DNA from: Escherichia phage YX22 | DNA length: 64,000 nucleotides | Sequence record: OR776998 | Strand: one strand, 5' to 3' | Shown here: positions 1-64,000 of the stretch, in pieces | Layout: every line of letters begins with the position of its first letter | How positions within the stretch are numbered: position 1 is the first letter of the stretch | Notes under the pieces: generated by a model | What the model was told of the DNA's origin: nothing | The model's database searches: none | Seen by the model: the letters and a program-made list of their open reading frames with translations, nothing else | Program-made: the position numbers and the translations under genes

Positions 1-2
1 CA

Positions 3-311
3 GGTCAATTTATCACAGGCACCCCAGTTTATCTGACACAGCTGGCGTCAGACAAGAACTTACCATCGGAGCCGCGATTTGTCCCCCTTGGCTTGATGAC
101 AGGCCTGAAAGTTGGTCTGTATGTTGGCGTTGTGACGTTTGATAACGGCATCGAAGCGAAGGTTCTGCCATTCCAATTGAACAGCGAACAAATGCTGAAG
201 GATACGATCAGTGAACACCTGAACGCACAATGTCTGGCTTCTCTGGACAAATTGTTCGGTGTAGTAACTGATGAAGGCGAGGCCACCCCCGCCTATGTGA
301 ATCAAGATTAA
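3..311 (+). CDS. 3' end of a gene entering from upstream of the window; hypothetical protein
   Basis: Frame open from window edge to stop at 309-311; track ORF 93..311 is its tail; converges on uvsW. Confidence 0.35.
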   Translation, partial: GQFITGTPVYLTQLASDKNLPSEPRFVPLGLMTGLKVGLYVGVVTFDNGIEAKVLPFQLNSEQMLKDTISEHLNAQCLASLDKLFGVVTDEGEATPAYVNQD

Positions 312-1816
312 TCGTGATTACCCAGCGCCACCTTCATGAACTCCACAGGGTGGCGCTCTGCCAGGTAAAACTTGTAACGCTCGTGAGAGTGCCTAAGAGC
401 GTGGTTCGTGCTGGCGTTGTACGATGCATCATCCACTAAGTCCCATATCCACGCGACGTCCTTAGAGGAGTGCTGACGCATCAGACGACCCAATGTCTGT
501 ATGACGCGGATATATGACTTGCTCGGGTGTGCCAGTACAAGGTGGTGTAGCTTCTTGATCGACACTCCCTGCTGCATTGTCCCGTATGATGCCAACAGGG
601 TGATGTCCTCTCCATCCTCCATCGCTTTCTGTATGCGGCGGCGGTCTTCGATCTTTACTTCCCCGTTGATGACAAACACGTTGGGCTTGACCGCGCTCAG
701 CATATCATACACGACCATCATGTGACCATCAATACGTTCGAACATGATGGCCACGTTTCCTTTCAGATTCAGTGCCATCTTGGCGATCAGTTCGTTGCGG
801 GACTGGTGTGTGATAAGGTATTCTATTTCCTTGGAATAATCCCCGTCCAGACCAACAGCATCCGCCGGAGTGTGCTTCAGCTGGATCATCTTCACTTTGA
901 TGTCAGTGGCGTACCCGAGATTGATAAGATCGCGAGCCGTGATGATCTTATGGTACGCCCCGAAGTGAGCCACCACCTGAAGCCCGGCAACTTTGGTATT
1001 CGCCAGCGTACCTGTAACCCCCAGGCGCTGGTCGGCATAGATGCAGTTGTTTAGGATGTAAGACAGTTTCTCAGACTTGGAGGTGTGCACTTCATCCACC
1101 ACGATATCACCGAACTGGTGGAACCATTCCTTCGGCTGGTCTTGAATGCCTTGCCATGTACTGATGACGATTGGTTTGCTGATATCCTTTGTCGCGCCCT
1201 CAAAAATCAGCTGGGTGTTAACAACGGGCTTCCAATCACTGCCATGTGCATACTCTTCGAAGTTGTCGTACAGCTGAGTGACTAGGTGGATTGACGGCAC
1301 CACGATAAGCGTCTTCAGAGGACTTTCGAGAGCTTCTCTGCGCCGCCTGTAGTACCGCGCCATGACATACAGAATAAAGGACTTACCGGCACTCGTAGCC
1401 AGTTCACAGACGCATCTGGTTTGACGCATAGCCTTGGCGATGGTGTCGTACTGGTAGTCACGAGTCTCGGCATCGATATATTCGTGATTTTCGGTGCGGA
1501 TCTTTGGATGCAGACTGTCGATGAAGTCACGGATTTCTTCATCTGGGATGTCCTGAATGTACTTCAGTGCCGGATCCAGTTCAATGGTGTATCCGTTGTT
1601 CTTACAGAACTTAAATACCTCAAACAGCAGACCGATATCGATTAGACCAGATGACTTGGTAAATAGGCGGACAACCCCGTCCCATTTAGAAAAGGGGTTG
1701 GGAACGAAGTTCGGGTCTTCGAATTTGAAGTAGTCATTAAGTTCTTCCCTGATAGAAAGATCTGCGATGCAACGCATGCGGACTTCGTTAACCTTAACAA
1801 TCTGAATGTCTGCCAT
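308..1816 (-). CDS. uvsW: UvsW-like SF2 DNA helicase
   Basis: Walker A ATSAGKS, DEVH box, C-terminal KKLHHLVLAH..QTLGRLMRQ..WDLVDD block parallels T4 UvsW as recalled; start moved to ATG 1816 (GGGAGA SD) because track start 1909 is TTG and overlaps the promoter motif. Confidence 0.85.
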   Translation of the reverse strand: MADIQIVKVNEVRMRCIADLSIREELNDYFKFEDPNFVPNPFSKWDGVVRLFTKSSGLIDIGLLFEVFKFCKNNGYTIELDPALKYIQDIPDEEIRDFIDSLHPKIRTENHEYIDAETRDYQYDTIAKAMRQTRCVCELATSAGKSFILYVMARYYRRRREALESPLKTLIVVPSIHLVTQLYDNFEEYAHGSDWKPVVNTQLIFEGATKDISKPIVISTWQGIQDQPKEWFHQFGDIVVDEVHTSKSEKLSYILNNCIYADQRLGVTGTLANTKVAGLQVVAHFGAYHKIITARDLINLGYATDIKVKMIQLKHTPADAVGLDGDYSKEIEYLITHQSRNELIAKMALNLKGNVAIMFERIDGHMMVVYDMLSAVKPNVFVINGEVKIEDRRRIQKAMEDGEDITLLASYGTMQQGVSIKKLHHLVLAHPSKSYIRVIQTLGRLMRQHSSKDVAWIWDLVDDASYNASTNHALRHSHERYKFYLAERHPVEFMKVALGNHD

Positions 1817-1837
1817 ACAAAATCTCCCAAGGATTAT

Positions 1838-1848
1838 GGGGTATTTAG
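1838..1848 (-). promoter_or_regulatory. late-promoter-like motif CTAAATACCCC upstream of uvsW
   Basis: Minus strand GGATCACTAAATACCCC about 25 nt before ATG 1816. Confidence 0.45.
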
Positions 1849-2591
1849 TGATCCGGCCAGACTCCGTTTTGTTCTTTATCCATGCGATGATACAGACGAA
1901 CACGCTCAAACATCTTTGTCAGAATGTCATCACGGTTGAACTCAATGACGGTTGGTAGAGGGGAAGACTCGTTGGCGATCACGTTGATGAGGCGGGTGAT
2001 CTTGACGCCGAACATCTGCTGGAACATGACCGAATATAAGCATAGCTGGATACTGTAATCCTCGATCATGCCCCGCGTCTTCATGGTGTTCGATGTCTTG
2101 AAGTCGATGACAGCAGGTTTACCCTCATAAACCCCGATAAGGTCTACACGACCTGCAAGACCAAGCACCTCGCTATATAATGGGATCTCCTGAGCATAGA
2201 TCTTTGTCATCTTGTTCAGGTAAGGGAACAGCTGCTTGAACATGAACATGTATTCGCCAGCCGCTTCCAACACTTCTTTCATTGGGCGGTTCTTTAGATA
2301 CAGTTCACACGCAAGGTGCAGCTTCTCCCCTCGGTCAGCACAGCGCATGGTCTCAAGGTCAGCGGCCTCTGCGCCCAGCTTCTTCCTCCAAGACTCAAGC
2401 CATTCATGATCTCCAGTGCGTCCCAGCATAGTCGTGACGGATGTCAGTTTTACACCAGACGGTGAAACGTAATGACGACCATTCTCCGTCGTAACACACT
2501 CCAGTTCCTTGTAAGGAAGTTCGTATTGCTGGAATGTGTAATGACGGTTTTCGAAGTCGTTCAGCTTGCGTAGATCTTGGAGGGATGCCAT
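1845..2591 (-). CDS. PD-(D/E)xK nuclease, RecB/Cas4-like
   Basis: 248 aa; D..IDFKTS then QLCLY resembles nuclease motifs II/III and QxxxY; GAGGA SD before ATG 2591. Confidence 0.5.
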   Translation of the reverse strand: MASLQDLRKLNDFENRHYTFQQYELPYKELECVTTENGRHYVSPSGVKLTSVTTMLGRTGDHEWLESWRKKLGAEAADLETMRCADRGEKLHLACELYLKNRPMKEVLEAAGEYMFMFKQLFPYLNKMTKIYAQEIPLYSEVLGLAGRVDLIGVYEGKPAVIDFKTSNTMKTRGMIEDYSIQLCLYSVMFQQMFGVKITRLINVIANESSPLPTVIEFNRDDILTKMFERVRLYHRMDKEQNGVWPDH

Positions 2592-2606
2592 TATGTGTGA
2601 TCCTCG

Positions 2607-3059
2607 TTATACACCATCAATATATTTTCTCCACTCAATAGCATTTTTCACTTCGTATCCCAGTTTGTTCAGGCGATCCAAACAAGTCTCTATGAACTTG
2701 ACTTTTGCTTTTTGTTCTTGTAACAGAACAGACAACTCCACATAGTCATCGTCTGCTTTGACCCATGTATCTAGGTCAGACTTCAGGGGGCGAACCTTCA
2801 GGGGGCGCTCTGCGTAGATGTTAGGGGGTAACTCCCCTGCATAGTAGCGGCGCAGATAGAGATCGATCTGGCGGAAGCGCCCGTTGAGAAATTCAAGATA
2901 ACGCCCCTCGCGCAGATAATGCCGCTGTACAGCCATCCAAGAGCGCCCGATTTTCAGTGAGATCTGGTCAAGGTTCATGTCTTCTGGGTCCACTGTGATC
3001 AGCGGCTCCAGTTCGTTCATGATGTCCTCGGTAGCCATTGTCTGTAGTTGTTCTTTCAT
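2607..3059 (-). CDS. UvsY-like recombination mediator (tentative)
   Basis: 150 aa, adjacent to uvsW as in T4; loose similarity (RRYYAGE, C-terminal amphipathic region) to recalled T4 UvsY. Confidence 0.45.
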   Translation of the reverse strand: MKEQLQTMATEDIMNELEPLITVDPEDMNLDQISLKIGRSWMAVQRHYLREGRYLEFLNGRFRQIDLYLRRYYAGELPPNIYAERPLKVRPLKSDLDTWVKADDDYVELSVLLQEQKAKVKFIETCLDRLNKLGYEVKNAIEWRKYIDGV

Positions 3060-3089
3060 AAAATATCCCAGCTTGTCAATGTCATAGAA

Positions 3090-3602
3090 TTATACCGCAT
3101 TTCGCGGATTAGAATCAATCGCCTTCCCACCAGATAGTGGAACCAGCTGTTGGAACTTGAAGGTCACTGTCGTCACCAGCTGAGGTACAGCTGCGTCTAC
3201 GTCCACCAGTACGTTGTCCAAAGCAGTCGGGCGGGCTTCCTCCAGCACGAGAGTGAGGCCAATCGGTCGGTTGAGGTTATCCAGCAATTCAATGGTAATG
3301 TCCTTGCTGACAGGCAAATCCTTGCCGACGTTGCTGGTAATCCATTGGTGGATCTGTAACCATGATTTCCAGTCCTCGTCTATAACGAAAGTAAATACGA
3401 CGGGATCATAGGTTAAACGCTCTGAAGGTATAGAAACCAACACGTCACCAGGAGACGGACCATCGATGCCTTCGGAGTACACCCCTGGTATACTGAAGTC
3501 GTGGATGTTACGGGTTAGGAGTACAAGGTCTCCGATAGTCAGACGCCACTTATCGGACGCCGCGAAATTAGGGTTTTCGTTCTTAAATTGTACGTTGGAC
3601 AT
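3090..3602 (-). CDS. late protein of unknown function (virion protein candidate)
   Basis: 170 aa from internal ATG 3602 with AAGGTG SD; late-type motif CAAAATATCTCC upstream; track start 3905 would overlap a + strand gene. Confidence 0.45.
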   Translation of the reverse strand: MSNVQFKNENPNFAASDKWRLTIGDLVLLTRNIHDFSIPGVYSEGIDGPSPGDVLVSIPSERLTYDPVVFTFVIDEDWKSWLQIHQWITSNVGKDLPVSKDITIELLDNLNRPIGLTLVLEEARPTALDNVLVDVDAAVPQLVTTVTFKFQQLVPLSGGKAIDSNPRNAV

Positions 3603-3873
3603 AATAGCACCTTTGCTGTGGAGATATTTTGTGACCCTGATGCGCGGGATCAGTAGATTGTTGTTGGCATGCTCGATGCTCTTGTTTACGAGCTGTCGCA
3701 TCTTTGTCACGCCAATAATTTCTGTTTCCGAACTCTGGAACCCAGAAGTGCGCACTGTACCTGTGACGTTGTCGGCCAGCGTTCCCACTTGTAACAAGGG
3801 TATGCTGGACATCATCGTGCAAGAGTTCCAGCCCTTCCAGAAGCTCGTACCTTTAGGTTGCTTTGATGAGAAC

Positions 3874-4281
3874 ATGAGCACCCTCAAGCCATACTGGAAG
3901 ACCACAATTCCTCTCCTGCGGCATGGCGATGAAGGGAAGATTCCATACCTATCAGCAAGTATTTATTACTCTCAGAATAACAGCATCATTATCACTTTTA
4001 ATCCATCATTCCATGCCAAGCTGAAGCAACACATGGTTGGGCGACTGGATACAACATCAGATATAATCGTGACGTTCAAGATCATGAATGACTCAGATAA
4101 ACCAGTACGAATCGCAACTCAGGGTGTGTTCGTTAACAACGACGCGGTTGGAAATGGGATGAGTATCTTTGAAGTTAACCCAGGGGGAACGATCTTGATC
4201 AGACTGAGTAATGTGGGTGTGAACTCCCTGCTGTTGGATGGCATCGAACCAGTGGGAGTTCTTCCGGCGCGGGAGCACTGA
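3874..4281 (+). CDS. hypothetical protein, lone plus-strand gene inside the late block
   Basis: Sub-ORF of track ORF 3466..4281; fills 680 nt with no minus-strand ORF; no convincing SD, start uncertain. Confidence 0.3.
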   Translation: MSTLKPYWKTTIPLLRHGDEGKIPYLSASIYYSQNNSIIITFNPSFHAKLKQHMVGRLDTTSDIIVTFKIMNDSDKPVRIATQGVFVNNDAVGNGMSIFEVNPGGTILIRLSNVGVNSLLLDGIEPVGVLPAREH

Positions 4282-5010
4282 TTACTTCAGCGCGTTCTTC
4301 AGATTATCGGAACCAATGCTGTTGATGACACCTCCGGCGCAGATATCTTTCGCCCACTCTGATATCACGTTGGCAAAAGAGAAGTTAAGACACTTACCAA
4401 CCATGTCTTGGATATGGGCTAACTCTGCTGCAATACCGTTCGTGATGTCTTGAGCAATAGAGGCTACTGATGCGACAGCAGTGTCGATGGCTTGAGTAAC
4501 TTCAGCAGCCAGTGCCCGAATAGCATCAAGACCAGCACTGACACCCTGAGCTACCAACTCAGCCAGCTCATTCATCTTGTTTGTGATAGTTGTGAGAACA
4601 CTTTGCATGGTGTTGATCCACTGTTTGCCGAGGTTCTGAATAACCCCAAATGCATTATTGATCAGATCACAGTTGTTCGGTTCTCGACCTATAGACTTCA
4701 GGGCGGACTTATACGACACAGATGTACCGATGCGGGAATATGCCTCGTTCACTGACTGGTCGCCATAGTTGTTCAAAGTAGTGATGCTGTTGTTGGCTGA
4801 GTTGAACATTGCTGTAGATTCGTTGAGTTTGGCTGTAGTCAACCCACCTGCCGTCAGCGCTTCCTGAATCTGCGCATTTCCGGTGTTAGCCAGTGACGCT
4901 GTAGTCGCCTTACCACTGGTGATTAACCCCTGTGAGGCGCTGCTGAGGGACGGGAGAGGATTGGTAAAGGCGTTGCCCTGTGATAGGGCGTCATAGATCT
5001 GTGCGTTCAT
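4282..5010 (-). CDS. late Ser/Thr/Asn/Ala-rich protein (capsid decoration or tail candidate)
   Basis: 243 aa from ATG 5010; late motif CTAAATACCCCC about 25 nt upstream; track start 5052 lies upstream of that motif. Confidence 0.5.
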   Translation of the reverse strand: MNAQIYDALSQGNAFTNPLPSLSSASQGLITSGKATTASLANTGNAQIQEALTAGGLTTAKLNESTAMFNSANNSITTLNNYGDQSVNEAYSRIGTSVSYKSALKSIGREPNNCDLINNAFGVIQNLGKQWINTMQSVLTTITNKMNELAELVAQGVSAGLDAIRALAAEVTQAIDTAVASVASIAQDITNGIAAELAHIQDMVGKCLNFSFANVISEWAKDICAGGVINSIGSDNLKNALK

Positions 5011-5033
5011 AAGAAAATACCCCCATGGATGAT

Positions 5034-5046
5034 GGGGGTATTTAGG
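5034..5046 (-). promoter_or_regulatory. late-promoter-like motif with following inverted repeat
   Basis: Minus strand GATCCCTAAATACCCCCATCATCCATGGGGGTATTTTCTT then ATG 5010. Confidence 0.45.
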
Positions 5047-5048
5047 GA

Positions 5049-5219
5049 TCATGGTAGTTTGTAAACGAAGTTGGACCAGAACTTACGAACAAACTTCTTG
5101 ACATAAACCATTCGGTTGGCGTATTCCCCATCCTTCAGGTCATTGTAGGTCTCAATCCCTACCGCGCCCAAGAAGTACGCCGTGAAGATGTAACAGAACA
5201 GATTGATGACGACAAACAT
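5049..5219 (-). CDS. small single-pass membrane protein (56 aa), absent from ORF track
   Basis: ATG with GGAGAT SD; MFVVINLFCYIFTAYFLGAVGI hydrophobic helix; read by hand. Confidence 0.4.
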   Translation of the reverse strand: MFVVINLFCYIFTAYFLGAVGIETYNDLKDGEYANRMVYVKKFVRKFWSNFVYKLP

Positions 5220-5260
5220 GATGTATCTCCGCTGTGTATACTCAAATTATTTATGATATG

Positions 5261-5683
5261 TTACAAAAGGCGCTTGGTCTTCGGCTTACCCATTAGAGTG
5301 ATATCCACAGGGAGGCCAGCTTTCTTGCAACGGTTGATCATGTCCAGGGTGCCAGTGGACGAACCATCCCACATCGCAATCGGATACACTTCCAGCTTGG
5401 TCTGCCTGACGAGATCCAATGCCTTGTCTAACATGTCCTGATTGCGTTTGTTGCCCATCCCTTTCCCATACTTTTCATAATAGCTCGGAGGTATTGGCAT
5501 AGGAGTGATATGAACATAATTGATTTCAGCCCAGTCACGGCAAATCTTGTCCACACCAGAGGCTTCACCCTCAATCAGTGTATAGACCTCATGAGGATCG
5601 AGGAGTTCGTCCAGCTTGGCGAATACCTTATCCCGCTCGGTGATTGAGCGGGAACCCGTAATGAGAACGATATACTTCTTCAT
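5261..5683 (-). CDS. SLOG/DUF2493-like (DprA/LOG-fold) protein
   Basis: KKYIVLITGSRS..EGEASGVDK..W pattern recalls phage DUF2493/SLOG proteins; start at internal ATG 5683. Confidence 0.4.
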   Translation of the reverse strand: MKKYIVLITGSRSITERDKVFAKLDELLDPHEVYTLIEGEASGVDKICRDWAEINYVHITPMPIPPSYYEKYGKGMGNKRNQDMLDKALDLVRQTKLEVYPIAMWDGSSTGTLDMINRCKKAGLPVDITLMGKPKTKRLL

Positions 5684-5688
5684 AGAAC

Positions 5689-6033
5689 TCACAGCGCCCC
5701 AAGATTGCCGATTACGTACAGGGAGCACAGAGGAGTGCCTGACGAACGCGGTTCGATCGTCATCCCGCTCAGGCGGATCAGTTCCAGTAAGCCGTCAGTG
5801 GTCTGATACGCGCGTGTCGAACCGTTCGGTCGATATAGCTCCAGCTCAGTTCGCCCTTCCTTTATTGCATTTCGAATGCGAGTGAACACGCTGTGGTCGC
5901 CGAACTTCTGTTTCAGAAGATCCAGCTTGGTGACCAGGCGGCGCGTTTTGCGTGGCTTGCGCTCACTCGGCTTTTCGAATTTGACGATGTGGGGGATCTC
6001 CACGGATTTGTTCAGTTTGGTGTCTGCTGCCAT
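5689..6033 (-). CDS. hypothetical protein with basic N-terminus
   Basis: 114 aa; AGAGGA SD; early-type promoter and hairpin upstream. Confidence 0.5.
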   Translation of the reverse strand: MAADTKLNKSVEIPHIVKFEKPSERKPRKTRRLVTKLDLLKQKFGDHSVFTRIRNAIKEGRTELELYRPNGSTRAYQTTDGLLELIRLSGMTIEPRSSGTPLCSLYVIGNLGAL

Positions 6034-6181
6034 GGTAAAGTCCTCTATTTGTAGGGGATAGGGTATGCGGTTAACATACCCTGTTCAAAGGTTTAGAACA
6101 AATTGCTGCAATGTTACTTTGTAACGAGATTGGTGATAGTCCCTTCATTTCAGAGTCAGTGTTGTGCTGCTTATGGAATGA

Positions 6182-6210
6182 AGTATACGGGGTTTATTGA
6201 AGAATTAAAC
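6182..6210 (-). promoter_or_regulatory. T4-early-like promoter (GTTTAA -35, 17 nt, TATACT -10)
   Basis: Minus strand GTTTAA TTCTTCAATAAACCCCG TATACT; same spacer box. Confidence 0.35.
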
Positions 6211-6235
6211 CCCGTTTATTGAATAAATTTAAAAT

Positions 6236-6472
6236 TTATTTGAAGCGATCAGGAAGGGTGTCGTGAACCTCGGCGCTCAGCACCAGAAACTTACCATCCG
6301 TCGTTGGGAAGCAATAGTCTTTCTTGATGTGACGCAAGTGTTCAGCTACAGCTGCCACGCAGTCATCTGTCACGTCGGTCTTCTCACCAACCCACATGCT
6401 GGTTTTGGTGTTCAACCTGCCCTGGAATATAGTACCAGTGAGAGGACTTGCGCCGATCTTTTTGATAATCAT
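6236..6472 (-). CDS. hypothetical protein
   Basis: 78 aa ORF with GAGGT SD. Confidence 0.5.
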   Translation of the reverse strand: MIIKKIGASPLTGTIFQGRLNTKTSMWVGEKTDVTDDCVAAVAEHLRHIKKDYCFPTTDGKFLVLSAEVHDTLPDRFK

Positions 6473-6480
6473 GTTTAACC

Positions 6481-6924
6481 TCAGTTGTTAATGCGGAACA
6501 GTTGTGGATAACCACCTGGATGCCCTTCTCCGGTCACGAAGACCTCGTACCGGGCACCTTTAACCAAACCGGGCAAATTGCCTGAGTCGAGTAGATATCG
6601 GATTTTATCCATAGTGTCCATCCAGGACTTAGCAGGTTCAGCTTCAGCCTCTCCACGATTGAGGACGAGTTCACCTTCAGAATAATACTTCCCGCTGTCC
6701 TTCATGTAGTACAGCTTGATATGGATATACTGAGGGGATGGAACTTCTGTCCAACCCTCATCGTTCAAATCCTGGCGATCATTGTCGAAACTCTGAAAAT
6801 CAACATCACCACATGCCAGGCGATAATCTTTGAATTTACGGAAACCTTCCACCTTGTCCCCAACGGAGCTACGGAAGAACTGTTTCTTGGCGGGACTAAT
6901 GAAAATGAAATTCTTGTTACACAT
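6481..6924 (-). CDS. hypothetical protein
   Basis: 147 aa from ATG 6924 with AAGGAAGGA SD. Confidence 0.5.
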   Translation of the reverse strand: MCNKNFIFISPAKKQFFRSSVGDKVEGFRKFKDYRLACGDVDFQSFDNDRQDLNDEGWTEVPSPQYIHIKLYYMKDSGKYYSEGELVLNRGEAEAEPAKSWMDTMDKIRYLLDSGNLPGLVKGARYEVFVTGEGHPGGYPQLFRINN

Positions 6925-6941
6925 GATATAGATCCTTCCTT

Positions 6942-7166
6942 TCAAAGAATGTTGTGTTCGTCGATATCGGACTGCGTTGCAATCTCCCAGCGGACGACAT
7001 TTTCGGTTGTGACGAAATCACGGTTCAGGTGAGAGGCTGGCACATACACCATCGTGTCGACCATGAAGTAACACTGCTCATTGTTACAAGAATCAACGTA
7101 AACCTCGATGAGGCGCACCTCGGCAACACCGGCTTTCGGCTTCTTCACGATCTTTTTCAAGTACAT
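6942..7166 (-). CDS. hypothetical small protein
   Basis: 74 aa from ATG 7166, GAGGG SD, box-type promoter P5 upstream. Confidence 0.45.
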   Translation of the reverse strand: MYLKKIVKKPKAGVAEVRLIEVYVDSCNNEQCYFMVDTMVYVPASHLNRDFVTTENVVRWEIATQSDIDEHNIL

Positions 7167-7190
7167 GGTACAACCCTCGGATAGTAGACG

Positions 7191-7222
7191 GGGCAATAAT
7201 ACCTCTCACCCCGTTATTGAAA
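7191..7222 (-). promoter_or_regulatory. box-type promoter P5 (minus strand)
   Basis: Minus strand reads TTCAATAA CGGGGTGAGAGG TATTAT TGCCCCG, upstream of gene 6942..7166. Confidence 0.45.
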
Positions 7223-7226
7223 ACTG

Positions 7227-7427
7227 TTATCCTTCTTGTTCTTCCCAACCCCATTCATCTTCCCAAGACTGGCGAGGTGTCTTGCCCGCTTCGTAGTCAT
7301 CACGCCAGGCGTCGGCGTCGGCGGCTGAACCACCCTGGCTTTTCGCGACTTTACATAATACGTCGTGCCACTCACGGAAGGTGGAGTTGGCGACTGTGGT
7401 GTTTACAGAATCTTCTTTCAGGCTCAT
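7227..7427 (-). CDS. hypothetical small acidic Trp-rich protein
   Basis: 66 aa, GAGGAA SD, box-type promoter P6 upstream. Confidence 0.45.
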   Translation of the reverse strand: MSLKEDSVNTTVANSTFREWHDVLCKVAKSQGGSAADADAWRDDYEAGKTPRQSWEDEWGWEEQEG

Positions 7428-7456
7428 TGCGATTTCCTCGATTAATAGAGAGGGTA

Positions 7457-7482
7457 ATGATACCTTTCGCCCCGTTATTGAA
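7457..7482 (-). promoter_or_regulatory. box-type promoter P6 (minus strand)
   Basis: Minus strand reads TTCAATAA CGGGGCGAAAGG TATCAT, upstream of gene 7227..7427. Confidence 0.45.
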
Positions 7483-7490
7483 ATGTTCTT

Positions 7491-8963
7491 TTAGTTCAAG
7501 ACATATTTGATCAGTCCACAATTCCAAATCCTGACCAACCCGGCTTCGGTTGCTAATTGGCTTTCTGTTTTGCCTTCTACGTCATACCCCATGCGAGCAA
7601 ATGAACCTTTTCTGAAACCGAATTTGTGCTCACGCATAAATGTGCCAGGCTTGTGATATTTGTAGTCTGGCTTCTGTACTTCCTCTTCTACGAATCCGTG
7701 GGATAGGTAAATGTTGGACAACCTGCTTACAACACACCTATCCCCAAAGGAATAGATTTTGGTGCCGGTAAATTTTCTTCTGAAGTGTGAAAGAAGTTTA
7801 CTGAATGCCCCGTGGCAATCATTAGAGGCAAATCTGACTAATTCCAGGCCATCTTTCCTTTTAGTGAATAGCATCACGGCTTGTATGGCCCCACTCTTGT
7901 CAATTAACGACAAATGGTGGGTGGAAGAAACGGAACCTTGTATGTGGTGGTTGTCTAAAAACTCCCTCAAGCCGCTTATATTTCCCCAAACGACTTTGTG
8001 TTGGCGAGCATATGACGCAGGCGTTTTAATTCCAAGTTTAGCTTTCAGAAGAGATTTTACCACTTCCTGTTTCTCAACCCATTCATCTTCCCAGATGTGG
8101 ATCAACTGGATACCCTGAGTTTCACATATTTCAGTCTTTTCCAGGTGATAATGTTTCTCTTTAAAAACTTCTGAATGCCAGTACAGGCCATTAAATTCAA
8201 TCGCCAATTTGTGTTCAGGGCAATAGATATCCAGTTGTTTACCGGATAATATACTGTAATCAGAAACAGTGTTTACAACTCCCATTGATGTGAGAAACTC
8301 GGATATTTCCTTTTCATAAGAAGATTTCTTGTTCCTGATAGAACCATTGCTGAACAACGCACGTTTTAGTATGTTCGAATTTTTCATAGGGTTGTCAACA
8401 CCATAACGTTCTTGTAACGTTGCCAACGCCTTCTCCCTCACACCAGGTAATTGTAGTGTGGAGCAGCTTCCGTATTTGGATATATTCGAAGTCTCTATGG
8501 CTTTCCGACCAATCCCACCTTTACACATAGAAACCTGATAACATTCTTCAGAACAATATGTTCTGTAATCTTTATTATTGATGTAAAAGTTGGTTTCCTT
8601 GGAACACACCGGGCATATTTTCACGGTTCTATTGTACAGCCAAGCTGTGACTTTACAAGCCAAATCTTGTAGGGTGTTGTGGGTATTGGCGAACACTAAA
8701 AGGTCTACATTGATGTGCTTCATAAGCAGTTCAGATTTGCATTTTTGGATATCCAATTTGTTGTTCTTGGTAAACATATATTTGTAGAAAAATTGGCGAT
8801 ATGATTCCTCGTCAGACAATTCATTCACTGCTTCAAGGAAACCTTCCGGGAGGTTCTTTAGGGTGTTCGATGCGAAGGTCTTGCAAGCATCTGAACAAAA
8901 TTTCTTATCTTTCCTGGATGCTTTGAACTGTTCATGGCAGACACTACAGATTACCTGATACAT
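7491..8963 (-). CDS. Zn-ribbon plus endonuclease-like protein (free-standing homing endonuclease candidate)
   Basis: CxxC..CxxC pairs at N-terminus and mid-protein; LAIEFNGLYWH resembles Vsr/DUF559-type PD-(D/E)xK motif; start at ATG 8963 with GGAGGAG SD; sits where T4 has segD/hoc-type inserts. Confidence 0.4.
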   Translation of the reverse strand: MYQVICSVCHEQFKASRKDKKFCSDACKTFASNTLKNLPEGFLEAVNELSDEESYRQFFYKYMFTKNNKLDIQKCKSELLMKHINVDLLVFANTHNTLQDLACKVTAWLYNRTVKICPVCSKETNFYINNKDYRTYCSEECYQVSMCKGGIGRKAIETSNISKYGSCSTLQLPGVREKALATLQERYGVDNPMKNSNILKRALFSNGSIRNKKSSYEKEISEFLTSMGVVNTVSDYSILSGKQLDIYCPEHKLAIEFNGLYWHSEVFKEKHYHLEKTEICETQGIQLIHIWEDEWVEKQEVVKSLLKAKLGIKTPASYARQHKVVWGNISGLREFLDNHHIQGSVSSTHHLSLIDKSGAIQAVMLFTKRKDGLELVRFASNDCHGAFSKLLSHFRRKFTGTKIYSFGDRCVVSRLSNIYLSHGFVEEEVQKPDYKYHKPGTFMREHKFGFRKGSFARMGYDVEGKTESQLATEAGLVRIWNCGLIKYVLN

Positions 8964-9010
8964 AATTATTCTCCTCCATATGGTATCTAGTATAACCTGT
9001 TCGATAATAT

Positions 9011-9041
9011 GAACAAATAAAAACCCCGCCGAAGCGGGGTT
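9011..9041 (-). terminator. intrinsic terminator after major capsid gene
   Basis: Minus strand AACCCCGC-TTCG-GCGGGGTT then TTTTATTTG. Confidence 0.65.
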
Positions 9042-9067
9042 TGTCAGGGTTAAGGACAACTATTCGA

Positions 9068-10390
9068 TTAGAAAAGTCCTTTAATTAACCCTTTGCGGAA
9101 ATACACGTTGGTGTCCTTGGCGATACCATCCGCAGTCACATAGACCTGTGGATCCTGGTTCGCTGGGATCTGAACGAATGGGTTAGCACAAATCCCGTAG
9201 CGGGTCTTGAACGCCATACGTGGTGCGAAGGTGGTTTCACCCTGGGTGCGGTACATTTCCAGCGGTACATACGGTGCGAAGAAGATACCAGCATCCAGCG
9301 CGGTTGCGCCTTTGTATGCCAGGGTGATGTATTCTGCTACTGCATACGGGTCGATGTAGACACGCATACCGTTAGACAGCACACCAGCGAAGGTCTGGCC
9401 AGTCGGATCAATCGCCAGCTTGGTGTTTTCCTGCAGCGCCGGAGCATAATCCAGCATGCCGGACATCGCCAGAGCGGATGCTACGTTCGGGGAGCACAGA
9501 ACACGGTTGCCTTTACCACGACGGGTGTCAACACCGATGCCGTTCGCTTCGACTTCCAGCATGAAAGTCATGTACTTCCATTTTTCCAGCGCCCAACGAC
9601 CGGAGATGTCAGTGGAGATATCTACGATACCGTTGGTGCCGAATTTTTTGAAGCGTACTGCGCTGAAGTTCATGGTGCGGATAAACTCACGGTTCATCTC
9701 TGCCTGAATTTCAGTTACCATCACGTCGGACAGGATGCTGTCAACGTCTTCGCCGTGGATCGCCATCATGTCCTGGCGCAGTTCGTGGCTGTAGTCAGCG
9801 TACAGGCCGCGAGACTTCGCAGTCACGGTTGCTTTCTGAACGGTGATACCAACACGTGCCCATGGGTTGGTGGTGGTGCCCAGCAGTTCAGCGTCGGAGG
9901 TTGACATGCCTTTACCGATGGTGGTGGTAGCAGCGCCGGAACCTTCGATTTCAGTCTGGGAGAAGCCAGATGGGTCGCCAGCCTGTGCAGTATCGTCACC
10001 GGAGTAACCGGAGTTGGCTTCGTTCATGAACAGCTCAGCGCGGGACTGGGCAGTGTTGGAGCCGTCTGCAACGCCCTGGCGAGCACGCAGTGCGAAGATC
10101 TGACCGTCAGGACCAGACAGCGGCTGAACGCCGAAGAAGTCCATCGCGATGTTGACCGGAGCCAGACGTTTGGCCATGTCGATCAGGACTGGCTGCCATT
10201 TGCCCACAGAGGCGTTCACGGAGCCAGGAGCGTCGGATTCGCCCAGGTTTTTGGCGTTCCACTCAGCCTGGTTTTGCAGCAGACGGACGGCAACGTTTTC
10301 GGCAGAAAGCGGCTGGATGCTTTCAGATTCTTTCTGAAGAACTGGCAGCCACTGCTCGCGCATTTGTTCGGTAACAAGTTTCTTAGCCAT
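9068..10390 (-). CDS. gp23: major capsid protein, T4 gp23 family
   Basis: FGVQPLSGPDGQIFALRA, KSRGLYADYSHELRQD, KTRYGICANPF and C-terminal YFRKGLIKG align with recalled T4 gp23; start at second ATG (AAGGA SD). Confidence 0.9.
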   Translation of the reverse strand: MAKKLVTEQMREQWLPVLQKESESIQPLSAENVAVRLLQNQAEWNAKNLGESDAPGSVNASVGKWQPVLIDMAKRLAPVNIAMDFFGVQPLSGPDGQIFALRARQGVADGSNTAQSRAELFMNEANSGYSGDDTAQAGDPSGFSQTEIEGSGAATTTIGKGMSTSDAELLGTTTNPWARVGITVQKATVTAKSRGLYADYSHELRQDMMAIHGEDVDSILSDVMVTEIQAEMNREFIRTMNFSAVRFKKFGTNGIVDISTDISGRWALEKWKYMTFMLEVEANGIGVDTRRGKGNRVLCSPNVASALAMSGMLDYAPALQENTKLAIDPTGQTFAGVLSNGMRVYIDPYAVAEYITLAYKGATALDAGIFFAPYVPLEMYRTQGETTFAPRMAFKTRYGICANPFVQIPANQDPQVYVTADGIAKDTNVYFRKGLIKGLF

Positions 10391-10447
10391 GATGGTCATT
10401 CCTTACATTGATATTCAGTTAAGTTGAAATTACTTAGTAGTTCAAAA

Positions 10448-10472
10448 TCAAGCCCCCTTTCGAGGGCTGTGG
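10448..10472 (-). terminator. weak hairpin/terminator between scaffold and capsid genes
   Basis: Minus strand AGCCCTC-GAAA-GGGGGCT then TGATTTTG. Confidence 0.4.
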
Positions 10473-10481
10473 CTGCTAAAA

Positions 10482-11333
10482 TTAGCCGTTGATGCCGAAG
10501 CGACGATTATAGTCGGCCAACTGACGCTTGATAGATTCTTTCAGCTCTTTGTCTGTTTCATCTTCATCGTCATCTTCATCGCCTTCTTTCTTAGGCTTTT
10601 TGCCTTCGGCTTTAACATCTTTGTTGTCGTCATCGCCGTCTTTTCCGCCGACTTTGTCCTGGAAGTCATCGTCATCGTCATCGCCTTCTTTCTTCACGGA
10701 CTTACCTTCTACCAGGTTGCGGAAGGTGTGTACGCGGGAAGCGAATTCGCTTTCGGTGGTGAACTGCACCGCTTCCAGCAGATTGACAACCGTTGCTTTC
10801 TTGGTATCGACCATACCTTCACAGATACGGGCGATCACAGAGTCACGCAGAGTCGCATTCGCGGCTTCTTTGATTTGACGGTTTTCGCTTTCAGCAGCCG
10901 CAGCGCGTTGTTCTGCTTCGGCCAGGCGGGCAGTCAACGCAGCGATCTGGCCGTTTTCGTCGGTGGCAAAGTTAATACCAGCTTCTTTCAGAACACCAGT
11001 CAGGCCAGTCAGCAGGTTTTCAGCCGCTTCACGTTTGATCTGAGCATCGATTGCAGGAGCGTTCTTGTTAGCCCACTCTTCTACAACAGCATTCAGGAAG
11101 CCATCGACTTTCGTCGCGATTTCCATCAAGTGAGACTCTTTCAGCTGAGCAATCTCAGCCTGATGAGCTTCAACCAGACGCAGGCGCTCAATATTGGCAG
11201 CGTTTTCGGTTTCTTGAATAGCGGTCAGGCGAGCGGCTTCTACTTTAGATTCCAGCAGACCAGACACTTTATCCAAGAAGTCGGTGCTGAGGCCGTTAAC
11301 GCCCTCAAACAGTTTTTGCAATTCAGGTTTCAT
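10482..11333 (-). CDS. gp22: prohead core scaffold protein, gp22-like
   Basis: Coiled-coil-rich with acidic Asp/Glu low-complexity tail; between gp21 and gp23 as in T4. Confidence 0.7.
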   Translation of the reverse strand: MKPELQKLFEGVNGLSTDFLDKVSGLLESKVEAARLTAIQETENAANIERLRLVEAHQAEIAQLKESHLMEIATKVDGFLNAVVEEWANKNAPAIDAQIKREAAENLLTGLTGVLKEAGINFATDENGQIAALTARLAEAEQRAAAAESENRQIKEAANATLRDSVIARICEGMVDTKKATVVNLLEAVQFTTESEFASRVHTFRNLVEGKSVKKEGDDDDDDFQDKVGGKDGDDDNKDVKAEGKKPKKEGDEDDDEDETDKELKESIKRQLADYNRRFGING

Positions 11334-11378
11334 GATTGTTTCCTTCTGAACGATTTTCAGTATTTAGTGAGGCTGAAT

Positions 11379-12047
11379 TCAGCCCAGATGTTTCAATGCG
11401 ATATCGAGGCGGCGCAGGAAGTCGTCTTCTAACTGAATATTGGTTTTCACCAATGAATCGACCACATGCCCCTTAATGTCCTTAGGAACCCAAATTCCTG
11501 AAGATTCATCAAGCTGCCATTCCACAGATTCGCTCACAGCCTTTACATAACAAACTTGTCCAGAAGGACGGTCGACTGCATCAACAGCAGTGAGCATAAA
11601 GCCGGGTTGAACGTCATCATAGCCGTTCACTGACTTGGTCTCACCAAGGCCACGTGTAGACACGGCCAGGTTGAAGTCTGCTTCAGCCAGAGCACGAATG
11701 ATCTGACCTTTCGGTGTATTCAGGATCCGCGCTCGACCGATAGCGTTGGTGCCTTCCCAGCGCAAAGATTCGGTTTTGAGTGCAGCGTGTTCGATATCGG
11801 GGAAAGGATAATCCGGATGCTTGAGTTCACCGATTGCACGACGATCCTGGATATACTCTTTGTCGTATGCTTCGACAGCAGGGATACCCACCTTTTGGAG
11901 ATCGTAGTTGCGACCATTACGGTTCACCTGGTTACACATCACGAATGGACCTTCGATGTACATGGCCTTGCCGCCAGTAGCCGTGGCCGCTTCACCAATC
12001 TGAAGGTCTTTCCCTATCGCAGTGATCTCACGCAACAGTTTCATCAT
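11379..12047 (-). CDS. gp21: prohead core protease, gp21-like
   Basis: AIGELKHPDYP and VSTRGLGE match T4 gp21 ALGELNHP and VSSRGLGS; AAGGAG SD. Confidence 0.85.
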   Translation of the reverse strand: MMKLLREITAIGKDLQIGEAATATGGKAMYIEGPFVMCNQVNRNGRNYDLQKVGIPAVEAYDKEYIQDRRAIGELKHPDYPFPDIEHAALKTESLRWEGTNAIGRARILNTPKGQIIRALAEADFNLAVSTRGLGETKSVNGYDDVQPGFMLTAVDAVDRPSGQVCYVKAVSESVEWQLDESSGIWVPKDIKGHVVDSLVKTNIQLEDDFLRRLDIALKHLG

Positions 12048-12054
12048 TCGCTCC

Positions 12055-12360
12055 TTAACTCAGCCCCATCATACGACGGAACTTCATTGCTTTTTTCTTA
12101 CGACGCTCGATTTTGCGCTGGTATCCCATACCCATGCGTTTCTTGGCTCGGATCGCCTTGCGGTTGCCCAGCTTGCGAGTACGGCGCTCACTGGCGACCA
12201 TCACTTCACAACGGGAACCATCCGCAGACAGTTTGAAACCAGGAGCACACTGCAGACGGCGACGGCGTTTGCCTTTTGCGTTCACCTTGTCAATGACTTT
12301 CTGCTCATCCATGCGGGAAGCCAGGAAATCAGCGAACGTTGCAACTTCTTCGATTTCCAT
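12055..12360 (-). CDS. highly basic small protein (internal/core protein candidate)
   Basis: 101 aa, Arg/Lys-rich; position between portal and protease. Confidence 0.5.
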   Translation of the reverse strand: MEIEEVATFADFLASRMDEQKVIDKVNAKGKRRRRLQCAPGFKLSADGSRCEVMVASERRTRKLGNRKAIRAKKRMGMGYQRKIERRKKKAMKFRRMMGLS

Positions 12361-12372
12361 GATACATTCCTC

Positions 12373-12543
12373 TTACTGGTCGTCGCCGAAAGGACCCATG
12401 TCTTGGCTCAGGGAGTTCAAGACATATTCAGTACCCTGCTGGACCAGTTCTTGGGCGCGAGCGGATAGCTCCATTTCGCATTCAGCAGCAGCGGCATCAG
12501 TATCACCAGCGATGATTGCTTTTACCAGATCGATAGCGGCCAT
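12373..12543 (-). CDS. small prohead-core-like protein (gp67/68 position)
   Basis: 56 aa from ATG 12543 with AGAGGA SD; track start 12594 has anti-SD context. Confidence 0.4.
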   Translation of the reverse strand: MAAIDLVKAIIAGDTDAAAAECEMELSARAQELVQQGTEYVLNSLSQDMGPFGDDQ

Positions 12544-12580
12544 GTTCATATCCTCTAAATGTTTTCTATACTTAGTCGAA

Positions 12581-14275
12581 TTATTCTTCACCACCAGGAG
12601 GGTTAGTCGCTGGGATGACGTTAGGTCTGAATTTCAGTGGACTGACTTCCCCGCTGCCGAAGCCGCCGGACTCATCTGCCTGTACTTCAGGATATTTGCC
12701 TTCTTTCTTCTCTTTCGCGATCTTCTCTTGCTGGTCTTTGATGTCTTCATCAGACATGCGCAGCAGATTGCGTTGAGCAAAATCGATAGAGAAGAGAGTG
12801 CCGATATATGGTTCGATCTGACCGAGAGCCGCCATACGCTGCGACAAGATTTCGTTCTCTTGTTGTTCACGGATGAAGCTGTCAGAAGTGAATTCGAACT
12901 TGACGAACGGCTTGATCTTCTCATTCCAGTCAGCCTGGTCTGTAATGCCTTTTAATATCAGATGGCGACGCAGAAGTTCCAGGAAGATACCAGAAGAATA
13001 ACGACGGCGCAGGCTCGCACAGAACTTGTTGAAGCGCAATTCTTCCTGCGTAATTTCAGCAAGATTGGAACCACCGATGTTGATGGAACCTTCCTCTTGC
13101 AGGCGGCTCTTAGGGATCATCAGAGCCTCGTAGAGTTTCTCGCGGAAGTATACCACATGATCCATTTGACCCAGTTGGTCGCCACCGCCTACGTTGGAGA
13201 TCTCGGTTGCGTTCTGTCCTTCGCGACGTGGTAGCCAGTAGTCCTCAGCGATACCCATCAAATGAGTGTTACCAGCCACCTTACCAGTGGTGCGATCATA
13301 CGCCAGACGGTTCTTGAATTTGCCCATCATGGCTTGCATGTATTCTTCGGCCGACTTCTTACCCAGCGTACCCACGTCGAGATAGAACGCTCGCTTCTCA
13401 GGAGCACGTGTGATCGCATAGATCACCGTTGCATCTTCAGTTGTAACAAGGTTGTTCAGGGGACGGATAGCTGGGTTCAGCAGGCTTGGTACAACCCCAT
13501 TCGCCAGAGGCTCTTCACCACTGTCCAGATACACTATGCTCTCATCATCAAACACCAGCTCTTGCTGTGACGGTTGGAAGTTCTGAGACGTACCGGACTG
13601 GCCAGTGAATTGGTTGCGGTTGTAGTTCGGGTTGTAGTAGTATTGAAGTTTTACGTCATTGATGACTTCGATACCGTCGCGCATCGCTTTTTGAACGATG
13701 TACACTGGGCGGATACAGCGTGAGTCCATCATGATGAGTTTGGCGATACCCGCTTTCTTGTTCTTCGGGTCCACTACAACGTGGAATGCCTGACGGCCTT
13801 CAATATACCATTTGCGGATCTTCTGATACGCCGTGTTGTCAAAGTCAAGGAGATGCATGATCTCTTTGAATGCGTCAGTGATCTTCTCTTTGACTTCGTC
13901 TGTGATGCCATCTACCTTTTCCAGGTTGATGGTTACAGGAGTCTCTTCCTCTTCACAGGTGACGATGTCGTTGACAATGATATCCACAGCTTTACGAATC
14001 TCAGGCTGCTGAGCCATAGACTGGTACTCTTCGACCAGCTGTTTGACGTTGAGCAACTCATTCTCAACACCAACGAAATTGAATGTGTTCGCGCCGCCCT
14101 GGAGGATGATCGAGCCATCCTGAGAATCGTCCAGCGCAACAACAGTCGCTTTTGAAAGCAACTTCTCTTCTTGGTTCGTGACCATCTTGTCGGTATCAAT
14201 CGGCGCTTCTACTTTGCCGCCTCTACCGAACAGGCCGAAGAACCCATTTCCGAATGCACCATTTCCGAATGCCAT
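12581..14275 (-). CDS. gp20: portal protein, gp20-like
   Basis: 564 aa, positioned as T4 gene 20 between tube and core genes; GAGGA SD. Confidence 0.8.
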   Translation of the reverse strand: MAFGNGAFGNGFFGLFGRGGKVEAPIDTDKMVTNQEEKLLSKATVVALDDSQDGSIILQGGANTFNFVGVENELLNVKQLVEEYQSMAQQPEIRKAVDIIVNDIVTCEEEETPVTINLEKVDGITDEVKEKITDAFKEIMHLLDFDNTAYQKIRKWYIEGRQAFHVVVDPKNKKAGIAKLIMMDSRCIRPVYIVQKAMRDGIEVINDVKLQYYYNPNYNRNQFTGQSGTSQNFQPSQQELVFDDESIVYLDSGEEPLANGVVPSLLNPAIRPLNNLVTTEDATVIYAITRAPEKRAFYLDVGTLGKKSAEEYMQAMMGKFKNRLAYDRTTGKVAGNTHLMGIAEDYWLPRREGQNATEISNVGGGDQLGQMDHVVYFREKLYEALMIPKSRLQEEGSINIGGSNLAEITQEELRFNKFCASLRRRYSSGIFLELLRRHLILKGITDQADWNEKIKPFVKFEFTSDSFIREQQENEILSQRMAALGQIEPYIGTLFSIDFAQRNLLRMSDEDIKDQQEKIAKEKKEGKYPEVQADESGGFGSGEVSPLKFRPNVIPATNPPGGEE

Positions 14276-14340
14276 GATTAAGTCCTCAACATTTTCTTGT
14301 AATTAGTGAGGGGGAATAAGATCCCCCAGCACTGAGGACA

Positions 14341-14874
14341 TTAGAGAGACTTGTCTGAGATGGCCTGGAAGTAACGCAGGTCAACAGTGAACTGAGTATA
14401 AGAGTCCATTGCAGACATGTCCAGTTCCAGCTGACCGAGGTTCTGAGGCCAGGTGCCCTGAAGGGTCCAGGTCTTGGTGACGTTGTCATTCGCATCCAGC
14501 AGTTCCATGATTACATCACGGAAATAATCATCTGGGTTAGCAGACGCACGGTTGTTGTTGCTGCCGTTGATGTACTGCTGCCAGACTTCGAATGCGTTGT
14601 ACGGGGCGTTGTCCACGACGTTGATGAACGTCACAGGCAGCGCCTCGAAACGACGGTCACCTGGGAATGGAAGTTCACGACCACCCCATGGGACGAGTAT
14701 TTCTCCGAGCTGGCCTGTTGGGGTATTTGTGGTCACCGCCAACAGCGAAACATCACGGATAGTATCGCTTCCAGCCACGAAGGAAGGGAAGTTAACAGTC
14801 ACACGCCAACGGTGTTGGCGCTGAACGCCACCCCCGCGTGACATAGCTGCTCTGAATTCATTAACTGTAGCCAT
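14341..14874 (-). CDS. gp19: tail tube protein, gp19-like
   Basis: C-terminal LQGTWPQNLGQLELD..TQFTVDLRYF parallels T4 gp19 IKGLWPTNVGELQLD..QTFEVTLALDYWE. Confidence 0.8.
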   Translation of the reverse strand: MATVNEFRAAMSRGGGVQRQHRWRVTVNFPSFVAGSDTIRDVSLLAVTTNTPTGQLGEILVPWGGRELPFPGDRRFEALPVTFINVVDNAPYNAFEVWQQYINGSNNNRASANPDDYFRDVIMELLDANDNVTKTWTLQGTWPQNLGQLELDMSAMDSYTQFTVDLRYFQAISDKSL

Positions 14875-14894
14875 TATAGATTCTCCAGAAAGAG

Positions 14895-15608
14895 TTACAC
14901 AATTCTAATTAGCTGCCAACCCGTCGTGTTCAAACGCTCTGCGGTCGCAGTTTTCCTATGATACACAGACGGTGGTGGAACTGGAATACCCTTGTCGATG
15001 TAATCATAGAGTGCTGAATATTTAAGTCCCAACCTCTCCACATATTCACGACAGTTCCCGTGGATTTCGTGTTCTTCACCGGAAGGAGATACCAATTTGA
15101 ATCGCTTTGCATGACCGTTGTTCTTGCCCTTTCTGATTCCAGTTTCAATGCATTTTCGACTAAATGATAATTTACCTTCTTCTTTCCATTCAACCCCGAT
15201 CCGACAGCTAATGATTTCTCCTGTTTTCCACCGTGGATCATCGCAATCAACTAAACCGAGATGTTCACCAGTAGAAGTCAAAACTGCTCCGTGTTTATTG
15301 GAAAATGTGGACCCGTCTCCACCCCAGGTCTTGTTGTACCCTTTCTGAGTTGACATGTGGGTTCCGTGTTGCTTTATAAGAATGATTTCCAATTCTTTTA
15401 GATCTTCCAGGGATTTGGTCTGGGCTAACACTTGAACAGAAAAGGACTCTTCTCCGTACTTTCTTATTGCTTGGTGAATAAAGTAATCAGATCCCTTCTG
15501 AGCACTATTGCAGTGCTCCCACCACCTTTGCATAGGGTCTCTCGTCGTTATCCCAATATAGGCTTTCTGATTTACTAGATTTGTAATTTTGTAAACACTT
15601 CCGATCAT
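14895..15608 (-). CDS. GIY-YIG homing endonuclease inserted between sheath and tube genes
   Basis: N-terminal VYKITN..KAYIGIT GIY-YIG motif; 237 aa; interrupts conserved gp18-gp19 adjacency. Confidence 0.7.
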   Translation of the reverse strand: MIGSVYKITNLVNQKAYIGITTRDPMQRWWEHCNSAQKGSDYFIHQAIRKYGEESFSVQVLAQTKSLEDLKELEIILIKQHGTHMSTQKGYNKTWGGDGSTFSNKHGAVLTSTGEHLGLVDCDDPRWKTGEIISCRIGVEWKEEGKLSFSRKCIETGIRKGKNNGHAKRFKLVSPSGEEHEIHGNCREYVERLGLKYSALYDYIDKGIPVPPPSVYHRKTATAERLNTTGWQLIRIV

Positions 15609-15690
15609 TTCGATGCTCTCTCAGTAAAATCGTTCCATTTTAACCCGCGAGAGACCATTGAAATGCCCTCCGAAGAGGGCATGGGGTAAA

Positions 15691-17586
15691 TTAAGAAGCG
15701 GCTACGATACCACCACCGGATTCGATCTCACTGAATTCCATGTCTGGACGCACGGAAGCAAAATCAAGATACACCCAATTTATACTGTATTCTGGTTTCA
15801 GCCAGATACCCGCGACCATGGTGTTGGCTGCGATAACATCAGCGGTGTTGTTGTCCTCGTCACACTTCACCATCCCGTCATAGATCGCGCCCATGTTGGC
15901 CAACTGGCGGATATATGGGCGGACAGCGTTGCTGAACAACCCACGAGTGAATGCATCGTTGTTCTCACCAAGGTAGTATTTGGCGATGGCTGCGATGTTC
16001 TGCTCTGCCATAATGAACAGACCACGAACGTTGATGCGGTCGAACGCAGATGGGCGGGTCAGACCAGTCTTGTCGCCGTACAACACGATGCCTTCGTTGG
16101 AGAAGGTGACGATGCTGTTTATCTGGTTGCGATACAGCACAGCACGCTCATCAGAAGACGCAGACCACGCCATTCGATTATAGTTGTTGTATTTACCACG
16201 GTTGTGGAACGCCGGAGATTTGTAGATACCCGCGATTTCAATGCTTCGCGCCCAAACACCTGCGGTGCCACCACAAGCCGGAATCCAACGCATTTTGTCG
16301 TTGTACTTGTCGTACACATACGCCCAGTTGTCATCCATGAAGAAGTAGGAGGAGTCGCGAACAAGGCTTTCACGCCAGGCCACAACATCATCCATCTCAC
16401 GGCCACGGTTTCCGACGACCGTATCGCGAAGAGGAGACACGAAGGACACTGTGTCTTTACGCTCAGTGGACAGGTCGATCAGTGCCTGCTGCTCAATCAG
16501 TTCTTCACAGAAACCGAACACTGGCTTGGCATCATACGCTTCGGCGTTGTTCAGTGCCTGGATAGCCGCAACACGGTTCCCAGTGTAATCGTCTACACCA
16601 CCTTCGAGTTCAATCACACCAGCAGCCAGGGTAGTGGCGAAGGTGTACACCCAATTTGAGTTGCCGTTGATCACGTCTTTGAAGTACGCATTGGATCCAT
16701 CAGATTTCTTAGAACCCTGAGCGGTCTGCACCAGTTCATACTTCTCGATGATCGTACCGGAAGCACCAACAGTGGTGACGGCAGCGGTAGCAGTCAGACC
16801 ATTCGCGTCTGGAACAATCGCAGTCGCAGCCTGAGGACCGATTGCTTTGTGAGTGACGGTGACGGTGTTGGACTTCACGACAACAGAAGAATACACGTCA
16901 GTCAGAGCCGTCAACGCAGTGCCGATTTTGGTCGCCAGGGTGGCCGGGGTGTCAGTGTCAGTGTACGCCACGTCTTCGCCAGCAACAGAGATTGAGCCTG
17001 CACCAGTAGCCGTACCGGATACAGAGATACGATCAACCTGACCAACAGCACCGGAAGAATCTGTGATGCGACCTACTTTGTCAACGATGGCGATATGGTA
17101 CTCGCCATCCTGCGGAGCATATGCGAAGTTGTTACGGAATTCCCAGGTCGGGAACAGCGCAGCGTCACAGATGTTCACAGCAATGTCGTTACCCAGAGAG
17201 CCAGCATAGCGGCCTGTCCAGGTAATAGACGCAGATGGGGACGCAGTTTCGAAGTCTAGTTTGTTGCGGATAAGGATTGCAGTCTGACCTTTGGTTACAG
17301 CGTTGCGTGCCGCCGGACCGACCACACGGGTCACCCATGCAACAGAGCTGTAAGACAGGAAGTCAGCAATCACCAAGAAGTCGGTGGCAGTTGCATCGTT
17401 TGGCTTGAAGAATTTCTTCACCAGACCAGTTTCGCCACCAGTGACCAACACAGGGAGTTCTGCTTCACCCCATTGGAATTTGCCGACAGTCGCACCCTGA
17501 ACAACAACGGATGGAGACGTCTGAAGCGTGGCATCACGCTCAGTCCACTGTACGGACGGCGCAACGCTGAAGCTTTGAGTTGCCAT
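15691..17586 (-). CDS. gp18: tail sheath protein, gp18-like
   Basis: 631 aa from ATG 17586 (AAGGAA SD); size and position match T4 gp18; late motif upstream. Confidence 0.85.
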   Translation of the reverse strand: MATQSFSVAPSVQWTERDATLQTSPSVVVQGATVGKFQWGEAELPVLVTGGETGLVKKFFKPNDATATDFLVIADFLSYSSVAWVTRVVGPAARNAVTKGQTAILIRNKLDFETASPSASITWTGRYAGSLGNDIAVNICDAALFPTWEFRNNFAYAPQDGEYHIAIVDKVGRITDSSGAVGQVDRISVSGTATGAGSISVAGEDVAYTDTDTPATLATKIGTALTALTDVYSSVVVKSNTVTVTHKAIGPQAATAIVPDANGLTATAAVTTVGASGTIIEKYELVQTAQGSKKSDGSNAYFKDVINGNSNWVYTFATTLAAGVIELEGGVDDYTGNRVAAIQALNNAEAYDAKPVFGFCEELIEQQALIDLSTERKDTVSFVSPLRDTVVGNRGREMDDVVAWRESLVRDSSYFFMDDNWAYVYDKYNDKMRWIPACGGTAGVWARSIEIAGIYKSPAFHNRGKYNNYNRMAWSASSDERAVLYRNQINSIVTFSNEGIVLYGDKTGLTRPSAFDRINVRGLFIMAEQNIAAIAKYYLGENNDAFTRGLFSNAVRPYIRQLANMGAIYDGMVKCDEDNNTADVIAANTMVAGIWLKPEYSINWVYLDFASVRPDMEFSEIESGGGIVAAS

Positions 17587-17625
17587 AATCTTATTCCTTC
17601 TCTGTAGAGTTTCGCTCAATTTGAA

Positions 17626-17640
17626 AGATATTTAGTGATC
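17626..17640 (-). promoter_or_regulatory. late-promoter-like motif upstream of tail sheath gene
   Basis: Minus strand GATCACTAAATATC about 45 nt before ATG 17586. Confidence 0.45.
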
Positions 17641-19858
17641 ACCGTCTCAGCCATTCTTCCATAGACATACCAGAGCGTTCATCATAAACCTGAATTCCAC
17701 CGAACCCTGAGATGTTCTCCACAGAGTGAGGATCTGGCGTCGACATCATACCCCCAAATGGTAGCATCTGAGATTCTTCCATCGCAGACAACCGTCCTCT
17801 CATGTCCACAGAGATATTTGAATTGGTGAGATCACTAAACCATTCTTGTTTCACCGCCCATGCATACAACACGAGGGGCATTACACAGTCATCATGACAA
17901 CCATCATCGGCTTCATACCTTGTTCCAGTCCATACGAATGTACTGAGTTCATCTATCGTGTCCTGGTCATCTATCACCAGCATTTCACGTTCAATCAGGG
18001 CTTTCAGGTTGGCACAGCCGTTTGTGCGCACCTTCTTGTTGGTATTGATACCAGGTTCAGGGCGGCGACCACCGATTCTCTTGCCTGTACCCTTGGTATC
18101 TGTTGTGGTGAAGATGATCTCTGGATATTCAATTTCTTGGTATAGAATTGTGATTACCTGACCACCCACGTCGTTGTTGGTCTCGACTAGCATCGGGCAC
18201 GTTCCATACTTCTCACCCATATCGGCGATTGTGTACGCATACATCATTGGAGGTATCGTGTTATTTCGATACTTGGCTGCGATCTTGTGAGGATAGTCTG
18301 TGATGTCGATAATGGTCAGCACAGAATAATCCCCTTCGACACCCTTGCCTGTATCTGCGATACCCATATAGATGCGCTTAGGATCGTAGTCGTGATAAAT
18401 CTTGGTGAACTCGTTCGGCTCCTGATACAGCTTCGAGGTCATCTTGTCCAGACACTTGGCAGGTATCAGTGATCCCACAGAACCACGGAACTTAATGCCA
18501 AATTCTTGATCGAAACGTGCATCACCCAGCTTCGCCCTTTGTTTGGATTCCCAGTCTGGATCTTTGGTGTACGTTGGAACACGATACCATGGGACCTCGG
18601 TGAGTTTGAAGTCGTTGTATTGTGGGTGTTCTGGGTTCGCCTTGGTGACGATGTCGTAGAACAACCCGCGCTGACCTTTCGGCGTACTGGTCAGAATACA
18701 ACGTGAAGTCTCTGCAGATGCAATCGCCGGGAATGTAGACTCCCAGAATTCAAAGTCGTTTTCAATGAACGCCACTTCGTCCACATACAGGAGCGATACA
18801 GATCGACCACGGATGGAGTCGGAAGATGTCGCATAGGCGTAGATCTTTGATCCGTTTTCGAACTCTATCAGCGTGGAACCGAACTTCTCACAACCCTGTT
18901 GGAGGAAGAATGGCAAATCTTGATATGCTTTGCGAATACGATCTAGGATTTCAATCGCCTGCTTCTCTTTGTTCGCCAGTACTGCGATCTCTTTGTCGGA
19001 GTGGAACATCGCATACCAGAGCAGGAACGCTGCCACGACAGTCGTGTTGTGGCTGAGGAAGCCGTTGGTGTAGTAGCGCTGATCACTAGATTTCACCTGT
19101 AGGTCATACATGTGATGCGTCTCACCAGTCTGCCAAACCTCACGGATTTCTTCTGGACCTTCTGACGTCATGATGTATGACCCAGCATTCAGGTCTTTGG
19201 CAAATATCTCCTTCATTTCCGGAGTGAAGAATATATGTTCGTCGGCCACGTTAATTCGCCGCCCAGTAACAGTCACAATAACGAATTCCGCATATTTCTT
19301 CGTCTTATGCGCTGCGATAACCGGAACCCAGCCACTATCGGATTGCACAAAGTAACGTTTGCCGAAGCGGCTGTCCACGAACTTGTCATGGTTGCCAATG
19401 GTATTCAGCGGCACAGCGTGGTTGACGTCCTCGAAGCGGCTGTGAAGCTCCCCTATGGTCAGGAGCAACTGCTCTTGGCTGAGAGTATCGTAAACTGTGA
19501 CAAGCGTGTCACCTTTTACACATTTCCCAGACTGACGAGCCTGGACGACCGCATTGAATCGATAGTCCTGGAAGTCATGGAACAACTGCTTCTGGTAATC
19601 GTGCATGTCAAAGAGGATGAAGCCTTTATCGATGGTCGTGATCTTGTAGTAGTTGGCGGCGAAGTAATGGGCGTCCATCGCACACTCGACGAACTCCGAT
19701 TCTTGTTCGTCGGTTAGCATCAACTCCACACGAGGTGCACGCACAGACGGCTTGCGCATGAACGTTTGGTCCATACGCAGTCTGACGTCTTCTGTCTTAA
19801 ACCCCGTCTTGAGCGGGGCGTATTCTACATCACGCTTCTGATACGCCATTGTCTTCAC
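17639..19858 (-). CDS. gp17: terminase large subunit gp17-like, interrupted by an in-frame mini-intein
   Basis: Walker A reads QARQSGK then 159 aa then T; flanks align with T4 gp17 ATPase and nuclease regions. Confidence 0.9.
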   Translation of the reverse strand: MKTMAYQKRDVEYAPLKTGFKTEDVRLRMDQTFMRKPSVRAPRVELMLTDEQESEFVECAMDAHYFAANYYKITTIDKGFILFDMHDYQKQLFHDFQDYRFNAVVQARQSGKCVKGDTLVTVYDTLSQEQLLLTIGELHSRFEDVNHAVPLNTIGNHDKFVDSRFGKRYFVQSDSGWVPVIAAHKTKKYAEFVIVTVTGRRINVADEHIFFTPEMKEIFAKDLNAGSYIMTSEGPEEIREVWQTGETHHMYDLQVKSSDQRYYTNGFLSHNTTVVAAFLLWYAMFHSDKEIAVLANKEKQAIEILDRIRKAYQDLPFFLQQGCEKFGSTLIEFENGSKIYAYATSSDSIRGRSVSLLYVDEVAFIENDFEFWESTFPAIASAETSRCILTSTPKGQRGLFYDIVTKANPEHPQYNDFKLTEVPWYRVPTYTKDPDWESKQRAKLGDARFDQEFGIKFRGSVGSLIPAKCLDKMTSKLYQEPNEFTKIYHDYDPKRIYMGIADTGKGVEGDYSVLTIIDITDYPHKIAAKYRNNTIPPMMYAYTIADMGEKYGTCPMLVETNNDVGGQVITILYQEIEYPEIIFTTTDTKGTGKRIGGRRPEPGINTNKKVRTNGCANLKALIEREMLVIDDQDTIDELSTFVWTGTRYEADDGCHDDCVMPLVLYAWAVKQEWFSDLTNSNISVDMRGRLSAMEESQMLPFGGMMSTPDPHSVENISGFGGIQVYDERSGMSMEEWLRR
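19046..19522 (-). mobile_element. mini-intein (Hint domain, no endonuclease domain) inside TerL Walker A
   Basis: Starts Cys (CVKGDTLV), ends His-Asn followed by Thr that completes GK-T; 159 codons by arithmetic from ORF start. Confidence 0.75.
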
Positions 19859-20543
19859 CTTCTTCCTTCGGCTGCGGCTCGGCCTGAACGTCGATTACAT
19901 CTTCTTCGGGTTCAGGTCCTTTGGACGCAGCTTTCGCTGCAGCACGTTCTTCAGCACGTTTACGGGCGTCTTCGATGGTCTTCAGTAGATCACGGGAAGA
20001 CCTGGCCTGTTTACCGACGTTGACCGTGGTTGTGCCATCAGGGGACGTGGTGACCTCGACGGTTGTTTCATCTCCAGGAGGTGGCTCTCTGTCGCCCGTG
20101 ACCGCCTTGATAGTTTTCTGGTTCTCCATCAGGTCTTTGTTCAGGCCGCGCATGAGTTCACCCAACTCTTTGAAGACTGTAAAGGCACGGGGTGCTTCAG
20201 TCGTCGTCGCAAGTTTGGCTGCCTGTCCCATCATGAACATCGTGGCTTCCTGCATGGCATAAGTCGTGTCACGGATGCGTTTGTAGTCGGTGGTGGCATC
20301 AGTGTCTTCGAAGTCTGGAACCTTAGACTCCTTGGGCTTCAGCTCTTCTGGGTCCAATGAAGGAGGAAACACCACAGGCTCATACCCCGCAGGCTTTTCA
20401 CCCAACCATTCGCCTGTATCCGGATCGTAATCTTTTCCGGCCATAGGCGAGGTCTTCTCCATGACTTCTTGAGCGACCTCATCCCGCGCTTGGATAGCAC
20501 TGAGGGTGGATAATAGGCGTTCTGACATAGCACTCATAATCAA
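19830..20543 (-). CDS. gp16: terminase small subunit, gp16-like
   Basis: DTDATTDYKRIRDT..MFMMGQAAKLATT..LMENQKTIK resembles recalled T4 gp16 core; overlaps TerL start. Confidence 0.6.
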   Translation of the reverse strand: MIMSAMSERLLSTLSAIQARDEVAQEVMEKTSPMAGKDYDPDTGEWLGEKPAGYEPVVFPPSLDPEELKPKESKVPDFEDTDATTDYKRIRDTTYAMQEATMFMMGQAAKLATTTEAPRAFTVFKELGELMRGLNKDLMENQKTIKAVTGDREPPPGDETTVEVTTSPDGTTTVNVGKQARSSRDLLKTIEDARKRAEERAAAKAASKGPEPEEDVIDVQAEPQPKEEGEDNGVSEA

Positions 20544-21235
20544 TCTCCAGGATGATGTACACCGTCTTTGTCAACACGGAACCACTCCGGCAGTTCCGTC
20601 CACGGTGTTTTCAAATCATTAGACATTTCGATAATTATCTCTTTGATCCCGTTAGGATCCCCGCCTCCCTCGTTGTCCACCCAATAGTCATACCCGTAGA
20701 TGAAGCCGCTCAGCTGGAACATGAAGGAGCAGTCGACGTGTGGTGAATCAGAAGCATCCCCTTCCCAGTTATCGGACATCTGGTGGCTGACCAGTTGGAT
20801 CTTGATCTTCTGGTCTTGCTGTAGTGTATCGTTGTCCTTGATACCACAGTCTAGAGAGGGAGTGAATACCGAATAAACCTGCTCTAGCACCTGTAACATC
20901 TCAACTAATTTCTTGGTTCGGATATTGTACTCAAAATCGATAATCAGGGGGATTCGCTGCTTCGCCCCTGCTGTTGGTGTCGATTGTCGATTGTGGTACG
21001 TCTTCGTCACCTGTTTGTTGATCTCAAACTGACCAAAAGAGAAGGTCGCAAATGGAAGCATGTTGGACGGCACGTTCCTGTTGAGGTCATTGCGTCTCCC
21101 GATGGCCATGTGTAATGGGACTTCCATAAGACCACGCTCTGTGTTCACCTTCAGATCAGACATAATGGTGGCAAACAGATTGATGTATTTCATCAATGAA
21201 TCATGGTAGAAGTAATTTTCAAATGGTCTGGCCAT
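20540..21235 (-). CDS. tail completion/sheath stabiliser, gp15 position
   Basis: 231 aa between gp14 and gp16 homologues; assignment by synteny only. Confidence 0.5.
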   Translation of the reverse strand: MARPFENYFYHDSLMKYINLFATIMSDLKVNTERGLMEVPLHMAIGRRNDLNRNVPSNMLPFATFSFGQFEINKQVTKTYHNRQSTPTAGAKQRIPLIIDFEYNIRTKKLVEMLQVLEQVYSVFTPSLDCGIKDNDTLQQDQKIKIQLVSHQMSDNWEGDASDSPHVDCSFMFQLSGFIYGYDYWVDNEGGGDPNGIKEIIIEMSNDLKTPWTELPEWFRVDKDGVHHPGD

Positions 21236-21237
21236 GA

Positions 21238-21888
21238 TTATTCTCCAAAGTCGATCTTCATATCGTCTGTTGCAAGCCCCTTCTCAAGATCATCTGCTAA
21301 AGCATTGTCAGTCTGTAGAGAAGAATCCTTGTACACGTCCGGTTCGTTCTCTTCGTCCAAGATGGACAGACGTTTGTCGATATCGTCGATCTCCGGAACG
21401 CCCGTATCGAAGTTTTCGTTGCCGTACTGGAACAACGTGCACGGCAGAGAGAACGTATACCATTTGCCAAATTGCATGAAGTCTTCATCGTTGTTCGGGT
21501 TGTTGACCTTGAAGATCTTGTTCGCCAGTGGTAGATAGATCAGGTCACCTTCCTGAGGTTGTTGTTCAATCCCAACACCGTTGCCTATCACCTCGGCAAA
21601 TCGGCGGCGCGAGATAGAGAACGTCACTTCGTCTTGCAATTGGATACCCCCAAACTTCTCCCACATCTGGGTGTTGAAGCCCTGATAATCCTGCATGTAC
21701 GCTTCGATGTCGAACGCCTGGTCGAATCTGTGGTTAGCATCGTTGGTGATAGGAAATTTTTCAACGATGGAACGGGGTATATACTTGATGTCTATCCCGC
21801 GCAACTCAATCATTTCCTGTACCAAATCTTCAATCAGCTTCTGTGTGCCTTGGTGATTGGTGGCGTTGAAATATTTAGAAGTGGCCAT
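21238..21888 (-). CDS. gp14: neck protein, gp14-like
   Basis: EGDLIYLPLANKIFKVN matches T4 gp14 EGDLIYFPMDNSLFEIN; GAGGGTA SD; late motif upstream. Confidence 0.7.
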   Translation of the reverse strand: MATSKYFNATNHQGTQKLIEDLVQEMIELRGIDIKYIPRSIVEKFPITNDANHRFDQAFDIEAYMQDYQGFNTQMWEKFGGIQLQDEVTFSISRRRFAEVIGNGVGIEQQPQEGDLIYLPLANKIFKVNNPNNDEDFMQFGKWYTFSLPCTLFQYGNENFDTGVPEIDDIDKRLSILDEENEPDVYKDSSLQTDNALADDLEKGLATDDMKIDFGE

Positions 21889-21904
21889 ATCGATACCCTC
21901 AATT

Positions 21905-21917
21905 TTGAAGGTATTTA
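21905..21917 (-). promoter_or_regulatory. late-promoter-like motif upstream of gp14
   Basis: Minus strand CGACTAAATACC then GAGGGTA SD and ATG 21888. Confidence 0.4.
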
Positions 21918-21947
21918 GTCGAAGTTTATTCTTTTGAGGAATAGCTC

Positions 21948-22160
21948 ATGCAAGTGGAAGACATCAAAGAAGTTCGCAGCGGTCGTCGCGTCCGAATCAT
22001 CTGTGTGGACGCCAAGATTGGAGGTGGTGATTACGACATCGTCGGTCTGGTGAAAGAAGTAGATGGCACAGACTTCATTGAGTGGTGGAACTCCAAAGAT
22101 AAGACAGAAGACGGTCTGCTGCGTGGTAGTGGCGACGGAAACCTGGATTTGAAAATCTAA
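21948..22160 (+). CDS. small hypothetical protein on opposite strand between neck genes (moron-like)
   Basis: 70 aa, GAGGAA SD, followed by bidirectional terminator. Confidence 0.4.
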   Translation: MQVEDIKEVRSGRRVRIICVDAKIGGGDYDIVGLVKEVDGTDFIEWWNSKDKTEDGLLRGSGDGNLDLKI

Positions 22161-22162
22161 AA

Positions 22163-22190
22163 GAAGGGCGGGTAATCCCGCCTTTCCTTA
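22163..22190. terminator. bidirectional terminator between small + ORF and gp13
   Basis: GGGCGGG-TAAT-CCCGCC with T-runs on both strands. Confidence 0.55.
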
Positions 22191-22946
22191 TCCCATGTAG
22201 AAGTCGATAGGGTACTGCTGACCAGTACGCAATTCTTCCTCTAAACGCTCGATCTCCGCTTCAGCCTCACTGAACATACTATCGCCATCCAGCTCGATAC
22301 CGCCAGGGAGACGGATGCCTCTTGCCTTCTTGAGCACTTCTGCCCAGCGGCGCTTGACCAACGCAGTTGCATATGCCTTCAGCCACATATCATTCCATGC
22401 TTCTTCATTACCCTCAACCTCTGGGTCGATGTTCTGGAAGCATTTGAACGCCAACACCTCGTCCTTTGTCAGGGCGAATTGTGGGTAGAGTTTGCGCTGG
22501 AATTTCTTGTAAACGAAGGTGCGCTTCACGTTCAGCACACTGGTGATGTCAGACAAACGCTGTTGCATTGAAACATAGTCGACCAAGCGGATGGAAACGA
22601 GGGCGGCCTTTGGTACCAACATGGCTTGGGCCATCTGCCATTGAGGGGTTGCCCAGTTACCGATCGATTCAATCGGAGGGCCAACGATGACTTCAACCAC
22701 GTCGTCGATGTCTTTGGGGAATTCGATGTAACCGTTGGTGATAGTTTCTTCAGTCACCTGGTGAACAAAGAATGCGTCCTGACTGCCATCACGATGATAC
22801 TCCCAAAACTTCTGTAGAGCATCGTCTACAGCATCCGAAACTTGCGTTGGGTCAAGGTTGATCTGAATTACAGGTGCCCCCAATTTCTTGAGAATGTAAT
22901 TCATAAATCCTTTACGATCAACAATAGAATTAACGGCCATTGCCAT
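22188..22946 (-). CDS. gp13: neck protein, gp13-like
   Basis: ILKKLGAPVIQINLDPTQV..FWEYHRDG matches T4 gp13 ILRRLGAPIINVELTPDQI..YGEYHFDG. Confidence 0.75.
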   Translation of the reverse strand: MAMAVNSIVDRKGFMNYILKKLGAPVIQINLDPTQVSDAVDDALQKFWEYHRDGSQDAFFVHQVTEETITNGYIEFPKDIDDVVEVIVGPPIESIGNWATPQWQMAQAMLVPKAALVSIRLVDYVSMQQRLSDITSVLNVKRTFVYKKFQRKLYPQFALTKDEVLAFKCFQNIDPEVEGNEEAWNDMWLKAYATALVKRRWAEVLKKARGIRLPGGIELDGDSMFSEAEAEIERLEEELRTGQQYPIDFYMG

Positions 22947-23268
22947 TCCCCTTGTTGCTCTGGATATCAGCGACGGTGATACGTAAAGTGCGAACGTCGT
23001 CGGATAGACTGTTGCTATTGAGTTTCAACTCAGCAACGTTCTGCTTGACGTAGTTAACGTCTGTGTTTAACACAGCAATCTTCTCATTCATATCGTTCAC
23101 CTTGGTGAGGATTAGGTCGACCTTGTTGGAGTCACGCTCAACCACATCAAGGCGATTCTCAAATTTACCCATCATCCAAACAACCGAGCCAACAGAGACT
23201 ATCGTCGCCGTCAGCACCCCGGTGAGGATCGCTTTCACATCGATCATAGTGTCAGTTTGGGTTGCCAT
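22930..23268 (-). CDS. membrane-anchored coiled-coil protein
   Basis: 112 aa from ATG 23268 (AGGAGG SD); one TM helix then heptad-like C-terminus. Confidence 0.45.
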   Translation of the reverse strand: MATQTDTMIDVKAILTGVLTATIVSVGSVVWMMGKFENRLDVVERDSNKVDLILTKVNDMNEKIAVLNTDVNYVKQNVAELKLNSNSLSDDVRTLRITVADIQSNKGNGNGR

Positions 23269-23500
23269 CTTGGCCTCCTGACGGGAGTTCAATCCCGAGG
23301 TGTTCCGCCATGAGTTGTACCATCGCTGTTAGTTGATCTATTTGCGCTGCCTGCGCTGCAATAGTTCTGTCCTTTTCTTCCTGATTTCGACGAGCGTTCA
23401 GTGCTGCCAAACCGGCAGCATTGTCTGTGCAGATGATAGCCCCAGGGCAAGAGCTACTTCTCATCATCGATGCATGCCCTTGTACTTTTACACCACGCAT
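23252..23500 (-). CDS. hypothetical small protein
   Basis: 82 aa, AGAGGA SD. Confidence 0.45.
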   Translation of the reverse strand: MRGVKVQGHASMMRSSSCPGAIICTDNAAGLAALNARRNQEEKDRTIAAQAAQIDQLTAMVQLMAEHLGIELPSGGQDGNPN

Positions 23501-23549
23501 GATAATATCCTCTGTTAATGGCGGGGTTGCCCCGCCTTGTTAATACTAC

Positions 23550-26500
23550 TTATGCCAGAGCAATCAAACGGAAATCTTTGAATGACGGCGGTGCTATACG
23601 GTTGCCTCTGACCAGCAGGCGGATCTTCAGGCCAACGAAAGGATTGGTGCTGTCTACAGTCTTGTCATACTCATATTCGAAGAATGCAGAACCGTCATTG
23701 ACCAGAGGGGATGTCGGTGTCACAGTTTCCCATGCCACATTATCCATCTCCTGACCTGCGCGCAGCAGTTTAACCTGCACAGTCATTGAAGACTGAGAAG
23801 GTAGCATCGCGCCGAAGTATTGCTTCAGAGTGGTGCAAGGGTTATCGAATCCGATATCCTTGGTCACATAGCTGAACACATCTTCAAACGGATCCACACC
23901 GTAGGTGTTGAAGATGATAGTGAAATCATCACCGTCGATCATTGGAGCCGTGTAGACATTACTCTCGTTGCGAGTCATGGTTGCACGAACCTGGAAGTCG
24001 CCCACCTGACGATAGATACCTTCCGTCGGCAGAGACACGTCCGTATCGGATTCGAACTCAACCCAATCAGAGAATGAGTTGGAGGTCGCATCGCGATAGC
24101 GGTATTCCAGTTTCAACACAGATCCTTCCAGGGCTGAATTGGTGACGCTTGCGTAGAACATGTCTACCAAGTAGTTGCCTAGGAAAGAAGCCGCTTCACC
24201 ACCAATCTGACCGTCGGAGTCGGCGTTGGAACTCAGAACGAATTTGAACGTCGTGAACGTCGCATCAGTCACAGTGTGTTGAGCGTTCAGTTGCTCAGGA
24301 GTGAAACCGCAACCACCCGTCAGACCAGACAGAGTAACACTTTCGCCCGCAGTCAGGCCATGCCCCGGAGCGTACACAGTAACAGTTGAAGAACCATTGA
24401 CACATTTCACGGTGTTCAGACCCAGAGGGCGGATCTTCGGACCGACTTTAGCATCGAAGGTCACGATGTTTGAACCAGCGGAGAAGTTACAGCGATACAC
24501 ACGGAACTTCATATCGGCAGTCTGGTTTGGAGTCCAGGTCGTACCATTTGAAGATGTGAAGAACACGCCAGTGTACGGCTGTTTGGCAATGAACTCGTTG
24601 GTCAGCAAGTTCTTCTTGCCCATCTCTGCGATGTATGCGTTGTAGTCCTGAGTGTTGGCCAAGAGAACAATCGCGAACTCAGTCTGCGCCTGCAGATACA
24701 CAGGATAATCAAACTTGAACATCGTCGGCACAGAAGAGTCTGTGGAGACGGAAACTTCTGATGGATTCAAAGTCTTACGAGTGACGACAGTCGTCGCTGG
24801 CAGACCATTGCTCATCTCACGGATTTCCAAAGTGATTGGAATATCGCGAGACTTGGTAGAGAAGAACACTTCGATGCCTTCGATGTATTCGCCGCCGATA
24901 TTGGTGGCAACCATAAAGGACTGGGCGATAGGATCTTTCCACTTCGCGACTTCAACCGTCTCTGTTTTGTTTTCCGTAGACTTGGTCGCAGTGTATCCCA
25001 GGACGCGGGTGTTGACATAAGTCTTCTGGATGCCCTGTTTCTTACCGAAGGACTTATGAACAGCCTCAGCATTGGTCAGGGTATCATCAGCAGACTTGCT
25101 GTCCACAGGACTGTCAGTCAGACGGAAGACATTGTCACCCGTGTTAAACTTGATAGTCTCGTTCTGAGGAACCGCAAACACGCCTTTGATGTTGCCGTTG
25201 GCGTCAGTATTCAACGCACCACCCAGAGCGCCACCGTTTGGGGTACAGTACGCGCTCACATCACGCCCAGAGAAGAACGGATACACACGAGTGAACGGAC
25301 GCAGGCCTGTGGCTTCGAAGTTGATGTTCGTTTTGCGCATGTATGGGATTACCTGCGTTTCAACGATCTGCTCGCCAGTCAGGGTAGTGGTCGTCTTGTC
25401 GGTGTACGTGTACGTGGTGACGTCACGGGTAGACACAGTCGTGCGGTAGCGATAGCCCCACCATACACCACCTGCACCATGCGGTTCCCACACACGCTCA
25501 GACACGGACACAGTACGCCATGTGCCATACACAGAACCTTCTTTGATCGCACCACGGGTGTTGATCGTTTCGTTGATCACACGTGGAGTAACATAGTAGT
25601 TCTCAAACCAGTAATCAGTAGTTGGGTTCAGTTTCAGGAATCCTTCCCAGTTGAACACCGCATACGGGTTCACGTTGATGGTCGTGGTTGCATAGTCCTG
25701 GCGGACAGAGATCTCACGGGTGTAGTTGCATACAACCATGCCATCCTGAACGTTGTTCCAACCGACTGGCGTCAGGTCAATCGCGTTCTGCTGAACAAAC
25801 GGACGCAGACGACCATTATCAGTGTCGATTGAACCCACCCAGTCTGCAGACAAATCGTCGATCAGGCGGAAGTCTTTGAACGGGTCTGCTGCGATACCGT
25901 TCTTGAAGCGCGGGTTGCCAGTAATTGGATCGAACACCTGTTGTGACATCGCCGAGGATTCCAGCTGAGACAGTGAGGTGTAATATTCGACATTGGAGAT
26001 ACGGGTCTCCAGTTTACCGATATCGCGCATCGTGTAGCGGCGGTTGTCGATAGTACGAATCTGGATGTCGTCAATGTTGGCCGTGTAAGGCGGGATCATC
26101 AATTCATACAGGCGCATGCCGTTGTCTGGGATCGCAGGGGAAGCCAGGTTGTTGGAACTCACACCACGAGCAACGTTGAACACACCGTTGTCTGCCAGAT
26201 ACACAGCATCAATACGAGGCAGATAGTACTCTGCATCTAGGATGATCGCGGTGTTCGGGCGAACCATGTCCGTGTCAGACGCTCCGCTGGTGATCTTGGG
26301 ACGGAAGTCCAGACTGTCGGCCAACCCATACACAGTACCAGAACTGGATGAAACATAGTTCGGGATGTCTGGATAGTTGATGGACGAATAGGAGTCCGCT
26401 GTGAAGAAATCACCAGAGCTGTGAGCGAAATACTGATACACCACCGTGAACGTCCCTGAAATGGCTCCAGTGGACGATATGAGGTTAGAAAGGTAGTATG

Positions 26501-28388
26501 CCGCATCGCGTTGACCACCGTCCAGAGTGAAGTTAGAGGTGACGTCAGCGCCATTTGCGTTCTTCACGCTGATCAGCTTGTAACCATCATGGTTCCCAAG
26601 TTGTGCGCTGGCTGTCGCAGTAAACGTCACAGTCTCGGTGGCTTCGGTAACAGTCTTGGTCTTGATCGTCGCTGTGGTGCGGACCATCAATGCCAACAGG
26701 TTGATAGACTGGTTGGCGTACCCCGCGCCCAGGGAAATCTGCAGTGCTGAACCAACCGGAGTACCAGCCAGAGACAGTCCCGAAGAGATATCAAACTGAG
26801 CTGCAGTGCCATCTGCTTTCGCTGCGGAGTACAGTGAAAACTCAGGGCTGAAGCTGTAACCCAGAGGAGCAGAAATTGAGCCTGCACCAGCAGCGTTCAA
26901 CGTGATCTTGTTTGACCGCAGGACAGTGTAGTTGATGTCGATGGTGCCTGTAGGTGCTAGAGTCTTCACACCAAATACAGGCAGAGGGAAGATCAGGTCA
27001 ATTGCTGAACTCTGACTGAACTGATTGGACTCCAGTTCGCAGGAGAACATCGTTGTACCGCTTTCTTCATAAGCGACTTTGGTAACAGTACCCATGTCCC
27101 CAGTCACAACCAGGTCGCGCATATACAGACGGAATTCAGTACCAGAGCGCTCTGCCGAAATCAGCAGGGCGGTGGCCTGCACATCGCTGGATGCGTTCAG
27201 GAACTTGTAGCGGATTGTGCGGGAGACAACCGGAACCCCTTTGGAGTTCTTGGACACCAGATAGTTGCCAGTCGAAACAGCCACAGGGTTGTTGTTCAGG
27301 ATATCAGTGTCACGGGCTTTGTCAATTATGACCAGCTCTTCGCCGAGGTTTTCGATACGACGACCACGAACGTAGGAAATGCCTGGCTTCATAACCGCCA
27401 CGAATTTGCTTTCATCACCACCTTCAGCCGGAGTGTAAACGCCGCCGTTGTTGTTCTGTTTCAGATGTTCGCGCAGGTCGATCTGGTGAGTAGAGACGTT
27501 GTAGTCACCATTGGTCTCATAGGTACGCTGAGCCATGGCGTCTTCGAGGATGTTGTACGTTGACTGGGTGACCATGGACTGAACACGACCGTCTTTCACC
27601 TTCGCCAGTTCAACGAAGTCGGCCACTTCTTCATCATAACCGTAGCGAGACAACACGAGGTCGACGCGCAGGCGATGCGCACCAGGGGCTTTAGAGTTCG
27701 GAGTACCCTGAGCATTGGAGAACAGACTTTCATCTTCTGCTTCGGTCACGATTGTTTCTGTAACTTTGAAGCCAATGCGGTGAGATGTAGAGTTCGATGC
27801 GTTGTCTACGATCAGAGTGGCTGGTTCAACATCCAGGAACATACCACGAACGAAATAAACACCCTTTGTCATGCGAGCGACAATCGAACCGCCAACAGTA
27901 TCGGCCACACCATAGCCGACACGGATGAAGTTATCGTTCACGTCATAGGTGTTGAAATATAGATTGTCGCCAGCTTCGAAACCGTCTGAACTACCACTCT
28001 CAGTCATCTCTAAGATGGCATACATTGTATCTGGCTCAGCCGGATAACGTTCCAAGGACAGGACGCGTGCTTTCGCATTGTTGTCCTTGCCCAGAACATA
28101 GAGTTCGGAGATACCTTCCAGATCAGTGAACTCACTACCACCAGCCAGAGTGAACTTCATGGACACAGCAGTGTTGGTGATCGTTAGGCCGCCGGGGATA
28201 ACCATTGAACCGTCTTTGAACAGATGGTTGCCAAGTTTCTCCAGTTGATCCTGGAAGATGGTCTGCATCTGGTTCAGTTCACGCGTCTGAACTTTGATAG
28301 GTGCCGGACGGAATAGGATGCGCGAAAAACGCTTCTCTGGATTCCAGTCATCCCAATATGGGCGGCGGTTGAGGTTCATTTCTTGCAT
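23550..28388 (-). CDS. very large virion protein (1612 aa), baseplate/tail component candidate
   Basis: Single uninterrupted ORF; start at ATG 28388 with GGAGCA SD; late motif ACTAAATATC upstream; no recognisable motifs. Confidence 0.65.
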   Translation of the reverse strand: MQEMNLNRRPYWDDWNPEKRFSRILFRPAPIKVQTRELNQMQTIFQDQLEKLGNHLFKDGSMVIPGGLTITNTAVSMKFTLAGGSEFTDLEGISELYVLGKDNNAKARVLSLERYPAEPDTMYAILEMTESGSSDGFEAGDNLYFNTYDVNDNFIRVGYGVADTVGGSIVARMTKGVYFVRGMFLDVEPATLIVDNASNSTSHRIGFKVTETIVTEAEDESLFSNAQGTPNSKAPGAHRLRVDLVLSRYGYDEEVADFVELAKVKDGRVQSMVTQSTYNILEDAMAQRTYETNGDYNVSTHQIDLREHLKQNNNGGVYTPAEGGDESKFVAVMKPGISYVRGRRIENLGEELVIIDKARDTDILNNNPVAVSTGNYLVSKNSKGVPVVSRTIRYKFLNASSDVQATALLISAERSGTEFRLYMRDLVVTGDMGTVTKVAYEESGTTMFSCELESNQFSQSSAIDLIFPLPVFGVKTLAPTGTIDINYTVLRSNKITLNAAGAGSISAPLGYSFSPEFSLYSAAKADGTAAQFDISSGLSLAGTPVGSALQISLGAGYANQSINLLALMVRTTATIKTKTVTEATETVTFTATASAQLGNHDGYKLISVKNANGADVTSNFTLDGGQRDAAYYLSNLISSTGAISGTFTVVYQYFAHSSGDFFTADSYSSINYPDIPNYVSSSSGTVYGLADSLDFRPKITSGASDTDMVRPNTAIILDAEYYLPRIDAVYLADNGVFNVARGVSSNNLASPAIPDNGMRLYELMIPPYTANIDDIQIRTIDNRRYTMRDIGKLETRISNVEYYTSLSQLESSAMSQQVFDPITGNPRFKNGIAADPFKDFRLIDDLSADWVGSIDTDNGRLRPFVQQNAIDLTPVGWNNVQDGMVVCNYTREISVRQDYATTTINVNPYAVFNWEGFLKLNPTTDYWFENYYVTPRVINETINTRGAIKEGSVYGTWRTVSVSERVWEPHGAGGVWWGYRYRTTVSTRDVTTYTYTDKTTTTLTGEQIVETQVIPYMRKTNINFEATGLRPFTRVYPFFSGRDVSAYCTPNGGALGGALNTDANGNIKGVFAVPQNETIKFNTGDNVFRLTDSPVDSKSADDTLTNAEAVHKSFGKKQGIQKTYVNTRVLGYTATKSTENKTETVEVAKWKDPIAQSFMVATNIGGEYIEGIEVFFSTKSRDIPITLEIREMSNGLPATTVVTRKTLNPSEVSVSTDSSVPTMFKFDYPVYLQAQTEFAIVLLANTQDYNAYIAEMGKKNLLTNEFIAKQPYTGVFFTSSNGTTWTPNQTADMKFRVYRCNFSAGSNIVTFDAKVGPKIRPLGLNTVKCVNGSSTVTVYAPGHGLTAGESVTLSGLTGGCGFTPEQLNAQHTVTDATFTTFKFVLSSNADSDGQIGGEAASFLGNYLVDMFYASVTNSALEGSVLKLEYRYRDATSNSFSDWVEFESDTDVSLPTEGIYRQVGDFQVRATMTRNESNVYTAPMIDGDDFTIIFNTYGVDPFEDVFSYVTKDIGFDNPCTTLKQYFGAMLPSQSSMTVQVKLLRAGQEMDNVAWETVTPTSPLVNDGSAFFEYEYDKTVDSTNPFVGLKIRLLVRGNRIAPPSFKDFRLIALA

Positions 28389-28420
28389 TTTGATGCTCCA
28401 TCGATAGGTGCCATTATAGA

Positions 28421-28436
28421 GATATTTAGTATACAA
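28421..28436 (-). promoter_or_regulatory. late-promoter-like motif upstream of 1612-aa protein gene
   Basis: Minus strand TATACTAAATATCTC about 35 nt before ATG 28388. Confidence 0.45.
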
Positions 28437-28457
28437 CCAACCGAGGAATAGAAAGAA

Positions 28458-28482
28458 ATAAGCCCGAAGGGGCTTTGATTAT
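28458..28482 (-). terminator. hairpin terminator upstream of late promoter of the 1612-aa gene
   Basis: Minus strand AAGCCCC-TTCG-GGGCTT then ATTTCTTTCT. Confidence 0.5.
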
Positions 28483-28524
28483 CTTTCTGTGGTTATGGTC
28501 ATGGATTCGAGACCTCTGCCATTC

Positions 28525-28626
28525 ATGGTAGATGGTATTCAATTAGGTATGTTTAATATATCAGGTCAGACTATTACCTTAACTGCTGTATCGATTAGGG
28601 TAATGCAAACAGTAAACTCTATATAA
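28525..28626 (+). CDS. micro-ORF copy A (33 aa), antisense between tailspike 1 and the large virion protein
   Basis: MVDGIQLGMFNISGQTITLTAVSIRVMQTVNSI; differs from copy B almost only at third codon positions; no SD seen. Confidence 0.3.
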   Translation: MVDGIQLGMFNISGQTITLTAVSIRVMQTVNSI

Positions 28627-28650
28627 AAAGTATTATTAATAAGTAAAAAC
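28525..28650. repeat. ~126-nt direct repeat, copy 1 (about 94% identical to 33523..33648)
   Basis: Aligned by eye; 8 substitutions, 7 at codon position 3 of the plus-strand frame. Confidence 0.7.
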
Positions 28651-28680
28651 AACCCCATAGAAGTGGGGTTGTTTTTAAGT
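28651..28680. terminator. bidirectional terminator after tailspike 1
   Basis: AACAACCCCA-TAGAAG-TGGGGTTGTT with TTTTT (plus) and TTTAC (minus). Confidence 0.6.
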
Positions 28681-28689
28681 GATTATTAC

Positions 28690-30603
28690 TTACATAACAA
28701 CTGCGGCAGATATGTATCCTGAATCTTGATACGATCCAGAAAGGTCAAAAACTTCTAAGTTAAAAGAGTCAGGGGATGTACTTACGGCATTAATTACTAA
28801 TTTCCCTCCGCTAGTGGTATTGCCAACACTGCATAAAACAGCATAAGCAGAGGAGGGCATAGTATTAGATAGGTTGACGGTATATTTACCGGTCCCGGTT
28901 TTAGTTACAGTTGCTCCATCCGCATACACTAACGACCCCGAAATTCCATTAAAATTGATCATTGCCCGTGTACATGCACTCGACCTTTTTGCGACGGTAG
29001 ACCCAATAAATGCGTATTCTTGGGCCTTGTTAATATAAATCTTATTAACAGAAGTGTCAGGTACTTGTAAGACGTTGTCTATAACAACATTACAGGCTGT
29101 TGCTCCAGATACGGTAGAGCATCTATCTATCTCATAATTGTCGATATTAATAGCCCTTACAAAACCTATACCCCCAAATGCTGACCAGTTTTGTTTAACA
29201 AGAACACCGGAAATACCGGACAGGAAAATAAGATCGCCTGTCGTATCTTTGCTAAACGTGTTGTTGGTTATTGAAACAGAAGAAGAACGCGGTGAGTGAC
29301 TATCATCTGCAACATATACCCTGGCTAAAGAAGAAGCAGTATTCTCTTCAAAGTAGTTACCATCTACCAGTAACTGCTGTGCACCCCCGGCGACAACACC
29401 TACGTCATAGCCCGTGTTTGCTTCAAATAGAGAGTCTCTGACTATGAAATTTCGTACACTACTTGCAGTACCTGAGTCTCCGATAAGAACACCGTTAACA
29501 CCATCAAAGAAAGTACAATTATCAACTTTAACTACGTTGATATCTACCTTTGACGTTTTTACACCATTTGCACATTTAGCGAAATAGCATGAAGTTAGTT
29601 CAGCTACTCCGGAAAAATAGTCTGGGCTATCGTAATGTAAATAGACCCCATATCGAGCGTTTCTGACAACGCAATCTTGAAGTTTTAAATACCAAGCCCC
29701 ACCGAAATCAAAGCCATCAGATGATGAATCCTGGATATCCAGAAAAAGTCCAGAAATCTTAGCTCCTATCGCACCACCTTGAACCCGAATGGCGGGTGAC
29801 GCTAACCCGGTAAACTTAATTACTGAACCTGTTGTTTGGTCATTAACATGTCCAAAACTATTACCAACAATACATAGACTATCAGTGGCAGTTATGATTA
29901 AAGTAGAGCTTATAAGATAAATACCATCCGGTATGTATAAACTCTTTTTCGAATCTATTGCTGCCTGAAACGCGGCGGTATCATCGGTCACACCGTCGCC
30001 AACAGCCCCGAAGTCCTTGACTGACACCAGGTCTTTATTTTTATCATATAGTGTTCGCTTAATGGAGTTGGCCAGAGGTGACTTAAATCCGACCAGACCA
30101 GCGCCATCATCAGATGCAAGATTGATTCTCAAGGCTGCATCACCAACACTAACCCATTTGCCTAACCCAGTACCACCAGCACTTTCAGGAGTTGAGCCAG
30201 AAGAAACGGTTTTAGGTAACTCGCCATCCCAGCGATACTTACCTGTTGTATGGGTAAGCAATTCATTTTTAACATTAAGTGTAGCACCAGTGTCAAACGA
30301 CCCAGGCAATGTAACGTATTCTTCACGGGATACGGCTAATTCCCCAAGATCTATGGAACCAGCTGAATGTACAAGTACAGCATTAGTACCAAGACTTACA
30401 GCAGTAGTTCCTGCCGGAAGTACAGGTAATGAGTAAGCTCGTTGAGTAGTCTTATCGTAAATGACCTTGTAACCACCTAAGTCTACACCTACAGCAAAGT
30501 AGACTACTTCATTCTGCTTAACACCAAACTTACGGGCAATGGCTTGCTTATTGGTAAGAATACCAGTGGAGCCTTTACCACCTTGGGAGAACATCTCGTT
30601 CAT
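28690..30603 (-). CDS. tailspike 1 (637 aa)
   Basis: N-terminal module VVYF..GYKVIYD..TQRAYSLP..LGELAVSREEYVTLPGSFDTGATLNVKNELLTH shared with tailspikes 3 and 4; beta-helix-like C-terminus. Confidence 0.8.
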   Translation of the reverse strand: MNEMFSQGGKGSTGILTNKQAIARKFGVKQNEVVYFAVGVDLGGYKVIYDKTTQRAYSLPVLPAGTTAVSLGTNAVLVHSAGSIDLGELAVSREEYVTLPGSFDTGATLNVKNELLTHTTGKYRWDGELPKTVSSGSTPESAGGTGLGKWVSVGDAALRINLASDDGAGLVGFKSPLANSIKRTLYDKNKDLVSVKDFGAVGDGVTDDTAAFQAAIDSKKSLYIPDGIYLISSTLIITATDSLCIVGNSFGHVNDQTTGSVIKFTGLASPAIRVQGGAIGAKISGLFLDIQDSSSDGFDFGGAWYLKLQDCVVRNARYGVYLHYDSPDYFSGVAELTSCYFAKCANGVKTSKVDINVVKVDNCTFFDGVNGVLIGDSGTASSVRNFIVRDSLFEANTGYDVGVVAGGAQQLLVDGNYFEENTASSLARVYVADDSHSPRSSSVSITNNTFSKDTTGDLIFLSGISGVLVKQNWSAFGGIGFVRAINIDNYEIDRCSTVSGATACNVVIDNVLQVPDTSVNKIYINKAQEYAFIGSTVAKRSSACTRAMINFNGISGSLVYADGATVTKTGTGKYTVNLSNTMPSSAYAVLCSVGNTTSGGKLVINAVSTSPDSFNLEVFDLSGSYQDSGYISAAVVM

Positions 30604-30621
30604 AACAACCTCTTTGTTTTT

Positions 30622-30648
30622 CTAGTAAACCACCCCTTATGGGGGTGG
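30622..30648 (-). terminator. terminator after tailspike 2
   Basis: Minus strand CCACCCC-CATAA-GGGGTGG then TTT. Confidence 0.45.
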
Positions 30649-30660
30649 GGGAGTAGTTGA

Positions 30661-33324
30661 TTAGCTTAATGGTTTTACTTCCCATCGCTTGTCATAGTAA
30701 TGTGCAAAACCACAGTAGGATACAGACAGATGAACGATTGCATTTACTAGGCTTGCTGTAGGTAATGCAATTCTGACAAATGTTTTACCGTCACGTACCA
30801 GTTTAGTTACTGTTACCCCGGAAAGAGATTTATCACCAGCAATCATATTAGACCAGACTGCACCAGAGGCTACATTTTCCTGTGTGCTACCGGATAGCCC
30901 AAACAGAATACTGCCCCCTGATTCAGTACCAGCCAAACCATTTTTGTTAACTGGAATGATATCTGCACGCCCAGCAACGAAGCAACCATCTGGGATTTTA
31001 GTCTCTTCCCCTACAGCACAGAGAAATATATCCAAAGCCCTGTTCCATGGAACCAGTACAGTAGCTTCCTTGTGGTCAACACTCCGGAAGAACGAACTGC
31101 TATTAGAGTGAATTGCCGACAAAGTAGTGCCTGTATATGAGTTACGACCCTGTACAATATCTTCTCCATATACCCTGCCCCGGTAAAGGTTACCACGGTT
31201 ATATGTAGATATTGTGTAGGAACCATCGCTAACTTTTAAAAATTCAAAATTACTATTTAATGTAACACTACGCCCAATATACTGGTTACTTGGAGAAGTG
31301 GTATTCTCCATCAATTTGATAGCATAGTCAGAGTTAACGTAACCACTGTCAAAGATAATCCTACCAGCCTGGTACTCATTAGTAGGTAACTCAATAAAAT
31401 GAGTTACACCAGTATTCATTTTAGACTGAATCCAACAAGAAACATCTCTGAATACGATTGTTGTTTGTGCAGCAGGGGAAGCTAACTGTGAGAAGTCTAA
31501 TGCCACTGGCCCATTTATCCCTTCAATACCGAAGCCAGAGAATGAGAGGCTACGAATATCTCCATAAAATTTATGAGGTAAAATGCAACCATCTGCTGCA
31601 ATGTTGCTAGTAGCAACATACATGACAGGCAATCCATTACTGACTGGCTCATATGTAGTACGGTTAATGGCAGCTCCCCATAAAAAACCAATGTCACAAT
31701 GGTGTGCCCAAATAGATGACATATCCGTACTAGTGCTTCCATTGATACCAAAACCATAGGTACAGTCATATGCATACAAATTGGTCATAACACTAACAAA
31801 GCAAGCCATAGGCAAAGCGAACTTATAGTGGTAAAAGTCCACATCATGCACATTAAATGTCTTACCGCCACCACCTATGCCATTGCTTAAATCGAATGAA
31901 CTAATAACAAGAGGACTACCTACGTAATCAGAATCAGCATTTCGGAAAGAGAGGCGACCAATAGTAATATTGTGTCCCCATCTGGTAGAGATGAATCCAC
32001 CCTTACCTGATGTATAAATAATACTTTGTCTCTGACCAAGACCCGTAATGGATAGAGATCTGCCAGTCCAACGCTGATTGCTAATATCAATCTGTGTATC
32101 ACCAATATACATTGGTTGGGTAATTTTGATATTCAACCCATTAGCTACAGCATATGAATAGGTTGCTAACAAAGCATCCCCATCATTGTGCACACCAGTC
32201 AGGTCAGCAGCCCCCATACTTGGTGCTTTAGGATACGGACCGCCCTGAATGGTGCTGCCGTCGATATATGGGGCGTCCATCCACGCACCAAACATAGATG
32301 GGGTAACTTCGGTGCTACCACGTAAATCACGTACCCAACGTTTGCCGGATGCAGTAACAATAGTCATACCATTATCATCTGCTGATGTAACAGATGGTTT
32401 ATATACAAAATACCCGCCACCTAAATCACCGGCATTGGTTGCAATCATACCGTCAGTATGGGCTTCTACGTAAATACGTTGTTCAGCATAGGTAGGCTCA
32501 ATTGTTCGCAGTACTGCAATATTGGGGCATGTACCAATCAGCTTACTACCATCAGGCTTGCTCAGGTCTTCTCTGAGACTAGCACCAGAATTTGGGACTT
32601 CCATCAAATCTACGGTAATGTTACCTGGACTGTAGGTTAACTGACCATTAGACACAGAACTAATATAGACATTGGTCGGTAATGAAGGCAGGCCATAAAT
32701 TTTCTGAGCAGCTGCATCGAAGATAACTTTCTTGTTATCGAGTACTTGAGATGTATCCGTATTAAGAATTACCTCAGAATCTTTTACATTAGCTGAACGA
32801 GCGATTTCTTGAATACTTCGGTCAAACAACGGACTGATATTCGGTTGTTTAACAGACATTTCAGCGACTACCCAAACGCCTGCAGTCAGCGCAGTTTGTA
32901 AAGACACTTTCCCTGTCGTGCTGTCATAGGAATATTCAATTTCTGGTGTTTTGTACTCACCACCGATATAAAGAGATTGGACTCCATAAGATGTGTAATC
33001 AGGAGTGAACTCGGTTTCACCTCCTATAGCCTGAAACTTATAGATTCGAATCCCGGTTTTATAATCTTCTGGAGACAGAATCTTATCAAACAGACAGAAC
33101 ACAACGTCACCTTTGGATAATGCACACCCGAGATTCAACGTATTTCCATCGATTTCAAAGTTGTCTAACGGAACTTGCATACCACCGTTGATTGTGACTA
33201 TACCCGTGACAGGGTAGAAAGGGAGGGAGATAAACTTCTCTCCGCCCGTTGCTGTGTAAGTGTATGGAATCTGGTGCGGAGCTGTTACGACCGCTCCAAA
33301 GATGCTCTCGACGTTTCTGGTCAT
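30661..33324 (-). CDS. tailspike 2 (887 aa)
   Basis: Start at second ATG with GGGG SD; own late motif and terminator; long N-terminal region then repetitive beta-rich domain. Confidence 0.75.
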   Translation of the reverse strand: MTRNVESIFGAVVTAPHQIPYTYTATGGEKFISLPFYPVTGIVTINGGMQVPLDNFEIDGNTLNLGCALSKGDVVFCLFDKILSPEDYKTGIRIYKFQAIGGETEFTPDYTSYGVQSLYIGGEYKTPEIEYSYDSTTGKVSLQTALTAGVWVVAEMSVKQPNISPLFDRSIQEIARSANVKDSEVILNTDTSQVLDNKKVIFDAAAQKIYGLPSLPTNVYISSVSNGQLTYSPGNITVDLMEVPNSGASLREDLSKPDGSKLIGTCPNIAVLRTIEPTYAEQRIYVEAHTDGMIATNAGDLGGGYFVYKPSVTSADDNGMTIVTASGKRWVRDLRGSTEVTPSMFGAWMDAPYIDGSTIQGGPYPKAPSMGAADLTGVHNDGDALLATYSYAVANGLNIKITQPMYIGDTQIDISNQRWTGRSLSITGLGQRQSIIYTSGKGGFISTRWGHNITIGRLSFRNADSDYVGSPLVISSFDLSNGIGGGGKTFNVHDVDFYHYKFALPMACFVSVMTNLYAYDCTYGFGINGSTSTDMSSIWAHHCDIGFLWGAAINRTTYEPVSNGLPVMYVATSNIAADGCILPHKFYGDIRSLSFSGFGIEGINGPVALDFSQLASPAAQTTIVFRDVSCWIQSKMNTGVTHFIELPTNEYQAGRIIFDSGYVNSDYAIKLMENTTSPSNQYIGRSVTLNSNFEFLKVSDGSYTISTYNRGNLYRGRVYGEDIVQGRNSYTGTTLSAIHSNSSSFFRSVDHKEATVLVPWNRALDIFLCAVGEETKIPDGCFVAGRADIIPVNKNGLAGTESGGSILFGLSGSTQENVASGAVWSNMIAGDKSLSGVTVTKLVRDGKTFVRIALPTASLVNAIVHLSVSYCGFAHYYDKRWEVKPLS

Positions 33325-33339
33325 TTGAAGATACCCCAT

Positions 33340-33400
33340 AGAGGATTTGCCAATATGGGGTATTTAGTCTGAACTAATAAATTTATGAACAAAGGTATAA
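33340..33400. repeat. conserved tailspike promoter/leader cassette, copy 1 (matches 36710..36780)
   Basis: CTTGTTATACCTTTGTTCATAAATTTATTAGTTCAG..CTAAATACCCCATATTGG..TATGGGGTAT shared. Confidence 0.6.
33352..33367 (-). promoter_or_regulatory. late-promoter-like motif upstream of tailspike 2
   Basis: Minus strand GACTAAATACCCCATATTGG then TATGGGGTAT SD region. Confidence 0.5.
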
Positions 33401-33522
33401 CAAGGAGAACCAATGGAACTACAATAGTAGGTTCAGATGCCAGTACCAAAGTTCAGGGTGTAGATATAGCCAACAGGGATAACGTTTTAGCTACTTACAC
33501 ACTAGGTTCAGCAGACCCTTTC

Positions 33523-33624
33523 ATGGTGGATGGTATACAGTTAGGTATGTTCAACATATCAGGTCAGACTATTACCTTAACTGCTGTATCAGTAAGGGTA
33601 ATGCAAACAGTAAACTCTATATAA
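33523..33624 (+). CDS. micro-ORF copy B (C-terminal 33 codons of track ORF 33385..33624)
   Basis: Same peptide with I to V change; 6 of 7 differing codons synonymous. Confidence 0.3.
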   Translation: MVDGIQLGMFNISGQTITLTAVSVRVMQTVNSI

Positions 33625-33648
33625 AAAGTATTATTAATAAGTAAAAAC
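33523..33648. repeat. ~126-nt direct repeat, copy 2
   Basis: See copy 1. Confidence 0.7.
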
Positions 33649-33672
33649 TAACCCCGCCGAAGCGGGGTTTTG
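33640..33672 (-). terminator. terminator after tailspike 3
   Basis: Minus strand AACCCCGC-TTCG-GCGGGGTT then AGTTTTTACTT. Confidence 0.55.
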
Positions 33673-33676
33673 TTTA

Positions 33677-36600
33677 TTACTTCTGTTCAAGAGCAGAAAG
33701 TCTGGCTTCGATTCTTTCCAGTTTTCTTCGCTGATAAGCAGCTTCAGCAAAGAAAATTCCGTCAGGCCGCACGCCCCACTCCTCACCCTCTTCGTGAATA
33801 ACCACCTCAGTGAATACAGGCTCTTCCGTGGTGGTGACATTACCCTCCTCGTCAGTGTGTTCAACGATTTCATTGTGCGAAAATACCATATCGGTCATCC
33901 GTGGATACTTGTCATAGCACAGAACGGCATAACGACAATCCGTACTGTTTTCGTCCATCAGACCATGTGCAATGAATACATCACGAATTTGCTGAGCAAT
34001 AACCCCGAAGTGAATACGAGCTTCATTGCCTTTCAGTTGAACAGCATCTAACCACTGGTACATGATGTAGTGAACGTCACCCCAGGCATCCAGGAAAGCA
34101 TCATCAAAAACTACCGGCTCCGTTTTCTTCTCTCCGTTAGAAGTAACAATAGGGTTGCTTCCGAGGTATGCAGTGGTGAAACGGTTGCTGGGCCCACCAA
34201 GAGCAATAGCGTTATCGTTATAAGGCTTAACATCAGCAGTCTGGAACAGGTGCTCAGCTCCGTTGTAAACTATCCTGCGAGAAGCTGTGTTATTCGCACC
34301 GTAAAGCGTAATCTGTGCACCAGTAGAAGAACTGGTTCCTTCTCCACCGCAAAATATGGTGCGCTGTCCTGCTGGGTTATTAGTAGGTACAGATTTCCCA
34401 ATAAACCCATACTCGCCTTCCAGTAGCATTTCAGAGCGAATGTTATTACTGGTGCTGGCCCTAAGGGTCACATGACCTAAACCCAAATCTCCTGTAAATT
34501 CCATTGGCGCAGGGACAGTGCGAACCCCATTCGTATCAAAAAACACGGGAACAGCTCTGTCAGGTACAGCACCATATCTGAAATCCCTGGAAACACGATT
34601 GTCTGGGCCAATCTTCATTTTGTAGCAATACAAATCTGAGGGATGACCATCTGATTTGAATGGGTCTTTCGCTGAGTTATCTCCATATGTCCAGGGGTTC
34701 AGATGGTCTTCCCCACCGAACATGTAATAGATATAACTATCCTTAACAACCACTGAGCCAACACCGACTCCAGAGTTGACAATACCGCCCTGATAAATCT
34801 GGTCAGTGATATTCACCCACTGAGTATTATCCAGGTTCCAGGTGTCTAGGTTCACTCGCGTGTAGAACGTTCGTGGATAAGAAGTAAAGTATCGTTGATC
34901 AGGTACATTGGCTTCCCATTCGTTATCAGCACGCTCTGTGGCGAAAATGATTAGTTCATTACCGACTTTAGCGAACGGCAACGTAGAGTGGTGAACATTA
35001 TTAGGAAATCTGAGTGATTCCCAAGTCATGCCCAAATCATGACTACGATGCAACGAACTCCCCAAACGATCTGAACGAGTACCACGAGTTAAGACATAAA
35101 GAACGCCATCAAAATATTTAACGCAAGGCTCTGCCGCATCAGGTTCATAATCAGCAGGAATACGACGTTTTTGGTATAAACCCGGGTTATTAAACGCATC
35201 CGGGAAATACAACATGCCAACTTCACGAGGAGCAACATCACCTTGGTGATACCCCATCATGAATGAATCATTATTGATGGCGGTAAAACTATGAACTTCA
35301 GTCACCATTGGGATTAACCCAAGGCTGGTTTTACGCCACGGCGACTCATGGAACGATGTACCCATATGCCAACGGCTGGTAGAATTATTTTGGTCAAACG
35401 CCTGTTGATTTGGCGTGGTAACTGTGAAAGTGTTGCGGTCAATAACTGAAGTTACAGTCATATTCCCTGAAACTCCAGTCACCCCAGAGTTTGAGAAGTT
35501 AACAAAATCCCCAGCAAAAAGACCGTGTTCAGGGATAGTAATTACAGCCACAGGCTGGTTGGCGGCTTTAGTGATACCGCCTGTCGGATGGTAGTTACGG
35601 GACATGGGGCGATCCCACAACTCACAGGTTACCAGTGCGTTAGATGCCAATGTACGGGTCTCAATCATCGCAAAGAGACGATTACGCATCACCCCCATAC
35701 TCATGCAGTGGTAGTTAACTGTCGGATAGTCAGGATGTAGGTCGGTTAACCACTCCGGGGTTGTCCAGGTCTGTCCGTCATCCCCTGAACGAACCCAGGA
35801 TACATGCAGCCTGCTAACCCCATGTCTATCACTAGCCATGAACGGACAGTAAATAACATCGTCGTAAACGAACGCTTTATCTTGTGGCCACGCATTGTAA
35901 TAAGGGGTGTCCGTTATTTTGAACAGCTCGCCCTGAACAAATTCTTCAGAGGCATAATAAAGCGGCTGACCAGGAATACGCTCATAAACAAAACGAGTGT
36001 TGACGAATCGACTAATGTCAGGCAAGGATGTGACCTTATATGTCTTCCCATTGCCATTAATTTTCTGACCAACTGGTGCGGCGTTTAATACGCCATTAAG
36101 CGCTGAGGTGTCATCGGTGACCCCATCACCTTTTGCATTCCACCCGCGCGGGTCGAATGTGTCTCTCCATCTTGCGATCTGCAAATCTGGATATTTTGTT
36201 GCGCCATCAGGGTCAGAAAGCTGGCTTCTTAATGAAGCATCACCAACACTAACCCATGCACCAGTTCCAGTGCCACCAGTACTCCCAGGAGTTGAACCAG
36301 CTGGAACTGTTTTAGGGAATTCACCCTCCCAACGATACTTACCCGCTACATGAGTAAGGAGTTCATTTTTAACATTAAGTGTAGCACCAGTATCAAACGA
36401 CCCAGGTAAAGTCACATATTCTTCGCGACTTACGGCTAACTCCCCAAGGTCTACAGAACCAGCCGAATGAGCGAGGATTGCCTGTTCGTTCAGACTAACA
36501 GCAGTCGTTCCTGAAACAATACCTGAAGGAAGAGAATAAGCCCGTTGGGTAGACTCATCATAAATTACTTTAAATCCACTGAGATCAATACCAGCAGTGA

Positions 36601-36703
36601 AATAAACGACTTCGTCTTCTTTGACACCGAAATTTCGAGCGATAGATTGTTTGTTAACTTCTATGGAAGTGGAGCCGCGTGGTTGATTGAATTGAGAAAT
36701 CAT
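33677..36703 (-). CDS. tailspike 3 (1008 aa)
   Basis: Shares the ~150-aa N-terminal module with tailspike 1 at near identity; own late motif. Confidence 0.8.
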   Translation of the reverse strand: MISQFNQPRGSTSIEVNKQSIARNFGVKEDEVVYFTAGIDLSGFKVIYDESTQRAYSLPSGIVSGTTAVSLNEQAILAHSAGSVDLGELAVSREEYVTLPGSFDTGATLNVKNELLTHVAGKYRWEGEFPKTVPAGSTPGSTGGTGTGAWVSVGDASLRSQLSDPDGATKYPDLQIARWRDTFDPRGWNAKGDGVTDDTSALNGVLNAAPVGQKINGNGKTYKVTSLPDISRFVNTRFVYERIPGQPLYYASEEFVQGELFKITDTPYYNAWPQDKAFVYDDVIYCPFMASDRHGVSRLHVSWVRSGDDGQTWTTPEWLTDLHPDYPTVNYHCMSMGVMRNRLFAMIETRTLASNALVTCELWDRPMSRNYHPTGGITKAANQPVAVITIPEHGLFAGDFVNFSNSGVTGVSGNMTVTSVIDRNTFTVTTPNQQAFDQNNSTSRWHMGTSFHESPWRKTSLGLIPMVTEVHSFTAINNDSFMMGYHQGDVAPREVGMLYFPDAFNNPGLYQKRRIPADYEPDAAEPCVKYFDGVLYVLTRGTRSDRLGSSLHRSHDLGMTWESLRFPNNVHHSTLPFAKVGNELIIFATERADNEWEANVPDQRYFTSYPRTFYTRVNLDTWNLDNTQWVNITDQIYQGGIVNSGVGVGSVVVKDSYIYYMFGGEDHLNPWTYGDNSAKDPFKSDGHPSDLYCYKMKIGPDNRVSRDFRYGAVPDRAVPVFFDTNGVRTVPAPMEFTGDLGLGHVTLRASTSNNIRSEMLLEGEYGFIGKSVPTNNPAGQRTIFCGGEGTSSSTGAQITLYGANNTASRRIVYNGAEHLFQTADVKPYNDNAIALGGPSNRFTTAYLGSNPIVTSNGEKKTEPVVFDDAFLDAWGDVHYIMYQWLDAVQLKGNEARIHFGVIAQQIRDVFIAHGLMDENSTDCRYAVLCYDKYPRMTDMVFSHNEIVEHTDEEGNVTTTEEPVFTEVVIHEEGEEWGVRPDGIFFAEAAYQRRKLERIEARLSALEQK

Positions 36704-36709
36704 GATAAT

Positions 36710-36780
36710 ACCCCATAAAGGATGACCAATATGGGGTATTTAGGCTGAACTAATAAATTTATGAACAAAGGTATAACAAG
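36710..36780. repeat. conserved tailspike promoter/leader cassette, copy 2
   Basis: See copy 1. Confidence 0.6.
36734..36748 (-). promoter_or_regulatory. late-promoter-like motif upstream of tailspike 3
   Basis: Minus strand AGCCTAAATACCCCATATTGG..TATGGGGTATTATC ATG. Confidence 0.5.
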
Positions 36781-36805
36781 AACCCTGCCGAAGAGGGGGT
36801 TAGTT

Positions 36806-39787
36806 TTACGGGTAAGCACTCTCGAACTTACAGAACCAAGTCGTTCCTCCATCAGTTGTTGACAACCTAAAAACTTGTGTTCCAGCTGCTGTCAAAGATG
36901 GGGTACTACTTGCTAATATAACATTTGCACCAAATGTTATTGTTTTAGATGTTGTTGAATAGACAGCCAAAAGAACCTCAACATAACCAATTAGTGTATT
37001 TGTTAATACTGCTGGAGTTATTGTTACATCTCCTGTAACTGTAGCTGCGATGTAAGATGCGTCTGAAAAGTCAGGCGCATAACTTGCTGTTGGCGTCTCG
37101 AACTTTGGATTTCTTACCAATACAGGAACTCCAACATTTTTCCTGAAAATTGTACTATTGCAAACCATATCATACTCTATACCAACAAAATTCTTAGCTG
37201 CGAGTATGTTAGTAAATGTCTGGTCCGCAGAGTAAATATGAGTTATCAGCCTTGCCACCCATGCTGGTGAGTTTGAGTTTTCACACTCAATGAATGAGCA
37301 GTTGGTACTACCAACAGCGAATGGCATTAATGATGCCGTATATGAAGATAGCCCTGCGTCATTGAATGCATTCATATTCACAAAAGTCTGGCATTGAGAG
37401 AACGTATTACCGGTGGCTCCACCATCAATAAAAAAGCCAATCCCGCCGTTAATATAACCATCTACAGGATCTAAATTAGCTTTCGTGTAGTCCCATTTTG
37501 ATGGAGAATCTGCAAAACATTGATTGAAGGAATTGTTTATTGAGTTCTGTACAACAAAGCAGCATTTCATCCTTGAGTTCTGGTCAGTGACTGTATCGTC
37601 ATACATGCCCCAGTTGTGCACCTTACCAATTCTGTTATTACCACCACCACGAACCCAGGTACCAAATCGGAAATAACGACCTTCACCCATGCTAACCTGA
37701 TGATCGCTACCTTCAACAATGTGGGCTGTGCTGAGCGGATTAGTTGGTTTTAATACACCAACAGCATAAAACTTCAATAGGTGCACACCCATACCGCCAG
37801 CAATATGGATGCCATGACCATCAACGTTGGCTACGTAAATGCCTTCTAACTTGTTAGCATAGCCATCGGATATCTTAAACCCATTAACAGTTTTTGCACG
37901 GGCATCAATTAATAAGTTGCTGATATGCCCAGCGTATTGATTACCCGTCCCTTTATCGCATTTAACAGCATAGCCAGAGGAGTCTGCAACGAAGTCATCG
38001 GTGAGGTACACCCCACCGAAACCAGCATCAATGCTAACATCTCCGTGAATGTGTAGTGTCGTACTGATAGGATATTTCTTCCCATTCAGCCTGATAACTT
38101 TGCTTACAGTGTTAGGTTGTAGCCAGTCAGGATGGTTAGCAGCACTACTTGGTGCATGTTCTAAACCTGTTAAAGCTGCCGCAGCATCAATCGCATCCTG
38201 TAATGATGGATACATATCCGGGTTGACATTTATAATTTTCTTAAGCGCATTGCCAACAGTACCAGTTTCGTAATCAATTGACTTATCAAAACCTGAAAAA
38301 CCTGCTCCTGTAGGTTTAGCCAATTCTGACTTCAATGAAGCATCACCAACACTAATCCATGCGCCAACACCAACGCCGCCTGTTGTCATAAGAGTTGAGC
38401 CAGGAGCAACGGTTTTAGGAAGTGTACCATCCCAACGATACTTTCCATCAGTATGGGTGAGTAATTCATTTTTAACATTGATGACAGCACCAGAATCAAA
38501 TGTCCCAGACAATGTAACATATTCTTCACGAGATACAGCCAATTCCCCGAGATCTACAGAACCCGCTGAATGCACAAGTACAGCGGAAGAACTAAGACTG
38601 ACAGCAGTAGTACCAGGGACAATATCAGCAGGCAAGGGATAAGCCCTTTGCGTCTCCTTGTCATAAATAACTTTATACCCACTTAACGCAGCACCAACAC
38701 TAAAATAAACGACCTCTGTATCTTTAACATTGGTTACACGAGCAACTTCCCGCAAAGTATAATCAATTTGATTATAGATGTTTGGTGTTCCATTGATAAT
38801 TACAACAACTTCATCCTCTGGTTCCAGTTCTTGCGCAAGAGTGATTTTACTGGTTAATGGATCGAATGTGAATCCCAGATTTTTATACTGGCGACTTCCG
38901 TTTATATCAATGGCCGGAACATCATCAACAACGACGTCCAACGTGATTTCGGTTTCACCGCCAATCGCTGAACCCCCATTATAGACCCAGGTAATCGTAG
39001 AAGAACTAGAACCACCGCCATTACCCAATTGAATAGGAGTATATTCAATCACCTGAAGTTCTGTGTTGGCTGGCAAAGAAGGGCTGAAAGTGATTACATT
39101 CCCATCTAGTGAATATTTGGATTCCGCAAGACGTTTTCCGTCAGCATACACGTCCACGATTGTTGGTGGGGTATTGAGAGCGACAGTACTTGTTTCAGAC
39201 GCCAAAATTTTTGTAAAGATTTCACGACTGTAGACGCGACCTTGGCCAAGACCGACGCCGGATGTAATAATCCAACCTTGTTCAGGTCCAGACCAAGTGA
39301 ACGTTGCTGATACGTTATCAGTTGTTATAGCCATGTCTTCAGTGGAGCCATACAAATTATTTCCAGAAGGAGACACAGTCAATGGGTAAGTGGCAAATTT
39401 CCCATAAGCATCACAAATAGTAACGGAATCCCCAATACGCGTAGGGGAAGGGAGAACCACTGTAGATGCCCCTGTGGTATTATTAATGAGATAGCCTCGC
39501 CCTTCAGTGAGCGTTGCCGTAGAGGCATGCGGAAGGACTTCCCAGCGGATACCACCGCCACCCAGCGGCAACCATCCACCATTTTCATAGAAGCCCTCAA
39601 ATTCGTCGGAGTCGGCATTGTAGCGAACGGAAGACGGGAGTCCTGCGCTGGCATTACCCTCGGGTAAAGTCAGGACAGCATCTGGTCCATGCTCAATCGT
39701 ACCCGTGTTGAGGAGACCAGCCAAAGTAGACTGCTCTTCAGCCGCCAGACCGAGAGGGAAAACAGGCTGTGTTGGTTTATTAGCCAT
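36806..39787 (-). CDS. tailspike 4 (993 aa) with ~340-aa N-terminal extension
   Basis: Conserved module is internal (after residue ~350); start at ATG 39787; own late motif. Confidence 0.8.
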   Translation of the reverse strand: MANKPTQPVFPLGLAAEEQSTLAGLLNTGTIEHGPDAVLTLPEGNASAGLPSSVRYNADSDEFEGFYENGGWLPLGGGGIRWEVLPHASTATLTEGRGYLINNTTGASTVVLPSPTRIGDSVTICDAYGKFATYPLTVSPSGNNLYGSTEDMAITTDNVSATFTWSGPEQGWIITSGVGLGQGRVYSREIFTKILASETSTVALNTPPTIVDVYADGKRLAESKYSLDGNVITFSPSLPANTELQVIEYTPIQLGNGGGSSSSTITWVYNGGSAIGGETEITLDVVVDDVPAIDINGSRQYKNLGFTFDPLTSKITLAQELEPEDEVVVIINGTPNIYNQIDYTLREVARVTNVKDTEVVYFSVGAALSGYKVIYDKETQRAYPLPADIVPGTTAVSLSSSAVLVHSAGSVDLGELAVSREEYVTLSGTFDSGAVINVKNELLTHTDGKYRWDGTLPKTVAPGSTLMTTGGVGVGAWISVGDASLKSELAKPTGAGFSGFDKSIDYETGTVGNALKKIINVNPDMYPSLQDAIDAAAALTGLEHAPSSAANHPDWLQPNTVSKVIRLNGKKYPISTTLHIHGDVSIDAGFGGVYLTDDFVADSSGYAVKCDKGTGNQYAGHISNLLIDARAKTVNGFKISDGYANKLEGIYVANVDGHGIHIAGGMGVHLLKFYAVGVLKPTNPLSTAHIVEGSDHQVSMGEGRYFRFGTWVRGGGNNRIGKVHNWGMYDDTVTDQNSRMKCCFVVQNSINNSFNQCFADSPSKWDYTKANLDPVDGYINGGIGFFIDGGATGNTFSQCQTFVNMNAFNDAGLSSYTASLMPFAVGSTNCSFIECENSNSPAWVARLITHIYSADQTFTNILAAKNFVGIEYDMVCNSTIFRKNVGVPVLVRNPKFETPTASYAPDFSDASYIAATVTGDVTITPAVLTNTLIGYVEVLLAVYSTTSKTITFGANVILASSTPSLTAAGTQVFRLSTTDGGTTWFCKFESAYP

Positions 39788-39820
39788 TTCAAATACCCCT
39801 AAATGTGTTCGTTTCATCTA

Positions 39821-39835
39821 GGGGTATTTAGTTTT
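39821..39835 (-). promoter_or_regulatory. late-promoter-like motif upstream of tailspike 4
   Basis: Minus strand AACTAAATACCCCTAGATG..TAGGGGTATTTGAA ATG. Confidence 0.5.
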
Positions 39836-39839
39836 CACT

Positions 39840-41030
39840 TTAGAAAGAAGCTACAATAGAATAATCGACCGAACAAGCAGTTGTTGTATTCGCATTAACA
39901 ACGGAAATTCTCAATTTACCGCCCACCACAGCCCCTGTGAACGTCACTGTACCGCTCGTACTTTTCTGAACCAACAACTCCGATTTGATCGTTCCGTCGC
40001 GAGTTATAGTTACTCGATATGTATCAACAACGTCACCTGTTCCCCATTGCGCGGTCACCAGTATTTGACAAAGGTTCACCAAATCAAAATCTGGAAGAGC
40101 CGTCGTCCCAGAAGCCGAAACCGTGTAAGAAGACAAATTCGTTTTGGTACGATAAACGGCGTTCCCTAAACTATTGTCGACAGAGGTCATCTTGGCATTA
40201 TACGTTGATACATTAACTTTATCACTGGAAAGAGAACTGATGCTGTTATCCAGAGATGTCATCTTCGTGTTGTACGTGCTGACCTCGACTTTATTACCCA
40301 GAGACGTATTGATATTGGAGATACTCAAATCCAACGATGCCATCTTAGTGTTGTAAGTCGATGTGTTGACTTTCCCGTTCAACGACGTGTTGATGCCATT
40401 AATCTGGGACTCTAGACTCAGCATATCTGCGTCATACGCTGTCGTTGTCACATATCCACCAAATCGGTTATCTGCAAACAACGCATCAAAAAATGCAGTC
40501 ATTGTCCAATAACGCGCTCCAGAATCTGTTTGTACTGGAATTGAAGTCGGCAGTGTTGATCCGGTATACGCAGACAATCTGGTGAAGTCCAAATTGAATT
40601 TGTAATATCCGGATGCCAACAACTCCCCAGCCAAACCAGAACCAGGTGGGGTAGTGTCTTCACTGACACCATGCTTTCTCAGCATGCTCAGGTTAACACC
40701 ATCTGTCGCTACCACAGGCTCATCCACGATAGACAGTTTCTTTCCAGCCGGAACAGTCAGGCCGCCGTTGGCTGTCAACAACGCAGCAAAAGTCTTGTTC
40801 CCGTTGATCGTTTGTTCACCACCGTCGGTGCGGATCACTTTGTTTTCCAGTGTGTCGTAGATATTATCCACAGAACGCTTCAGCTCGTATGTCAAATGAG
40901 CTGAAGGAGGGAACAACGGATCATCAACAGCGAAATCGTTGACAACATCAGTCTTGCTTATTTTATCGTCAACAGAAGAAAGGATTGCATCAATCTGCTG
41001 ACCTGTGTATCGACTCAGAAAATCGGCCAT
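39840..41030 (-). CDS. tail fibre protein with tandem peptide repeats
   Basis: 396 aa; repeats of about 25 aa (SLDxSISNINTSLGNKVxVSTYNTKMT); AAGGAG SD. Confidence 0.65.
   Translation of the reverse strand: MADFLSRYTGQQIDAILSSVDDKISKTDVVNDFAVDDPLFPPSAHLTYELKRSVDNIYDTLENKVIRTDGGEQTINGNKTFAALLTANGGLTVPAGKKLSIVDEPVVATDGVNLSMLRKHGVSEDTTPPGSGLAGELLASGYYKFNLDFTRLSAYTGSTLPTSIPVQTDSGARYWTMTAFFDALFADNRFGGYVTTTAYDADMLSLESQINGINTSLNGKVNTSTYNTKMASLDLSISNINTSLGNKVEVSTYNTKMTSLDNSISSLSSDKVNVSTYNAKMTSVDNSLGNAVYRTKTNLSSYTVSASGTTALPDFDLVNLCQILVTAQWGTGDVVDTYRVTITRDGTIKSELLVQKSTSGTVTFTGAVVGGKLRISVVNANTTTACSVDYSIVASF
40170..40440. repeat. in-frame tandem repeats (about 75 nt unit, 3-4 copies) inside tail fibre gene
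   Basis: catcttNgtgttgta(a/c)gt..gacNt.. units giving repeated STYNTKMTSLDNSIS peptide. Confidence 0.5.
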
Positions 41031-41032
41031 TT

Positions 41033-41887
41033 TTAACTCCTTGAACTTTCTAGGAATACAGTAAACCCAGCAGGATGGAAATGCTGACGGAAGACGCGGT
41101 CAAACACACCTTCAAAATCAGATACGTTGCCAGGAACTCTTATCACATACGTGAATTCATCATAGTAGTAATCGTCACGCATTCCTGTCGCGCCGTCACA
41201 TTCAAAGTTGTCATCCAGGCCACCAATTGCTTCCTTGGGATAATACACACTCACTGGGCAACCAAAGTAAATCCAGAAGAACAATTCAATCGCTTTCTTC
41301 GTCCCGCGAATGCGATAAATGTGTTTAAGTAACTTCAACCAGCGTACATGGTCCAGTGTCCGGCGTTCAGTTCCCTCGACATACACAGAGAGTGTGTCTC
41401 CGTCTGAAGTCACCAAACTGTCCGAACCAACTGGCACAAACTTCCCGAACTCCAGGAAGGACTTATCAACCGTTCTCTGGAATCCAAAATCAGCATACCA
41501 ATCGTCGATGCGTTCGTTCTTGTCTTCCATTGAGATTAATGGTCGACCGTCCACGTCCAGCAAATCTTCGAAGTCTAGCGCCATCATGTTCTCAAACGTG
41601 CGCGTCAGGAACTTGTCTTCCAAGAAGTCTTTGGCCTCAGTACCTGGCGTCTTGCGCTTCTTGATGTCAATCAACTGCTCAATAGGAGACTGATCCGTAT
41701 TTGGGTTCACCCAACCACCAGTGTCTGCCAGATACGCCAAGATCTCCTCTTCGGTGAATCCCTGCTGGCGATACAACCAGTTGAAGAACGTATCCATAAA
41801 CTCGATGAATACTGGGAATTCATTCTGGTAAAACAATGGGGTTTCATATTTCACCCCATTGTGTCCGTTATTAAGATCTTTGGACAT
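41033..41887 (-). CDS. baseplate-associated protein (by position)
   Basis: 284 aa between gp6 homologue and tail fibre; GGAGGTG SD. Confidence 0.45.
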   Translation of the reverse strand: MSKDLNNGHNGVKYETPLFYQNEFPVFIEFMDTFFNWLYRQQGFTEEEILAYLADTGGWVNPNTDQSPIEQLIDIKKRKTPGTEAKDFLEDKFLTRTFENMMALDFEDLLDVDGRPLISMEDKNERIDDWYADFGFQRTVDKSFLEFGKFVPVGSDSLVTSDGDTLSVYVEGTERRTLDHVRWLKLLKHIYRIRGTKKAIELFFWIYFGCPVSVYYPKEAIGGLDDNFECDGATGMRDDYYYDEFTYVIRVPGNVSDFEGVFDRVFRQHFHPAGFTVFLESSRS

Positions 41888-43649
41888 AACGCACCTCCGG
41901 CTCCACAGTTACAGCACCGATGCGGAGCACCTGATTCTGTGTGGCCTGAATGTTCTGGTCAAGACCGTCTGGAGACACAATTATTGTCACACCCTCAGTG
42001 TTGTAGTTGGATACTATGATACGCTGGAGTTCAACAACGCCAGTCGCATAATCAACCTTTCCAACAGCTTGTACCAGATATTCCTTGGTCGTGTCTGTTG
42101 TACTCACCTTGTACATATTCAGGACACCACTGACGTCGCGTATGTAGTAAGTGAATTCGACCTCGGCCGGAAGCGGCTTAAACCCACTGATACGCACAGA
42201 ACCAGACGCAATCGAGCGCCCATAATCGAACGTGAAGCTGTCCAGTACCCCATAGTCTGGCTTGAAATGGCGCTTATACTTCACAGAAGTGATGTTTGAC
42301 ACTATCGATCTGTCCATGTCGGTGATTGCCGACTGTAACTGCTCTTTATCGAACAGTTCGTCGAATCCTTCTAGATTCCCCAAGCCCCAGTTGACAACAC
42401 CGTTCTTCACGACTGTCTTCAACTGCTCTTCGGTATAGGACGTGGAAGTCGGATCCCAGAACACGCGGGTGATGACATCAACATAAGTCAGTTCAGCGTC
42501 GACAATCTTGGGTGTGATCGTGCCCACATTGTACTTGTCTAACGTCGCCACGATATCTGCCTTCTCAGCGTCCGAGAGCGCCTCACCAACAGAAGGTATC
42601 ACAGCAATGTAAACGTATCCGGAGTCGGGCGGAGAGAGCGTGTCGCCGCCATATGCTTTGGCGCGGGAGACGTTAGAGAACAGACGCTCGGTCAACACAG
42701 CATAATCGACTTCGGCCACTGCCGCACCCTCAGCCTGATAAGCCAGCGGAGCAAGACGCTTGATGTCCTCAATGCTCTCTGGGTCCTTACCACCGGAAGA
42801 ACGTTCTGACACCAGCTCAACATCTACAAGGTTGAATCCCCCGATGGAAGACGCGGAGGACAAGGCAGTGATGTCATTGCCGTCTGCACCAGCTGTCTCC
42901 AGATACTGGAGGTACACGATGTTCCCGTCTTCTACTCGCTTACAGATATACCCATCACCGAATTCGAACGTGTACATCCCGTCCAACCCCAGCTCAACGA
43001 AGTAGAGTTGCGCATACTGGCTCAAATCGAACGGGCTGACATATCGTGAGAAGGTAGACCGCACGTCAGATGTCTCAGATTCCTGCACCTGCACCACCAT
43101 ATGGTCGATGTCCACGGAAGAAGATGGGATCACATAGGTAGAGATCGCGCTGCCTTCCACATCATAGGACTTGTACAGCCAGTTACCCTGTATGAGTTTG
43201 ATGTTCTCGAACTTGTAAGAGCCGTCTACAAGAGAGGCACTCACAGGTTGGTCAACCGTGAAGTTATAGGATTTTCCATCCTTCACCCCAATGAACATCG
43301 CGCGGCGATCCATCACAATCGTGTCTGGAGCCGTGCTGGCGTCATATGGAGTGACTGTGACGTTTGCGTACAGGTACGCTGCCTGGTAGTTGTGAGGGGT
43401 GTAAGATAAGAACCCCGCCGCCAGACCGACATTAGAACGCTGTTGAGCAGAGTGAAGATGGCTTTCGCCATTCAACATGTTCTGCATGAACCCGATAGAG
43501 TTGGCATCCGAGGCCAAGATACGCACGATTGCACTGAGACCAGAACCTTCAAAGTCATAATCCTTGAAAGTTGGATCAGCTTTCATGCGCTTCTTGATAA
43601 GATACTCGAAAGCCCTGACATCGAGTGAAGGGACTGTTTGCGTGGCCAT
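41871..43649 (-). CDS. gp6: baseplate wedge protein, gp6-like
   Basis: FKDYDFEGSGLSAIVRILA and GGKDPESIEDIKRLAP match T4 gp6 FLDYDFEGSRLNVLCDLLA and GGGDPEDIERIRELG; start at ATG 43649. Confidence 0.75.
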   Translation of the reverse strand: MATQTVPSLDVRAFEYLIKKRMKADPTFKDYDFEGSGLSAIVRILASDANSIGFMQNMLNGESHLHSAQQRSNVGLAAGFLSYTPHNYQAAYLYANVTVTPYDASTAPDTIVMDRRAMFIGVKDGKSYNFTVDQPVSASLVDGSYKFENIKLIQGNWLYKSYDVEGSAISTYVIPSSSVDIDHMVVQVQESETSDVRSTFSRYVSPFDLSQYAQLYFVELGLDGMYTFEFGDGYICKRVEDGNIVYLQYLETAGADGNDITALSSASSIGGFNLVDVELVSERSSGGKDPESIEDIKRLAPLAYQAEGAAVAEVDYAVLTERLFSNVSRAKAYGGDTLSPPDSGYVYIAVIPSVGEALSDAEKADIVATLDKYNVGTITPKIVDAELTYVDVITRVFWDPTSTSYTEEQLKTVVKNGVVNWGLGNLEGFDELFDKEQLQSAITDMDRSIVSNITSVKYKRHFKPDYGVLDSFTFDYGRSIASGSVRISGFKPLPAEVEFTYYIRDVSGVLNMYKVSTTDTTKEYLVQAVGKVDYATGVVELQRIIVSNYNTEGVTIIVSPDGLDQNIQATQNQVLRIGAVTVEPEVRYVQRS

Positions 43650-43686
43650 GATAATCTCCATCACCTGAGTTTGAATATGGTGTTGA

Positions 43687-43698
43687 AGATATTTAGCC
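43687..43698 (-). promoter_or_regulatory. late-promoter-like motif upstream of gp6
   Basis: Minus strand TGGCTAAATATC about 40 nt before ATG 43649. Confidence 0.4.
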
Positions 43699-43952
43699 AA
43701 CGGGAATCAAAACGCTCGCGCGCGTTTAATTTATTCGAATATAACTCGCAAGGGGGCTGACGCCCTCGCTCGTAACACCGCCCTATGCGGGCAGCACCAT
43801 TCCACAGCCATGGAGGCTGCTTCTCGTTGTTCGTTAACACTCACAACTCGAAGGGCACTGCGTTAGGATACAGTTTCTTGATGTTGTAGAAAAGTAGTTT
43901 TTGCCTATTAATAATCACTGTCATTGTTTTATTGGCCATTCCTGTGTTTATA

Positions 43953-43978
43953 TTCAATAAACATACTCCCAATATAAT
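43953..43978 (+). promoter_or_regulatory. box-type promoter P1: TTCAATAA-N12-TATAAT
   Basis: Box about 43953-43960, TATAAT about 43973-43978, upstream of gene 44015. Confidence 0.45.
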
Positions 43979-44014
43979 AACGGAGACATTTAATCAATCC
44001 AGTGAGGCTCCGGA

Positions 44015-44584
44015 ATGCACATTAACACAGCAATCATGAAACACATTATTCCTTTGTTAGCAAAATACGAAGGGGAACGCGCCACGAAAATCCCTTTTGG
44101 AACAATCACCGATGAAGTGAAACGCCTGACAGGTAAAAGTATCAATTTCCGTCGCGTTATTGAATCTGCGTTAGAGTTGGCCCGTTCTGATTTACGAAAT
44201 CCAACATTTTCATTTAATATTGACATAACTTCTTCACTTCGACAAGAAATGGAAGAATCATCACAAGCGCGGCGCAATCGTTTCCGTCATTTATATGTTC
44301 GTAACGAATTCTCTGAAGGTCGTGTTGGTATGAAACTGGAGTCTATTCGTTCTGACATTTGCTTCACTGTCAACTATGTTTTAGAGCCAGAAAGCGGGCG
44401 CATTTATTTTGGTGCGATTATCGGTTTCTATGGGAACTCTATTAATGGTTGGGCAGAACGTGTTGGATTAAAAGAAACCCAGAACACTCATTCCACACCT
44501 TCTACCCATTATATGACGCATGAAGCTGCTGGCGAATATGTTTACCTTCTGCGTCGTATTGTGAAGTTAGAAGTGTTAAAATAA
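44015..44584 (+). CDS. hypothetical protein, first gene of plus-strand block
   Basis: 189 aa, GAGG SD, box-type promoter P1 upstream. Confidence 0.55.
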   Translation: MHINTAIMKHIIPLLAKYEGERATKIPFGTITDEVKRLTGKSINFRRVIESALELARSDLRNPTFSFNIDITSSLRQEMEESSQARRNRFRHLYVRNEFSEGRVGMKLESIRSDICFTVNYVLEPESGRIYFGAIIGFYGNSINGWAERVGLKETQNTHSTPSTHYMTHEAAGEYVYLLRRIVKLEVLK

Positions 44585-44641
44585 CGCTTTATTCAATAAA
44601 GAATTGCAGTAAAGTTAGTTGCATGGAAGGGAGGGAACACT

Positions 44642-44788
44642 ATGTTTTACATGATGTTACTCCTCATCCTCCTGATCGGGATTACCTTTACTCTCCTGGG
44701 TCTACCCGATCAGTCTGGTAAACAGACGCCCACTTCGGCGCATCCGGTTTTGAGTGAAGGTTCGTCCGCACTGCTGTGGGCAGTGTAG
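44642..44788 (+). CDS. small hydrophobic peptide (48 aa), absent from ORF track
   Basis: Strong SD GGAAGGGAGGG 7 nt before ATG; MFYMMLLLILLIGITFTLLGL helix. Confidence 0.4.
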   Translation: MFYMMLLLILLIGITFTLLGLPDQSGKQTPTSAHPVLSEGSSALLWAV

Positions 44789-45765
44789 CTCAAAGAGGAG
44801 AGGATTTTTCAAATTAGCTGGGCTGTAGTAAAGTATTAAACACGAGGCGAATAGCGCGGTGGTAGTAGGGCTGGAACCCGAAACCAGGAAAGCCCAGTCT
44901 CAGGGCACCGTGACGAATAGAGGCGTAATATCAACCTCGCTGGTGTCGGTGGACGCACTGACCGTCGGAGAACGAAACCCCCTGTTGTAGCGTGATTAGC
45001 TCAGATGCTTGAGAGCGCCCCGTTGGCGAGTCGACACCAACATATAGGGGAGGACGGATCTGCCAGGTTCCATCACGCCGACAACATTATGAGTCTTCGT
45101 AGAGGGTTCATAATGTTGCGTCAAAGGGCAACACAGGCTCCTGTTGGTAGAATTAACTTGATTCATAGTTCCTGCTGATCTTCCCGGATTCGAAGGAGCA
45201 CCAACAGGCGAGGCCGGATGCGTAAGTTCCGGCAAAACGATGGTGGCACCCTCGCCAACAAAATAAAAGGTTTTATCAATAACGGGTTACAAAGTATAGT
45301 TAACCCACTGAACGGCAAGCTGTTTGAGTCCTGGTCACTCATAGCGTTGTGAACTAAGACAGGTACGTTTAGGACTCAAACAGGTTTTCGTTGTGCGTGA
45401 CTTTGCGGGTTTTTAGAAACTGACCAAGCAAATAAATGCTAATGATTCCGAAGTTCTGATGGCGGCGTAATAGCCTATAAGTCAGCGGGGTATTCCAGTT
45501 CCCTGTAACAGAATCTGGCGCATCGCGGCCCTGAGATGTGATTAATAAGTCAGGGCATACAATGACAATTCATTCACATGATAACTTGTCAGCAATCTGT
45601 GAAATTGTTTGTAGGCATACGAACAAGAGGTAATTCGAGGGAGAATCGGCTCCTACCGTGTAACAGACCAAGTGACGTACCACTAAACCGTCCCGGGCGG
45701 TCGAAATGTGGGGAGATGAGAGTGGTCCCCTGAAGTTATCAGTTGAATGAATTGTTAAATAAAAT

Positions 45766-45891
45766 GCCGTTACATCTGACTGTCCAAAGGGGATAATCTC
45801 CTGAGTAAGCAGAGGTGGGTTGCCTAAGTCAGATGGGATGTAAGGTCAACGCTGGCCGAACATTTGGGTTCGACTCCCTAAAACGGCACCA
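45766..45891 (+). ncRNA. tRNA-like small RNA candidate (T-arm, 3' acceptor strand and encoded CCA, about 125 nt)
   Basis: TTGGG-TTCGACT-CCCTA T-arm followed by AAACGGC-A-CCA; 5' partner GCCGTTA about 120 nt upstream; internal 9-bp stem CATCTGACT/AGTCAGATG; too long for a canonical tRNA. Confidence 0.25.
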
Positions 45892-46772
45892 CATCTTTGA
45901 GGATATTCTCACGAGTATCTTGAAAGATGTGAGCGAAGTCTTGCCATCAGCCCTGATCCCTGGCAGGTGAAGGGCACACAAATCGAAGTGCCTTGACAAT
46001 TTATCTTAAACCCAAAGGTTGATCTACAAATTGGGCGGCCAATCCGGTGGACGATAACAGCATATTGGGCCATACTGTTGAGTCAGGGCACTTCGATTTG
46101 TGAACTTGAGAGAGCATTGGGTGAAATAGACCATGCCTTGCAGATTGCGATGCCTACACATTCCGGACACTGGTGGGCACCAAGAAGAACTCAGTAGCAG
46201 ACGAGCCATCAGGGTTAGCTACCCGGCGCGGCGAGGACTGGGAGGCCGAACTAAGGGGAAACCCGAGACAGGCGTAGTATTCTCAAGTTCACAAAATGAA
46301 GAGCATTTAAAGAGTTCGATTCTCTTTCAGGCCATTCGTGGTGTGATGTGAGTCATGAATGTTCTTCATCTTTGGGTGATTTTATGTTGCCGGGCTATCA
46401 ACCCATGCTTGCTGGAGCAACCAGCGGCTCTGAATCAACCAGCCAGCCTCGTTTGGTCCGAGCGTTAGAGGACAAGTTGCTTCTACATAGAAGCTGCGAG
46501 TTTTAACATTTGGTTGCAACTTTGATGGCTCTGGATTTTATAAACCATGTCTATGGGTGACGCGGGATCTTTAGTACCAGAGCTATCAAAGTTGTGTCCA
46601 ACCCGATCTTGCAAGCCCGTATCCCTGTATGGTTAAGACTTGCAAGTGGAAAGCCCTGGAAAAATAAACGCCTGTGGCGAGGCTATGGTGCAAGCCAAAG
46701 ACCCACAGAAGCGCATGCCGTGAGGCGCACAAACAGGCATGCATGAACTGATCATGCACAAACGGGATAAAG

Positions 46773-46801
46773 GGTTGACAGTCCTTGGTTGGTCACAATA
46801 A
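46773..46801 (+). promoter_or_regulatory. sigma70-like promoter for tRNA operon
   Basis: TTGACA, 16-nt spacer, AATAAT, ending a few nt before tRNA-Met. Confidence 0.45.
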
Positions 46802-46804
46802 TTT

Positions 46805-46878
46805 GGTCCTGTAGCTCAGTCGGTTAGAGCAGTGAACTCATAATTCATTGGTCGTTGGTTCAAATCCAACCAGGATCA
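46805..46878 (+). tRNA. tRNA-Met (anticodon CAU; initiator, elongator or Ile2-type not resolved)
   Basis: Cloverleaf read by hand: acceptor GGTCCTG/CAGGATC, D-arm GCTC..GAGC, anticodon loop CTCATAA, T-arm GTTGG-TTCAAAT-CCAAC, CCA encoded. Confidence 0.8.
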
Positions 46879-47134
46879 CCATGTTAAGGGGTGTGAAACA
46901 TAACACTCCGACAAACACAGTAAGCGTTGCAGCCAGCTGTGTATAAAATGGGGATGACTCCGCATCGGAAACGATGCCCCAACTTCCAGAAATGGTCGGG
47001 CGCAAAGCCTGTAAAGTTCCAGGAGATCGAACCAGAAGGCACTGGTCGCCAGTTAACCAATCGGCGCTGAGAAGCGCGGGGAGTTGGGCTACGGCAGATC
47101 AAATGCTCAATCGGGTGTGAAGCCCGTCCAAATT

Positions 47135-47220
47135 GGAAGGTTGCCCGAGAGGTTTAAGGGACTCGACTGCTAATCGAGTGGGGCTTTTAGCCCCCGAAGG
47201 TTCGAATCCTTCACCTTCCG
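47135..47220 (+). tRNA. tRNA-Ser (anticodon GCU)
   Basis: Acceptor GGAAGGT/ACCTTCC, anticodon stem CTCGA/TCGAG with loop CTGCTAA, long variable arm, T-arm GAAGG-TTCGAAT-CCTTC, CCA encoded. Confidence 0.8.
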
Positions 47221-47443
47221 CCAAATTACGGGCGTGACTTCCTGAAGAGTTAGAAGATGTGCATGTCGACTCTCTCTCGTAATCGGGGTGTTTAGGAAGT
47301 TAAGAAAATCGCGGCGAGGATAGTGAAATGCAAATAGCTTTCTCTACGTCGACGACTTCAGGTTCGACTCCTGACGCGCTCTCCCATAGGGTAGTACCAG
47401 TGCAAGCGTGTAGTCTTTCAACCCATCCCATCGATGTGGTGTA

Positions 47444-47476
47444 GCCGGATATCCTATCCGGCTTTCTTTTTATCCC
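47444..47476 (+). terminator. terminator closing the tRNA/RNA operon
   Basis: GCCGGATA..TATCCGGC stem then TTTCTTTTTAT. Confidence 0.6.
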
Positions 47477-47596
47477 TGTCTTATTATCTTCTTATCGACC
47501 CAAGCATGTTCTCCTTTATCGTAGTTTGTTCAATGATACAAAGGGGGTTTAAAATTTAACCGTTAACCCCCCTATCATAGATTTGAGGATACACTA

Positions 47597-48259
47597 ATGC
47601 GTAATGTTTCTATCTGGGAATTGAACGAAGTGATTTCCCATGACACCCCTCCAATTGTCAGACTCTTCCAATACAAGGGTGTCAAGCGCACTCTGAATGA
47701 GTTCCTGTCGCCTGTTTACGTCTACCGTGATGGCGGGTTCTTCCGCCGCGATAAAAACATCCCGAACCTTGGTATGACGTTTGATTTGAGTATCAAAGGC
47801 CAGGTTGTATTGATGGGTTATGGTAGCCTAGAACAATCTGAGAAAGGCCAGGGCGCTCCACTTATGGTCTTCGGTTCGTTTGAACAAGCCGTGCACTGGC
47901 TGATCAGAAACGGATATGATTTCTATGGCGAAGAAAGCGCCAATTGGCGTCGTCGCAAGGTCAAGTCTGTTAATCTGGTGGATTTGAATCTGATGTACCA
48001 GGCCATGGCTCGCGAGTACGAAAAGAATCTCGTCAAGCCTGTCGCCCAGGAGAACAATAACAATGTTGTTAACGACGCAACTGAGTCTTCTCATCATGAC
48101 GTGAACATCGTTCCAGCCTGTGAAACGAAAGCGCCGACACCGCCCACTCCTCCGGCCAGTCGTGTTCTGAATGATCAGGGCGCTCCGGTAAAACAAAAGG
48201 TCAAGAAGCCGACTTTCATGGAAAACATGATGAAGTTCCTTCGTCTGTTCAAGAAATAA
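47597..48259 (+). CDS. hypothetical protein
   Basis: 220 aa, GAGGA SD; follows tRNA operon terminator. Confidence 0.6.
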   Translation: MRNVSIWELNEVISHDTPPIVRLFQYKGVKRTLNEFLSPVYVYRDGGFFRRDKNIPNLGMTFDLSIKGQVVLMGYGSLEQSEKGQGAPLMVFGSFEQAVHWLIRNGYDFYGEESANWRRRKVKSVNLVDLNLMYQAMAREYEKNLVKPVAQENNNNVVNDATESSHHDVNIVPACETKAPTPPTPPASRVLNDQGAPVKQKVKKPTFMENMMKFLRLFKK

Positions 48260-48328
48260 GCCGAGATTCTCCTTTTCTATATTCCTGTAGATACGCTATG
48301 ATAAGCCAATGTCTACAGGAGAAATAGA

Positions 48329-49522
48329 ATGAACAAGACCATCTTCGATATCCTTTCCCTCGACCGCAACCTGGTCCATTGGGAAGATTATCTCTACAAG
48401 CACACCCCGTGCGAACTTGTCGTCAACCCAGAAACCAACCAGCAGGTCTGGTTCAAGCGTGAAGATTATTTTGCGCCGCTGTCTAACTATGCCAACGCCA
48501 AGCAGGGCATCAATGGCAGCAAACTCCGCCAGGCCATCTGGTTGATGGTTGAGCACCTCAAGGCCGGAGGCTCCCCTGACATCATCCATGGTACTGTCGT
48601 TGGTAGTCCGCAGTCCCCTATGGCGACGGCAGTCTCTCGGCACTTCGGCGGCAAGACAACCACTGTACTCGGAGCGACCAAACCCACCACCTGTATGAAC
48701 CACGACATGGTGGCAATGTCAGCCTGGTTTGGTAGTGAGTTCAACTTCGTCGGCTCGGGTTACAACAGCACGATCCAGCCGCGCTGTAAGAAGTTGATCG
48801 AACAACAGAATCCAAAGGCGTATTATCTGGAATATGGTATCACCCTCGACCATACAGCGCATTCTCCTGAGCGCATCGCTGGCTTCCATATGCTGGGTGG
48901 CGAGCAGGTTGCCAACATCCCTGACCATATTACCGATCTGATTATCCCAGCCGGATCGTGCAACTCTTGCACAAGTATCCTGACCGGGCTGGCAATGCAT
49001 CCGAAGCCTAATCTGAAGCGTGTGTATCTGATTGGCATCGGTCCGAACCGCCTGGACTTTATCGAGAGCCGTCTGCGCATCATCGGCAAACATGCCAATC
49101 TGCCGCACATTGTCGACTTCACCCGTCGCTATCACGACAACCCAGACTATGTACACGGCAAGAAGGAGCTTCAGCATGCCTCTAAGAGCGTTTCGCTGGC
49201 TGGCCTCCTGAGTGGTATCAGACATAAGGAAGAGCCAGAGGTCGTGCTTCCTCGCTTTGAGGTACACCATTGGGATCTTCATACCACTAATTGGGTTCGT
49301 TACAATGACCTGATGGAATATCAGTGGGGTGATATTGAGTTGCACCCTCGCTATGAAGGCAAGGTCATGACCTGGATCCAGCAGAACAAGCCAGAGGTGC
49401 TCAATGAGAACACTCTGTTCTGGATTGTGGGTAGCAAGCCATACATCGATCCGATGAAGGCAGCATGCCCTGAGCTGGCTATCCCTGAAACAGTTCCTGT
49501 AAACGAATTCACCCCTTCCTGA
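48329..49522 (+). CDS. PLP-dependent fold-type II enzyme (ACC deaminase/D-cysteine desulfhydrase-like); DNA-modification candidate
   Basis: HTP, KREDY and GSKLRQ resemble AcdS-family KRED..GGNKTRKLE lysine motif. Confidence 0.55.
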   Translation: MNKTIFDILSLDRNLVHWEDYLYKHTPCELVVNPETNQQVWFKREDYFAPLSNYANAKQGINGSKLRQAIWLMVEHLKAGGSPDIIHGTVVGSPQSPMATAVSRHFGGKTTTVLGATKPTTCMNHDMVAMSAWFGSEFNFVGSGYNSTIQPRCKKLIEQQNPKAYYLEYGITLDHTAHSPERIAGFHMLGGEQVANIPDHITDLIIPAGSCNSCTSILTGLAMHPKPNLKRVYLIGIGPNRLDFIESRLRIIGKHANLPHIVDFTRRYHDNPDYVHGKKELQHASKSVSLAGLLSGIRHKEEPEVVLPRFEVHHWDLHTTNWVRYNDLMEYQWGDIELHPRYEGKVMTWIQQNKPEVLNENTLFWIVGSKPYIDPMKAACPELAIPETVPVNEFTPS

Positions 49523-49657
49523 CCCTCCTGAACACCCCATACAATCCGTGTGGGGTATCTATGAAAACCTTCCTCCAATATTTCCGAGAGGCGTCCTGTA
49601 CAAACCAGACCTGGCACCTAAATACCCCCATATGGCTAACCCACTGAGGAACCCAAC

Positions 49658-50116
49658 ATGCCAACCTCCAAATTGTTTGAATCAGAATACACCAATGACA
49701 TCCCTGTATGGACTGGTGTTCAAGACGGTATCACGATTGAGCTGTTTGATCGTGAAGAGACAGGCGCGGAAGAGATCTATGCAGGCGTTGAAGGCACTGA
49801 TGTTGTCCGCGCCGCCGTAGCACTTGCCACCTTCCTGGAAGATGCACCGATTGATGGCGTGCCGTTCGAGGCGCACGTAGATCCTAAGGATCCGACCTCT
49901 ATCATCATTACAGTGAATGGGGTGCCATACACTTCGTACAGCATCGAGACGGACGAAGAGGGCAGCGGAGCGCTGTATATTGCCACCGACCTGCAGCTGG
50001 AAGACGATGAGATGGATTATCTGATTCAGAACGGGGTGCTGCCACCGTTTACCGATGAAGAACTGGACACGGAACTGGCTGCTGTCGGGGACGACGAAGA
50101 CTTCTGGGAAGAATAA
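49658..50116 (+). CDS. highly acidic protein (about 39 Asp/Glu vs 5 Lys/Arg/His); DNA-mimic or inhibitor candidate
   Basis: 152 aa, GAGGAA SD, acidic C-terminal tail DDEDFWEE. Confidence 0.6.
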   Translation: MPTSKLFESEYTNDIPVWTGVQDGITIELFDREETGAEEIYAGVEGTDVVRAAVALATFLEDAPIDGVPFEAHVDPKDPTSIIITVNGVPYTSYSIETDEEGSGALYIATDLQLEDDEMDYLIQNGVLPPFTDEELDTELAAVGDDEDFWEE

Positions 50117-50141
50117 GAAAAGGGGCGTTAAGCCCCTTTCT

Positions 50142-50693
50142 TCATTTCACCTTGCGAGTTGGATATTGGTTAAAGAGTTTGCCCAGCTTAGACACGTTGA
50201 TGATCGTCTGGGTCTTCCAGCGCTGGATCCCTTCCGGGGTAGTCACGGTCAGGATTGAATGCCCCCAAATGTGAGAACCGTCCAGCACAGCCGCGCTGTG
50301 GCTACCAATCTTGTCTTCCAGTTTGCAAATGAAAGATTCATACTGATGGGCAGCGTTGCAACGGGCTTCTTTGATGAACAGACGCTGGCGCTCTGGATCA
50401 GACTTGACGATGTTAGGCGCACCCACTTGATAAGAGCGGTTCGGCGGGTTATTGTCGGCGGTCAGGCTCATATACAAAGACTGCTTTGCCTTCATGTGTT
50501 GGTAATCGTGGTGATCCATTCTGATGCCAACAGTTGATGGCCAAGGAGCGCACTTCTGAATATCCCAGCCGTTGGCGGCTAGATCGTCCATCACGTTCTT
50601 GATGATTTTGTTCGCGTACTGCTCGGCAGCTTCTTCGGCTTGCGACAACAGAGGCTCAACAGCGATACGGACAGCAGTTTTTGGTATTGTCAT
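50142..50693 (-). CDS. hypothetical protein
   Basis: 184 aa from ATG 50693 with GAAGGG SD; hairpin upstream. Confidence 0.5.
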   Translation of the reverse strand: MTIPKTAVRIAVEPLLSQAEEAAEQYANKIIKNVMDDLAANGWDIQKCAPWPSTVGIRMDHHDYQHMKAKQSLYMSLTADNNPPNRSYQVGAPNIVKSDPERQRLFIKEARCNAAHQYESFICKLEDKIGSHSAAVLDGSHIWGHSILTVTTPEGIQRWKTQTIINVSKLGKLFNQYPTRKVK

Positions 50694-50739
50694 GATATAG
50701 CCCTTCAGTTCAAAGTAAGCCCCCGGAGGGGCTTTGTAA

Positions 50740-51048
50740 TTAGACAAAGATGAATTTAGAATCTTTGAATGTCAAGCGGGAGCAAACTTCTTCAACCGCG
50801 TCAACCACCATAAAATCGTTGAATGCTTTGTGTAGGGCTTTCAGGAAGGAAGCCGGAACCAGCCCACACGCTGGGTTGTCAAACAAAGCCGAAGAGACGA
50901 CAGAGTTGAAAGTTGAGTCTGGAGTACAAGACTGGGCAATCATAAGCGCTTCTGCGTTTCTCACTGCGTGGAACTTAAAGGTAGCAACAACGGTTTCTTT
51001 GTTATATTTAGCCAGTTGTGCTTCAAATTGTTCTTTTGTGATTGCCAT
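50740..51048 (-). CDS. hypothetical protein
   Basis: 102 aa from ATG 51048 with AGAAGGAAA SD; early-type promoter upstream. Confidence 0.5.
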   Translation of the reverse strand: MAITKEQFEAQLAKYNKETVVATFKFHAVRNAEALMIAQSCTPDSTFNSVVSSALFDNPACGLVPASFLKALHKAFNDFMVVDAVEEVCSRLTFKDSKFIFV

Positions 51049-51097
51049 GATGTATTTCCTTCTCTTCAGATTGTTGTTTGTTCGTACTACAATTAGA

Positions 51098-51126
51098 AGT
51101 ATACGCCAGTTATTGAAGAAGTAAAC
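51098..51126 (-). promoter_or_regulatory. T4-early-like promoter (GTTTAC -35, 17 nt, TATACT -10)
   Basis: Minus strand GTTTAC TTCTTCAATAACTGGCG TATACT; spacer contains the TTCAATAA box. Confidence 0.4.
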
Positions 51127-51143
51127 TTTATTCAATAAATATT

Positions 51144-51356
51144 TTAATAAATTTTGAACTCTGCTCCTTTATACACAGCCGACCCTCGTTCTATGAGACC
51201 GTCAGGGACAATTACCTTTGTTGGCCAACCACCATCTGGAGCCTTAACAGTCAGGCGCGTCTTATGATCGCCCAGCTGTGTTTGTTCATATATCCTTCCG
51301 CGCACTATCGTCGCCCCGCCTTGGGTGACGAGCAATCTCTTGTTTACCACATTCAT
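51144..51356 (-). CDS. hypothetical small protein
   Basis: 70 aa, TAGGGA SD, follows terminator. Confidence 0.5.
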   Translation of the reverse strand: MNVVNKRLLVTQGGATIVRGRIYEQTQLGDHKTRLTVKAPDGGWPTKVIVPDGLIERGSAVYKGAEFKIY

Positions 51357-51370
51357 TCCCTAAACACCAA

Positions 51371-51396
51371 AAGAAAGGGGAGTTTCCTCCCCTTGA
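51371..51396 (-). terminator. terminator after membrane protein gene
   Basis: Minus strand GGGGAG-GAAA-CTCCCC then TTTCTTTTGG. Confidence 0.6.
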
Positions 51397-51398
51397 AC

Positions 51399-51971
51399 TT
51401 ATTTCTTCAGATCAGGCCACGCACCAGAGGTCGCAGTAGACCCAGCTGGGGGAGCAGACTCAAGATCGGGAGAACCCGACTGAGTAACAACAGTGGGATC
51501 TTTCTGTACGACCCGAACCCCAAATTGCTTGAGAGCATCCATAGCTTGGGCTTTTCGCCTGTTGCTTTTGTAGTGGTTGTAGCCTTTGATACCGAATGAT
51601 GCACTAATTGCTGTCAATAACGAATAGGTATACCATTCAGGTGCGGTATCTAGTGCCTGAAGGCCACCGATTACTGCTTTGATGAAATCCCCTTTATGAT
51701 ACTCACCAGGGAACAGAATCAGTTCCACAACCGGAGCAGTCATGACGAGGATGGCGGGTATGGCCAACACGATAGTCCAGAATTCGTCTTTCCAAGACCC
51801 GCCGACTTCGGTAATCTTAGACAGCTCCCAATCTGAGGAGGACTTGATGGCCTCCAGCTTGACGTCGTGTTTGGCCTGTACAACTTCCCGCTTATATTGG
51901 ATCAAATCAGTCCCGAGGTTCCAGAGTTGCTTGAGCACCCCTGGGATCATACCAACGAGGGGGATTGCCAT
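51399..51971 (-). CDS. membrane protein
   Basis: 190 aa from ATG 51971 (AAGGAG SD); two hydrophobic segments. Confidence 0.5.
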   Translation of the reverse strand: MAIPLVGMIPGVLKQLWNLGTDLIQYKREVVQAKHDVKLEAIKSSSDWELSKITEVGGSWKDEFWTIVLAIPAILVMTAPVVELILFPGEYHKGDFIKAVIGGLQALDTAPEWYTYSLLTAISASFGIKGYNHYKSNRRKAQAMDALKQFGVRVVQKDPTVVTQSGSPDLESAPPAGSTATSGAWPDLKK

Positions 51972-52050
51972 AATAAACTCCTTGGTCAATGAATGGCTCT
52001 ATGGTTAAATATGCCCACGTGCTAACGGCACGGATAACCTGGAGAATTAC

Positions 52051-55050
52051 ATGACCGTTTTCTATACGAACGTTGCCCGCAGGGGCAATGACCTGTTGAT
52101 TCGAATTGCAGATGACATGGGTAATCGCCGTCTGTTGAAAAAGAAATTCGAACCCACTCTCTATTTACCCACGGCTGACTATTCAAATGTTGAAAAGGTC
52201 GGCCTTCTCAATGAACCCCTGGTAGCCAAGCAGTTCCCTTCCATGCGTGACGCTGATAACTATCTTGAAGAGTACAAGGAAGTCCAGGGTGCTGCCATTT
52301 ACGGGCAGACCGATTATGCATACCAGTTCATTGCCCATAGCTTTCCTGGAAAGATTGAGCCGGATTATTCCAACATCCATATTGCTAACCTCGATATCGA
52401 AGTGTTCTCCGCCGGGTGGAAAGATGGAAAGATGACCAAAGGTCCATTCCCTCACCCAACCATTGAGCAGCAGACGTTCAAAGGAAATGAGGCGCGCATT
52501 CGCCGCTTCCATAAACAAGTGCTGGCCAACCATGACTTCATCCGTGAGCACTTCCCTGGTTCTTTCATCAGCAACAACGTCACTGATCAGTTCCCTATCA
52601 TTGACAGCAACGGCAAGATCACCCAAGACATGAATGCGGCGTTCCCTATCACGCTTATCCAGCTTCAGGACATGGCGACCAATAAGTTCATGGTGTGGGG
52701 TATGCCGTGCGCGAAGGATCGTGCGAAGTTCAGATACGATCCAGAAGACGCGGAGATCGGTGGACTTGAGGTTGTCTATCAGGAGTTCACTACTGAACAA
52801 GATCTGCTGCGCTCTTTCCTGGACTTCTGGTCGGAGCGTCAGTTTGATGGCTGGACAGGCTGGAACATTGAAACGTTCGATAGCCCGTATCTTGTTGAGC
52901 GCATGAATCAGGTTCTGGGTGAGGCTGAAACGTCGCGCCTCAGTCCTTGGGGTATCATTAAGAAGCGTATCATTCGCGATAAGAAGGGCGATATCACGAC
53001 GTATCAGTTCGTGGGTTGCCCTATGCTCGATTATATGCAGATCTACAAGAAACACACGTACACCACCCGTGAACGCTACTCTCTTGACTGGATTGCGTAT
53101 TGTGAGCTGGGTGAGAAGAAGATGGACTACAGTGAGAGCAAGTCACTCTTTGATCTGTACTTCAACGACTACTGCAAACACACCCGATATGGTATCAAAG
53201 ACGTTAAGCTGGTATGGCGACTTGAACAGAAGCTGCGCCTGCTCCAGCTGATGTTCGTCCTGGCCTACCGCACCAAGTCCAACTATGAAGACGGTCTGGG
53301 CACTGTGGCTCCGTGGCTGGCCATGTGCTACTATCGTCTGTATGAGAAGGGGATAGTGCCTAAGATCCAGCGTGTATACGATGGTCCGACCGACTTTGAG
53401 GGTGCATACGTCATGGATGTGACACCAGGAATCTACTTCTGGGTCTTCTCGGAAGATTTGAACTCCCTGTATCCTCACATCATTCAGCAGTACAACCTCG
53501 GTCCAGAGACTATCGTTGGCGACAAACACCAGCGCCGTGAGATTATTGAGGCTATGTGTGAAGAGCTGGCTGCTCAGATGAATAACATGGCAACGCCGAT
53601 GCACAAACGTCGGTTGATGAAAGCCCTTCACGACAAGCTGTTGCGTGCGGTTGACGAACGCCTGCAGGTTGTTGATGAGTTGGTTGCCCTGGGTGAGTTC
53701 CACTTTGAAACCCTGCGCCGTTACAACGTGTCGTTCACGCCGAACGTTCAATTCTTCAGCAACGAGAAGATGTCGTTCCTGTCTGAAATCATGCGCGGTA
53801 TCTACAGCGACCGTAAAGTAGAGAAGGCCAAGGGTCTGAAGTATGAGCAGTGGGCTGGCTGGTGTAAAGAGATGTCGAAGGGTGACTTCCATCTTGAGTC
53901 TGCCATGAAGTCTCGCTACTATGACCCAGAGTGGTATGAAGAGCACAAGAACATTGATCTTGATGCCCTGACCGAAGTGATGAAGAAGTGGGAAGACCTG
54001 GGCGTCGCTCAAGATACCCTACAGCAAGGTCTGAAGATCTTGATGAACGCAGGTTATGGCGCTATCTCGAACGTCTGGTTCAAAGAGTACTTCAACCTCA
54101 ACATTGCCGAAGCCATCACCACATCCGGTCAGCTGATCAACAAGTGGAATAAGCGTTACACTGATGACTATCTGAACAAGCTGTGTGGTACAACAGGCCA
54201 GGACTTCGTCATCGCAGGGGATACCGACTCCAACTACATCTGCATTGAGCGTCTTGTCAAGCAGTTGTGGCCTGATGTTACTGACCATCATGCTATGGTT
54301 GATAATATCGACCAATGGATCAAAGACAACTACCAGCCGAAGACCAATGAGTGGGCACAGCTTCTGTGTAACACCATGAACGGATTTGAACAGCGCATGG
54401 TGTGGGAGCGTGAGGTCATTGCGTCAGCCGCTGTCTGGCGAGCCAAGAAGATGTATGCCATGGCCGTGTACGACAGTGAGGGTATCAAGTACGAGAAGCC
54501 GAAGATCAAGTTCAAAGGTCTGGAAGCCCGCAAGTCCACCACGCCGGAATGGTGTCGTGAACGCCTTGTCAAGTGCTATGAGAAGATCCTACTCGGCACC
54601 GAAGAGGAAGTACAGACGCTCATCTCCCAGTACAAAGAGGAGTACATGAAACTCTCTGTAGACGATATCGCCAAGGCTTCCGGCGTGTCCGACATAGAGA
54701 AGTGTGTGGCTGCTGACGGATCGTTCATCTCTGGTGCTCATTTTGCTGCAAAGGCTTGTGTGGGTTACAACCGTCTGGTTGAGAAGAACGAAGATCTGGG
54801 TCTACCGATGATCGAGTCGGGTGATAAGGTACAGATGGTGTTGTTGAAGCCAGGCAACCCATTCGGCCAGAATTACTTTGCATATCCTGAGTTCTTCCCC
54901 GAGGAGCTTGGTCTGGGTAAATGGGTGGATTATCAGGCGGCCTTTGAGAAGTCCTTCATTGATCCGATTCAGTCTATCCTCGACGTGGTCGGCTGGTCAC
55001 ACAAGCGCCGTGTGAACCTTCTTGCCATGATGCAAAAGAAGAAAGGTTGA
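52051..55050 (+). CDS. gp43: family B DNA polymerase, T4 gp43-like
   Basis: N-terminus MTVFYTNVARRGNDLL.. matches T4 MKEFYISIETVGNNIV..; SYSLDWIAYCELGEKK, VAGDTDS and KKMYA motifs; GGAGAA SD. Confidence 0.9.
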   Translation: MTVFYTNVARRGNDLLIRIADDMGNRRLLKKKFEPTLYLPTADYSNVEKVGLLNEPLVAKQFPSMRDADNYLEEYKEVQGAAIYGQTDYAYQFIAHSFPGKIEPDYSNIHIANLDIEVFSAGWKDGKMTKGPFPHPTIEQQTFKGNEARIRRFHKQVLANHDFIREHFPGSFISNNVTDQFPIIDSNGKITQDMNAAFPITLIQLQDMATNKFMVWGMPCAKDRAKFRYDPEDAEIGGLEVVYQEFTTEQDLLRSFLDFWSERQFDGWTGWNIETFDSPYLVERMNQVLGEAETSRLSPWGIIKKRIIRDKKGDITTYQFVGCPMLDYMQIYKKHTYTTRERYSLDWIAYCELGEKKMDYSESKSLFDLYFNDYCKHTRYGIKDVKLVWRLEQKLRLLQLMFVLAYRTKSNYEDGLGTVAPWLAMCYYRLYEKGIVPKIQRVYDGPTDFEGAYVMDVTPGIYFWVFSEDLNSLYPHIIQQYNLGPETIVGDKHQRREIIEAMCEELAAQMNNMATPMHKRRLMKALHDKLLRAVDERLQVVDELVALGEFHFETLRRYNVSFTPNVQFFSNEKMSFLSEIMRGIYSDRKVEKAKGLKYEQWAGWCKEMSKGDFHLESAMKSRYYDPEWYEEHKNIDLDALTEVMKKWEDLGVAQDTLQQGLKILMNAGYGAISNVWFKEYFNLNIAEAITTSGQLINKWNKRYTDDYLNKLCGTTGQDFVIAGDTDSNYICIERLVKQLWPDVTDHHAMVDNIDQWIKDNYQPKTNEWAQLLCNTMNGFEQRMVWEREVIASAAVWRAKKMYAMAVYDSEGIKYEKPKIKFKGLEARKSTTPEWCRERLVKCYEKILLGTEEEVQTLISQYKEEYMKLSVDDIAKASGVSDIEKCVAADGSFISGAHFAAKACVGYNRLVEKNEDLGLPMIESGDKVQMVLLKPGNPFGQNYFAYPEFFPEELGLGKWVDYQAAFEKSFIDPIQSILDVVGWSHKRRVNLLAMMQKKKG

Positions 55051-55082
55051 TTCAATAAACCAAAGGGGGATATAATTCCCCC
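55051..55082 (+). promoter_or_regulatory. box-type promoter P2 with -10 hexamer in hairpin loop
   Basis: TTCAATAA ACCAAAGGGGGA TATAAT TCCCCC directly after polymerase stop. Confidence 0.45.
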
Positions 55083-55112
55083 TGTTAACCCTTTGACAAA
55101 CAGGTGATTGAA

Positions 55113-55454
55113 ATGAAACTCAATAAGATTCTTCTGGTGTGCGCTCTGGCTTTCTCTACCACTGCGTGCTCCACCCTTCTGGACGTTGCGTCTACTGTAG
55201 ACCTTGACGCGCCGACGTTCACCAATGAGCAGGCTGTGTCCAAGATGGAAGACACCATCAAGGCGCATGCGGCGTTGGATAACGCCACCCCAGGTCCGCT
55301 CCAAACTGTCTGCAACTATGACGATTCCATCCAGGAAGACGAAACTTACCACTGCATCACCTACGTGAAGCAGGCCTCCGTCGTTCTGTATGCAGATTGT
55401 ACCGAAGAACAGTGTGTTGCTACAGGCTACGATAAAGTTGAGGAAGACAAATGA
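55113..55454 (+). CDS. small secreted or lipoprotein
   Basis: Signal peptide MKLNKILLVCALAFSTTAC; start at ATG 55113 with AGGTGA SD (track start 55104 is GTG). Confidence 0.5.
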   Translation: MKLNKILLVCALAFSTTACSTLLDVASTVDLDAPTFTNEQAVSKMEDTIKAHAALDNATPGPLQTVCNYDDSIQEDETYHCITYVKQASVVLYADCTEEQCVATGYDKVEEDK

Positions 55455-56230
55455 ACAACCTGGTTTGTATCTATGATATGAAATCAAAGGTCGGTGGTCT
55501 GTATCGCGTCCTCGTGGATGTTGACCTGACGTTGGTCGACAGCCTCTCCCCTTGGGTGCAGTGGTTCAATGAAGAGAACATCGCCGCCGCTGCTATCGCT
55601 ACGGGGGAACATAAGTCATACCAGTTCCAGCCGATTACTAAAGAGTGTTATATGTCCCATGCTGGCGACCTGGCTATTCTGATGCGTGAACGTGCGCATC
55701 CGGCGTGGCTATACCATGAAGTCCAATTGGGGATGCACAAACAACGTGTGCCAAGCGGTAACGATCCTATGGACTGGTGGCGTCGCCCTGACTTGTACGC
55801 CAAGATGAACCCGCTCCCCGGCGCTTACGAGTTCCTGGTAAATCTGAAGGATATCTTGCTTGAAGATTTCGACAATGTTGAATTCATCGCGGTGTCGAAG
55901 TGCGAGCCGGAACACGAGCGCAGCAAGCGCCAGTTTGTCTATGACAAGTTCCCTGGTATCTTCAACGGGTTTGTCAGCACCGACGAAAAGCATCTGCTGG
56001 CTGGCGATGTCCTGATTGATGACAATCCGAAGTATGTCGAGCCATGCGGCCTGAACAACATCTTTGTCATCTTTGTTCCTCAGGGCAATTATGAAAAACT
56101 GGATCTTTCGAACTCGGAAGATATGCTTTATATTAAACCAGTAGAAGGCCAGAACCACTTCGACTTCCTGAATCACAATATTATTGAAGTGGTCAATCGC
56201 CTGATTAGTCATTATCAATACGTCCGATAG
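55451..56230 (+). CDS. HAD-superfamily phosphatase (nucleotidase candidate)
   Basis: Motif I VDVDLTLVD (DxDxT), later FIAVSK and GDVLIDDNPK. Confidence 0.5.
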   Translation: MNNLVCIYDMKSKVGGLYRVLVDVDLTLVDSLSPWVQWFNEENIAAAAIATGEHKSYQFQPITKECYMSHAGDLAILMRERAHPAWLYHEVQLGMHKQRVPSGNDPMDWWRRPDLYAKMNPLPGAYEFLVNLKDILLEDFDNVEFIAVSKCEPEHERSKRQFVYDKFPGIFNGFVSTDEKHLLAGDVLIDDNPKYVEPCGLNNIFVIFVPQGNYEKLDLSNSEDMLYIKPVEGQNHFDFLNHNIIEVVNRLISHYQYVR

Positions 56231-56239
56231 GAGGACATC

Positions 56240-56545
56240 GTGCAAGAACAATCCAAGTTTGGGGAAACCCCAGACAAGCGTTCCGGTGATAGCGACATGG
56301 ATAGCGTGATTAACCATGTGAACAACTTCATTCGTCAGCAGGAGACTCCAACTCCTATCGGTGCAGCCAAGGCTCTTCATGATGTACTGGTGAAGATCGG
56401 CCAGCGCTCTGAAGCGGATGAAATCTTCTATAACTTTGAAGACCAGTATAAAGTGAAGTTTGAAGAAAACGGTCGTCCGCAGGTTGCTGTGTTCTGGGCA
56501 CCTTGGCTGGGCGGCGTGAGCTGGCGTATTGAGGATGCTGTGTGA
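56240..56545 (+). CDS. hypothetical protein
   Basis: 101 aa ORF, overlaps next gene start. Confidence 0.5.
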   Translation: MQEQSKFGETPDKRSGDSDMDSVINHVNNFIRQQETPTPIGAAKALHDVLVKIGQRSEADEIFYNFEDQYKVKFEENGRPQVAVFWAPWLGGVSWRIEDAV

Positions 56546-58143
56546 TGTCTCGCTACCATTACACATATAGGATAACCCATGTCCCAACTGGTAGATTCTA
56601 CGTCGGGATTCGGTCTTGTTCATGCACCCCCGAACAAGATCCCTATATGGGTTCTGGTGTGATCATCAAAAGGTTGTTGGAATCTCACCCCGCTTCTGAA
56701 TTCTTAAAGACGATAATAGAAAAGTTTGAAACCAGGTTGGAAGCATCCGACCTGGAGTCTATTATTGTTACGGAAGAGTTACTGTTGGACCCATTATGCC
56801 TGAACCTGAAATTGGGAGGAGACAATTCTATCATCCCAAACCAATTTAAGGCGGCGTTGGCTAGGACTGGCAAGAAATACAAATCTGGTATAAATCCTTG
56901 GGATGATCCAGAATACCGGGAACGTGTAATAAAATCAATAAAGGAGAACAGGGGTAATTCTCCCTACCCATTCATGGTTTCAAATGGTTATTGGTGGGTT
57001 TGGAAGGACGCCTGTAGGATCTATGATAGATGGGTGAACAACGGTGGTACTGTGAATCCTACCTGTATGCCAAAACGAGGATGTGGTTACAAATCTATCG
57101 GATTGTGGTATTCTAAACTACTGGACACAGAGTATCGTAATCTAAAGGGCGATGAGAGCGTCTTTCGTAATATGATCGCCATGTTTAAAGATGGTTGGAT
57201 TCCCAAAGAGGACAAACGTTTTATGACTATGATAAATTCTAGCGTGACGCCGGGTATTGTCGTTATTCGCGGGACAAGTGGAACGGGAAAGGGGACTCGT
57301 GTCGTTCAATTCCTTGAGTGGTTGAGAACCAAATATGAGCCAGAACTCATAGAATACGAATTCGACAAGAAGATGATCCAGGTTGGGTTTTGGTTCAAGG
57401 AAATCAATCTGGTGTTCATCGGCAAGTATACAGTGTCCAACAAATCAGGTCTAGCATCATGGACTTCCATGGATTTCATACACTCCACTCTCAAGTCTTC
57501 TGAGATGGCCAATTCGTTGTTGAAGTATCTCAAAATAAAGTTCAAAGATGCAACTATCATCTTGGAGGGGGAACCTATGATGCAGAGCCATCGTTGGCGT
57601 CCCGAGTTCGTACACCAGGACTTGGGGTTCAACAACATGGCATTCATCTCCTTTATTTACCAAGCGCGGGAAGATTACGACAAACGTATCATCGGTCGTT
57701 CTGGTAAGGCGGCGAAGGACACTGGCTGGGGAAGAAATGAACAATACACCAAGGATCACGTCAAGATCATGGGTGAGTACGCTTCCATCGGATACGAACT
57801 TGAACCAGACTCTCAGAATGAGTTGTTCATTGCAAAGGCAGCGAATGAAAATGGTGTAAAGGCAGTTGGTTGGAATATACTGAAATTCTTCGATGCCCCT
57901 CTCCACTTTATTGGTAGTTTTATTATAGATTTTGTTGGATTGAGAGGGTTGTCCAAAGAAGAGTTTCAAAAATATTGCGACACCACACCAATGTTGCGCA
58001 AGATTAAGGGTAGCAACCCTTTGGCGCACAGAGTCCCTGAGAAGCCGCAGAAGGCATCCAAAACTAAAACCAAGGCGAGCGCCCAGCCAGAAGCAACGAA
58101 GGCAGCGTCGCGCTCTCTCCTTGACCTGATGAAGAAGGGGTGA
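56542..58143 (+). CDS. GIY-YIG endonuclease domain in frame with a P-loop NMP-kinase-like domain (fusion, or two genes with kinase start near 57223)
   Basis: N-terminus YHYTYRITHVPTGRFYVGI..YMGSG; downstream GTSGTGKGT Walker A; internal ATG 57223 preceded by AGAGGA. Confidence 0.55.
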   Translation: MMSRYHYTYRITHVPTGRFYVGIRSCSCTPEQDPYMGSGVIIKRLLESHPASEFLKTIIEKFETRLEASDLESIIVTEELLLDPLCLNLKLGGDNSIIPNQFKAALARTGKKYKSGINPWDDPEYRERVIKSIKENRGNSPYPFMVSNGYWWVWKDACRIYDRWVNNGGTVNPTCMPKRGCGYKSIGLWYSKLLDTEYRNLKGDESVFRNMIAMFKDGWIPKEDKRFMTMINSSVTPGIVVIRGTSGTGKGTRVVQFLEWLRTKYEPELIEYEFDKKMIQVGFWFKEINLVFIGKYTVSNKSGLASWTSMDFIHSTLKSSEMANSLLKYLKIKFKDATIILEGEPMMQSHRWRPEFVHQDLGFNNMAFISFIYQAREDYDKRIIGRSGKAAKDTGWGRNEQYTKDHVKIMGEYASIGYELEPDSQNELFIAKAANENGVKAVGWNILKFFDAPLHFIGSFIIDFVGLRGLSKEEFQKYCDTTPMLRKIKGSNPLAHRVPEKPQKASKTKTKASAQPEATKAASRSLLDLMKKG

Positions 58144-58343
58144 TCATGAAACGGTTGTCTAATTATCTGTTGTTCATTGGTCTGGTTATGGCAGCCGTTT
58201 CAATGTGTACTGCCCTAGCCTATCATTTCACCCCTCTGGACTTAACAACCTCAGAGAAGTTGAACGTGACTGTGATGTACTGTATTGGCGCGGTGATGTC
58301 TATCGGCGCTGCTGGTTACAAAATATTCAAGGAACCAAAATGA
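58140..58343 (+). CDS. small two-helix membrane protein
   Basis: 67 aa, GAAGGGG SD, overlaps neighbours. Confidence 0.45.
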   Translation: MIMKRLSNYLLFIGLVMAAVSMCTALAYHFTPLDLTTSEKLNVTVMYCIGAVMSIGAAGYKIFKEPK

Positions 58344-58717
58344 AAATTCAAATCCCTCGCGATGCTGTGGCTGTTGCGATTGACTACACCGGAAACGCCA
58401 AGCACATTACTGCCGTGCGCCTGATTCCTGAAAAGAACTGCGTCATCCCTCAGTTCCAGCTGAATGCTAATCCGTCGTCCAAAGACTTCGGCAAGTGGTT
58501 GCAGGCTGCTCCGTTCCGTACCCAGACGAATGCTCAGATGTTCATCTCGGGTAAGACCCAAACTGCAGCCCGTCTGTGGTTCGTGACCGCTGACCGTCGC
58601 TTTGTCGATATGTGGGAACGTCCGATGGGGTTCGTGAAGCCGGAAGATATTCAGCTGGATCCTGAGCCTGAAGCTGTGGCTCCTGAAGAGGAAGCGAAAG
58701 ATGCATCATTTATCTAA
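58340..58717 (+). CDS. hypothetical protein
   Basis: 125 aa from ATG 58340 with AAGGAACC SD. Confidence 0.5.
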   Translation: MKIQIPRDAVAVAIDYTGNAKHITAVRLIPEKNCVIPQFQLNANPSSKDFGKWLQAAPFRTQTNAQMFISGKTQTAARLWFVTADRRFVDMWERPMGFVKPEDIQLDPEPEAVAPEEEAKDASFI

Positions 58718-59936
58718 AATGCCGACGGGCTATACGCCTCCGGCTGAATGGAAGTACCCGATTGACCTGGCTGTTGATTATCGCAAGCCTGAGAATCGCA
58801 TGTACCTGCTCAAGGCTTGGGTGGAGGCGCTGTCCTACACAGAAGAGCACAACCAGCAGATGCGTCTGATGGACTATGCGATCGAAGTCACTGAAGGCAT
58901 CAGCCTCGAACAGAAAGTCGAGCGCAAGATCTGGATGGCATTCCTGTGGGGTTGTTGCTATAACGCTGTCGGACCGTGGACAATCTACAGTGAGTTCCCT
59001 GTACCACCCCAGTCCAAAGAAGAGATGCAGCGCTTCTCAGACTGGTACAACCTGAACTTTGAACGCATGCGATTCGATACCGACTGTCGCTACCGCAAGT
59101 CCAAGATGATTCCGTGTGTTCAGTCCTATATTGACTGGCTGGCTGGCCGTACTCAATATGACGCTTTCCGTGGGATGTTGGTGTGCATCGATAAGACAGA
59201 ACAATTCACCCAGCTGTGGGACACGGCGATGTCCTGGAAATACTTCGGTCGCCTGAGCGCCTGGAACTTCCTGGAAGCCCTGAACATGGTCTTCGGGAAC
59301 GAATACACCATTGACGTCCCTGGGTTCATGTTGCGTGACCGTGATGGAAGCGAGTCCAACCGTAATGGCGCGGCGTTCTTGTCCAACCGTGACGATTGGG
59401 TGACTAAACACGGGAAGAAAAAGATCAACGGTTGTCCTATCACGGATGAAGAGTGTGACATCCTTGAGGCCGACCTTGAGCAGGCGTTCCAGGATTGTGT
59501 GGCTGAGTTCGGGCACCTGACGTTCATCAACCGCCTGAACTTTGAAACCTCCGGTGCTTGTTGGCTGAAGAAATTCTTCCGACTGAAGAATACCCGTTAC
59601 ATCGGGTGGGACGCAGAGCGTACCTGGGATGAGATAGACTACATGGAACGCGTCTGGCCTGAATACTCCTGCGCAGCGCTCTGGGAAGCCCGTTCTCTCT
59701 GGCTGCCAGATACCCTGTTGTGTGAAAAGGCTCCTGCAGGGCACGTTCCAGGCGTCCAGAAGTGGAAGATGCCTGTGTTCTTTGAGACTGGTGTTCCTCT
59801 GCATATCTGGCACCTGCAAAGGGGTACGCGCTGGGAACCGTCCGAGGTATGTACGAACCTGAAGATGCCTGTGCGCAAGGTTGAGGACAAGCCGAAGTCC
59901 AGCAGCGTCAACCTCATGACACTCTTGAAACGCTGA
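58701..59936 (+). CDS. hypothetical 411-aa protein (DNA-modification enzyme candidate by context only)
   Basis: Long ORF overlapping upstream gene; Trp/Cys-rich; no motif recognised. Confidence 0.5.
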   Translation: MHHLSKMPTGYTPPAEWKYPIDLAVDYRKPENRMYLLKAWVEALSYTEEHNQQMRLMDYAIEVTEGISLEQKVERKIWMAFLWGCCYNAVGPWTIYSEFPVPPQSKEEMQRFSDWYNLNFERMRFDTDCRYRKSKMIPCVQSYIDWLAGRTQYDAFRGMLVCIDKTEQFTQLWDTAMSWKYFGRLSAWNFLEALNMVFGNEYTIDVPGFMLRDRDGSESNRNGAAFLSNRDDWVTKHGKKKINGCPITDEECDILEADLEQAFQDCVAEFGHLTFINRLNFETSGACWLKKFFRLKNTRYIGWDAERTWDEIDYMERVWPEYSCAALWEARSLWLPDTLLCEKAPAGHVPGVQKWKMPVFFETGVPLHIWHLQRGTRWEPSEVCTNLKMPVRKVEDKPKSSSVNLMTLLKR

Positions 59937-59972
59937 TATAAATATCCTCGCCTATAAAGCGAGGATATTATC

Positions 59973-60140
59973 ATGTTACAAGATCTGCTGGTTTATGCGC
60001 TTCCTGGCGCGGTTGTCGGCTTCATCGCTGGTGCTCTGGTCTTCCGTAAACACGCGCAAGATGGTGAAGTGATTGTTCAGAAAGGCAAAGAGATTCTGGA
60101 CCAGATCGAAGCCAAACTGGAAGAGCTGAAGAAAAAGTAA
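59973..60140 (+). CDS. small single-pass membrane protein (55 aa), absent from ORF track
   Basis: GAGGA SD lies inside the 3' arm of a 10-bp hairpin; LLVYALPGAVVGFIAGALVF helix. Confidence 0.4.
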   Translation: MLQDLLVYALPGAVVGFIAGALVFRKHAQDGEVIVQKGKEILDQIEAKLEELKKK

Positions 60141-60159
60141 TCTGACTGGGGTTGCTTCC

Positions 60160-60207
60160 TTCAATAAAGGGGAATGGGTTATTATTAGCCCGTTCCCCTT
60201 TCTTTTT
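60160..60207 (+). promoter_or_regulatory. box-type promoter P3 overlapping an intrinsic terminator
   Basis: TTCAATAA AGGGGAATGGGT TATTAT TAGCCCGTTCCCC TTTCTTTTT. Confidence 0.5.
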
Positions 60208-60308
60208 GCAAGAATATACATCATGGCAATGCAACGAATTGAAGATATGTCTCTACTCAACATGGAAGCGACTTTTGGCGCTTCCGTTATCGTCATGGGA
60301 GAATCCAA

Positions 60309-60527
60309 ATGATCAAGAATACCCGAACAATGAAGCGCGCAATCGCTCACTGTGTCCATTCAGTGGCAACTATTATGTTCCGCCACCACATCACATTTGA
60401 TGAAGCACTGGACCCACAGTACCATGAAGAGCGTTGGGATTTGTTGTTAAAGAACGGTGCCAATCCTGAGCATAAAGATCAACTCCTTGGGATGACCAAG
60501 GCGCAGCTCGTCGGTGAATCCAAATGA
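60309..60527 (+). CDS. hypothetical small protein
   Basis: 72 aa, GGGAGAA SD. Confidence 0.45.
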   Translation: MIKNTRTMKRAIAHCVHSVATIMFRHHITFDEALDPQYHEERWDLLLKNGANPEHKDQLLGMTKAQLVGESK

Positions 60528-61636
60528 TCTACCTCCTGTTTGGTGTGCCATTGGTACTGGCTATCCTGTTTGTGATCTACCACCGCAAGACCCATGAGCC
60601 GAAAGAGACTCTGATAGCGACCGCGATTGTAGTGGTGCTATCCTGTCTGATTCAGGCGGGGACTTATGCTGCGTTCTCCCTTGGCAGTTCAGGGGATGTT
60701 GAGATCCTGAACGGGTACGTCACTGCAAAGGAGCGGAATGAGGTGAGCTGTGAGCATTCATATGAATGCAACTGTTACTACACCACATCGTGCTCCGGCT
60801 CCGGCAGCAGCAAGTCCTGTACCCGCACTCGCCATTGCAGTACATGTTATGAGCATTCATATGACGTGGACTGGGATGTGTTGACGACTGTCGGTAATCT
60901 GACGATTGACCGCATTGATCGTCGCGGCCTTGGTCAGCCCCCGCGCTGGGCGCAGGTTCAGATCGGCGAACCCGCAGCCCGTGAGCATTCCTACATGAAC
61001 TATGTGCTGGGTAACAAGGACTCTCTGTTCTCTCGTTCAGACCAGCAGTTTGCTGAGCGCTTCAAAGACAAGATTCCGAAGTATCCCGAAGTCTATGACT
61101 ACTATCGCGTCACTCGTGTACTGAATGTGTCTGGTCTGGCGTTACCGACCACATACTGGAACGATTATCTGAACAATACTCTGAAAACATTAGGTGCTTC
61201 ACGTCAGGTCAATATCGTCTGGGTTGTGACATCCGGTCAGCCAGTTGAATACTTCCAGGGCTTGGTCTATGCTTGGGATGGTGGTAAAAAGAACGACGTT
61301 ATCGTCGTGACCGACATCAGCAAAGATCTGAAGATCAACTGGGGTAAGAGCACTTCGTTCGCTGATGGTATGCATAACCGTGAACTCCATTCTCGTAATG
61401 GCATGGCTCTCACAGGTCACGACATGGGCGTCGGTGTCATGGCTGATGTTGTCGCTAACATCACCAAAGGCTACAACCGCGTTGAGATGAAGGAAATGGA
61501 GTACCTGAAGTGGCGGGAACTCAAGACCTGGGAAGTTGTGGTTGTTGTTCTGCTGGGCTGCTTACCATTCACCGCAATTTTCATATTGCAGCGAATGGAG
61601 TACAATGGTGGTCGTCGTTATCCGTTTAATTTTTAA
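60524..61636 (+). CDS. Cys-rich membrane protein
   Basis: 370 aa; N-terminal and C-terminal hydrophobic helices; CEHSYECNCYY..CSTCYEHSYD cluster. Confidence 0.55.
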   Translation: MIYLLFGVPLVLAILFVIYHRKTHEPKETLIATAIVVVLSCLIQAGTYAAFSLGSSGDVEILNGYVTAKERNEVSCEHSYECNCYYTTSCSGSGSSKSCTRTRHCSTCYEHSYDVDWDVLTTVGNLTIDRIDRRGLGQPPRWAQVQIGEPAAREHSYMNYVLGNKDSLFSRSDQQFAERFKDKIPKYPEVYDYYRVTRVLNVSGLALPTTYWNDYLNNTLKTLGASRQVNIVWVVTSGQPVEYFQGLVYAWDGGKKNDVIVVTDISKDLKINWGKSTSFADGMHNRELHSRNGMALTGHDMGVGVMADVVANITKGYNRVEMKEMEYLKWRELKTWEVVVVVLLGCLPFTAIFILQRMEYNGGRRYPFNF

Positions 61637-61654
61637 TCAAAAGAGGAAGTAAGA

Positions 61655-62224
61655 ATGTCTCAATCTAAGGGTATTGCAACAGGTTGGATAGTTGGTTTGG
61701 CTTTGCTGGGTGTAGTGATTCTCGGCATCGGTACAGTCATCAGCTACTTCAACGACTTCAACCGCACTGAGCAGCAGGTCAAGAAGTTCAACAAAGACTC
61801 CGAGAACTACCTGAGCAACTACACGCTCAAAGTTCAAGAGACGGCGCAGATTCCTGACATGTATAAAGACGGCCTGAAGGAAGTGATCAAAGGCACGTTC
61901 GAAGGACGTTATGGCGCTGATGGTTCCAAGGCCGTCATGCAGTGGATCCAAGAGCAGAATATTCAGTTCGATTCCAGCCTGTACAAAGAGATCCAGGTGG
62001 TGATCAGTTCTGGGCGTGATGAATTCCGCATCAGCCAGACCAAGAAGCTGGATATCTGCACAATATACGAAACCAAGCTGGCTCAGTTCCCTGGTTCGTT
62101 GATTGCTGGCATGTTCGGCTACCCGCGTATCGACCTTGACAAGACCTGTCAGGTGGTGAGTGATACCCGTACCCAGGCCGCGTTCGACGCTGGTATTCAG
62201 AAACCGATTAACTTCAAAGGCTGA
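61655..62224 (+). CDS. membrane-anchored protein
   Basis: 189 aa with N-terminal TM helix. Confidence 0.5.
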   Translation: MSQSKGIATGWIVGLALLGVVILGIGTVISYFNDFNRTEQQVKKFNKDSENYLSNYTLKVQETAQIPDMYKDGLKEVIKGTFEGRYGADGSKAVMQWIQEQNIQFDSSLYKEIQVVISSGRDEFRISQTKKLDICTIYETKLAQFPGSLIAGMFGYPRIDLDKTCQVVSDTRTQAAFDAGIQKPINFKG

Positions 62225-62228
62225 TGTC

Positions 62229-62642
62229 ATGAGCGTGAAACTCACTGAATCCCTGACACTGGACCAACAGCAGGCTCTGTTGGATGAAGTAGTGATCTCT
62301 GCTATCAAGCAAGGGATTATCAAAGACGACTTGTTGATTGACCGCCCCGAGATGATCCATCATCTGGTGGTGTGCCTGGGTGAGGCCAGCAACCCTCGCA
62401 AGAAGATCGTGCTGTTTACTGATGGTGTGATCCTTCCGAGCGGGAAATGTGCGTTCTTGGATGTGGTTGAACATCCGAACACGAAAGGCAAAGAGGTCAA
62501 GACTTCTGTTCCGGTGACTCCATACACCGAGGGTGTTGACCAGCTGTCTTGGTTTGAGACAATCAACACCATTTATGTGATGACACCGGACGGTAAACCA
62601 GTTCGGGATCTACGAGGCGGCAAAGTAGAATCTGAAGACTAA
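62229..62642 (+). CDS. hypothetical protein
   Basis: 137 aa from ATG 62229 with AAAGG SD. Confidence 0.5.
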   Translation: MSVKLTESLTLDQQQALLDEVVISAIKQGIIKDDLLIDRPEMIHHLVVCLGEASNPRKKIVLFTDGVILPSGKCAFLDVVEHPNTKGKEVKTSVPVTPYTEGVDQLSWFETINTIYVMTPDGKPVRDLRGGKVESED

Positions 62643-62648
62643 TCGTTC

Positions 62649-62690
62649 TTCAATAAAAGGGGATAGGGTATTATTGCTCTATCCCCTTTT
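62649..62690 (+). promoter_or_regulatory. box-type promoter P4 overlapping an intrinsic terminator
   Basis: TTCAATAA AAGGGGATAGGG TATTAT TGCTCTATCCCC TTTT. Confidence 0.5.
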
Positions 62691-62753
62691 CATGGACAGG
62701 AACATGACAGACAAGCCAAGAAAGATGAAGAACAAACGCCGGAGCAAACGCTG

Positions 62754-63209
62754 ATGACTACCAAACCAACTTATGAAGAACTGGCACAGACCGTTCTGAC
62801 CTTTGACAGCACCCTGAAGAATCTTTACAAGGTGCTGGGAAATAACCCGACTTCAGAGTCAGGAGAAACAGTTAATCTTCTGTTACTGATGAACCCTCTG
62901 TGGGATATTGATGCCACTGTTGCTGCCCTGAAAGATCCTGAGGCACAGGAGCCGGAGCCAACCCCTGTATCCACTGGGATTCAGAAATACCTGGAGAACT
63001 TTGACGAGTACTCCTTCACCGATCTGCTCCTGCGTGATATGATCAACGCAGAACGCCGTCGCCAGGGGAAGAACTGTCCTGTGGTCCAGTCTGATGAAGA
63101 AATCGAGCAGAGTGTTCGAGAAGATCTGAACAACACCTACTCGCCGATCGATCTGGCTGTAATGATTGTTCAGGCGCTGTCCTATGCTGCCAAGGGGGAA
63201 ACGAAATGA
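62754..63209 (+). CDS. hypothetical protein
   Basis: 151 aa, GGAGCA SD, box-type promoter P4 upstream. Confidence 0.5.
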   Translation: MTTKPTYEELAQTVLTFDSTLKNLYKVLGNNPTSESGETVNLLLLMNPLWDIDATVAALKDPEAQEPEPTPVSTGIQKYLENFDEYSFTDLLLRDMINAERRRQGKNCPVVQSDEEIEQSVREDLNNTYSPIDLAVMIVQALSYAAKGETK

Positions 63210-63406
63210 AGAAATCATCTGCGGCTGTTGCTGCTATGCTAGCGCTGTCAGAAATGGAAATCGTCGCCGCGCATCGTGGTGATGACATGTGGGGGCGTCG
63301 TTACACTCAGGGTGGCACACCCGGCGAACCGGGACATGGTCGCCCGTCTGTAACCCGCAAGAAGAAGGCGAAGACCAATGGAAAGAACAAGCGCAAACGT
63401 AAGTGA
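63206..63406 (+). CDS. hypothetical small protein with Lys/Arg-rich tail
   Basis: 66 aa, overlapping start. Confidence 0.45.
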   Translation: MKKSSAAVAAMLALSEMEIVAAHRGDDMWGRRYTQGGTPGEPGHGRPSVTRKKKAKTNGKNKRKRK

Positions 63407-63465
63407 GGAGTGCCTGAAGGATCTTTCTGCAGGCACTCCAAAGTTGGCCAGATCATGGGTGATGT

Positions 63466-63894
63466 TTGATGACCGACGAGATAATCTTCCTTCGAGCAGA
63501 GGTCGCTCGATTAAGTAAAACCGAACCCAAAAGTAGAGGATATGTTATGAGTTCTATTGAACAGCTGATCACCCCACAGTATGTGTACTCCAACATTGTT
63601 GAGCACCTGCGCTCACAGTTGAACGTGGGAACCCTGAGCAGCACTGACCTGAAAGATCTACAAATCGTTGAAGTCGAAGTGGCGGCCTTTGGTTCTCGCT
63701 ATCACTTCAATGTGGAATACACGCGTGTAGAAGAGCAGCAGTCCTCTATCATCGCGCTGGCTACTCCAGTCAACCCACGCAAAGAGCCTGTGTCGGTCAC
63801 TCGCACCATCATCGGCTATCTGGAAGAGAAGTTGGAACCTGGTGCCCAGCGCCCAACATTCGACTTCCAGGCGCGATTTGCCACCGAAGATTGA
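63466..63894 (+). CDS. hypothetical protein
   Basis: 142 aa ORF followed by strong terminator; start may be ATG near 63547. Confidence 0.45.
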   Translation: MMTDEIIFLRAEVARLSKTEPKSRGYVMSSIEQLITPQYVYSNIVEHLRSQLNVGTLSSTDLKDLQIVEVEVAAFGSRYHFNVEYTRVEEQQSSIIALATPVNPRKEPVSVTRTIIGYLEEKLEPGAQRPTFDFQARFATED

Positions 63895-63902
63895 TCTGAA
63901 CA

Positions 63903-63926
63903 AAGCCCTCAGTCGAGGGCTTTTTC
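63903..63926 (+). terminator. terminator after gene 63466..63894
   Basis: GCCCTC-AGTC-GAGGGC then TTTTT. Confidence 0.65.
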
Positions 63927-64000
63927 AATTGAAGACACCCACCGTATTATACCCACTCAACCAATATGTTTCCCTTTGACATTGATAGGATTTCTATACT

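What the first reader, a model, noticed from the sequence alone, without database searches (positions are those of the whole stretch)
49658..50116. Strongly acidic 152-aa early protein: DNA-mimic or inhibitor candidate
About 39 Asp/Glu against about 5 basic residues, with a good SD and an early-region location. This composition is typical of phage DNA mimics and anti-restriction proteins (Ocr, ArdA, T4 Arn), though acidity alone does not prove that role.
Basis: inference. Interest (0 to 1): 0.5.

Follow-up and report, generated by a model that had tools for sequence, protein, structure and literature searches.

The report
Acidic late virion protein of Ackermannviridae
The very acidic 152-residue protein is real, but it is a late-expressed component of the phage particle, probably carried inside the head and injected with the DNA, not an early protein; whether it mimics DNA is untested.

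Summary
The ORF (49658-50116, +) is real. It has 152 aa, 39 D/E against 4 K/R and 1 H, and pI 4.05, which makes it by far the most acidic ORF in the window. The window is an Ackermannviridae (ViI-like) phage.

The 'early' label fails:
- The gene sits 30 nt downstream of the family's late-promoter motif CTAAATACCCC. The same motif precedes the tailspike genes, and it is conserved upstream of the orthologue in six genera.
- Orthologues were found by mass spectrometry in purified virions: LIMEstone1 ORF174 (96% identical) and Sajous1 gp115 (31 spectra).

In most relatives the gene follows a small ADP-ribosyltransferase (ART-PolyVal) that is also in the virion and has a T4-like capsid-targeting N-terminus. 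In this window that gene is reduced to a 28-codon remnant, yet the acidic gene remains intact and under strong purifying selection.

Its disordered but conserved N-terminus (MxxS.LFE) loosely resembles T4 capsid-targeting and processing peptides. The phage also encodes a T4-type prohead protease.

No sequence or fold similarity to Ocr, ArdA, Arn or any solved structure was found.

Best reading: a head-internal, ejected polyanionic protein. A decoy or inhibitor role is possible but unproven. Interest is moderate.

The parts
49618..49628 (+). Late-promoter motif CTAAATACCCC (T4-type -10-like), 30 nt upstream of the ATG
   Evidence: There are 6 exact copies in the window, where about 0.5 are expected even allowing one mismatch. 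The other five precede three tailspike genes, a DUF7217 virion-protein gene and uvsW. The motif is conserved upstream of the orthologue in six genera. The LIMEstone1 record annotates it as a 'putative late promoter', and the EspM4VN paper names it as a family regulatory motif.
49646..49650 (+). Shine-Dalgarno GAGGA, 7 nt before the start codon
   Evidence: Read directly from the sequence.
49658..50116 (+). Acidic protein gene (152 aa plus stop); member of phrog_3852; orthologue of LIMEstone1 ORF174 and Sajous1 gp115
49658..49687 (+). N-terminal peptide MPTSKLFESE (aa 1-10): disordered but conserved, proposed capsid-targeting and processing peptide. Cleavage is predicted after E8 (L-F-E) or E10.
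   Evidence: pLDDT is 34 for residues 1-10. M1, S4, L6 and F7 are invariant and E8 nearly so. Compare T4 IPII/IPIII MKTYQEFIAE, IPI MKTFKEF and Alt MELITELFDE, and the L/I-x-E rule of gp21. This is an inference, not shown.
49694..50050 (+). Folded core (aa 13-131), order of elements bbb-a-bbbb-a, about 26 D/E against 3 K/R
   Evidence: AF2 model: mean pLDDT 72, with the core mostly 75-90. No significant structural neighbour was found.
50051..50113 (+). Disordered acidic C-terminal tail (aa 132-152, 11 D/E) ending in the invariant D-F-W motif
   Evidence: pLDDT is below 50. D148, F149 and W150 are invariant, also in the most distant members, which keep DDFW or DDLW.
50119..50139 (.). Bidirectional intrinsic terminator between the acidic gene and the convergent leftward genes
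   Evidence: Detected on both strands. It is annotated at the same place in LIMEstone1.
49561..49647 (+). Remnant of the neighbouring ART-PolyVal ADP-ribosyltransferase gene (MKTFLQYFRE plus a frameshifted tail, 28 codons). About 400 nt are deleted, and its own late-promoter motif is mutated at 49528-49538.
   Evidence: Alignment with LIMEstone1 and CAU_YEP3; translation. The intact gene in relatives is Pfam PF18760, 43 bits against a cut-off of 31.

Best explanation
The gene encodes a late-expressed virion protein that is conserved across the Ackermannviridae. I judge it most likely to be a head-internal ('ejection') protein. In this reading a short, disordered N-terminal peptide (MxxS.LFE...) directs it into the T4-type prohead core. 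The Peptidase_S77 prohead protease probably trims that peptide after Glu8 or Glu10. The mature polyanionic protein then sits in the filled head and enters the cell with the hypermodified DNA. Once inside, its very acidic globular domain and its acidic-aromatic tail (..DDEDFWEE) would act as a decoy that occupies a host DNA-binding protein, such as a nuclease, a defence protein or a nucleoid protein, before any phage gene is expressed. What is shown: a real gene under purifying selection, a late-promoter context, and virion association of close orthologues. What is inferred: head-internal location, targeting and cleavage by the N-terminus, and ejection. What is speculative: the decoy activity and its target.
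For: Late expression:
- The motif CTAAATACCCC lies 30 nt upstream of the ATG and is shared with the tailspike and other virion genes.
- It is conserved upstream of the orthologue in Agtrevirus-like phages, Limestonevirus, Kuttervirus, Taipeivirus, Miltonvirus and Nezavisimistyvirus.
- No early-type TTCAAT-N14-TATAAT motif or good sigma-70 site lies upstream.
- Relatives encode gp55 and gp33 homologues.

Virion association:
- LIMEstone1 ORF174 (96% identical) is a 'confirmed structural protein'. It was found through one peptide giving 12.5% coverage, which matches the only convenient tryptic peptide of a protein with 4 K/R.
- Sajous1 gp115 gave 31 spectra from CsCl-purified virions. The gene numbering was checked through gp119, the tail needle knob.

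Head-internal cargo context:
- The adjacent gene in most relatives is a 150-aa ART-PolyVal enzyme that is also in virions. Its N-terminus, MKTFL[EQ][FY]..E, nearly copies the T4 capsid-targeting sequence MKTYQEFIAE.
- Two further LIMEstone1 virion proteins (ORF080, ORF082) carry the same kind of N-terminus.
- The window encodes a Peptidase_S77 protease, a T4 scaffold, a portal and a gp23-type capsid protein that retains a homologous propeptide.

The acidic protein's own N-terminus:
- It is predicted to be disordered yet has invariant S4, L6 and F7. T4 experiments map targeting to positions 4 and 7 and processing to positions 8 and 10.
- L-F-E fits the L/I-x-E cleavage rule.

Independence from the ART:
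- The acidic gene is present in about 277 records against about 227 for the ART.
- It is present in genera that lack the ART, and here beside a deleted ART gene.
- dN/dS is 0.034 against LIMEstone1.
Against: - No peptide-level data show N-terminal cleavage. The Sajous1 peptide table held here is truncated and lacks this protein.
- The N-terminus matches the T4 capsid-targeting sequence only loosely (M1, T3, F7, E10). It has Ser rather than an aromatic residue at position 4, and it fails a motif built from the T4 sequences alone (and the reasoning from it).
- Known T4 internal proteins are basic, not acidic.
- Mass spectrometry of whole virions cannot separate head from tail, and the LIMEstone1 list also holds one-peptide contaminants such as ligase, rIIB and PhoH.
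- Anti-defence proteins are usually variable accessory genes, whereas this one is a family-wide core gene.
- There is no structural similarity to any known DNA mimic.
- A Taipeivirus, a genus whose sequenced members carry the gene, is still moderately BREX-sensitive.
Confidence: 0.4

Rival explanations
1. Structural or assembly polyanion. In this reading the protein is a prohead-core or internal component needed for head morphogenesis or DNA condensation. It would be analogous to the very acidic T4 gp67, or act as a counter-charge for DNA carrying the cationic 5-NeOmdU base, and it would have no function in the host cell.
For: - It is a family-wide core gene with strong purifying selection. 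The window protein is 74% identical to its Kuttervirus (Sajous1) orthologue, the same figure a published PhiSH19 table gives for the prohead scaffold against another ViI-like phage.
- T4 gp67 is 80 aa with 35 D/E, pI 4.05, and an N-terminal L-I-E site.
- The gp67-like ORF of this window (12373-12594, -) lacks the poly-acidic tail of T4 gp67.
- The gene lies next to the PLP enzyme of the thymidine hypermodification pathway.
Against: - The predicted fold is a globular alpha/beta domain, not the helical, elongated type typical of scaffold or core proteins.
- The gene lies outside the head-morphogenesis module (portal-67-68-21-22-23), which is complete in the window.
- It sits beside a clear host-directed effector, the ART.
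Confidence: 0.25
2. Chaperone, adaptor or inhibitor for co-packaged cargo. In this reading the acidic protein binds the ART, and/or the other proteins bearing capsid-targeting sequences. It would keep them inactive or ejection-competent, in the way class I type III secretion chaperones handle effectors.
For: - In most genomes it lies immediately downstream of the packaged ART, and both are in virions.
- It is small and acidic, and its strand and helix order resembles part of the CesT-type fold.
Against: - All structural scores are below significance, and kinase N-lobes score higher.
- The gene is retained intact and constrained where the ART is absent (Miltonvirus, Nezavisimistyvirus) or deleted (this window).
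- It has its own promoter.
Confidence: 0.2
3. Not a true virion component. In this reading it is an abundant late cytoplasmic protein that co-purifies with particles, and it acts late in infection, for example by inhibiting a host nuclease during packaging or lysis.
For: The LIMEstone1 identification rests on one peptide, in a list that also contains obvious non-structural proteins. The Sajous1 authors warn of contaminants, and RegB scored 31 spectra too.
Against: The protein was detected independently in two genera. It gave 31 spectra despite only about 3 usable tryptic peptides. It also has a late promoter, a virion-protein neighbour and a conserved terminal peptide.
Confidence: 0.1
4. One reading: an early-expressed cytoplasmic DNA mimic or anti-restriction protein of the Ocr, ArdA or Arn type.
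For: The extreme acidity and the small size.
Against: The late-promoter motif and the lack of an early promoter. Virion proteomics. No family or fold match to Ocr, ArdA or Arn.
Confidence: 0.05

Closest known systems
T4 internal head proteins IPI*, IPII and IPIII, and the packaged ADP-ribosyltransferase Alt
   Same: They are small late proteins carried inside a T4-type head. They are loaded through an N-terminal peptide of about 10 residues, trimmed by the gp21-type protease after L/I-x-E, and ejected with the DNA. IPI* is an anti-restriction protein. The acidic protein's neighbour is, like Alt, a packaged ART. The N-termini compared were MKTYQEFIAE, MKTFKEF and MELITELFDE against MPTSKLFESE.
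   Different: There is no sequence homology beyond the short N-terminal resemblance. The T4 internal proteins are basic, whereas this protein has net charge about -35. Cleavage and ejection have not been shown for it. It is a conserved core gene, whereas the T4 internal-protein loci are hypervariable.
T7 Ocr (gp0.3), ArdA and T4 Arn: DNA-mimic anti-restriction proteins
   Same: They are small and extremely acidic, so a polyanionic surface could compete with DNA for DNA-binding proteins.
   Different: There is no Pfam or sequence match and no fold match. Those proteins are made early in the cell, whereas this one is late and found in virions. The charge geometry could not be examined.
T4 gp67 (prehead internal peptide precursor)
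   Same: It is a very acidic (pI 4.05) component of the T4-type prohead core with an N-terminal L-I-E processing site.
   Different: gp67 is helical, has a poly-D/E tail and is encoded inside the head module. This phage has its own gp67-like ORF there. The acidic protein is a globular alpha/beta domain encoded elsewhere.
Phage P1 Dar proteins and the 'polyvalent proteins' of phages and conjugative elements
   Same: They embody the concept of anti-defence or takeover enzymes pre-packaged in the capsid. ART-PolyVal, the neighbour's domain, was defined in such proteins. One record even labels the neighbour 'DarB-like antirestriction protein'.
   Different: Those are large multidomain proteins. 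The acidic protein has no recognisable enzymatic domain.
Class I (CesT-type) type III secretion chaperones
   Same: They are about 130-150 aa and acidic, with a mixed beta-sheet plus helices. They accompany effectors that must pass a narrow channel. Weak recurrent structural hits were seen.
   Different: The scores are not significant, there is no sequence relation, and the N-terminal helix of the CesT fold is missing.

Membership tests
phrog_3852 / Ackermannviridae 'unknown structural protein' (LIMEstone1 ORF174, Sajous1 gp115) | Full-length sequence match to the family profile and to the named orthologues | tested here: met
   E 3.7e-81 over residues 1-152. The protein is 96% identical to the Dickeya phage orthologues and 74% to Sajous1 gp115.
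T4-type capsid-targeted internal head proteins | Present in purified virions | tested here: met
   Published mass spectrometry of orthologues: LIMEstone1 ORF174 and Sajous1 gp115 with 31 spectra. This phage itself was not tested.
T4-type capsid-targeted internal head proteins | N-terminal targeting sequence of about 10 residues like MKTYQEFIAE, ending in an L/I-x-E site | tested here: inconclusive
   MPTSKLFESE shares M1, T3, F7 and E10, and L6-F7-E8 fits L-x-E. Position 4 is Ser, not an aromatic residue. The stretch is disordered yet conserved. The neighbouring ART, ORF080 and ORF082 match much better.
T4-type capsid-targeted internal head proteins | The genome encodes a T4-type prohead protease and scaffolding core | tested here: met
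   Peptidase_S77 at 103 bits, T4_CASP at 149 bits, Portal_T4 at 494 bits, and a gp23 homologue with a propeptide.
T4-type capsid-targeted internal head proteins | Late transcription | tested here: met
   A conserved CTAAATACCCC motif lies 30 nt upstream. This is a sequence inference; no transcript data were found.
T4-type capsid-targeted internal head proteins | N-terminal propeptide removed in the mature virion, and protein ejected into the host | not testable with these tools
   The peptide table held for Sajous1 is truncated and lacks this protein.
Ocr / ArdA / Arn DNA mimics | Sequence membership (Pfam or other profile) | tested here: not met
   No Pfam, NCBIfam or PADLOC hit for the protein or for any of 21 family members. 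No PDB sequence hit.
Ocr / ArdA / Arn DNA mimics | Fold similarity to a solved DNA mimic | tested here: not met
Ocr / ArdA / Arn DNA mimics | Early expression before or as the DNA becomes exposed | tested here: not met
   A late motif and no early or sigma-70 promoter upstream.
Ocr / ArdA / Arn DNA mimics | Surface carboxylates spaced like DNA phosphates, and binding to restriction enzymes | not testable with these tools
Class I T3SS chaperones (CesT-like) | Significant structural match to the CesT fold | tested here: inconclusive

The most novel reading that the evidence does not exclude
The protein would be the first example of a pre-packaged DNA (or SSB-tail) mimic. In this reading it is a polyanionic decoy loaded into the capsid through a T4-like targeting peptide and co-injected with the hypermodified genome. 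It would neutralise a conserved host DNA-binding nuclease or defence sensor at time zero. It would form part of a set of Ackermannviridae head-internal effectors (ART-PolyVal, ORF080-like, ORF082-like) that all share a T4-type capsid-targeting sequence.
Probability: 0.2. Interest if true: 0.7.

Novelty: new member of a known kind. Interest (0 to 1): 0.42.

Why it matters
Ackermannviridae are widely used biocontrol and therapy phages, yet about half of their genes are unannotated. This analysis re-files a conserved 'hypothetical protein' as a late, virion-borne and probably injected protein. It also links that protein to a packaged ADP-ribosyltransferase and to T4-style capsid-targeting peptides.

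Three practical consequences follow:
- It yields a concrete, testable list of candidate ejected effectors in this family.
- If the N-terminal peptide really targets cargo to the head, it could be used to load foreign proteins into these phages, as was done with T4.
- If the protein is a decoy, it would show that DNA-mimic-type inhibition can be delivered pre-made rather than expressed early.

Tried and rejected
- Profile searches (Pfam, NCBIfam, PADLOC), run on the protein and on all 21 aligned homologues, gave nothing.
- The PDB sequence profile search gave only a spurious AliC hit at E 0.11.
- An exhaustive HMM search of 1.8 billion representatives found only 8 clusters. All are the same small family, apart from one spurious repeat protein, P0034.
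- I looked for peptide-level evidence of N-terminal processing in the Sajous1 supplementary table. The stored file is truncated and holds no peptide of gp115 or gp116.
- The phiD3, phiPD10.3 and EspM4VN proteome papers list their proteins only in figures.
- No Ackermannviridae transcriptome paper was found.
- No Ackermannviridae capsid structure is in the PDB, so the protein's absence from the PDB says nothing.
- I recalled that the CBA120 paper defined the late motif. That was wrong: the paper says the motif was not identified. The motif is named in the EspM4VN paper, and I verified it here by enrichment.
- The idea that the protein is merely the ART's dedicated partner is weakened by its presence where the ART is absent or deleted.
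- Surface-charge periodicity could not be computed because the model coordinates are not exposed.

Full report
**Observation.** The ORF at 49658-50116 (+) exists as described. It encodes 152 aa with 39 Asp/Glu, 4 Lys/Arg and 1 His, giving pI 4.05 and 16.7 kDa. A GAGGA ribosome-binding site lies 7 nt upstream, and a bidirectional hairpin terminator at 50119-50139 follows the stop codon. Among 62 non-overlapping ORFs of the window it is the extreme outlier in charge, at -0.23 per residue against -0.12 for the next and a median of -0.015. It is a genuine gene. It matches phrog_3852 end to end (E 3.7e-81) and has full-length homologues in 277 phage records. dN/dS is 0.03-0.11 against moderately diverged orthologues.

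**Where the window comes from.** The region is 97% identical to Escherichia phage vB_EcoM-ZQ1, and all relatives are Ackermannviridae, the ViI-like myoviruses. The family is narrow. There are 28 clusters at 90% identity. A filter-free HMM search of 1.84 billion representatives found only 8 clusters at 50% identity. All are about 150 aa, apart from three short fragments (57-76 aa) and one spurious repeat protein. Public names are only 'hypothetical protein' or 'unknown/putative structural protein'.

**The gene is not early.**
- Thirty nucleotides upstream of the ATG lies CTAAATACCCC (49618-49628).
- The window holds six exact copies of this motif, where about 0.5 are expected even allowing one mismatch.
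- The other five copies precede three tailspike genes, a DUF7217 virion-protein gene and uvsW.
- The motif is conserved upstream of the orthologue in Limestonevirus, Kuttervirus, Taipeivirus, Miltonvirus, Nezavisimistyvirus and the Yersinia phage CAU_YEP3.
- The LIMEstone1 record annotates it as a 'putative late promoter', and the EspM4VN paper names it as a family regulatory motif.
- The family encodes gp55 and gp33 homologues.
- The early/middle-type motif TTCAAT-N14-TATAAT occurs elsewhere in the window but not upstream of this gene. No good sigma-70 site lies there either.

**Virion association.**
- LIMEstone1 ORF174 (96% identical) is a 'confirmed structural protein' by ESI-MS/MS. It was found through one peptide covering 12.5% of the protein. 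That coverage equals the 19-residue tryptic peptide EETGAEEIYAGVEGTDVVR. With only four K/R the protein offers very few usable peptides, so one peptide is less weak than it looks.
- In Salmonella phage Sajous1, gp115 gave 31 spectra from CsCl-purified virions. I mapped gp115 to the orthologue through the GenBank record. I checked the numbering through gp119, which is the tail needle knob both in the paper and by Pfam.
- A caveat applies. Whole-virion mass spectrometry cannot tell head from tail, and both lists contain some non-structural proteins.

**The neighbour.**
- In most relatives a gene of about 150 aa lies between the PLP-dependent enzyme and the acidic gene. It is Pfam ART-PolyVal (PF18760, 43 bits against a cut-off of 31). 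It is also a virion protein: Sajous1 gp116 with 10 spectra, and LIMEstone1 ORF173.
- Its N-terminus, MKTFL[EQD][FY]..E, is close to the T4 capsid-targeting sequence. I read that sequence from the T4 genome itself: IPII/IPIII MKTYQEFIAE and IPI MKTFKEF. The packaged T4 ART Alt begins MELITELFDE.
- In this window the ART gene is destroyed. About 400 nt are deleted, leaving a 28-codon remnant at 49561-49647. Its own late motif is mutated at 49528-49538.
- The ART is found in about 227 records against about 277 for the acidic gene. It is absent from Miltonvirus and Nezavisimistyvirus, which keep the acidic gene.
- The acidic gene here is intact, keeps its own promoter and is strongly constrained, with dN/dS 0.034 against LIMEstone1.
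- It therefore works independently of the ART.

**Anatomy of the protein.**
- AlphaFold2 on 21 homologues gives mean pLDDT 72. The core (residues 13-131) is confident, with element order bbb-a-bbbb-a.
- Residues 1-12 and 132-152 are disordered.
- Both disordered ends are nevertheless among the best-conserved parts. M1, S4, L6 and F7 are invariant, E8 nearly so, and D148, F149 and W150 are invariant. The most distant members also keep SKLFE at the start and DDFW or DDLW at the end. Conserved linear motifs in flexible tails point to interaction or processing sites.

**Targeting hypothesis.**
- T4 work shows that a 10-residue N-terminal peptide suffices to load proteins into the prohead core. Targeting depends on positions 4 and 7 and processing on positions 8 and 10, and gp21 cleaves after L/I-x-E.
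- This phage has the T4-type machinery: a Peptidase_S77 protease, a T4 scaffold, a portal, gp67-like and gp68-like core ORFs, and a gp23 homologue whose propeptide aligns with that of T4.
- In LIMEstone1, four proteins have N-termini of this capsid-targeting type: ORF080, ORF082, the ART and, more loosely, the acidic protein. All four are MS-confirmed virion proteins.
- The acidic protein's MPTSKLFESE shares M1, T3, F7 and E10 with T4 IPIII and has L-F-E at positions 6-8.
- I therefore propose that it is head-internal cargo, trimmed after E8 or E10 and ejected with the DNA. This is an inference. The match is weaker than for the ART, and I could find no peptide evidence.

**What it might do.**
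- No known family or fold fits. There are no profile hits and no PDB sequence hit.
- The best Foldseek PDB E-value is 0.12. BFVD returns only the protein's own family.
- The protein is therefore not a member of Ocr, ArdA or Arn.
- The core alone still carries about 26 D/E against 3 K/R. The tail is acidic and aromatic, reminiscent (from my own knowledge, not tested) of SSB and T7 gp2.5 C-terminal tails. A decoy for a DNA-binding protein remains the most natural activity for an injected polyanion.
- Weak circumstantial evidence against a general Ocr-like role comes from a Taipeivirus that is still moderately BREX-sensitive.

**Rivals.**
- A structural or assembly polyanion analogous to T4 gp67. 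That protein is 80 aa with 35 D/E, and the local gp67-like ORF lacks such a tail.
- A chaperone or adaptor for co-packaged cargo.
- A contaminant of virion preparations.

**Verdict.** The protein is best filed as a conserved, late, virion-borne and probably head-internal protein of Ackermannviridae. That makes it a new member of the known class of capsid-delivered phage proteins. I am about 85% confident in 'late virion protein', about 55% in 'head-internal and ejected', and about 20-25% in a decoy or anti-defence activity.

Noticed in passing
window 49528-49647 (+): Remnant of an ART-PolyVal ADP-ribosyltransferase gene. The first roughly 11 codons (MKTFLQYFRE, a T4-like capsid-targeting sequence) are fused out of frame to the last roughly 25 nt, after an internal deletion of about 400 nt. 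The gene's late-promoter motif is mutated to CTGAACACCCC. Close relatives (RPN242, AV101, LIMEstone1, CAU_YEP3) keep the gene intact, so the loss is recent.
   Followed up: yes
L007 8789-9358 (-) and 10520-11011 (-) (LIMEstone1 ORF080, ORF082): Two MS-confirmed 'unknown structural proteins' start with MKPFIQYFNE and MSKPSFLQFMQE, which are T4-like capsid-targeting peptides. They lie in the same cluster as a ferritin/Dps-like virion protein (ORF078). By domain and position this cluster probably corresponds to the Sajous1 gp215-217 cluster that was interpreted as a tail 'ferrojan horse' system, though I did not map the orthology. The N-termini suggest head-internal cargo instead.
   Followed up: partly
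window 33677-36703 (-): Tailspike with a complete endosialidase architecture (End_N_terminal, beta-propeller at 680 bits, End_tail_spike, Peptidase_S74 chaperone). This implies a K1 (polysialic acid) capsule host. It is one of three tailspike genes that are each preceded by the late motif.
   Followed up: no
window 12055-12594 (-): A gp68-like ORF (12055-12360, with a basic C-terminus like that of T4 gp68) and a gp67-like ORF (12373-12594) lie between the portal and the prohead protease. The gp67-like ORF lacks the poly-Asp/Glu tail of T4 gp67.
   Followed up: partly
window 52051-55050 (+): The family B DNA polymerase is a single uninterrupted 999-aa ORF. In the ZQ1, LIMEstone1 and allotria records the polymerase is split by intron or homing-endonuclease insertions.
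   Followed up: no
window 43953-43978, 55051-55076 (+) and others: The second family motif, TTCAATAA-N12-TATAAT (early/middle type), is enriched: 17 matches with up to 2 mismatches against 5.6 expected. It marks different genes from those marked by the late motif. One copy (51092-51117, -) serves the leftward genes that converge on the acidic gene.
   Followed up: partly
window 48329-49522 (+): A PLP-dependent enzyme (PALP, below the Pfam cut-off; phrog_3650) lies immediately upstream. It is annotated in relatives as threonine ammonia-lyase or PLP enzyme. From my own knowledge it is probably the PLP enzyme of the 5-NeOmdU thymidine hypermodification pathway; I did not check this. The gene order around it differs in Miltonvirus and Nezavisimistyvirus.
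   Followed up: no
window 46805-46881 and 47135-47223 (+): tRNA-Met(CAT) and tRNA-Ser(GCT) genes lie upstream of the operon. Relatives carry a larger and variable tRNA set at the same place.
   Followed up: no

What the first reader, a model, noticed from the sequence alone, without database searches (positions are those of the whole stretch)
55051..62690. Intergenic hairpins that combine an intrinsic terminator with a box-type promoter (TTCAATAA-N12-TATNAT)
Six intergenic sites share TTCAATAA, exactly 12 nt, then TATAAT/TATTAT/TATCAT (plus strand near 43953, 55051, 60160, 62649; minus strand near 7222 and 7482). The 12-nt spacer is G-rich (AGGGG..GGG), and at 55051, 60160 and 62649 it forms the 5' arm of a GC stem whose loop is the -10 hexamer. 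At 60160 and 62649 the stem is followed by a T-run. Each sits just after a stop codon and 25-100 nt before the next start. A box at about -30 with 12-nt spacing and no -35 hexamer is the architecture of T4 MotA-dependent middle promoters, with a different box sequence. Transcripts starting past the -10 would lack the 5' arm, so the same DNA could terminate upstream transcription and start a new one.
Basis: partly seen in the sequence, partly recalled or inferred. Interest (0 to 1): 0.75.

Follow-up and report, generated by a model that had tools for sequence, protein, structure and literature searches.

The report
Promoter-in-terminator cassettes of ViI-like phage
The repeated TTCAATAA-N12-TATNAT sites are the already-described signature promoter motif of ViI-like (Ackermannviridae) phages, often packed inside a terminator hairpin much like the composite promoter/terminator cassettes of T4-type phages; what reads the upstream box is still unknown.

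Summary
There are six exact TTCAATAA-N12-TATNAT sites in the window against 0.01 expected. All are intergenic and point at the next gene. The window is an Aglimvirinae (Ackermannviridae) phage. The motif is conserved at orthologous sites in five genera, and TTCAATAA is the commonest intergenic 8-mer in LIMEstone1. Strong hairpins with the -10 at the tip exist at 55051, 60160 and 62649; only the last two have a U-tract. Sites 43953 and 7482 have no hairpin and 7221 has a weak one. Genome-wide, half of the intergenic motif sites carry a stem of 7 bp or more around the -10, against 2% of -10-like hexamers.

It is not new as a motif. A 2020 paper lists "TTCAAT[N14]TATAAT" as a unique regulatory motif of this family, and LIMEstone1's GenBank record already overlaps a terminator and a -10 at one site. 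The architecture matches PeSLs, the tested composite promoter/stem-loop cassettes of T4-type phages. This includes cassette shuffling: window 7222-7482 is an extra ORF flanked by two motif copies, where phage ZQ1 has one chimeric copy.

The MotA analogy is geometric only. The box differs, and no MotA or AsiA homologue was found. No 5' or 3' end mapping exists.

The parts
55051..55083 (+). Composite element 'a', immediately after the DNA polymerase stop codon (TGA 55048-55050). Box TTCAATAA 55051-55058; -10 TATAAT 55071-55076; 7-bp GC stem 55064-55070 / 55077-55083 with the hexamer as the loop. No U-tract on the + strand. Predicted start about 55083-55084; next ATG at 55113.
   Evidence: Conserved in LIMEstone1, AG3, S117, KN2-1 and IME250. 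In phiMAM1 the stem is different (GGGGGC/GCCCCC) but the -10 is still in the loop. One search scores it as terminator-like on the minus strand only.
60160..60207 (+). Composite element 'b'. Box 60160-60167; -10 TATTAT 60180-60185; 16-bp stem 60166-60181 / 60186-60201; U-tract TTTCTTTTT 60199-60207. Upstream stop TAA at 60138-60140; predicted start about 60192 (G); next ATG at 60223.
   Evidence: terminator-like, 16 pairs; -26.5 kcal/mol, z -6.6. Conserved across genera, while the first downstream ORF differs between them.
62649..62690 (+). Composite element 'c'. Box 62649-62656; -10 TATTAT 62669-62674; 16-bp stem 62655-62670 / 62675-62690 ending in TTTT. Upstream stop TAA at 62640-62642; predicted start about 62681 (A); next ATG at 62704 (a 16-codon remnant), then the gene at 62754.
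   Evidence: (-25.4 kcal/mol, z -7.9). LIMEstone1's GenBank record annotates the orthologous site with overlapping 'terminator' and 'minus_10_signal' features.
43953..43978 (+). Hairpin-free copy of the motif (TTCAATAA-N12-TATAAT) in the divergent gap between the minus-strand baseplate wedge gene (ends 43700) and the + strand gene starting at 44015.
   Evidence: no significant fold. Orthologous sites in ZQ1 (9308) and S117 (134461) also lack a hairpin.
7196..7221 (-). Motif copy (TTCAATAA-N12-TATTAT) upstream of the 74-aa ORF 6942-7166. Weak CGGGG/CCCCG stem, no U-tract.
   Evidence: (z -0.4).
7457..7482 (-). Motif copy (TTCAATAA-N12-TATCAT), 8 nt after the stop of a homing-endonuclease gene (7491-9059) and upstream of the 66-aa ORF 7227-7427. 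No hairpin.
7222..7482 (-). Cassette of 261 bp (one motif copy plus the 66-aa ORF) bracketed by the two motif copies. It is absent from the 97%-identical phage ZQ1, which has a single chimeric element whose crossover lies inside the 12-nt spacer.
   Evidence: alignment. This is the same pattern as PeSL-mediated ORFan insertion and deletion (PMC2839356).
47529..47575 (+). Degenerate member (TTCAATGA-N13-TAAAAT) with a GGGGGTT...AACCCCC hairpin, upstream of the gene at 47597.
   Evidence: The orthologous LIMEstone1 site (131628) overlaps an annotated terminator.
45275..45300 (+). Degenerate member (ATCAATAA-N12-TATAGT) in the tRNA / small-ORF region.
   Evidence: Conserved in LIMEstone1 (128730), ZQ1 (10633) and S117 (135842).
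51073..51126 (-). Second architecture that uses the same octamer: GTTTAC-TTC-TTCAATAA-N6-TATACT. This is a sigma70 / T4-early-like promoter with the box inside the -35/-10 spacer.
   Evidence: Similar sites in LIMEstone1 at 94288, 61763 and 55449.
6157..6223 (-). Two octamers 22 nt apart. The first is followed directly by an ACGGGGT/ACCCCGT hairpin. The second sits in the hairpin loop and in the spacer of a GTTTAA-N17-TATACT promoter.
   Evidence: The orthologue in LIMEstone1 (94288/94310) is annotated as 'putative early promoter'.

Best explanation
These are the family-specific early or middle promoters of a ViI-like (Ackermannviridae, Aglimvirinae) phage. Each has a sigma70-type -10 hexamer, and an invariant TTCAATAA box at -32..-25 stands where a -35 would be. 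Where a co-directional gene ends just upstream, the sequence-free 12-nt spacer and the initially transcribed region have been recruited as the two arms of a G/C stem-loop. One stretch of 45-60 bp therefore serves two purposes.

(a) As RNA, it terminates or attenuates the incoming transcript when a U-tract follows, or caps its 3' end when none does.
(b) As DNA, it launches a new transcript about 7 nt past the hexamer. That transcript lacks the 5' arm and cannot terminate itself.

Functionally they are the Ackermannviridae counterpart of the PeSL composite promoter/terminator cassettes of T4-type phages, including their side-role as recombination linkers for small ORF cassettes.

Shown here: the motif, its spacing, its intergenic and oriented placement, its conservation, its hairpin association, and one cassette indel.
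Inferred: promoter activity, the start site, termination, and whatever reads the box.
For: - Motif excess: 6 observed against 0.01 expected.
- TTCAATAA is the top intergenic 8-mer in LIMEstone1. 19 of its 28 copies lie in the 7% of the genome that is intergenic, P = 4e-16.
- All 17 curated LIMEstone1 sites point at the downstream gene. Those genes are non-structural: tk, denV, nadV, an HU-like protein and small ORFs. Structural genes carry the separate late motif CTAAATACCCC instead.
- Box-to-hexamer spacing is fixed: N12 in 31 of 47 distinct sites, the rest N11-14. Stem length varies from 0 to 16 bp, so the constant feature is the promoter geometry and not the RNA structure.
- Copies without a hairpin keep both box and spacing; the divergent-junction copy in the window (43953) is one.
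- 9 of 18 intergenic sites have a perfect stem of 7 bp or more enclosing the -10, against 2.3% of -10-like hexamers genome-wide, P = 8e-11. Every hairpin-bearing site follows a co-directional gene that ends within about 20 nt.
- Ordinary terminators in the same genome have TTCG or GAAA tetraloops and no box.
- Stems differ between paralogous sites, and in phiMAM1, yet always close around the hexamer.
- The element is conserved across Limestonevirus, Agtrevirus, Kuttervirus and Taipeivirus, and in diverged form in Miltonvirus, even where the downstream ORF is unrelated.
- Literature: the motif is listed as a family regulatory motif (PMC7283392). PeSLs have experimentally shown promoter and terminator activities, GGGG..CCCC stems and stem-loops overlapping the -10, and they start at the upstream stop codon (PMC2839356).
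Against: - No 5' or 3' end mapping or reporter data for any Ackermannviridae promoter was found.
- Without a -35 hexamer or a TGn extended -10 (no T at -15), sigma70 holoenzyme alone would be expected to use these sites poorly. An unidentified factor, or an unusual mode of recognition, has to be assumed.
- Only 2 of the 6 window sites, and roughly 7 of 11 hairpin sites in LIMEstone1, have a U-rich tail.
- 55051 scores as a terminator only on the opposite strand.
- The same octamer also occurs in other positions: inside the spacer of -35-containing promoters, directly before hairpins that have no -10 in the loop, and in a few antisense copies. The box may therefore have a role beyond this one architecture.
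- The orthologous sites are nearly identical, so true compensatory changes at a single site are few.
Confidence: 0.72

Rival explanations
1. These are middle-class promoters read by host sigma70-RNAP that has been remodelled by phage proteins. A MotA-like activator binds the -30 box, and an AsiA-like co-factor disables -35 recognition.
For: - The geometry matches T4 middle promoters: a box centred near -29, 12 +/- 1 nt to a sigma70 -10, and no -35.
- Downstream genes are of the nucleotide-metabolism and replication-accessory type.
- A separate set of -35-containing, T4-early-like promoters exists that could be the true immediate-early class.
- Kutter et al. say the family's early and middle control is unexplained.
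Against: - The box sequence is unrelated to the MotA box.
- T4 MotA (sequence verified 100% against Z48569) and AsiA give only noise (E of about 0.5 or more) against the window, ZQ1, LIMEstone1 and S117.
- Pfam hits on 139 small LIMEstone1 proteins showed no MotA or AsiA family among the 25 listed (the list was truncated).
- No candidate activator was identified.
- The phage needs many promoters that work on naked host RNAP, and canonical ones are few. That argues these could be the early class instead.
Confidence: 0.25
2. They are only terminators or RNA-stabilising 3' hairpins. TTCAATAA is an A-rich upstream tract, and also the U-rich tail for the opposite strand. The TATNAT loops are incidental A/T-rich loops with no promoter function.
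For: - The octamer's complement TTATTGAA serves as a T-rich tail on the other strand at 55051 and at LIMEstone1 13822 and 76044.
- Some octamers precede hairpins that have no -10 in the loop (6223; LIMEstone1 61763).
- Palindromic sites read as a motif on both strands (S117 37879/37928).
Against: - Copies without any hairpin keep the box, the exact N12 spacing and the hexamer (43953, 7482; S117 26490, 86171, 134461).
- The spacing is fixed while stem length varies.
- T-A-T-x-A-T is conserved at information content of 1.2 to 2 bits, which a loop does not require.
- Other terminators of the genome use tetraloops and have no box.
- The distance to the next ATG is constant at 29-37 nt.
Confidence: 0.06
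3. The hairpin acts at the DNA level. Supercoiling extrudes a cruciform that presents the -10 as single-stranded loop DNA, which compensates for the missing -35. This would be a hairpin promoter in the manner of the phage N4 early promoters.
For: - The -10 sits at the tip of the stem in about half of the sites.
- The promoters lack both a -35 and a TGn.
Against: - Half of the sites have no stem, yet are equally conserved.
- Stems of 5-7 bp extrude poorly.
- At 60160 and 62649 part of the hexamer is paired.
- This use of hairpins by sigma70 holoenzyme is not known to me (own knowledge).
Confidence: 0.04

Closest known systems
The 'TTCAAT[N14]TATAAT' regulatory motif of ViI-like / Ackermannviridae phages. 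It is quoted in Thanh et al. 2020 (EspM4VN, PMC7283392). From memory it derives from Adriaenssens et al. 2012, 'Viunalikevirus', Arch Virol, which is not held in the library.
   Same: It is the same sequence: TTCAATAA-N12-TATAAT equals TTCAAT-N14-TATAAT. It comes from the same phage family and is paired with the late motif CTAAATAcCcc, which is also present in the window.
   Different: The accessible text only lists positions. It says nothing on the hairpin overlap, on timing, or on what recognises the box. I could not read the original description.
PeSL (promoter-early stem-loop) composite promoter/terminator cassettes of T4-type phages: RB49/phi1, T4/PST and KVP40/nt-1. Sources are Arbiol et al. 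2010 (PMC2839356) and Comeau et al. 2014 (PMC4122927).
   Same: - An intergenic element that begins at the upstream stop codon.
- A promoter plus a GGGG..CCCC stem-loop, commonly placed between -35 and -10 or overlapping the -10.
- A Shine-Dalgarno sequence and ATG close downstream.
- Association with small ORFs of unknown function.
- One phage has an ORF flanked by two copies where its close relative has a single chimeric copy (window 7222-7482 against ZQ1).
   Different: - PeSL promoters are canonical sigma70 promoters with a -35 and an upstream A/T-rich region. Here the -35 is replaced by TTCAATAA at a 12-nt spacing.
- PeSL promoter and terminator activities were measured with reporters. 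Nothing has been measured here.
- PeSLs have not been reported in Ackermannviridae in the papers I could read.
T4 MotA/AsiA-dependent middle promoters
   Same: A sigma70-type -10, no -35, and a conserved box centred near -30 at 12 +/- 1 nt from the -10.
   Different: - The box sequence differs: TTCAATAA against (a/t)(a/t)(a/t)TGCTT(t/c)A.
- There is no MotA or AsiA homologue.
- Hairpin overlap is not a known feature of T4 middle promoters (own knowledge).

Membership tests
Ackermannviridae TTCAAT[N14]TATAAT regulatory motif | Sequence TTCAAT, 14 nt, TATAAT-like hexamer | tested here: met
   Six exact sites in the window. The string is quoted in PMC7283392.
Ackermannviridae TTCAAT[N14]TATAAT regulatory motif | The genome belongs to the ViI-like / Ackermannviridae family | tested here: met
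   97% nucleotide identity to Escherichia phage vB_EcoM-ZQ1 and others (Aglimvirinae) and 89% to LIMEstone1.
Ackermannviridae TTCAAT[N14]TATAAT regulatory motif | Co-occurrence with the second family motif, CTAAATAcCcc | tested here: met
   Eleven sites with at most 1 mismatch. Several of the exact copies lie upstream of tail-spike or baseplate-region genes (39831, 36743, 33367); a few of the mismatched matches lie inside coding sequence.
PeSL composite promoter/terminator cassette | Intergenic element combining a promoter with a stable stem-loop, starting at the upstream stop codon and ending at the SD/ATG of the next gene | tested here: met
   55051, 60160 and 62649: stop-to-box 0-19 nt, stems of -14 to -26.5 kcal/mol, ATG 29-37 nt after the -10. 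In LIMEstone1, 9 of 18 sites carry stems.
PeSL composite promoter/terminator cassette | The promoter is a strong canonical sigma70 promoter with -35, -10 and an upstream A/T-rich region | tested here: not met
   There is no -35 hexamer. Information content at -37..-33 is 0.6 bit or less. A TTCAATAA box at -32..-25 takes its place.
PeSL composite promoter/terminator cassette | Stem-loop generally built from GGGG...CCCC and often overlapping the -10 | tested here: met
   Described in PMC2839356.
PeSL composite promoter/terminator cassette | Mediates insertion and deletion of ORF cassettes by recombination between copies | tested here: met
   Window 7222-7482 against the single chimeric element in ZQ1. 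Unrelated first ORFs follow the conserved element b in different genera. The evidence is comparative only; mini-circles were not tested.
PeSL composite promoter/terminator cassette | Demonstrated promoter and terminator activity | not testable with these tools
   Requires reporter assays or transcript-end mapping.
T4 MotA-dependent middle promoter | MotA box (a/t)(a/t)(a/t)TGCTT(t/c)A centred at -30 | tested here: not met
   The box is TTCAATAA.
T4 MotA-dependent middle promoter | Sigma70 -10, no -35, and 11-13 nt between box and -10 | tested here: met
   N12 in 31 of 47 distinct sites, N11-14 in the remainder.
T4 MotA-dependent middle promoter | The phage encodes MotA and AsiA | tested here: not met
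   tblastn and phmmer against four sequences gave a best E of about 0.5. MotA hits in the phage collection were T4-type genomes in every listed row. Kutter et al. 2011 report none. Structural analogues are not excluded.
Intrinsic (Rho-independent) terminator | G/C-rich hairpin immediately followed by a U-tract on the transcribed strand | tested here: inconclusive
   Met at 60160, and weakly at 62649 (four U). Not met at 55051, 7221, 7482 or 43953.

The most novel reading that the evidence does not exclude
The TTCAATAA box is the binding site of an as yet unidentified Ackermannviridae-encoded factor. This would be a non-homologous functional analogue of T4 MotA/AsiA sigma appropriation. At -32..-25 it would activate the -35-less promoters. 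The same octamer also sits inside the -35/-10 spacer of the T4-early-like promoters (GTTTAC-TTC-TTCAATAA-N6-TATACT), and there the factor would shut them off. One protein and one octamer would then drive the early-to-middle switch that Kutter et al. 2011 described as unexplained in this family.
Probability: 0.2. Interest if true: 0.65.

Novelty: new member of a known kind. Interest (0 to 1): 0.3.

Why it matters
Ackermannviridae (ViI, CBA120, LIMEstone and relatives) are widely used as biocontrol and therapy phages. Even so, their pre-late transcription programme has never been mapped. They lack Alt, ModA, MotA and AsiA, and only a handful of canonical sigma70 promoters can be found in them.

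Recognising that the family motif is a -35-less box promoter, usually fused to the preceding gene's stem-loop, has three uses:
- It gives a concrete map of transcription units for annotation and engineering. Many annotated start codons and 'terminators' overlap these elements.
- It explains why small ORF cassettes come and go at these points.
- It defines a sharp experimental question: what reads TTCAATAA?

It does not by itself reveal a new mechanism.

Tried and rejected
- Literature search for the literal octamer plus phage terms found nothing relevant. Searches for Ackermannviridae transcript mapping also found nothing. The original 'Viunalikevirus' paper (PMC4174289 / doi 10.1007/s00705-012-1360-5) is not held.
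- A canonical -35 upstream of the box: only 55051 has a plausible TTGATT at 18 nt. The other sites have none, and TTGCTT at 60152 is 22 nt from the hexamer. Rejected as a general feature.
- An extended -10 (TGn): rejected. There is no T at -15 in any N12 site, only a preference for G at -16..-13.
- MotA or AsiA homology: none. The Pfam scan of 139 small LIMEstone1 proteins listed only the top 25 of 82 families, so it excludes only strong hits.
- Rfam: only two tRNAs in 43-64 kb, and no RNA family at the hairpins.
It showed only that contigs with several hits are of Ackermannviridae size and was not analysed further.
- A greedy longest-ORF gene call for the window was unreliable. I used the annotations of relatives instead.
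- No candidate box-binding protein was pursued by structure prediction, because there was no rational way to choose among dozens of small ORFs. Resemblances to IHF or H-NS sites were considered from memory and judged unconvincing.

Full report
**Identity of the window.** Megablast of 54000-63000 finds 97% identity over the full length to Escherichia phages vB_EcoM-ZQ1, PC3 and PH4 and to Enterobacter phage fGh-Ecl02. It finds about 89% to the Dickeya LIMEstone group. These are Ackermannviridae of the subfamily Aglimvirinae. The finding's region lies downstream of an intact 999-aa DNA polymerase gene (52051-55050), in a run of small + strand genes that leads towards rIIA.

**Checking the observation.**
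- The exact pattern TTCAATAA-N12-TATNAT occurs six times at the stated coordinates, against 0.01 expected. The octamer alone occurs 14 times against 2.5 expected.
- 55051 folds as a 7-bp G/C stem whose hexaloop is exactly UAUAAU (-14.1 kcal/mol, z -2.3).
- 60160 folds as a 16-bp stem (-26.5 kcal/mol, z -6.6) and 62649 as a 16-bp stem (-25.4 kcal/mol, z -7.9). In both, the hexamer sits at the tip.
- T-runs follow at 60160 (TTTCTTTTT) and 62649 (TTTT), but not at 55051. The consensus scan calls 55051 terminator-like only on the minus strand, where the complement of the box supplies the T-rich tail.
- 43953 and 7482 do not fold, and 7221 folds no better than shuffles.
- Stop-to-box distances are 0-19 nt. 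The exception is 43953, which sits in a divergent gap. The distance from the -10 to the next ATG is a constant 29-37 nt.
The 'terminator' label applies to only two of the six sites.

**Is it a genome-wide signal?** I assembled the LIMEstone1 genome with its complete annotation.
- TTCAATAA is the single most frequent 8-mer in its intergenic DNA. 19 of 28 copies fall in the 7% of the genome that is intergenic, P = 4e-16.
- A relaxed scan (box with at most 1 mismatch, N11-14, TAnnnT with at least 4 of 6 matches) gives about 15-18 credible sites per genome in LIMEstone1, ZQ1 and the Kuttervirus S117.
- All 17 curated LIMEstone1 sites point towards the downstream gene. Those genes are non-structural: tk, denV, nadV, an HU-like protein, and small ORFs after gp41 and DNA polymerase.
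- Structural genes are instead preceded by CTAAATACCCC, which is also present in the window.
- The position matrix of 31 distinct N12 sites shows the box at -32..-25 with 1.3-2 bits per position. There is nothing at the -35 position and no T at -15, so it is not an extended -10. There is a G preference at -16..-13 and a G seven nt after the hexamer, which is the likely start.

**Conservation.**
- The three sites of the finding are conserved, hairpins included, in LIMEstone1, AG3 (Agtrevirus), S117 (Kuttervirus), and KN2-1 and IME250 (Taipeivirus).
- In phiMAM1 (Miltonvirus) the site after the DNA polymerase gene is TTCAATAT-N14-TATACT, with a different stem (GGGGGC/GCCCCC) that still closes around the hexamer.
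- Element b is conserved while the first ORF behind it is unrelated in Aglimvirinae, Kuttervirus and Taipeivirus.

**Hairpin association.**
- In LIMEstone1, 9 of 18 intergenic motif sites have a perfect stem of 7 bp or more (4 or more G:C pairs) that encloses the hexamer. Only 2.3% of all -10-like hexamers do, P = 8e-11.
- All hairpin-bearing sites follow a co-directional gene that ends within about 20 nt. Among the copies without a strong stem, three lie where no co-directional gene lies upstream, and two follow homing-endonuclease genes.
- An inventory of intergenic hairpins shows that the ordinary terminators of the genome have TTCG, GAAA or CGAA tetraloops and no box. About 10-11 hairpins carry a -10-like loop, and nearly all of those have the box at N11-14.
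- The box-to-hexamer distance is fixed while stem length ranges from 0 to 16 bp. The constrained object is therefore a DNA-level promoter geometry, and the stem is an overlay.

**Prior knowledge.**
- Thanh et al. [quoted passage not shown] This is the same motif. From memory it originates in the 2012 'Viunalikevirus' paper, which I could not access.
- LIMEstone1's GenBank record already overlaps a terminator with a 'putative promoter' -10 at the orthologue of 62649. It also labels one octamer site as a 'putative middle promoter'.
- Kutter et al. 2011 report that ViI-like phages lack Alt, ModA, MotA and AsiA, and that early promoters could not be identified (PMC3184105).
- I found no transcript-end mapping for the family.

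**Closest system.** PeSLs (promoter-early stem-loops) of T4-type phages are composite intergenic cassettes.
- They start at the upstream stop codon.
- They contain a promoter and a GGGG..CCCC stem-loop, most often between -35 and -10 or overlapping the -10.
- They end at the SD/ATG of the next gene.
- Their promoter and terminator activities were measured.
- Recombination between copies inserts or deletes ORFans (PMC2839356; PMC4122927).

The window shows the same behaviour. Interval 7222-7482 holds a motif copy plus a 66-aa ORF (7227-7427) and is bracketed by the two minus-strand motif copies. The 97%-identical phage ZQ1 has one chimeric copy, with the crossover inside the spacer. The difference from PeSLs is the promoter type: a box at -30 instead of a -35.

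**The MotA analogy.**
- The geometry fits. The rest does not.
- The box is unrelated to the MotA box.
- T4 MotA (my recalled sequence proved 100% identical to Z48569) and AsiA (recalled from memory, not verified) give only noise against the window, ZQ1, LIMEstone1 and S117.
- A Pfam scan of 139 small LIMEstone1 proteins showed no such family among those listed (truncated list).
- A functional analogue cannot be excluded.
- The same octamer also lies inside the spacer of -35-containing, T4-early-like promoters (GTTTAC-TTC-TTCAATAA-N6-TATACT). Examples are window 51126-51073 and 6210-6157 on the minus strand, and LIMEstone1 94288, 61763 and 55449. This leaves room for a single box-binding factor that activates one class and represses the other. 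That is speculation.

**Verdict.**
- The signal is real, strong and well conserved.
- It is best read as the family's known -35-less signature promoter, fused where needed to the preceding gene's stem-loop. That makes it a PeSL-like cassette in a family where PeSLs had not been described.
- The motif is already in the literature, the composite principle is known, and no function has been measured.
- The open and testable question is what recognises TTCAATAA.
- Interest is modest at 0.3. I rate the novelty as a new member of a known kind.

Noticed in passing
window 7222-7482 (-): A 261-bp cassette (one promoter copy plus a 66-aa ORF, 7227-7427) lies between two motif copies. The 97%-identical phage ZQ1 has a single chimeric element at this place, with the crossover in the 12-nt spacer. 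This is PeSL-style modular shuffling.
   Followed up: yes
window 51073-51126 (-) and 6157-6223 (-); LIMEstone1 94288, 61763, 55449: A second promoter architecture re-uses the octamer inside the -35/-10 spacer: GTTTAC-TTC-TTCAATAA-N6-TATACT. At 6223 a further octamer directly precedes a hairpin whose loop holds the second octamer.
   Followed up: partly
window minus strand at 39831, 36743, 33367, 5045, 1848 (also 49618 on the + strand): The late-type motif CTAAATACCCC is followed about 15-25 nt later by its inverted complement GGGGTAT(TT), just before the start codon. This predicts a 5'-leader hairpin that sequesters or frames the ribosome-binding region of late mRNAs.
   Followed up: no
window about 60210-60225 and downstream of 51073 (-); LIMEstone1 many sites: A conserved string (A)CTATATCATG or ATACATCATG lies immediately upstream of, and includes, the start codon of many early-region genes. 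TATATCAT occurs 11 times in intergenic DNA of LIMEstone1 and once in coding DNA.
   Followed up: no
window 60223-60312 and 62704-62754: The first ORFs behind elements b and c are internally deleted relative to LIMEstone1 and AG3: 29 aa instead of 70 aa, and about 16 aa instead of about 121 aa.
   Followed up: partly
window 52051-55050 (+): The DNA polymerase gene is one uninterrupted 999-aa ORF. In LIMEstone1 and ZQ1 it is annotated in several pieces, separated by intron or homing-endonuclease ORFs.
   Followed up: no
window 46775-46802 (+): A near-consensus sigma70 promoter (TTGACA-16-AATAAT, 11 of 12 matches) abuts tRNA-Met (46805-46881). A start from it would fall inside the tRNA.
   Followed up: no
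S117 37879(+)/37928(-) and 75664(+)/75693(-); ZQ1 67332(+)/67381(-): At some hairpins the element is palindromic enough that both strands read as box-like, then N12-14, then a TATNAT hexamer. This could mean bidirectional termination, or an antisense promoter aimed into the upstream gene.
   Followed up: no
window 7491-9059 (-); LIMEstone1 F-LimVI and F-LimVII: Homing-endonuclease genes end a few nt upstream of motif copies that lack hairpins. This suggests that mobile genes insert next to these elements.
   Followed up: no

What the first reader, a model, noticed from the sequence alone, without database searches (positions are those of the whole stretch)
56542..58143. GIY-YIG endonuclease domain fused in frame to a P-loop kinase
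The first ~225 aa carry a GIY-YIG signature (YHYTYRITHVPTGRFYVGI, YMGSG). The remaining ~305 aa carry an adenylate-kinase-type P-loop (GTSGTGKGT). There is no stop between them. An internal ATG at 57223 with AGAGGA 12 nt upstream could start a separate kinase. Either a homing endonuclease has inserted in frame upstream of the kinase and lost its stop, or this is a genuine two-domain protein.
Basis: partly seen in the sequence, partly recalled or inferred. Interest (0 to 1): 0.6.

Follow-up and report, generated by a model that had tools for sequence, protein, structure and literature searches.

The report
Mobile homing-endonuclease–DNA-kinase fusion gene
A phage gene joins a complete selfish DNA-cutting enzyme (a Seg-type GIY-YIG homing endonuclease) in one reading frame to the kinase that starts chemical modification of the phage's thymines, and this old fusion appears to move between phage genera as one cassette that replaces the resident kinase.

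Summary

The fusion is intact in 28 phage genomes and in metagenomic relatives down to 38% identity. Its kinase domains form one clade apart from all stand-alone kinases, and both halves are under purifying selection.

Phages with 98-100% identical flanks (RPN242; Taipeivirus relatives of KpS110; Cygsa01 at 78-92% neighbour protein identity) carry a stand-alone kinase only 40-50% identical. The boundaries are the same in two genera: the gene start, and the codons for PLAHRVPEK. I infer a mobile endonuclease that carries its own kinase allele. Nuclease activity, its target and possible internal initiation at the invariant Met229 are untested.

The parts
56240..56545 (+). Upstream gene (DUF7254, 101 aa). 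Its last ~100 nt are unusually conserved between genera and contain the RBS (GAGGA 56529-56533) used by whichever gene follows. The left edge of the cassette lies at its stop codon.
   Evidence: Pfam PF23912 E=1.4e-51. Boundary alignment. Third-codon-position identity 0.59-0.72 in the last ~35 codons against 0.38 in the first 66.
56542..58143 (+). Fusion ORF, 532 aa from ATG 56545 (GTG 56542 is the only start available in LIMEstone1, KpS110 and PMBT18).
56545..56829 (+). GIY-YIG nuclease domain (aa 1-95). It retains Y8, Y19, G21, R23, D32, Y34, G36-S-G38, H48, R64, E71, N87 and G91-G92.
56830..57228 (+). Linker plus the C-terminal region of the endonuclease module (aa 96-228). It ends in the invariant motif GDESVFRNM..MFKDGW.P..D and is presumed to bind DNA.
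   Evidence: Free-standing endonucleases P0087 (288 aa) and P0167 (281 aa) align over profile positions 3-231 and end 9-16 residues after the same GWIPxED motif. PHROG endonuclease C-terminal matches. Weak HTH hint in P0087. dN/dS 0.13-0.26, apart from 0.67 in the nearly identical pair window/pSal-SNUABM-02 where substitutions are few. The fold is not resolved: pLDDT <50 for residues 138-185.
57207..57231 (+). Junction: AGAGGA 57207-57212, ATG 57223 (Met227, not conserved) and ATG 57229 (Met229, invariant in all fusions). Possible internal start or relic of the ancestral kinase start.
   Evidence: There is no consistent excess of synonymous-site conservation here in distant pairs. The GAGG codes for conserved acidic residues of the endonuclease motif.
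57250..58017 (+). 5-hmdU DNA kinase core (HMUD2; aa 236-491), with the Walker A motif GTSGTGKGT at 57271-57297. This is the cassette-borne allele, about 50% identical to the resident stand-alone allele of close relatives.
   Evidence: Pfam PF18747 E=4e-156. 47% identity to ViI gp243. dN/dS ~0.04. Sliding identity.
58018..58143 (+). C-terminal tail (PLAHRVPEK... to the stop), of the recipient genus's own type. The right edge of the cassette lies at the PLAHRV codons.
   Evidence: The window tail matches the Ag3/SKML-39 tail, and the KpS110 tail matches the 0507-KN2-1 tail.
58701..59936 (+). Downstream pathway partner: amino acid:DNA transferase (aGPT-Pplase2/ADDT, ViI gp247 type), which uses the kinase's product.
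   Evidence: Pfam PF18724 E=4.5e-60. Synteny with ViI. Function from PMC8989533.
55451..56230 (+). NT5C-type deoxyribonucleotidase, a conserved neighbour of the locus in all lineages.
   Evidence: Pfam PF06941. Contexts.

Best explanation
The gene encodes a long-standing two-domain protein, not a recent accident.

Shown:
- Residues 1-228 are a complete Seg-type GIY-YIG homing endonuclease, made of a nuclease domain, a linker and a C-terminal DNA-binding region.
- Residues 236-491 are the core of a 5-hmdU DNA kinase of the ViI gp243 / HMUD2 type. By homology to a tested enzyme, it phosphorylates 5-hydroxymethyl-dU in phage DNA so that the neighbouring amino acid:DNA transferase can hypermodify thymine.
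- The fusion arose once. It is kept intact and under purifying selection in both halves.
- It occurs patchily in at least three phage backgrounds: Aglimvirinae, Taipeivirus and Cygsa01-like Pseudomonas phages. Their close relatives carry a very different stand-alone kinase at the same site. In the two genera where the junctions were aligned (Aglimvirinae and Taipeivirus) the cassette edges are the same.

Inferred:
- The cassette (endonuclease module plus its own kinase core) is a mobile unit.
- The endonuclease cuts genomes that carry the other alleles, at or near the DUF7254/kinase junction.
- Break repair copies the whole cassette, using the two short conserved blocks at its edges as homology.
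- The diverged kinase core both replaces the lost function and is immune to cutting.
- Translational fusion ties the endonuclease's expression and retention to a useful gene.

My probabilities: genuine conserved fusion about 0.95; moves as a cassette about 0.8; the endonuclease is active and drives that movement about 0.5-0.6.
For: Domain identity:
- C-terminal half: HMUD2 E=4e-156. ViI gp243 sits at the syntenic position and is 47% identical. gp243 phosphorylates 5-hmdU DNA in vitro (PMC8989533).

Age and integrity:
- Intact fusions at 80, 78, 64 and 38-40% identity.
- Only two 50%-identity clusters of fusions among 1.84 billion representative proteins.
- Kinase domains of fusions are monophyletic in a neighbour-joining tree.
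- dN/dS: nuclease 0.07-0.29, linker plus DNA-binding region 0.13-0.26, kinase 0.04.
- Family-invariant nuclease residues are retained.

Cassette behaviour:
- Window against RPN242: 98-100% identity on both flanks, about 50% between 56,540 and 58,017.
- KpS110 against 0507-KN2-1 and PWKp5: the same pattern with the same edges, and the C-terminal tail is genus-specific.
- L005 contig against Cygsa01: neighbours 78-92% aa identical, kinase 40%.
- There are three allelic states at one site: kinase only, SegD-like endonuclease gene plus kinase, and the fusion.
- dS differs between domains within genome pairs, and LIMEstone1 and KpS110 share a 5' end, which shows continuing exchange.
Against: - No cleavage activity, target site or homing has been shown for this protein or any close relative.
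- The Arg expected in helix 1 (window R43) is K or N in P0004 and P0005, and it varies in the free-standing family too.
- Gly49, near-invariant in the family, is Pro in the window's clade.
- Cassette replacement could result from ordinary recombination between co-infecting phages plus selection, without the endonuclease.
- Purifying selection on the N-terminal half would also fit a co-opted DNA-binding role.
- The DNA-binding region is poorly modelled.
- ViI-type phages have a second 5-hmdU kinase (gp67), so the cargo may not be essential. I did not find that paralogue in this 64-kb window, and the rest of the genome was not available.
- The tree is a simple neighbour-joining tree without support values.
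Confidence: 0.6

Rival explanations
1. Domesticated endonuclease module. The N-terminal half no longer acts as a homing nuclease and serves the kinase instead, for example by tethering it to DNA or giving it sequence or context preference. The cassette spreads by ordinary recombination and selection.
For: - The fusion has persisted to 38% identity, whereas free-standing endonuclease genes usually decay.
- The most conserved stretch of the N-terminal half is the end of the DNA-binding region and the junction.
- The substrate of the kinase is DNA itself (PMC8989533).
- Positions 43 and 49 vary or depart from the family consensus.
Against: - The near-invariant nuclease-core residues (Y8, Y19, G21, E71, N87, G91-G92) are kept in both deep clades, and the nuclease domain has dN/dS 0.07-0.29.
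- The patchy distribution, with identical cassette edges in genomes that are otherwise 98-100% identical, is the classical signature of an active homing element.
- A second, unrelated GIY-YIG gene occupies exactly the same site in other phages.
Confidence: 0.22
2. Two products from one ORF. Besides, or instead of, the 532-aa protein, translation starts internally at the invariant ATG 57229 (Met229) and yields a free ~304-aa kinase, so the 'fusion' is functionally an overlapping gene pair. This is compatible with either of the readings above.
For: - Met229 is invariant in all fusions down to 38% identity.
- A GAGG lies 9-16 nt upstream of it in every lineage.
- In Ag3 and RPN242 the separate SegD-like gene overlaps the kinase start by 8 nt, so the two arrangements differ by very little.
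Against: - The GAGG is encoded by acidic residues that are also conserved in free-standing endonucleases (GWIPxED).
- Synonymous sites around the junction are not consistently more conserved in distant pairs.
- Stand-alone kinases start 8 residues before the P-loop Gly, not 14.
- No promoter-like excess was found inside the gene.
- The frame is never broken in any of the genomes.
Confidence: 0.3
3. Recent in-frame insertion of a homing endonuclease gene upstream of the resident kinase, with loss of its stop codon in this genome. An assembly or sequencing artefact would be a related possibility.
For: Free-standing GIY-YIG genes do insert at exactly this site, with an 8-nt overlap that a single frameshift could convert into a fusion.
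Against: - The kinase half is not the resident allele: about 50% against 96% identity among resident alleles.
- The endonuclease half is only 24% identical over 86 aa to the SegD-like gene found at the site.
- The same fusion is present in 28 records and in distant metagenomic relatives.
Confidence: 0.02

Closest known systems
Free-standing Seg-type GIY-YIG homing endonucleases of T4-like phages (SegA-G), which spread by intronless homing with co-conversion of flanking markers
   Same: - Same nuclease fold and family motifs, and the same two-part build of nuclease plus C-terminal DNA-binding region.
- Sits between conserved genes.
- Present or absent among near-identical genomes.
- A different endonuclease gene can occupy the same site, as described for segH/hef against mobC/mobE (cited in PMC3296691).
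   Different: - It has no stop codon of its own and is read through into the neighbouring enzyme.
- The unit that is swapped includes about 770 nt of a highly diverged copy of the neighbouring gene, not just the endonuclease gene.
- It has persisted intact to 38% identity.
- Activity has not been tested.
ViI gp243 and other stand-alone 5-hmdU DNA kinases (Pfam HMUD2, 'P-loop nucleotide kinase 2')
   Same: - Full-length match to the family, 47% identity to gp243, and the same genome position four genes upstream of the aGPT-Pplase2/ADDT transferase.
- Walker A and the other invariant motifs are retained.
- Strong purifying selection.
   Different: - It carries a 228-aa endonuclease at its N-terminus.
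- It belongs to a separate clade of the family.
- Every other HMUD2 kinase among the best 150 matches of the profile search of 1.84 billion representative proteins is stand-alone.
Inteins and intron-encoded endonucleases (a homing endonuclease embedded in a host gene)
   Same: A homing-type endonuclease is physically merged with a useful host gene, which shelters it from loss.
   Different: There are no splicing domains and no intron. The endonuclease is expected to remain part of the mature protein, or to be bypassed by internal initiation. It is attached at the N-terminus rather than inserted at a conserved active-site position.
Single-chain restriction-modification enzymes (Type IIG/IIC)
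   Same: One polypeptide combines a nuclease and a DNA-modifying enzyme.
   Different: The N-terminal half is a full-length homologue of homing endonucleases with their own DNA-binding region. There is no evidence that the nuclease is controlled by the modification. This is a resemblance only.

Membership tests
GIY-YIG nuclease superfamily (Seg-like homing endonuclease branch) | Significant match to curated family profiles (Pfam PF01541 GIY-YIG or PF19835 SegE_GIY-YIG) | tested here: inconclusive
   The window protein reaches only 13.9 bits against a cut-off of 25 for PF19835 and does not hit PF01541. Fusion P0007 passes PF19835 (28.9 bits). The full-length free-standing homologues P0087 and P0167 pass PF01541 at 27.4 and 26.1 bits against 22.6. 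PHROG 314 'homing endonuclease' matches at E=5e-24.
GIY-YIG nuclease superfamily (Seg-like homing endonuclease branch) | GIY-YIG alpha/beta fold | tested here: met
GIY-YIG nuclease superfamily (Seg-like homing endonuclease branch) | Conserved motif residues (Tyr of 'GIY', Tyr-x-Gly of 'YIG', catalytic Glu, structural Asn, helix-1 Arg) | tested here: met
   Y8, Y19, G21, E71 and N87 are invariant in all fusions and in 96-100% of 104 free-standing relatives. The helix-1 basic residue is R43 in the window but K or N in P0004 and P0005, and it is variable in the family. Assignment to I-TevI residues is by motif order, not by superposition.
GIY-YIG nuclease superfamily (Seg-like homing endonuclease branch) | Site-specific DNA cleavage and biased inheritance (homing) | not testable with these tools
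   The only evidence is indirect: presence/absence polymorphism with sharp shared boundaries in near-identical genomes.
5-hmdU DNA kinase, HMUD2 type (ViI gp243) | Full-length match above the curated threshold | tested here: met
   PF18747, 519 bits against a cut-off of 25, profile positions 2-298 of 298.
5-hmdU DNA kinase, HMUD2 type (ViI gp243) | Walker A P-loop and family-invariant motifs intact | tested here: met
   G243-x-S-G-T-G-K-G-T-R, SNKS..SWTSMD, EGEP and GRSGK are invariant across the fusions. dN/dS is about 0.04.
5-hmdU DNA kinase, HMUD2 type (ViI gp243) | Genomic association with the thymidine-hypermodification genes | tested here: met
   ADDT/aGPT-Pplase2 lies at 58701..59936 and NT5C upstream. 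The same neighbours occur in all fusion contigs. Gene order is the same as ViI gp243...gp247.
5-hmdU DNA kinase, HMUD2 type (ViI gp243) | ATP-dependent phosphorylation of 5-hmdU in DNA | not testable with these tools
   Shown for ViI gp243 in PMC8989533. Inferred here from 47% identity.
   No ADK, guanylate kinase or other NMP-kinase Pfam family appears at E<=1. Only HMUD2 and a sub-threshold AAA_22 hit are reported. No NCBIfam model matches, and no solved-structure relative was found by sequence.

The most novel reading that the evidence does not exclude
The nuclease and the kinase work together as a single-chain self/non-self device. The kinase starts the hypermodification that marks the phage's own DNA. 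The fused GIY-YIG nuclease, guided by its DNA-binding region, cuts DNA that lacks the mark or carries a rival allele, such as co-infecting relatives or host DNA. That would make it a phage-borne, restriction-modification-like competition weapon. A milder version is that the endonuclease-derived DNA-binding module gives the kinase sequence preference and so sets which thymines are hypermodified.
Probability: 0.12. Interest if true: 0.8.

Novelty: new variant of a known kind. Interest (0 to 1): 0.55.

Why it matters
Free-standing homing endonuclease genes are expected to invade, become fixed and then decay. This one has lost its own stop codon, is translated together with a DNA-modification enzyme, has stayed intact to 38% identity, and seems to travel with its own copy of the enzyme. 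That suggests a way for a selfish gene to persist: it becomes inseparable from a useful cargo and replaces the resident allele instead of inserting beside it.

The case is directly testable. Near-isogenic phage pairs that differ only in this cassette already exist in collections, for example ZQ1, PC3 or vB_CECAV_050 against RPN242, and KpS110 against 0507-KN2-1.

For work on thymidine hypermodification, it identifies a distinct clade of 5-hmdU DNA kinases that carry a DNA-binding, and possibly DNA-cutting, module. This could affect where modification occurs.

For annotation, the gene is currently named 'homing endonuclease', 'endonuclease', 'P-loop nucleotide kinase 2', 'phosphotransferase' or 'hypothetical protein' in different records. 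A stand-alone kinase (Dickeya phage Coodle) has inherited the name 'homing endonuclease' from it. I found no paper in the searchable library that describes the fusion. The LIMEstone1 paper lists it only as a SegB-like free-standing endonuclease.

Tried and rejected
- A word-indexed protein search with the N-terminal half alone returned nothing, not even the fusions themselves. I treat this as a tool failure, not as evidence.
- phmmer of the N-terminal half against PDB sequences gave only chance hits. A profile of 66 relatives reached only the I-TevI DNA-binding domain at E=0.014, driven by NUMOD3-bearing members.
- The full-length AF2 model built from 7 sequences was poor for residues 88-218, and its Foldseek search gave only weak P-loop GTPase matches. 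The N-half model with 66 sequences resolved the nuclease domain but not the DNA-binding region.
- I looked for nucleotide-level constraint around Met229 (synonymous codon identity in sliding windows) and found no consistent signal.
- I looked for an internal promoter or terminator and found nothing above shuffled expectation. There is no T4-type late promoter motif inside the gene; the nearest is at 59937.
- NCBIfam has no model for the protein.
- I looked for a second 5-hmdU kinase (HMUDK_hel type) in the window and found none.
- The Aravind-group paper that first defined these kinases could not be read, so I cannot exclude that it mentions the fusion.
- One Pfam call failed on a wrong coordinate guess.
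Full report
**What is in the sequence**

It runs from GTG 56542 or ATG 56545 to the TGA at 58141-58143 on the + strand and encodes 532-533 aa with no internal stop. Its start overlaps the stop of the upstream gene (GTGTGATG), with GAGGA at 56529-56533.

The genes from the DNA polymerase (52051..55050) to 59936 are tightly packed on the + strand with overlapping stops and starts. No promoter or terminator signal above shuffled expectation lies inside the ORF.

The quoted motifs are all present. The ATG at 57223 and the AGAGGA (57207-57212, spacer 10 nt rather than 12) are also there.

**What the two halves are**

*C-terminal half.* Residues 236-531 match Pfam PF18747 (HMUD2, '5-hmdU DNA kinase 2') end to end at E = 4e-156. 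No adenylate or guanylate kinase family is hit.
- The window comes from an Ackermannviridae phage. It is 98.7% identical over this region to Salmonella phage vB_CECAV_050, 98.3% to Escherichia phages PC3, PH4 and ZQ1, and about 92% to Dickeya phage LIMEstone1.
- In Salmonella phage ViI the gene at the same position is gp243 (Vi01_196, YP_004327565), with the order polymerase, small ORF, NT5C, DUF7254, kinase, two small ORFs, gp247.
- ViI gp243 is 47% identical to the window's kinase domain over its whole length.
- Lee et al. (NAR 2021/2022, PMC8989533) showed that ViI gp243 phosphorylates 5-hmdU in DNA, and that gp247 (aGPT-Pplase2) then transfers serine onto the phosphorylated base.
- The window's ORF 58701..59936 is the gp247 homologue (Pfam ADDT, E = 4.5e-60).
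- The C-terminal half is therefore a DNA-base kinase of the thymidine-hypermodification pathway.

*N-terminal half.*
- It misses Pfam thresholds by itself (SegE_GIY-YIG E = 0.067).
- It matches PHROG 314 'homing endonuclease' at 5e-24 over residues 1-224.
- A profile of the fusions finds thousands of free-standing GIY-YIG endonucleases (8,613 proteins at E <= 1e-10, including the kinases).
- Two of them, P0087 (288 aa) and P0167 (281 aa), align with the whole N-terminal half up to profile position 228-231. They end 9-16 residues after the same 'MFK(D/E/N)GWIPxED' motif that precedes the kinase here. Both pass the Pfam GIY-YIG gathering score.
- In an alignment with 104 free-standing relatives, the near-invariant family residues Y8, Y19, G21, H/R23, D32, Y34, G36-S-G38, Y/H48, R64, E71, N87 and G91-G92 are all retained in the fusions. 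The one exception is Gly49, which is Pro in the window's clade.
- Residues 96-228 are poorly modelled. Their role as the DNA-binding part is inferred from the architecture of the family and from a weak HTH hint in P0087.
- The N-terminal half is therefore a complete Seg-type homing endonuclease, not a fragment.

**Recent accident or real two-domain protein?**

Six lines of evidence point to a real, old fusion.
- The same uninterrupted fusion is present in 28 phage records: Limestonevirus, several Agtrevirus-like phages of Salmonella, Escherichia and Enterobacter, Yersinia phage CAU_YEP3, Salmonella phages PMBT18 and UTK0004, and the Taipeivirus KpS110.
- Metagenomic relatives are 80, 78, 64 and 38-40% identical (P0002-P0007). 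All have both halves and lie next to the same pathway genes: NT5C, ADDT and HMUDK_hel.
- An exhaustive profile search of 1.84 billion representative proteins found only two 50%-identity clusters with both domains. Every other kinase among the 150 best hits is stand-alone.
- In a neighbour-joining tree the kinase domains of all fusions form one clade, separate from all stand-alone kinases. The tree has no support values.
- Both halves are under purifying selection. dN/dS is 0.07-0.29 for the nuclease domain, 0.13-0.26 for the linker plus DNA-binding region and about 0.04 for the kinase.
- The stretch across the junction (GDESVFRNM..MFKDGW.P..D....M..SSV....VV.RG.SGTGKGTR) is among the best conserved in the protein.

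Annotated starts at Met35 (PMBT18, P0003, PHROG 15209) are gene-caller choices. The upstream 34 codons, which encode the GIY-YIG hairpin, are intact and in frame behind a GTG start.

At this site there are three states.
- Kinase only: SKML-39, 0507-KN2-1, ViI.
- An unrelated SegD-like GIY-YIG gene plus kinase, overlapping by 8 nt: Ag3, RPN242, PWKp5.
- The fusion.

The resident kinases of the first two states are 96% identical to each other. The window's kinase domain is only about 50% identical to them, except for the last ~41 residues, which are nearly identical. The window's endonuclease half is only 24% identical over 86 aa to the SegD-like protein.

Sliding-window comparison with RPN242 shows 98-100% nucleotide identity on both flanks and about 50% between ~56,540 and ~58,017. 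Base-level alignments place the left edge at the stop/start overlap behind DUF7254. They place the right edge at the codons for PLAHRVPEK.

The same pattern recurs in Taipeivirus. KpS110 is the only record there with the fusion. Its relatives are 98-100% identical on both sides and carry the stand-alone or the SegD-plus-kinase allele. The edges are the same, and KpS110's C-terminal tail is the Taipeivirus tail, not the window's.

A third background shows the same replacement, although its junctions were not mapped at base level. The contig carrying P0007 resembles Pseudomonas phage Cygsa01, with neighbouring proteins 78-92% identical. Cygsa01 has a stand-alone kinase that is only 40% identical.

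Within the fusion clade, dS differs several-fold between domains of the same genome pair. LIMEstone1 and KpS110 share their first 40 codons almost base for base. Pieces of the cassette therefore continue to be exchanged.

**Most likely mechanism**

- *Shown:* a conserved fusion of a complete Seg-like endonuclease with a diverged 5-hmdU DNA kinase, replacing the core of the resident kinase gene in at least three phage backgrounds. The boundaries, mapped in two of them, are the same.
- *Inferred:* the endonuclease cuts genomes with the other alleles near the DUF7254/kinase junction. Repair copies the whole heterologous block, using the two short conserved sequences at its edges. The imported kinase core supplies the function and, being about 50% different, is not a target.
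- The last ~100 nt of DUF7254 are markedly more conserved between genera at third codon positions than the rest of that gene, also in alleles without an endonuclease (0.59-0.72 against 0.38). This fits a preserved target site or repeated co-conversion. The block also holds the RBS for the following gene, so this evidence is soft.
- Cleavage, target site and biased inheritance are untested.

**Rivals**

- *Domestication.* The N-terminal half may serve the kinase as a DNA-binding module. This fits the long persistence and the variable residue at position 43. It fits less well with retention of the nuclease core and with the homing-like distribution.
- *Internal initiation.* Translation may also start at the invariant ATG 57229. 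Met229 is conserved in every fusion, with a GAGG 9-16 nt upstream. That GAGG encodes acidic residues also conserved in free-standing endonucleases, and synonymous sites there show no consistent extra constraint.
- *Recent insertion or artefact.* This reading is contradicted by the comparisons above.

**Novelty**

GenBank records name the gene 'homing endonuclease' (LIMEstone1 F-LimXI, described in PMC3296691 as a SegB-like free-standing GIY-YIG endonuclease with ORF187 as downstream gene), 'endonuclease', 'P-loop nucleotide kinase 2', 'phosphotransferase' or 'hypothetical protein'.

Full-text searches found no paper that describes the fusion or its cassette behaviour. The paper that first defined these kinases could not be read.

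I class this as a new variant of a known kind. The parts and the general logic of intronless homing are known. The translational fusion to a diverged copy of the neighbouring enzyme, its age and its movement as a unit are not.

Noticed in passing
window 14895..15608 (-): A separate free-standing GIY-YIG homing-endonuclease-like ORF of 237 aa (MIGSVYKITNLVNQKAYIGIT...) lies between a tail-tube-like ORF (14341..14874) and a sheath-like ORF (15691..17619). It is 29.5% identical to the Ag3 SegD-like protein.
   Followed up: partly
window 56440..56541 (3' end of the DUF7254 gene): The last ~35 codons are far more conserved between Aglimvirinae and Taipeivirus at third codon positions (0.59-0.72) than the first 66 codons (0.38), also in alleles without any endonuclease gene. 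The block contains the RBS of the following gene and ends exactly where three alternative alleles diverge. It may be an endonuclease target or a co-conversion tract.
   Followed up: partly
window 52051..55050 (+): The DNA polymerase gene is one uninterrupted 999-aa ORF here. In LIMEstone1 the polymerase is split into pieces by the elements I-LimII and I-LimIII.
   Followed up: no
L003 3046..3732 (Ag3), L002 3046..3732 (RPN242), L014 1751..2437 (PWKp5): An unrelated SegD-like GIY-YIG gene (Pfam GIY-YIG E=4e-8) occupies exactly the same intergenic site in other phages of two genera. Its stop lies inside codons 2-3 of the kinase, so a single frameshift would create another fusion.
   Followed up: partly
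P0033 (Dickeya phage Coodle, 309 aa): A stand-alone kinase is named 'putative homing endonuclease F-LimXI' in public databases. The name was apparently transferred from the kinase half of the fusion.
   Followed up: no
L001 3043..3162 and L012 2547..2666: LIMEstone1 (Limestonevirus) and KpS110 (Taipeivirus) share the first 40 codons of the fusion, with 35 of 39 synonymous codons identical, although the rest of the gene is much more diverged. This is intragenic mosaicism across genera.
   Followed up: partly
L016 4637..5602 (Pseudomonas phage Cygsa01): The stand-alone kinase of this phage has an ~80-aa N-terminal extension unrelated to the GIY-YIG module. P0064 (318 aa) has a similar ~75-aa extension.
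   Followed up: no
window 59937..59944 (+): A T4-type late-promoter motif TATAAATA lies directly after the ADDT gene, at the position where LIMEstone1 has an annotated late promoter. It is one of only two copies in the window.
   Followed up: no
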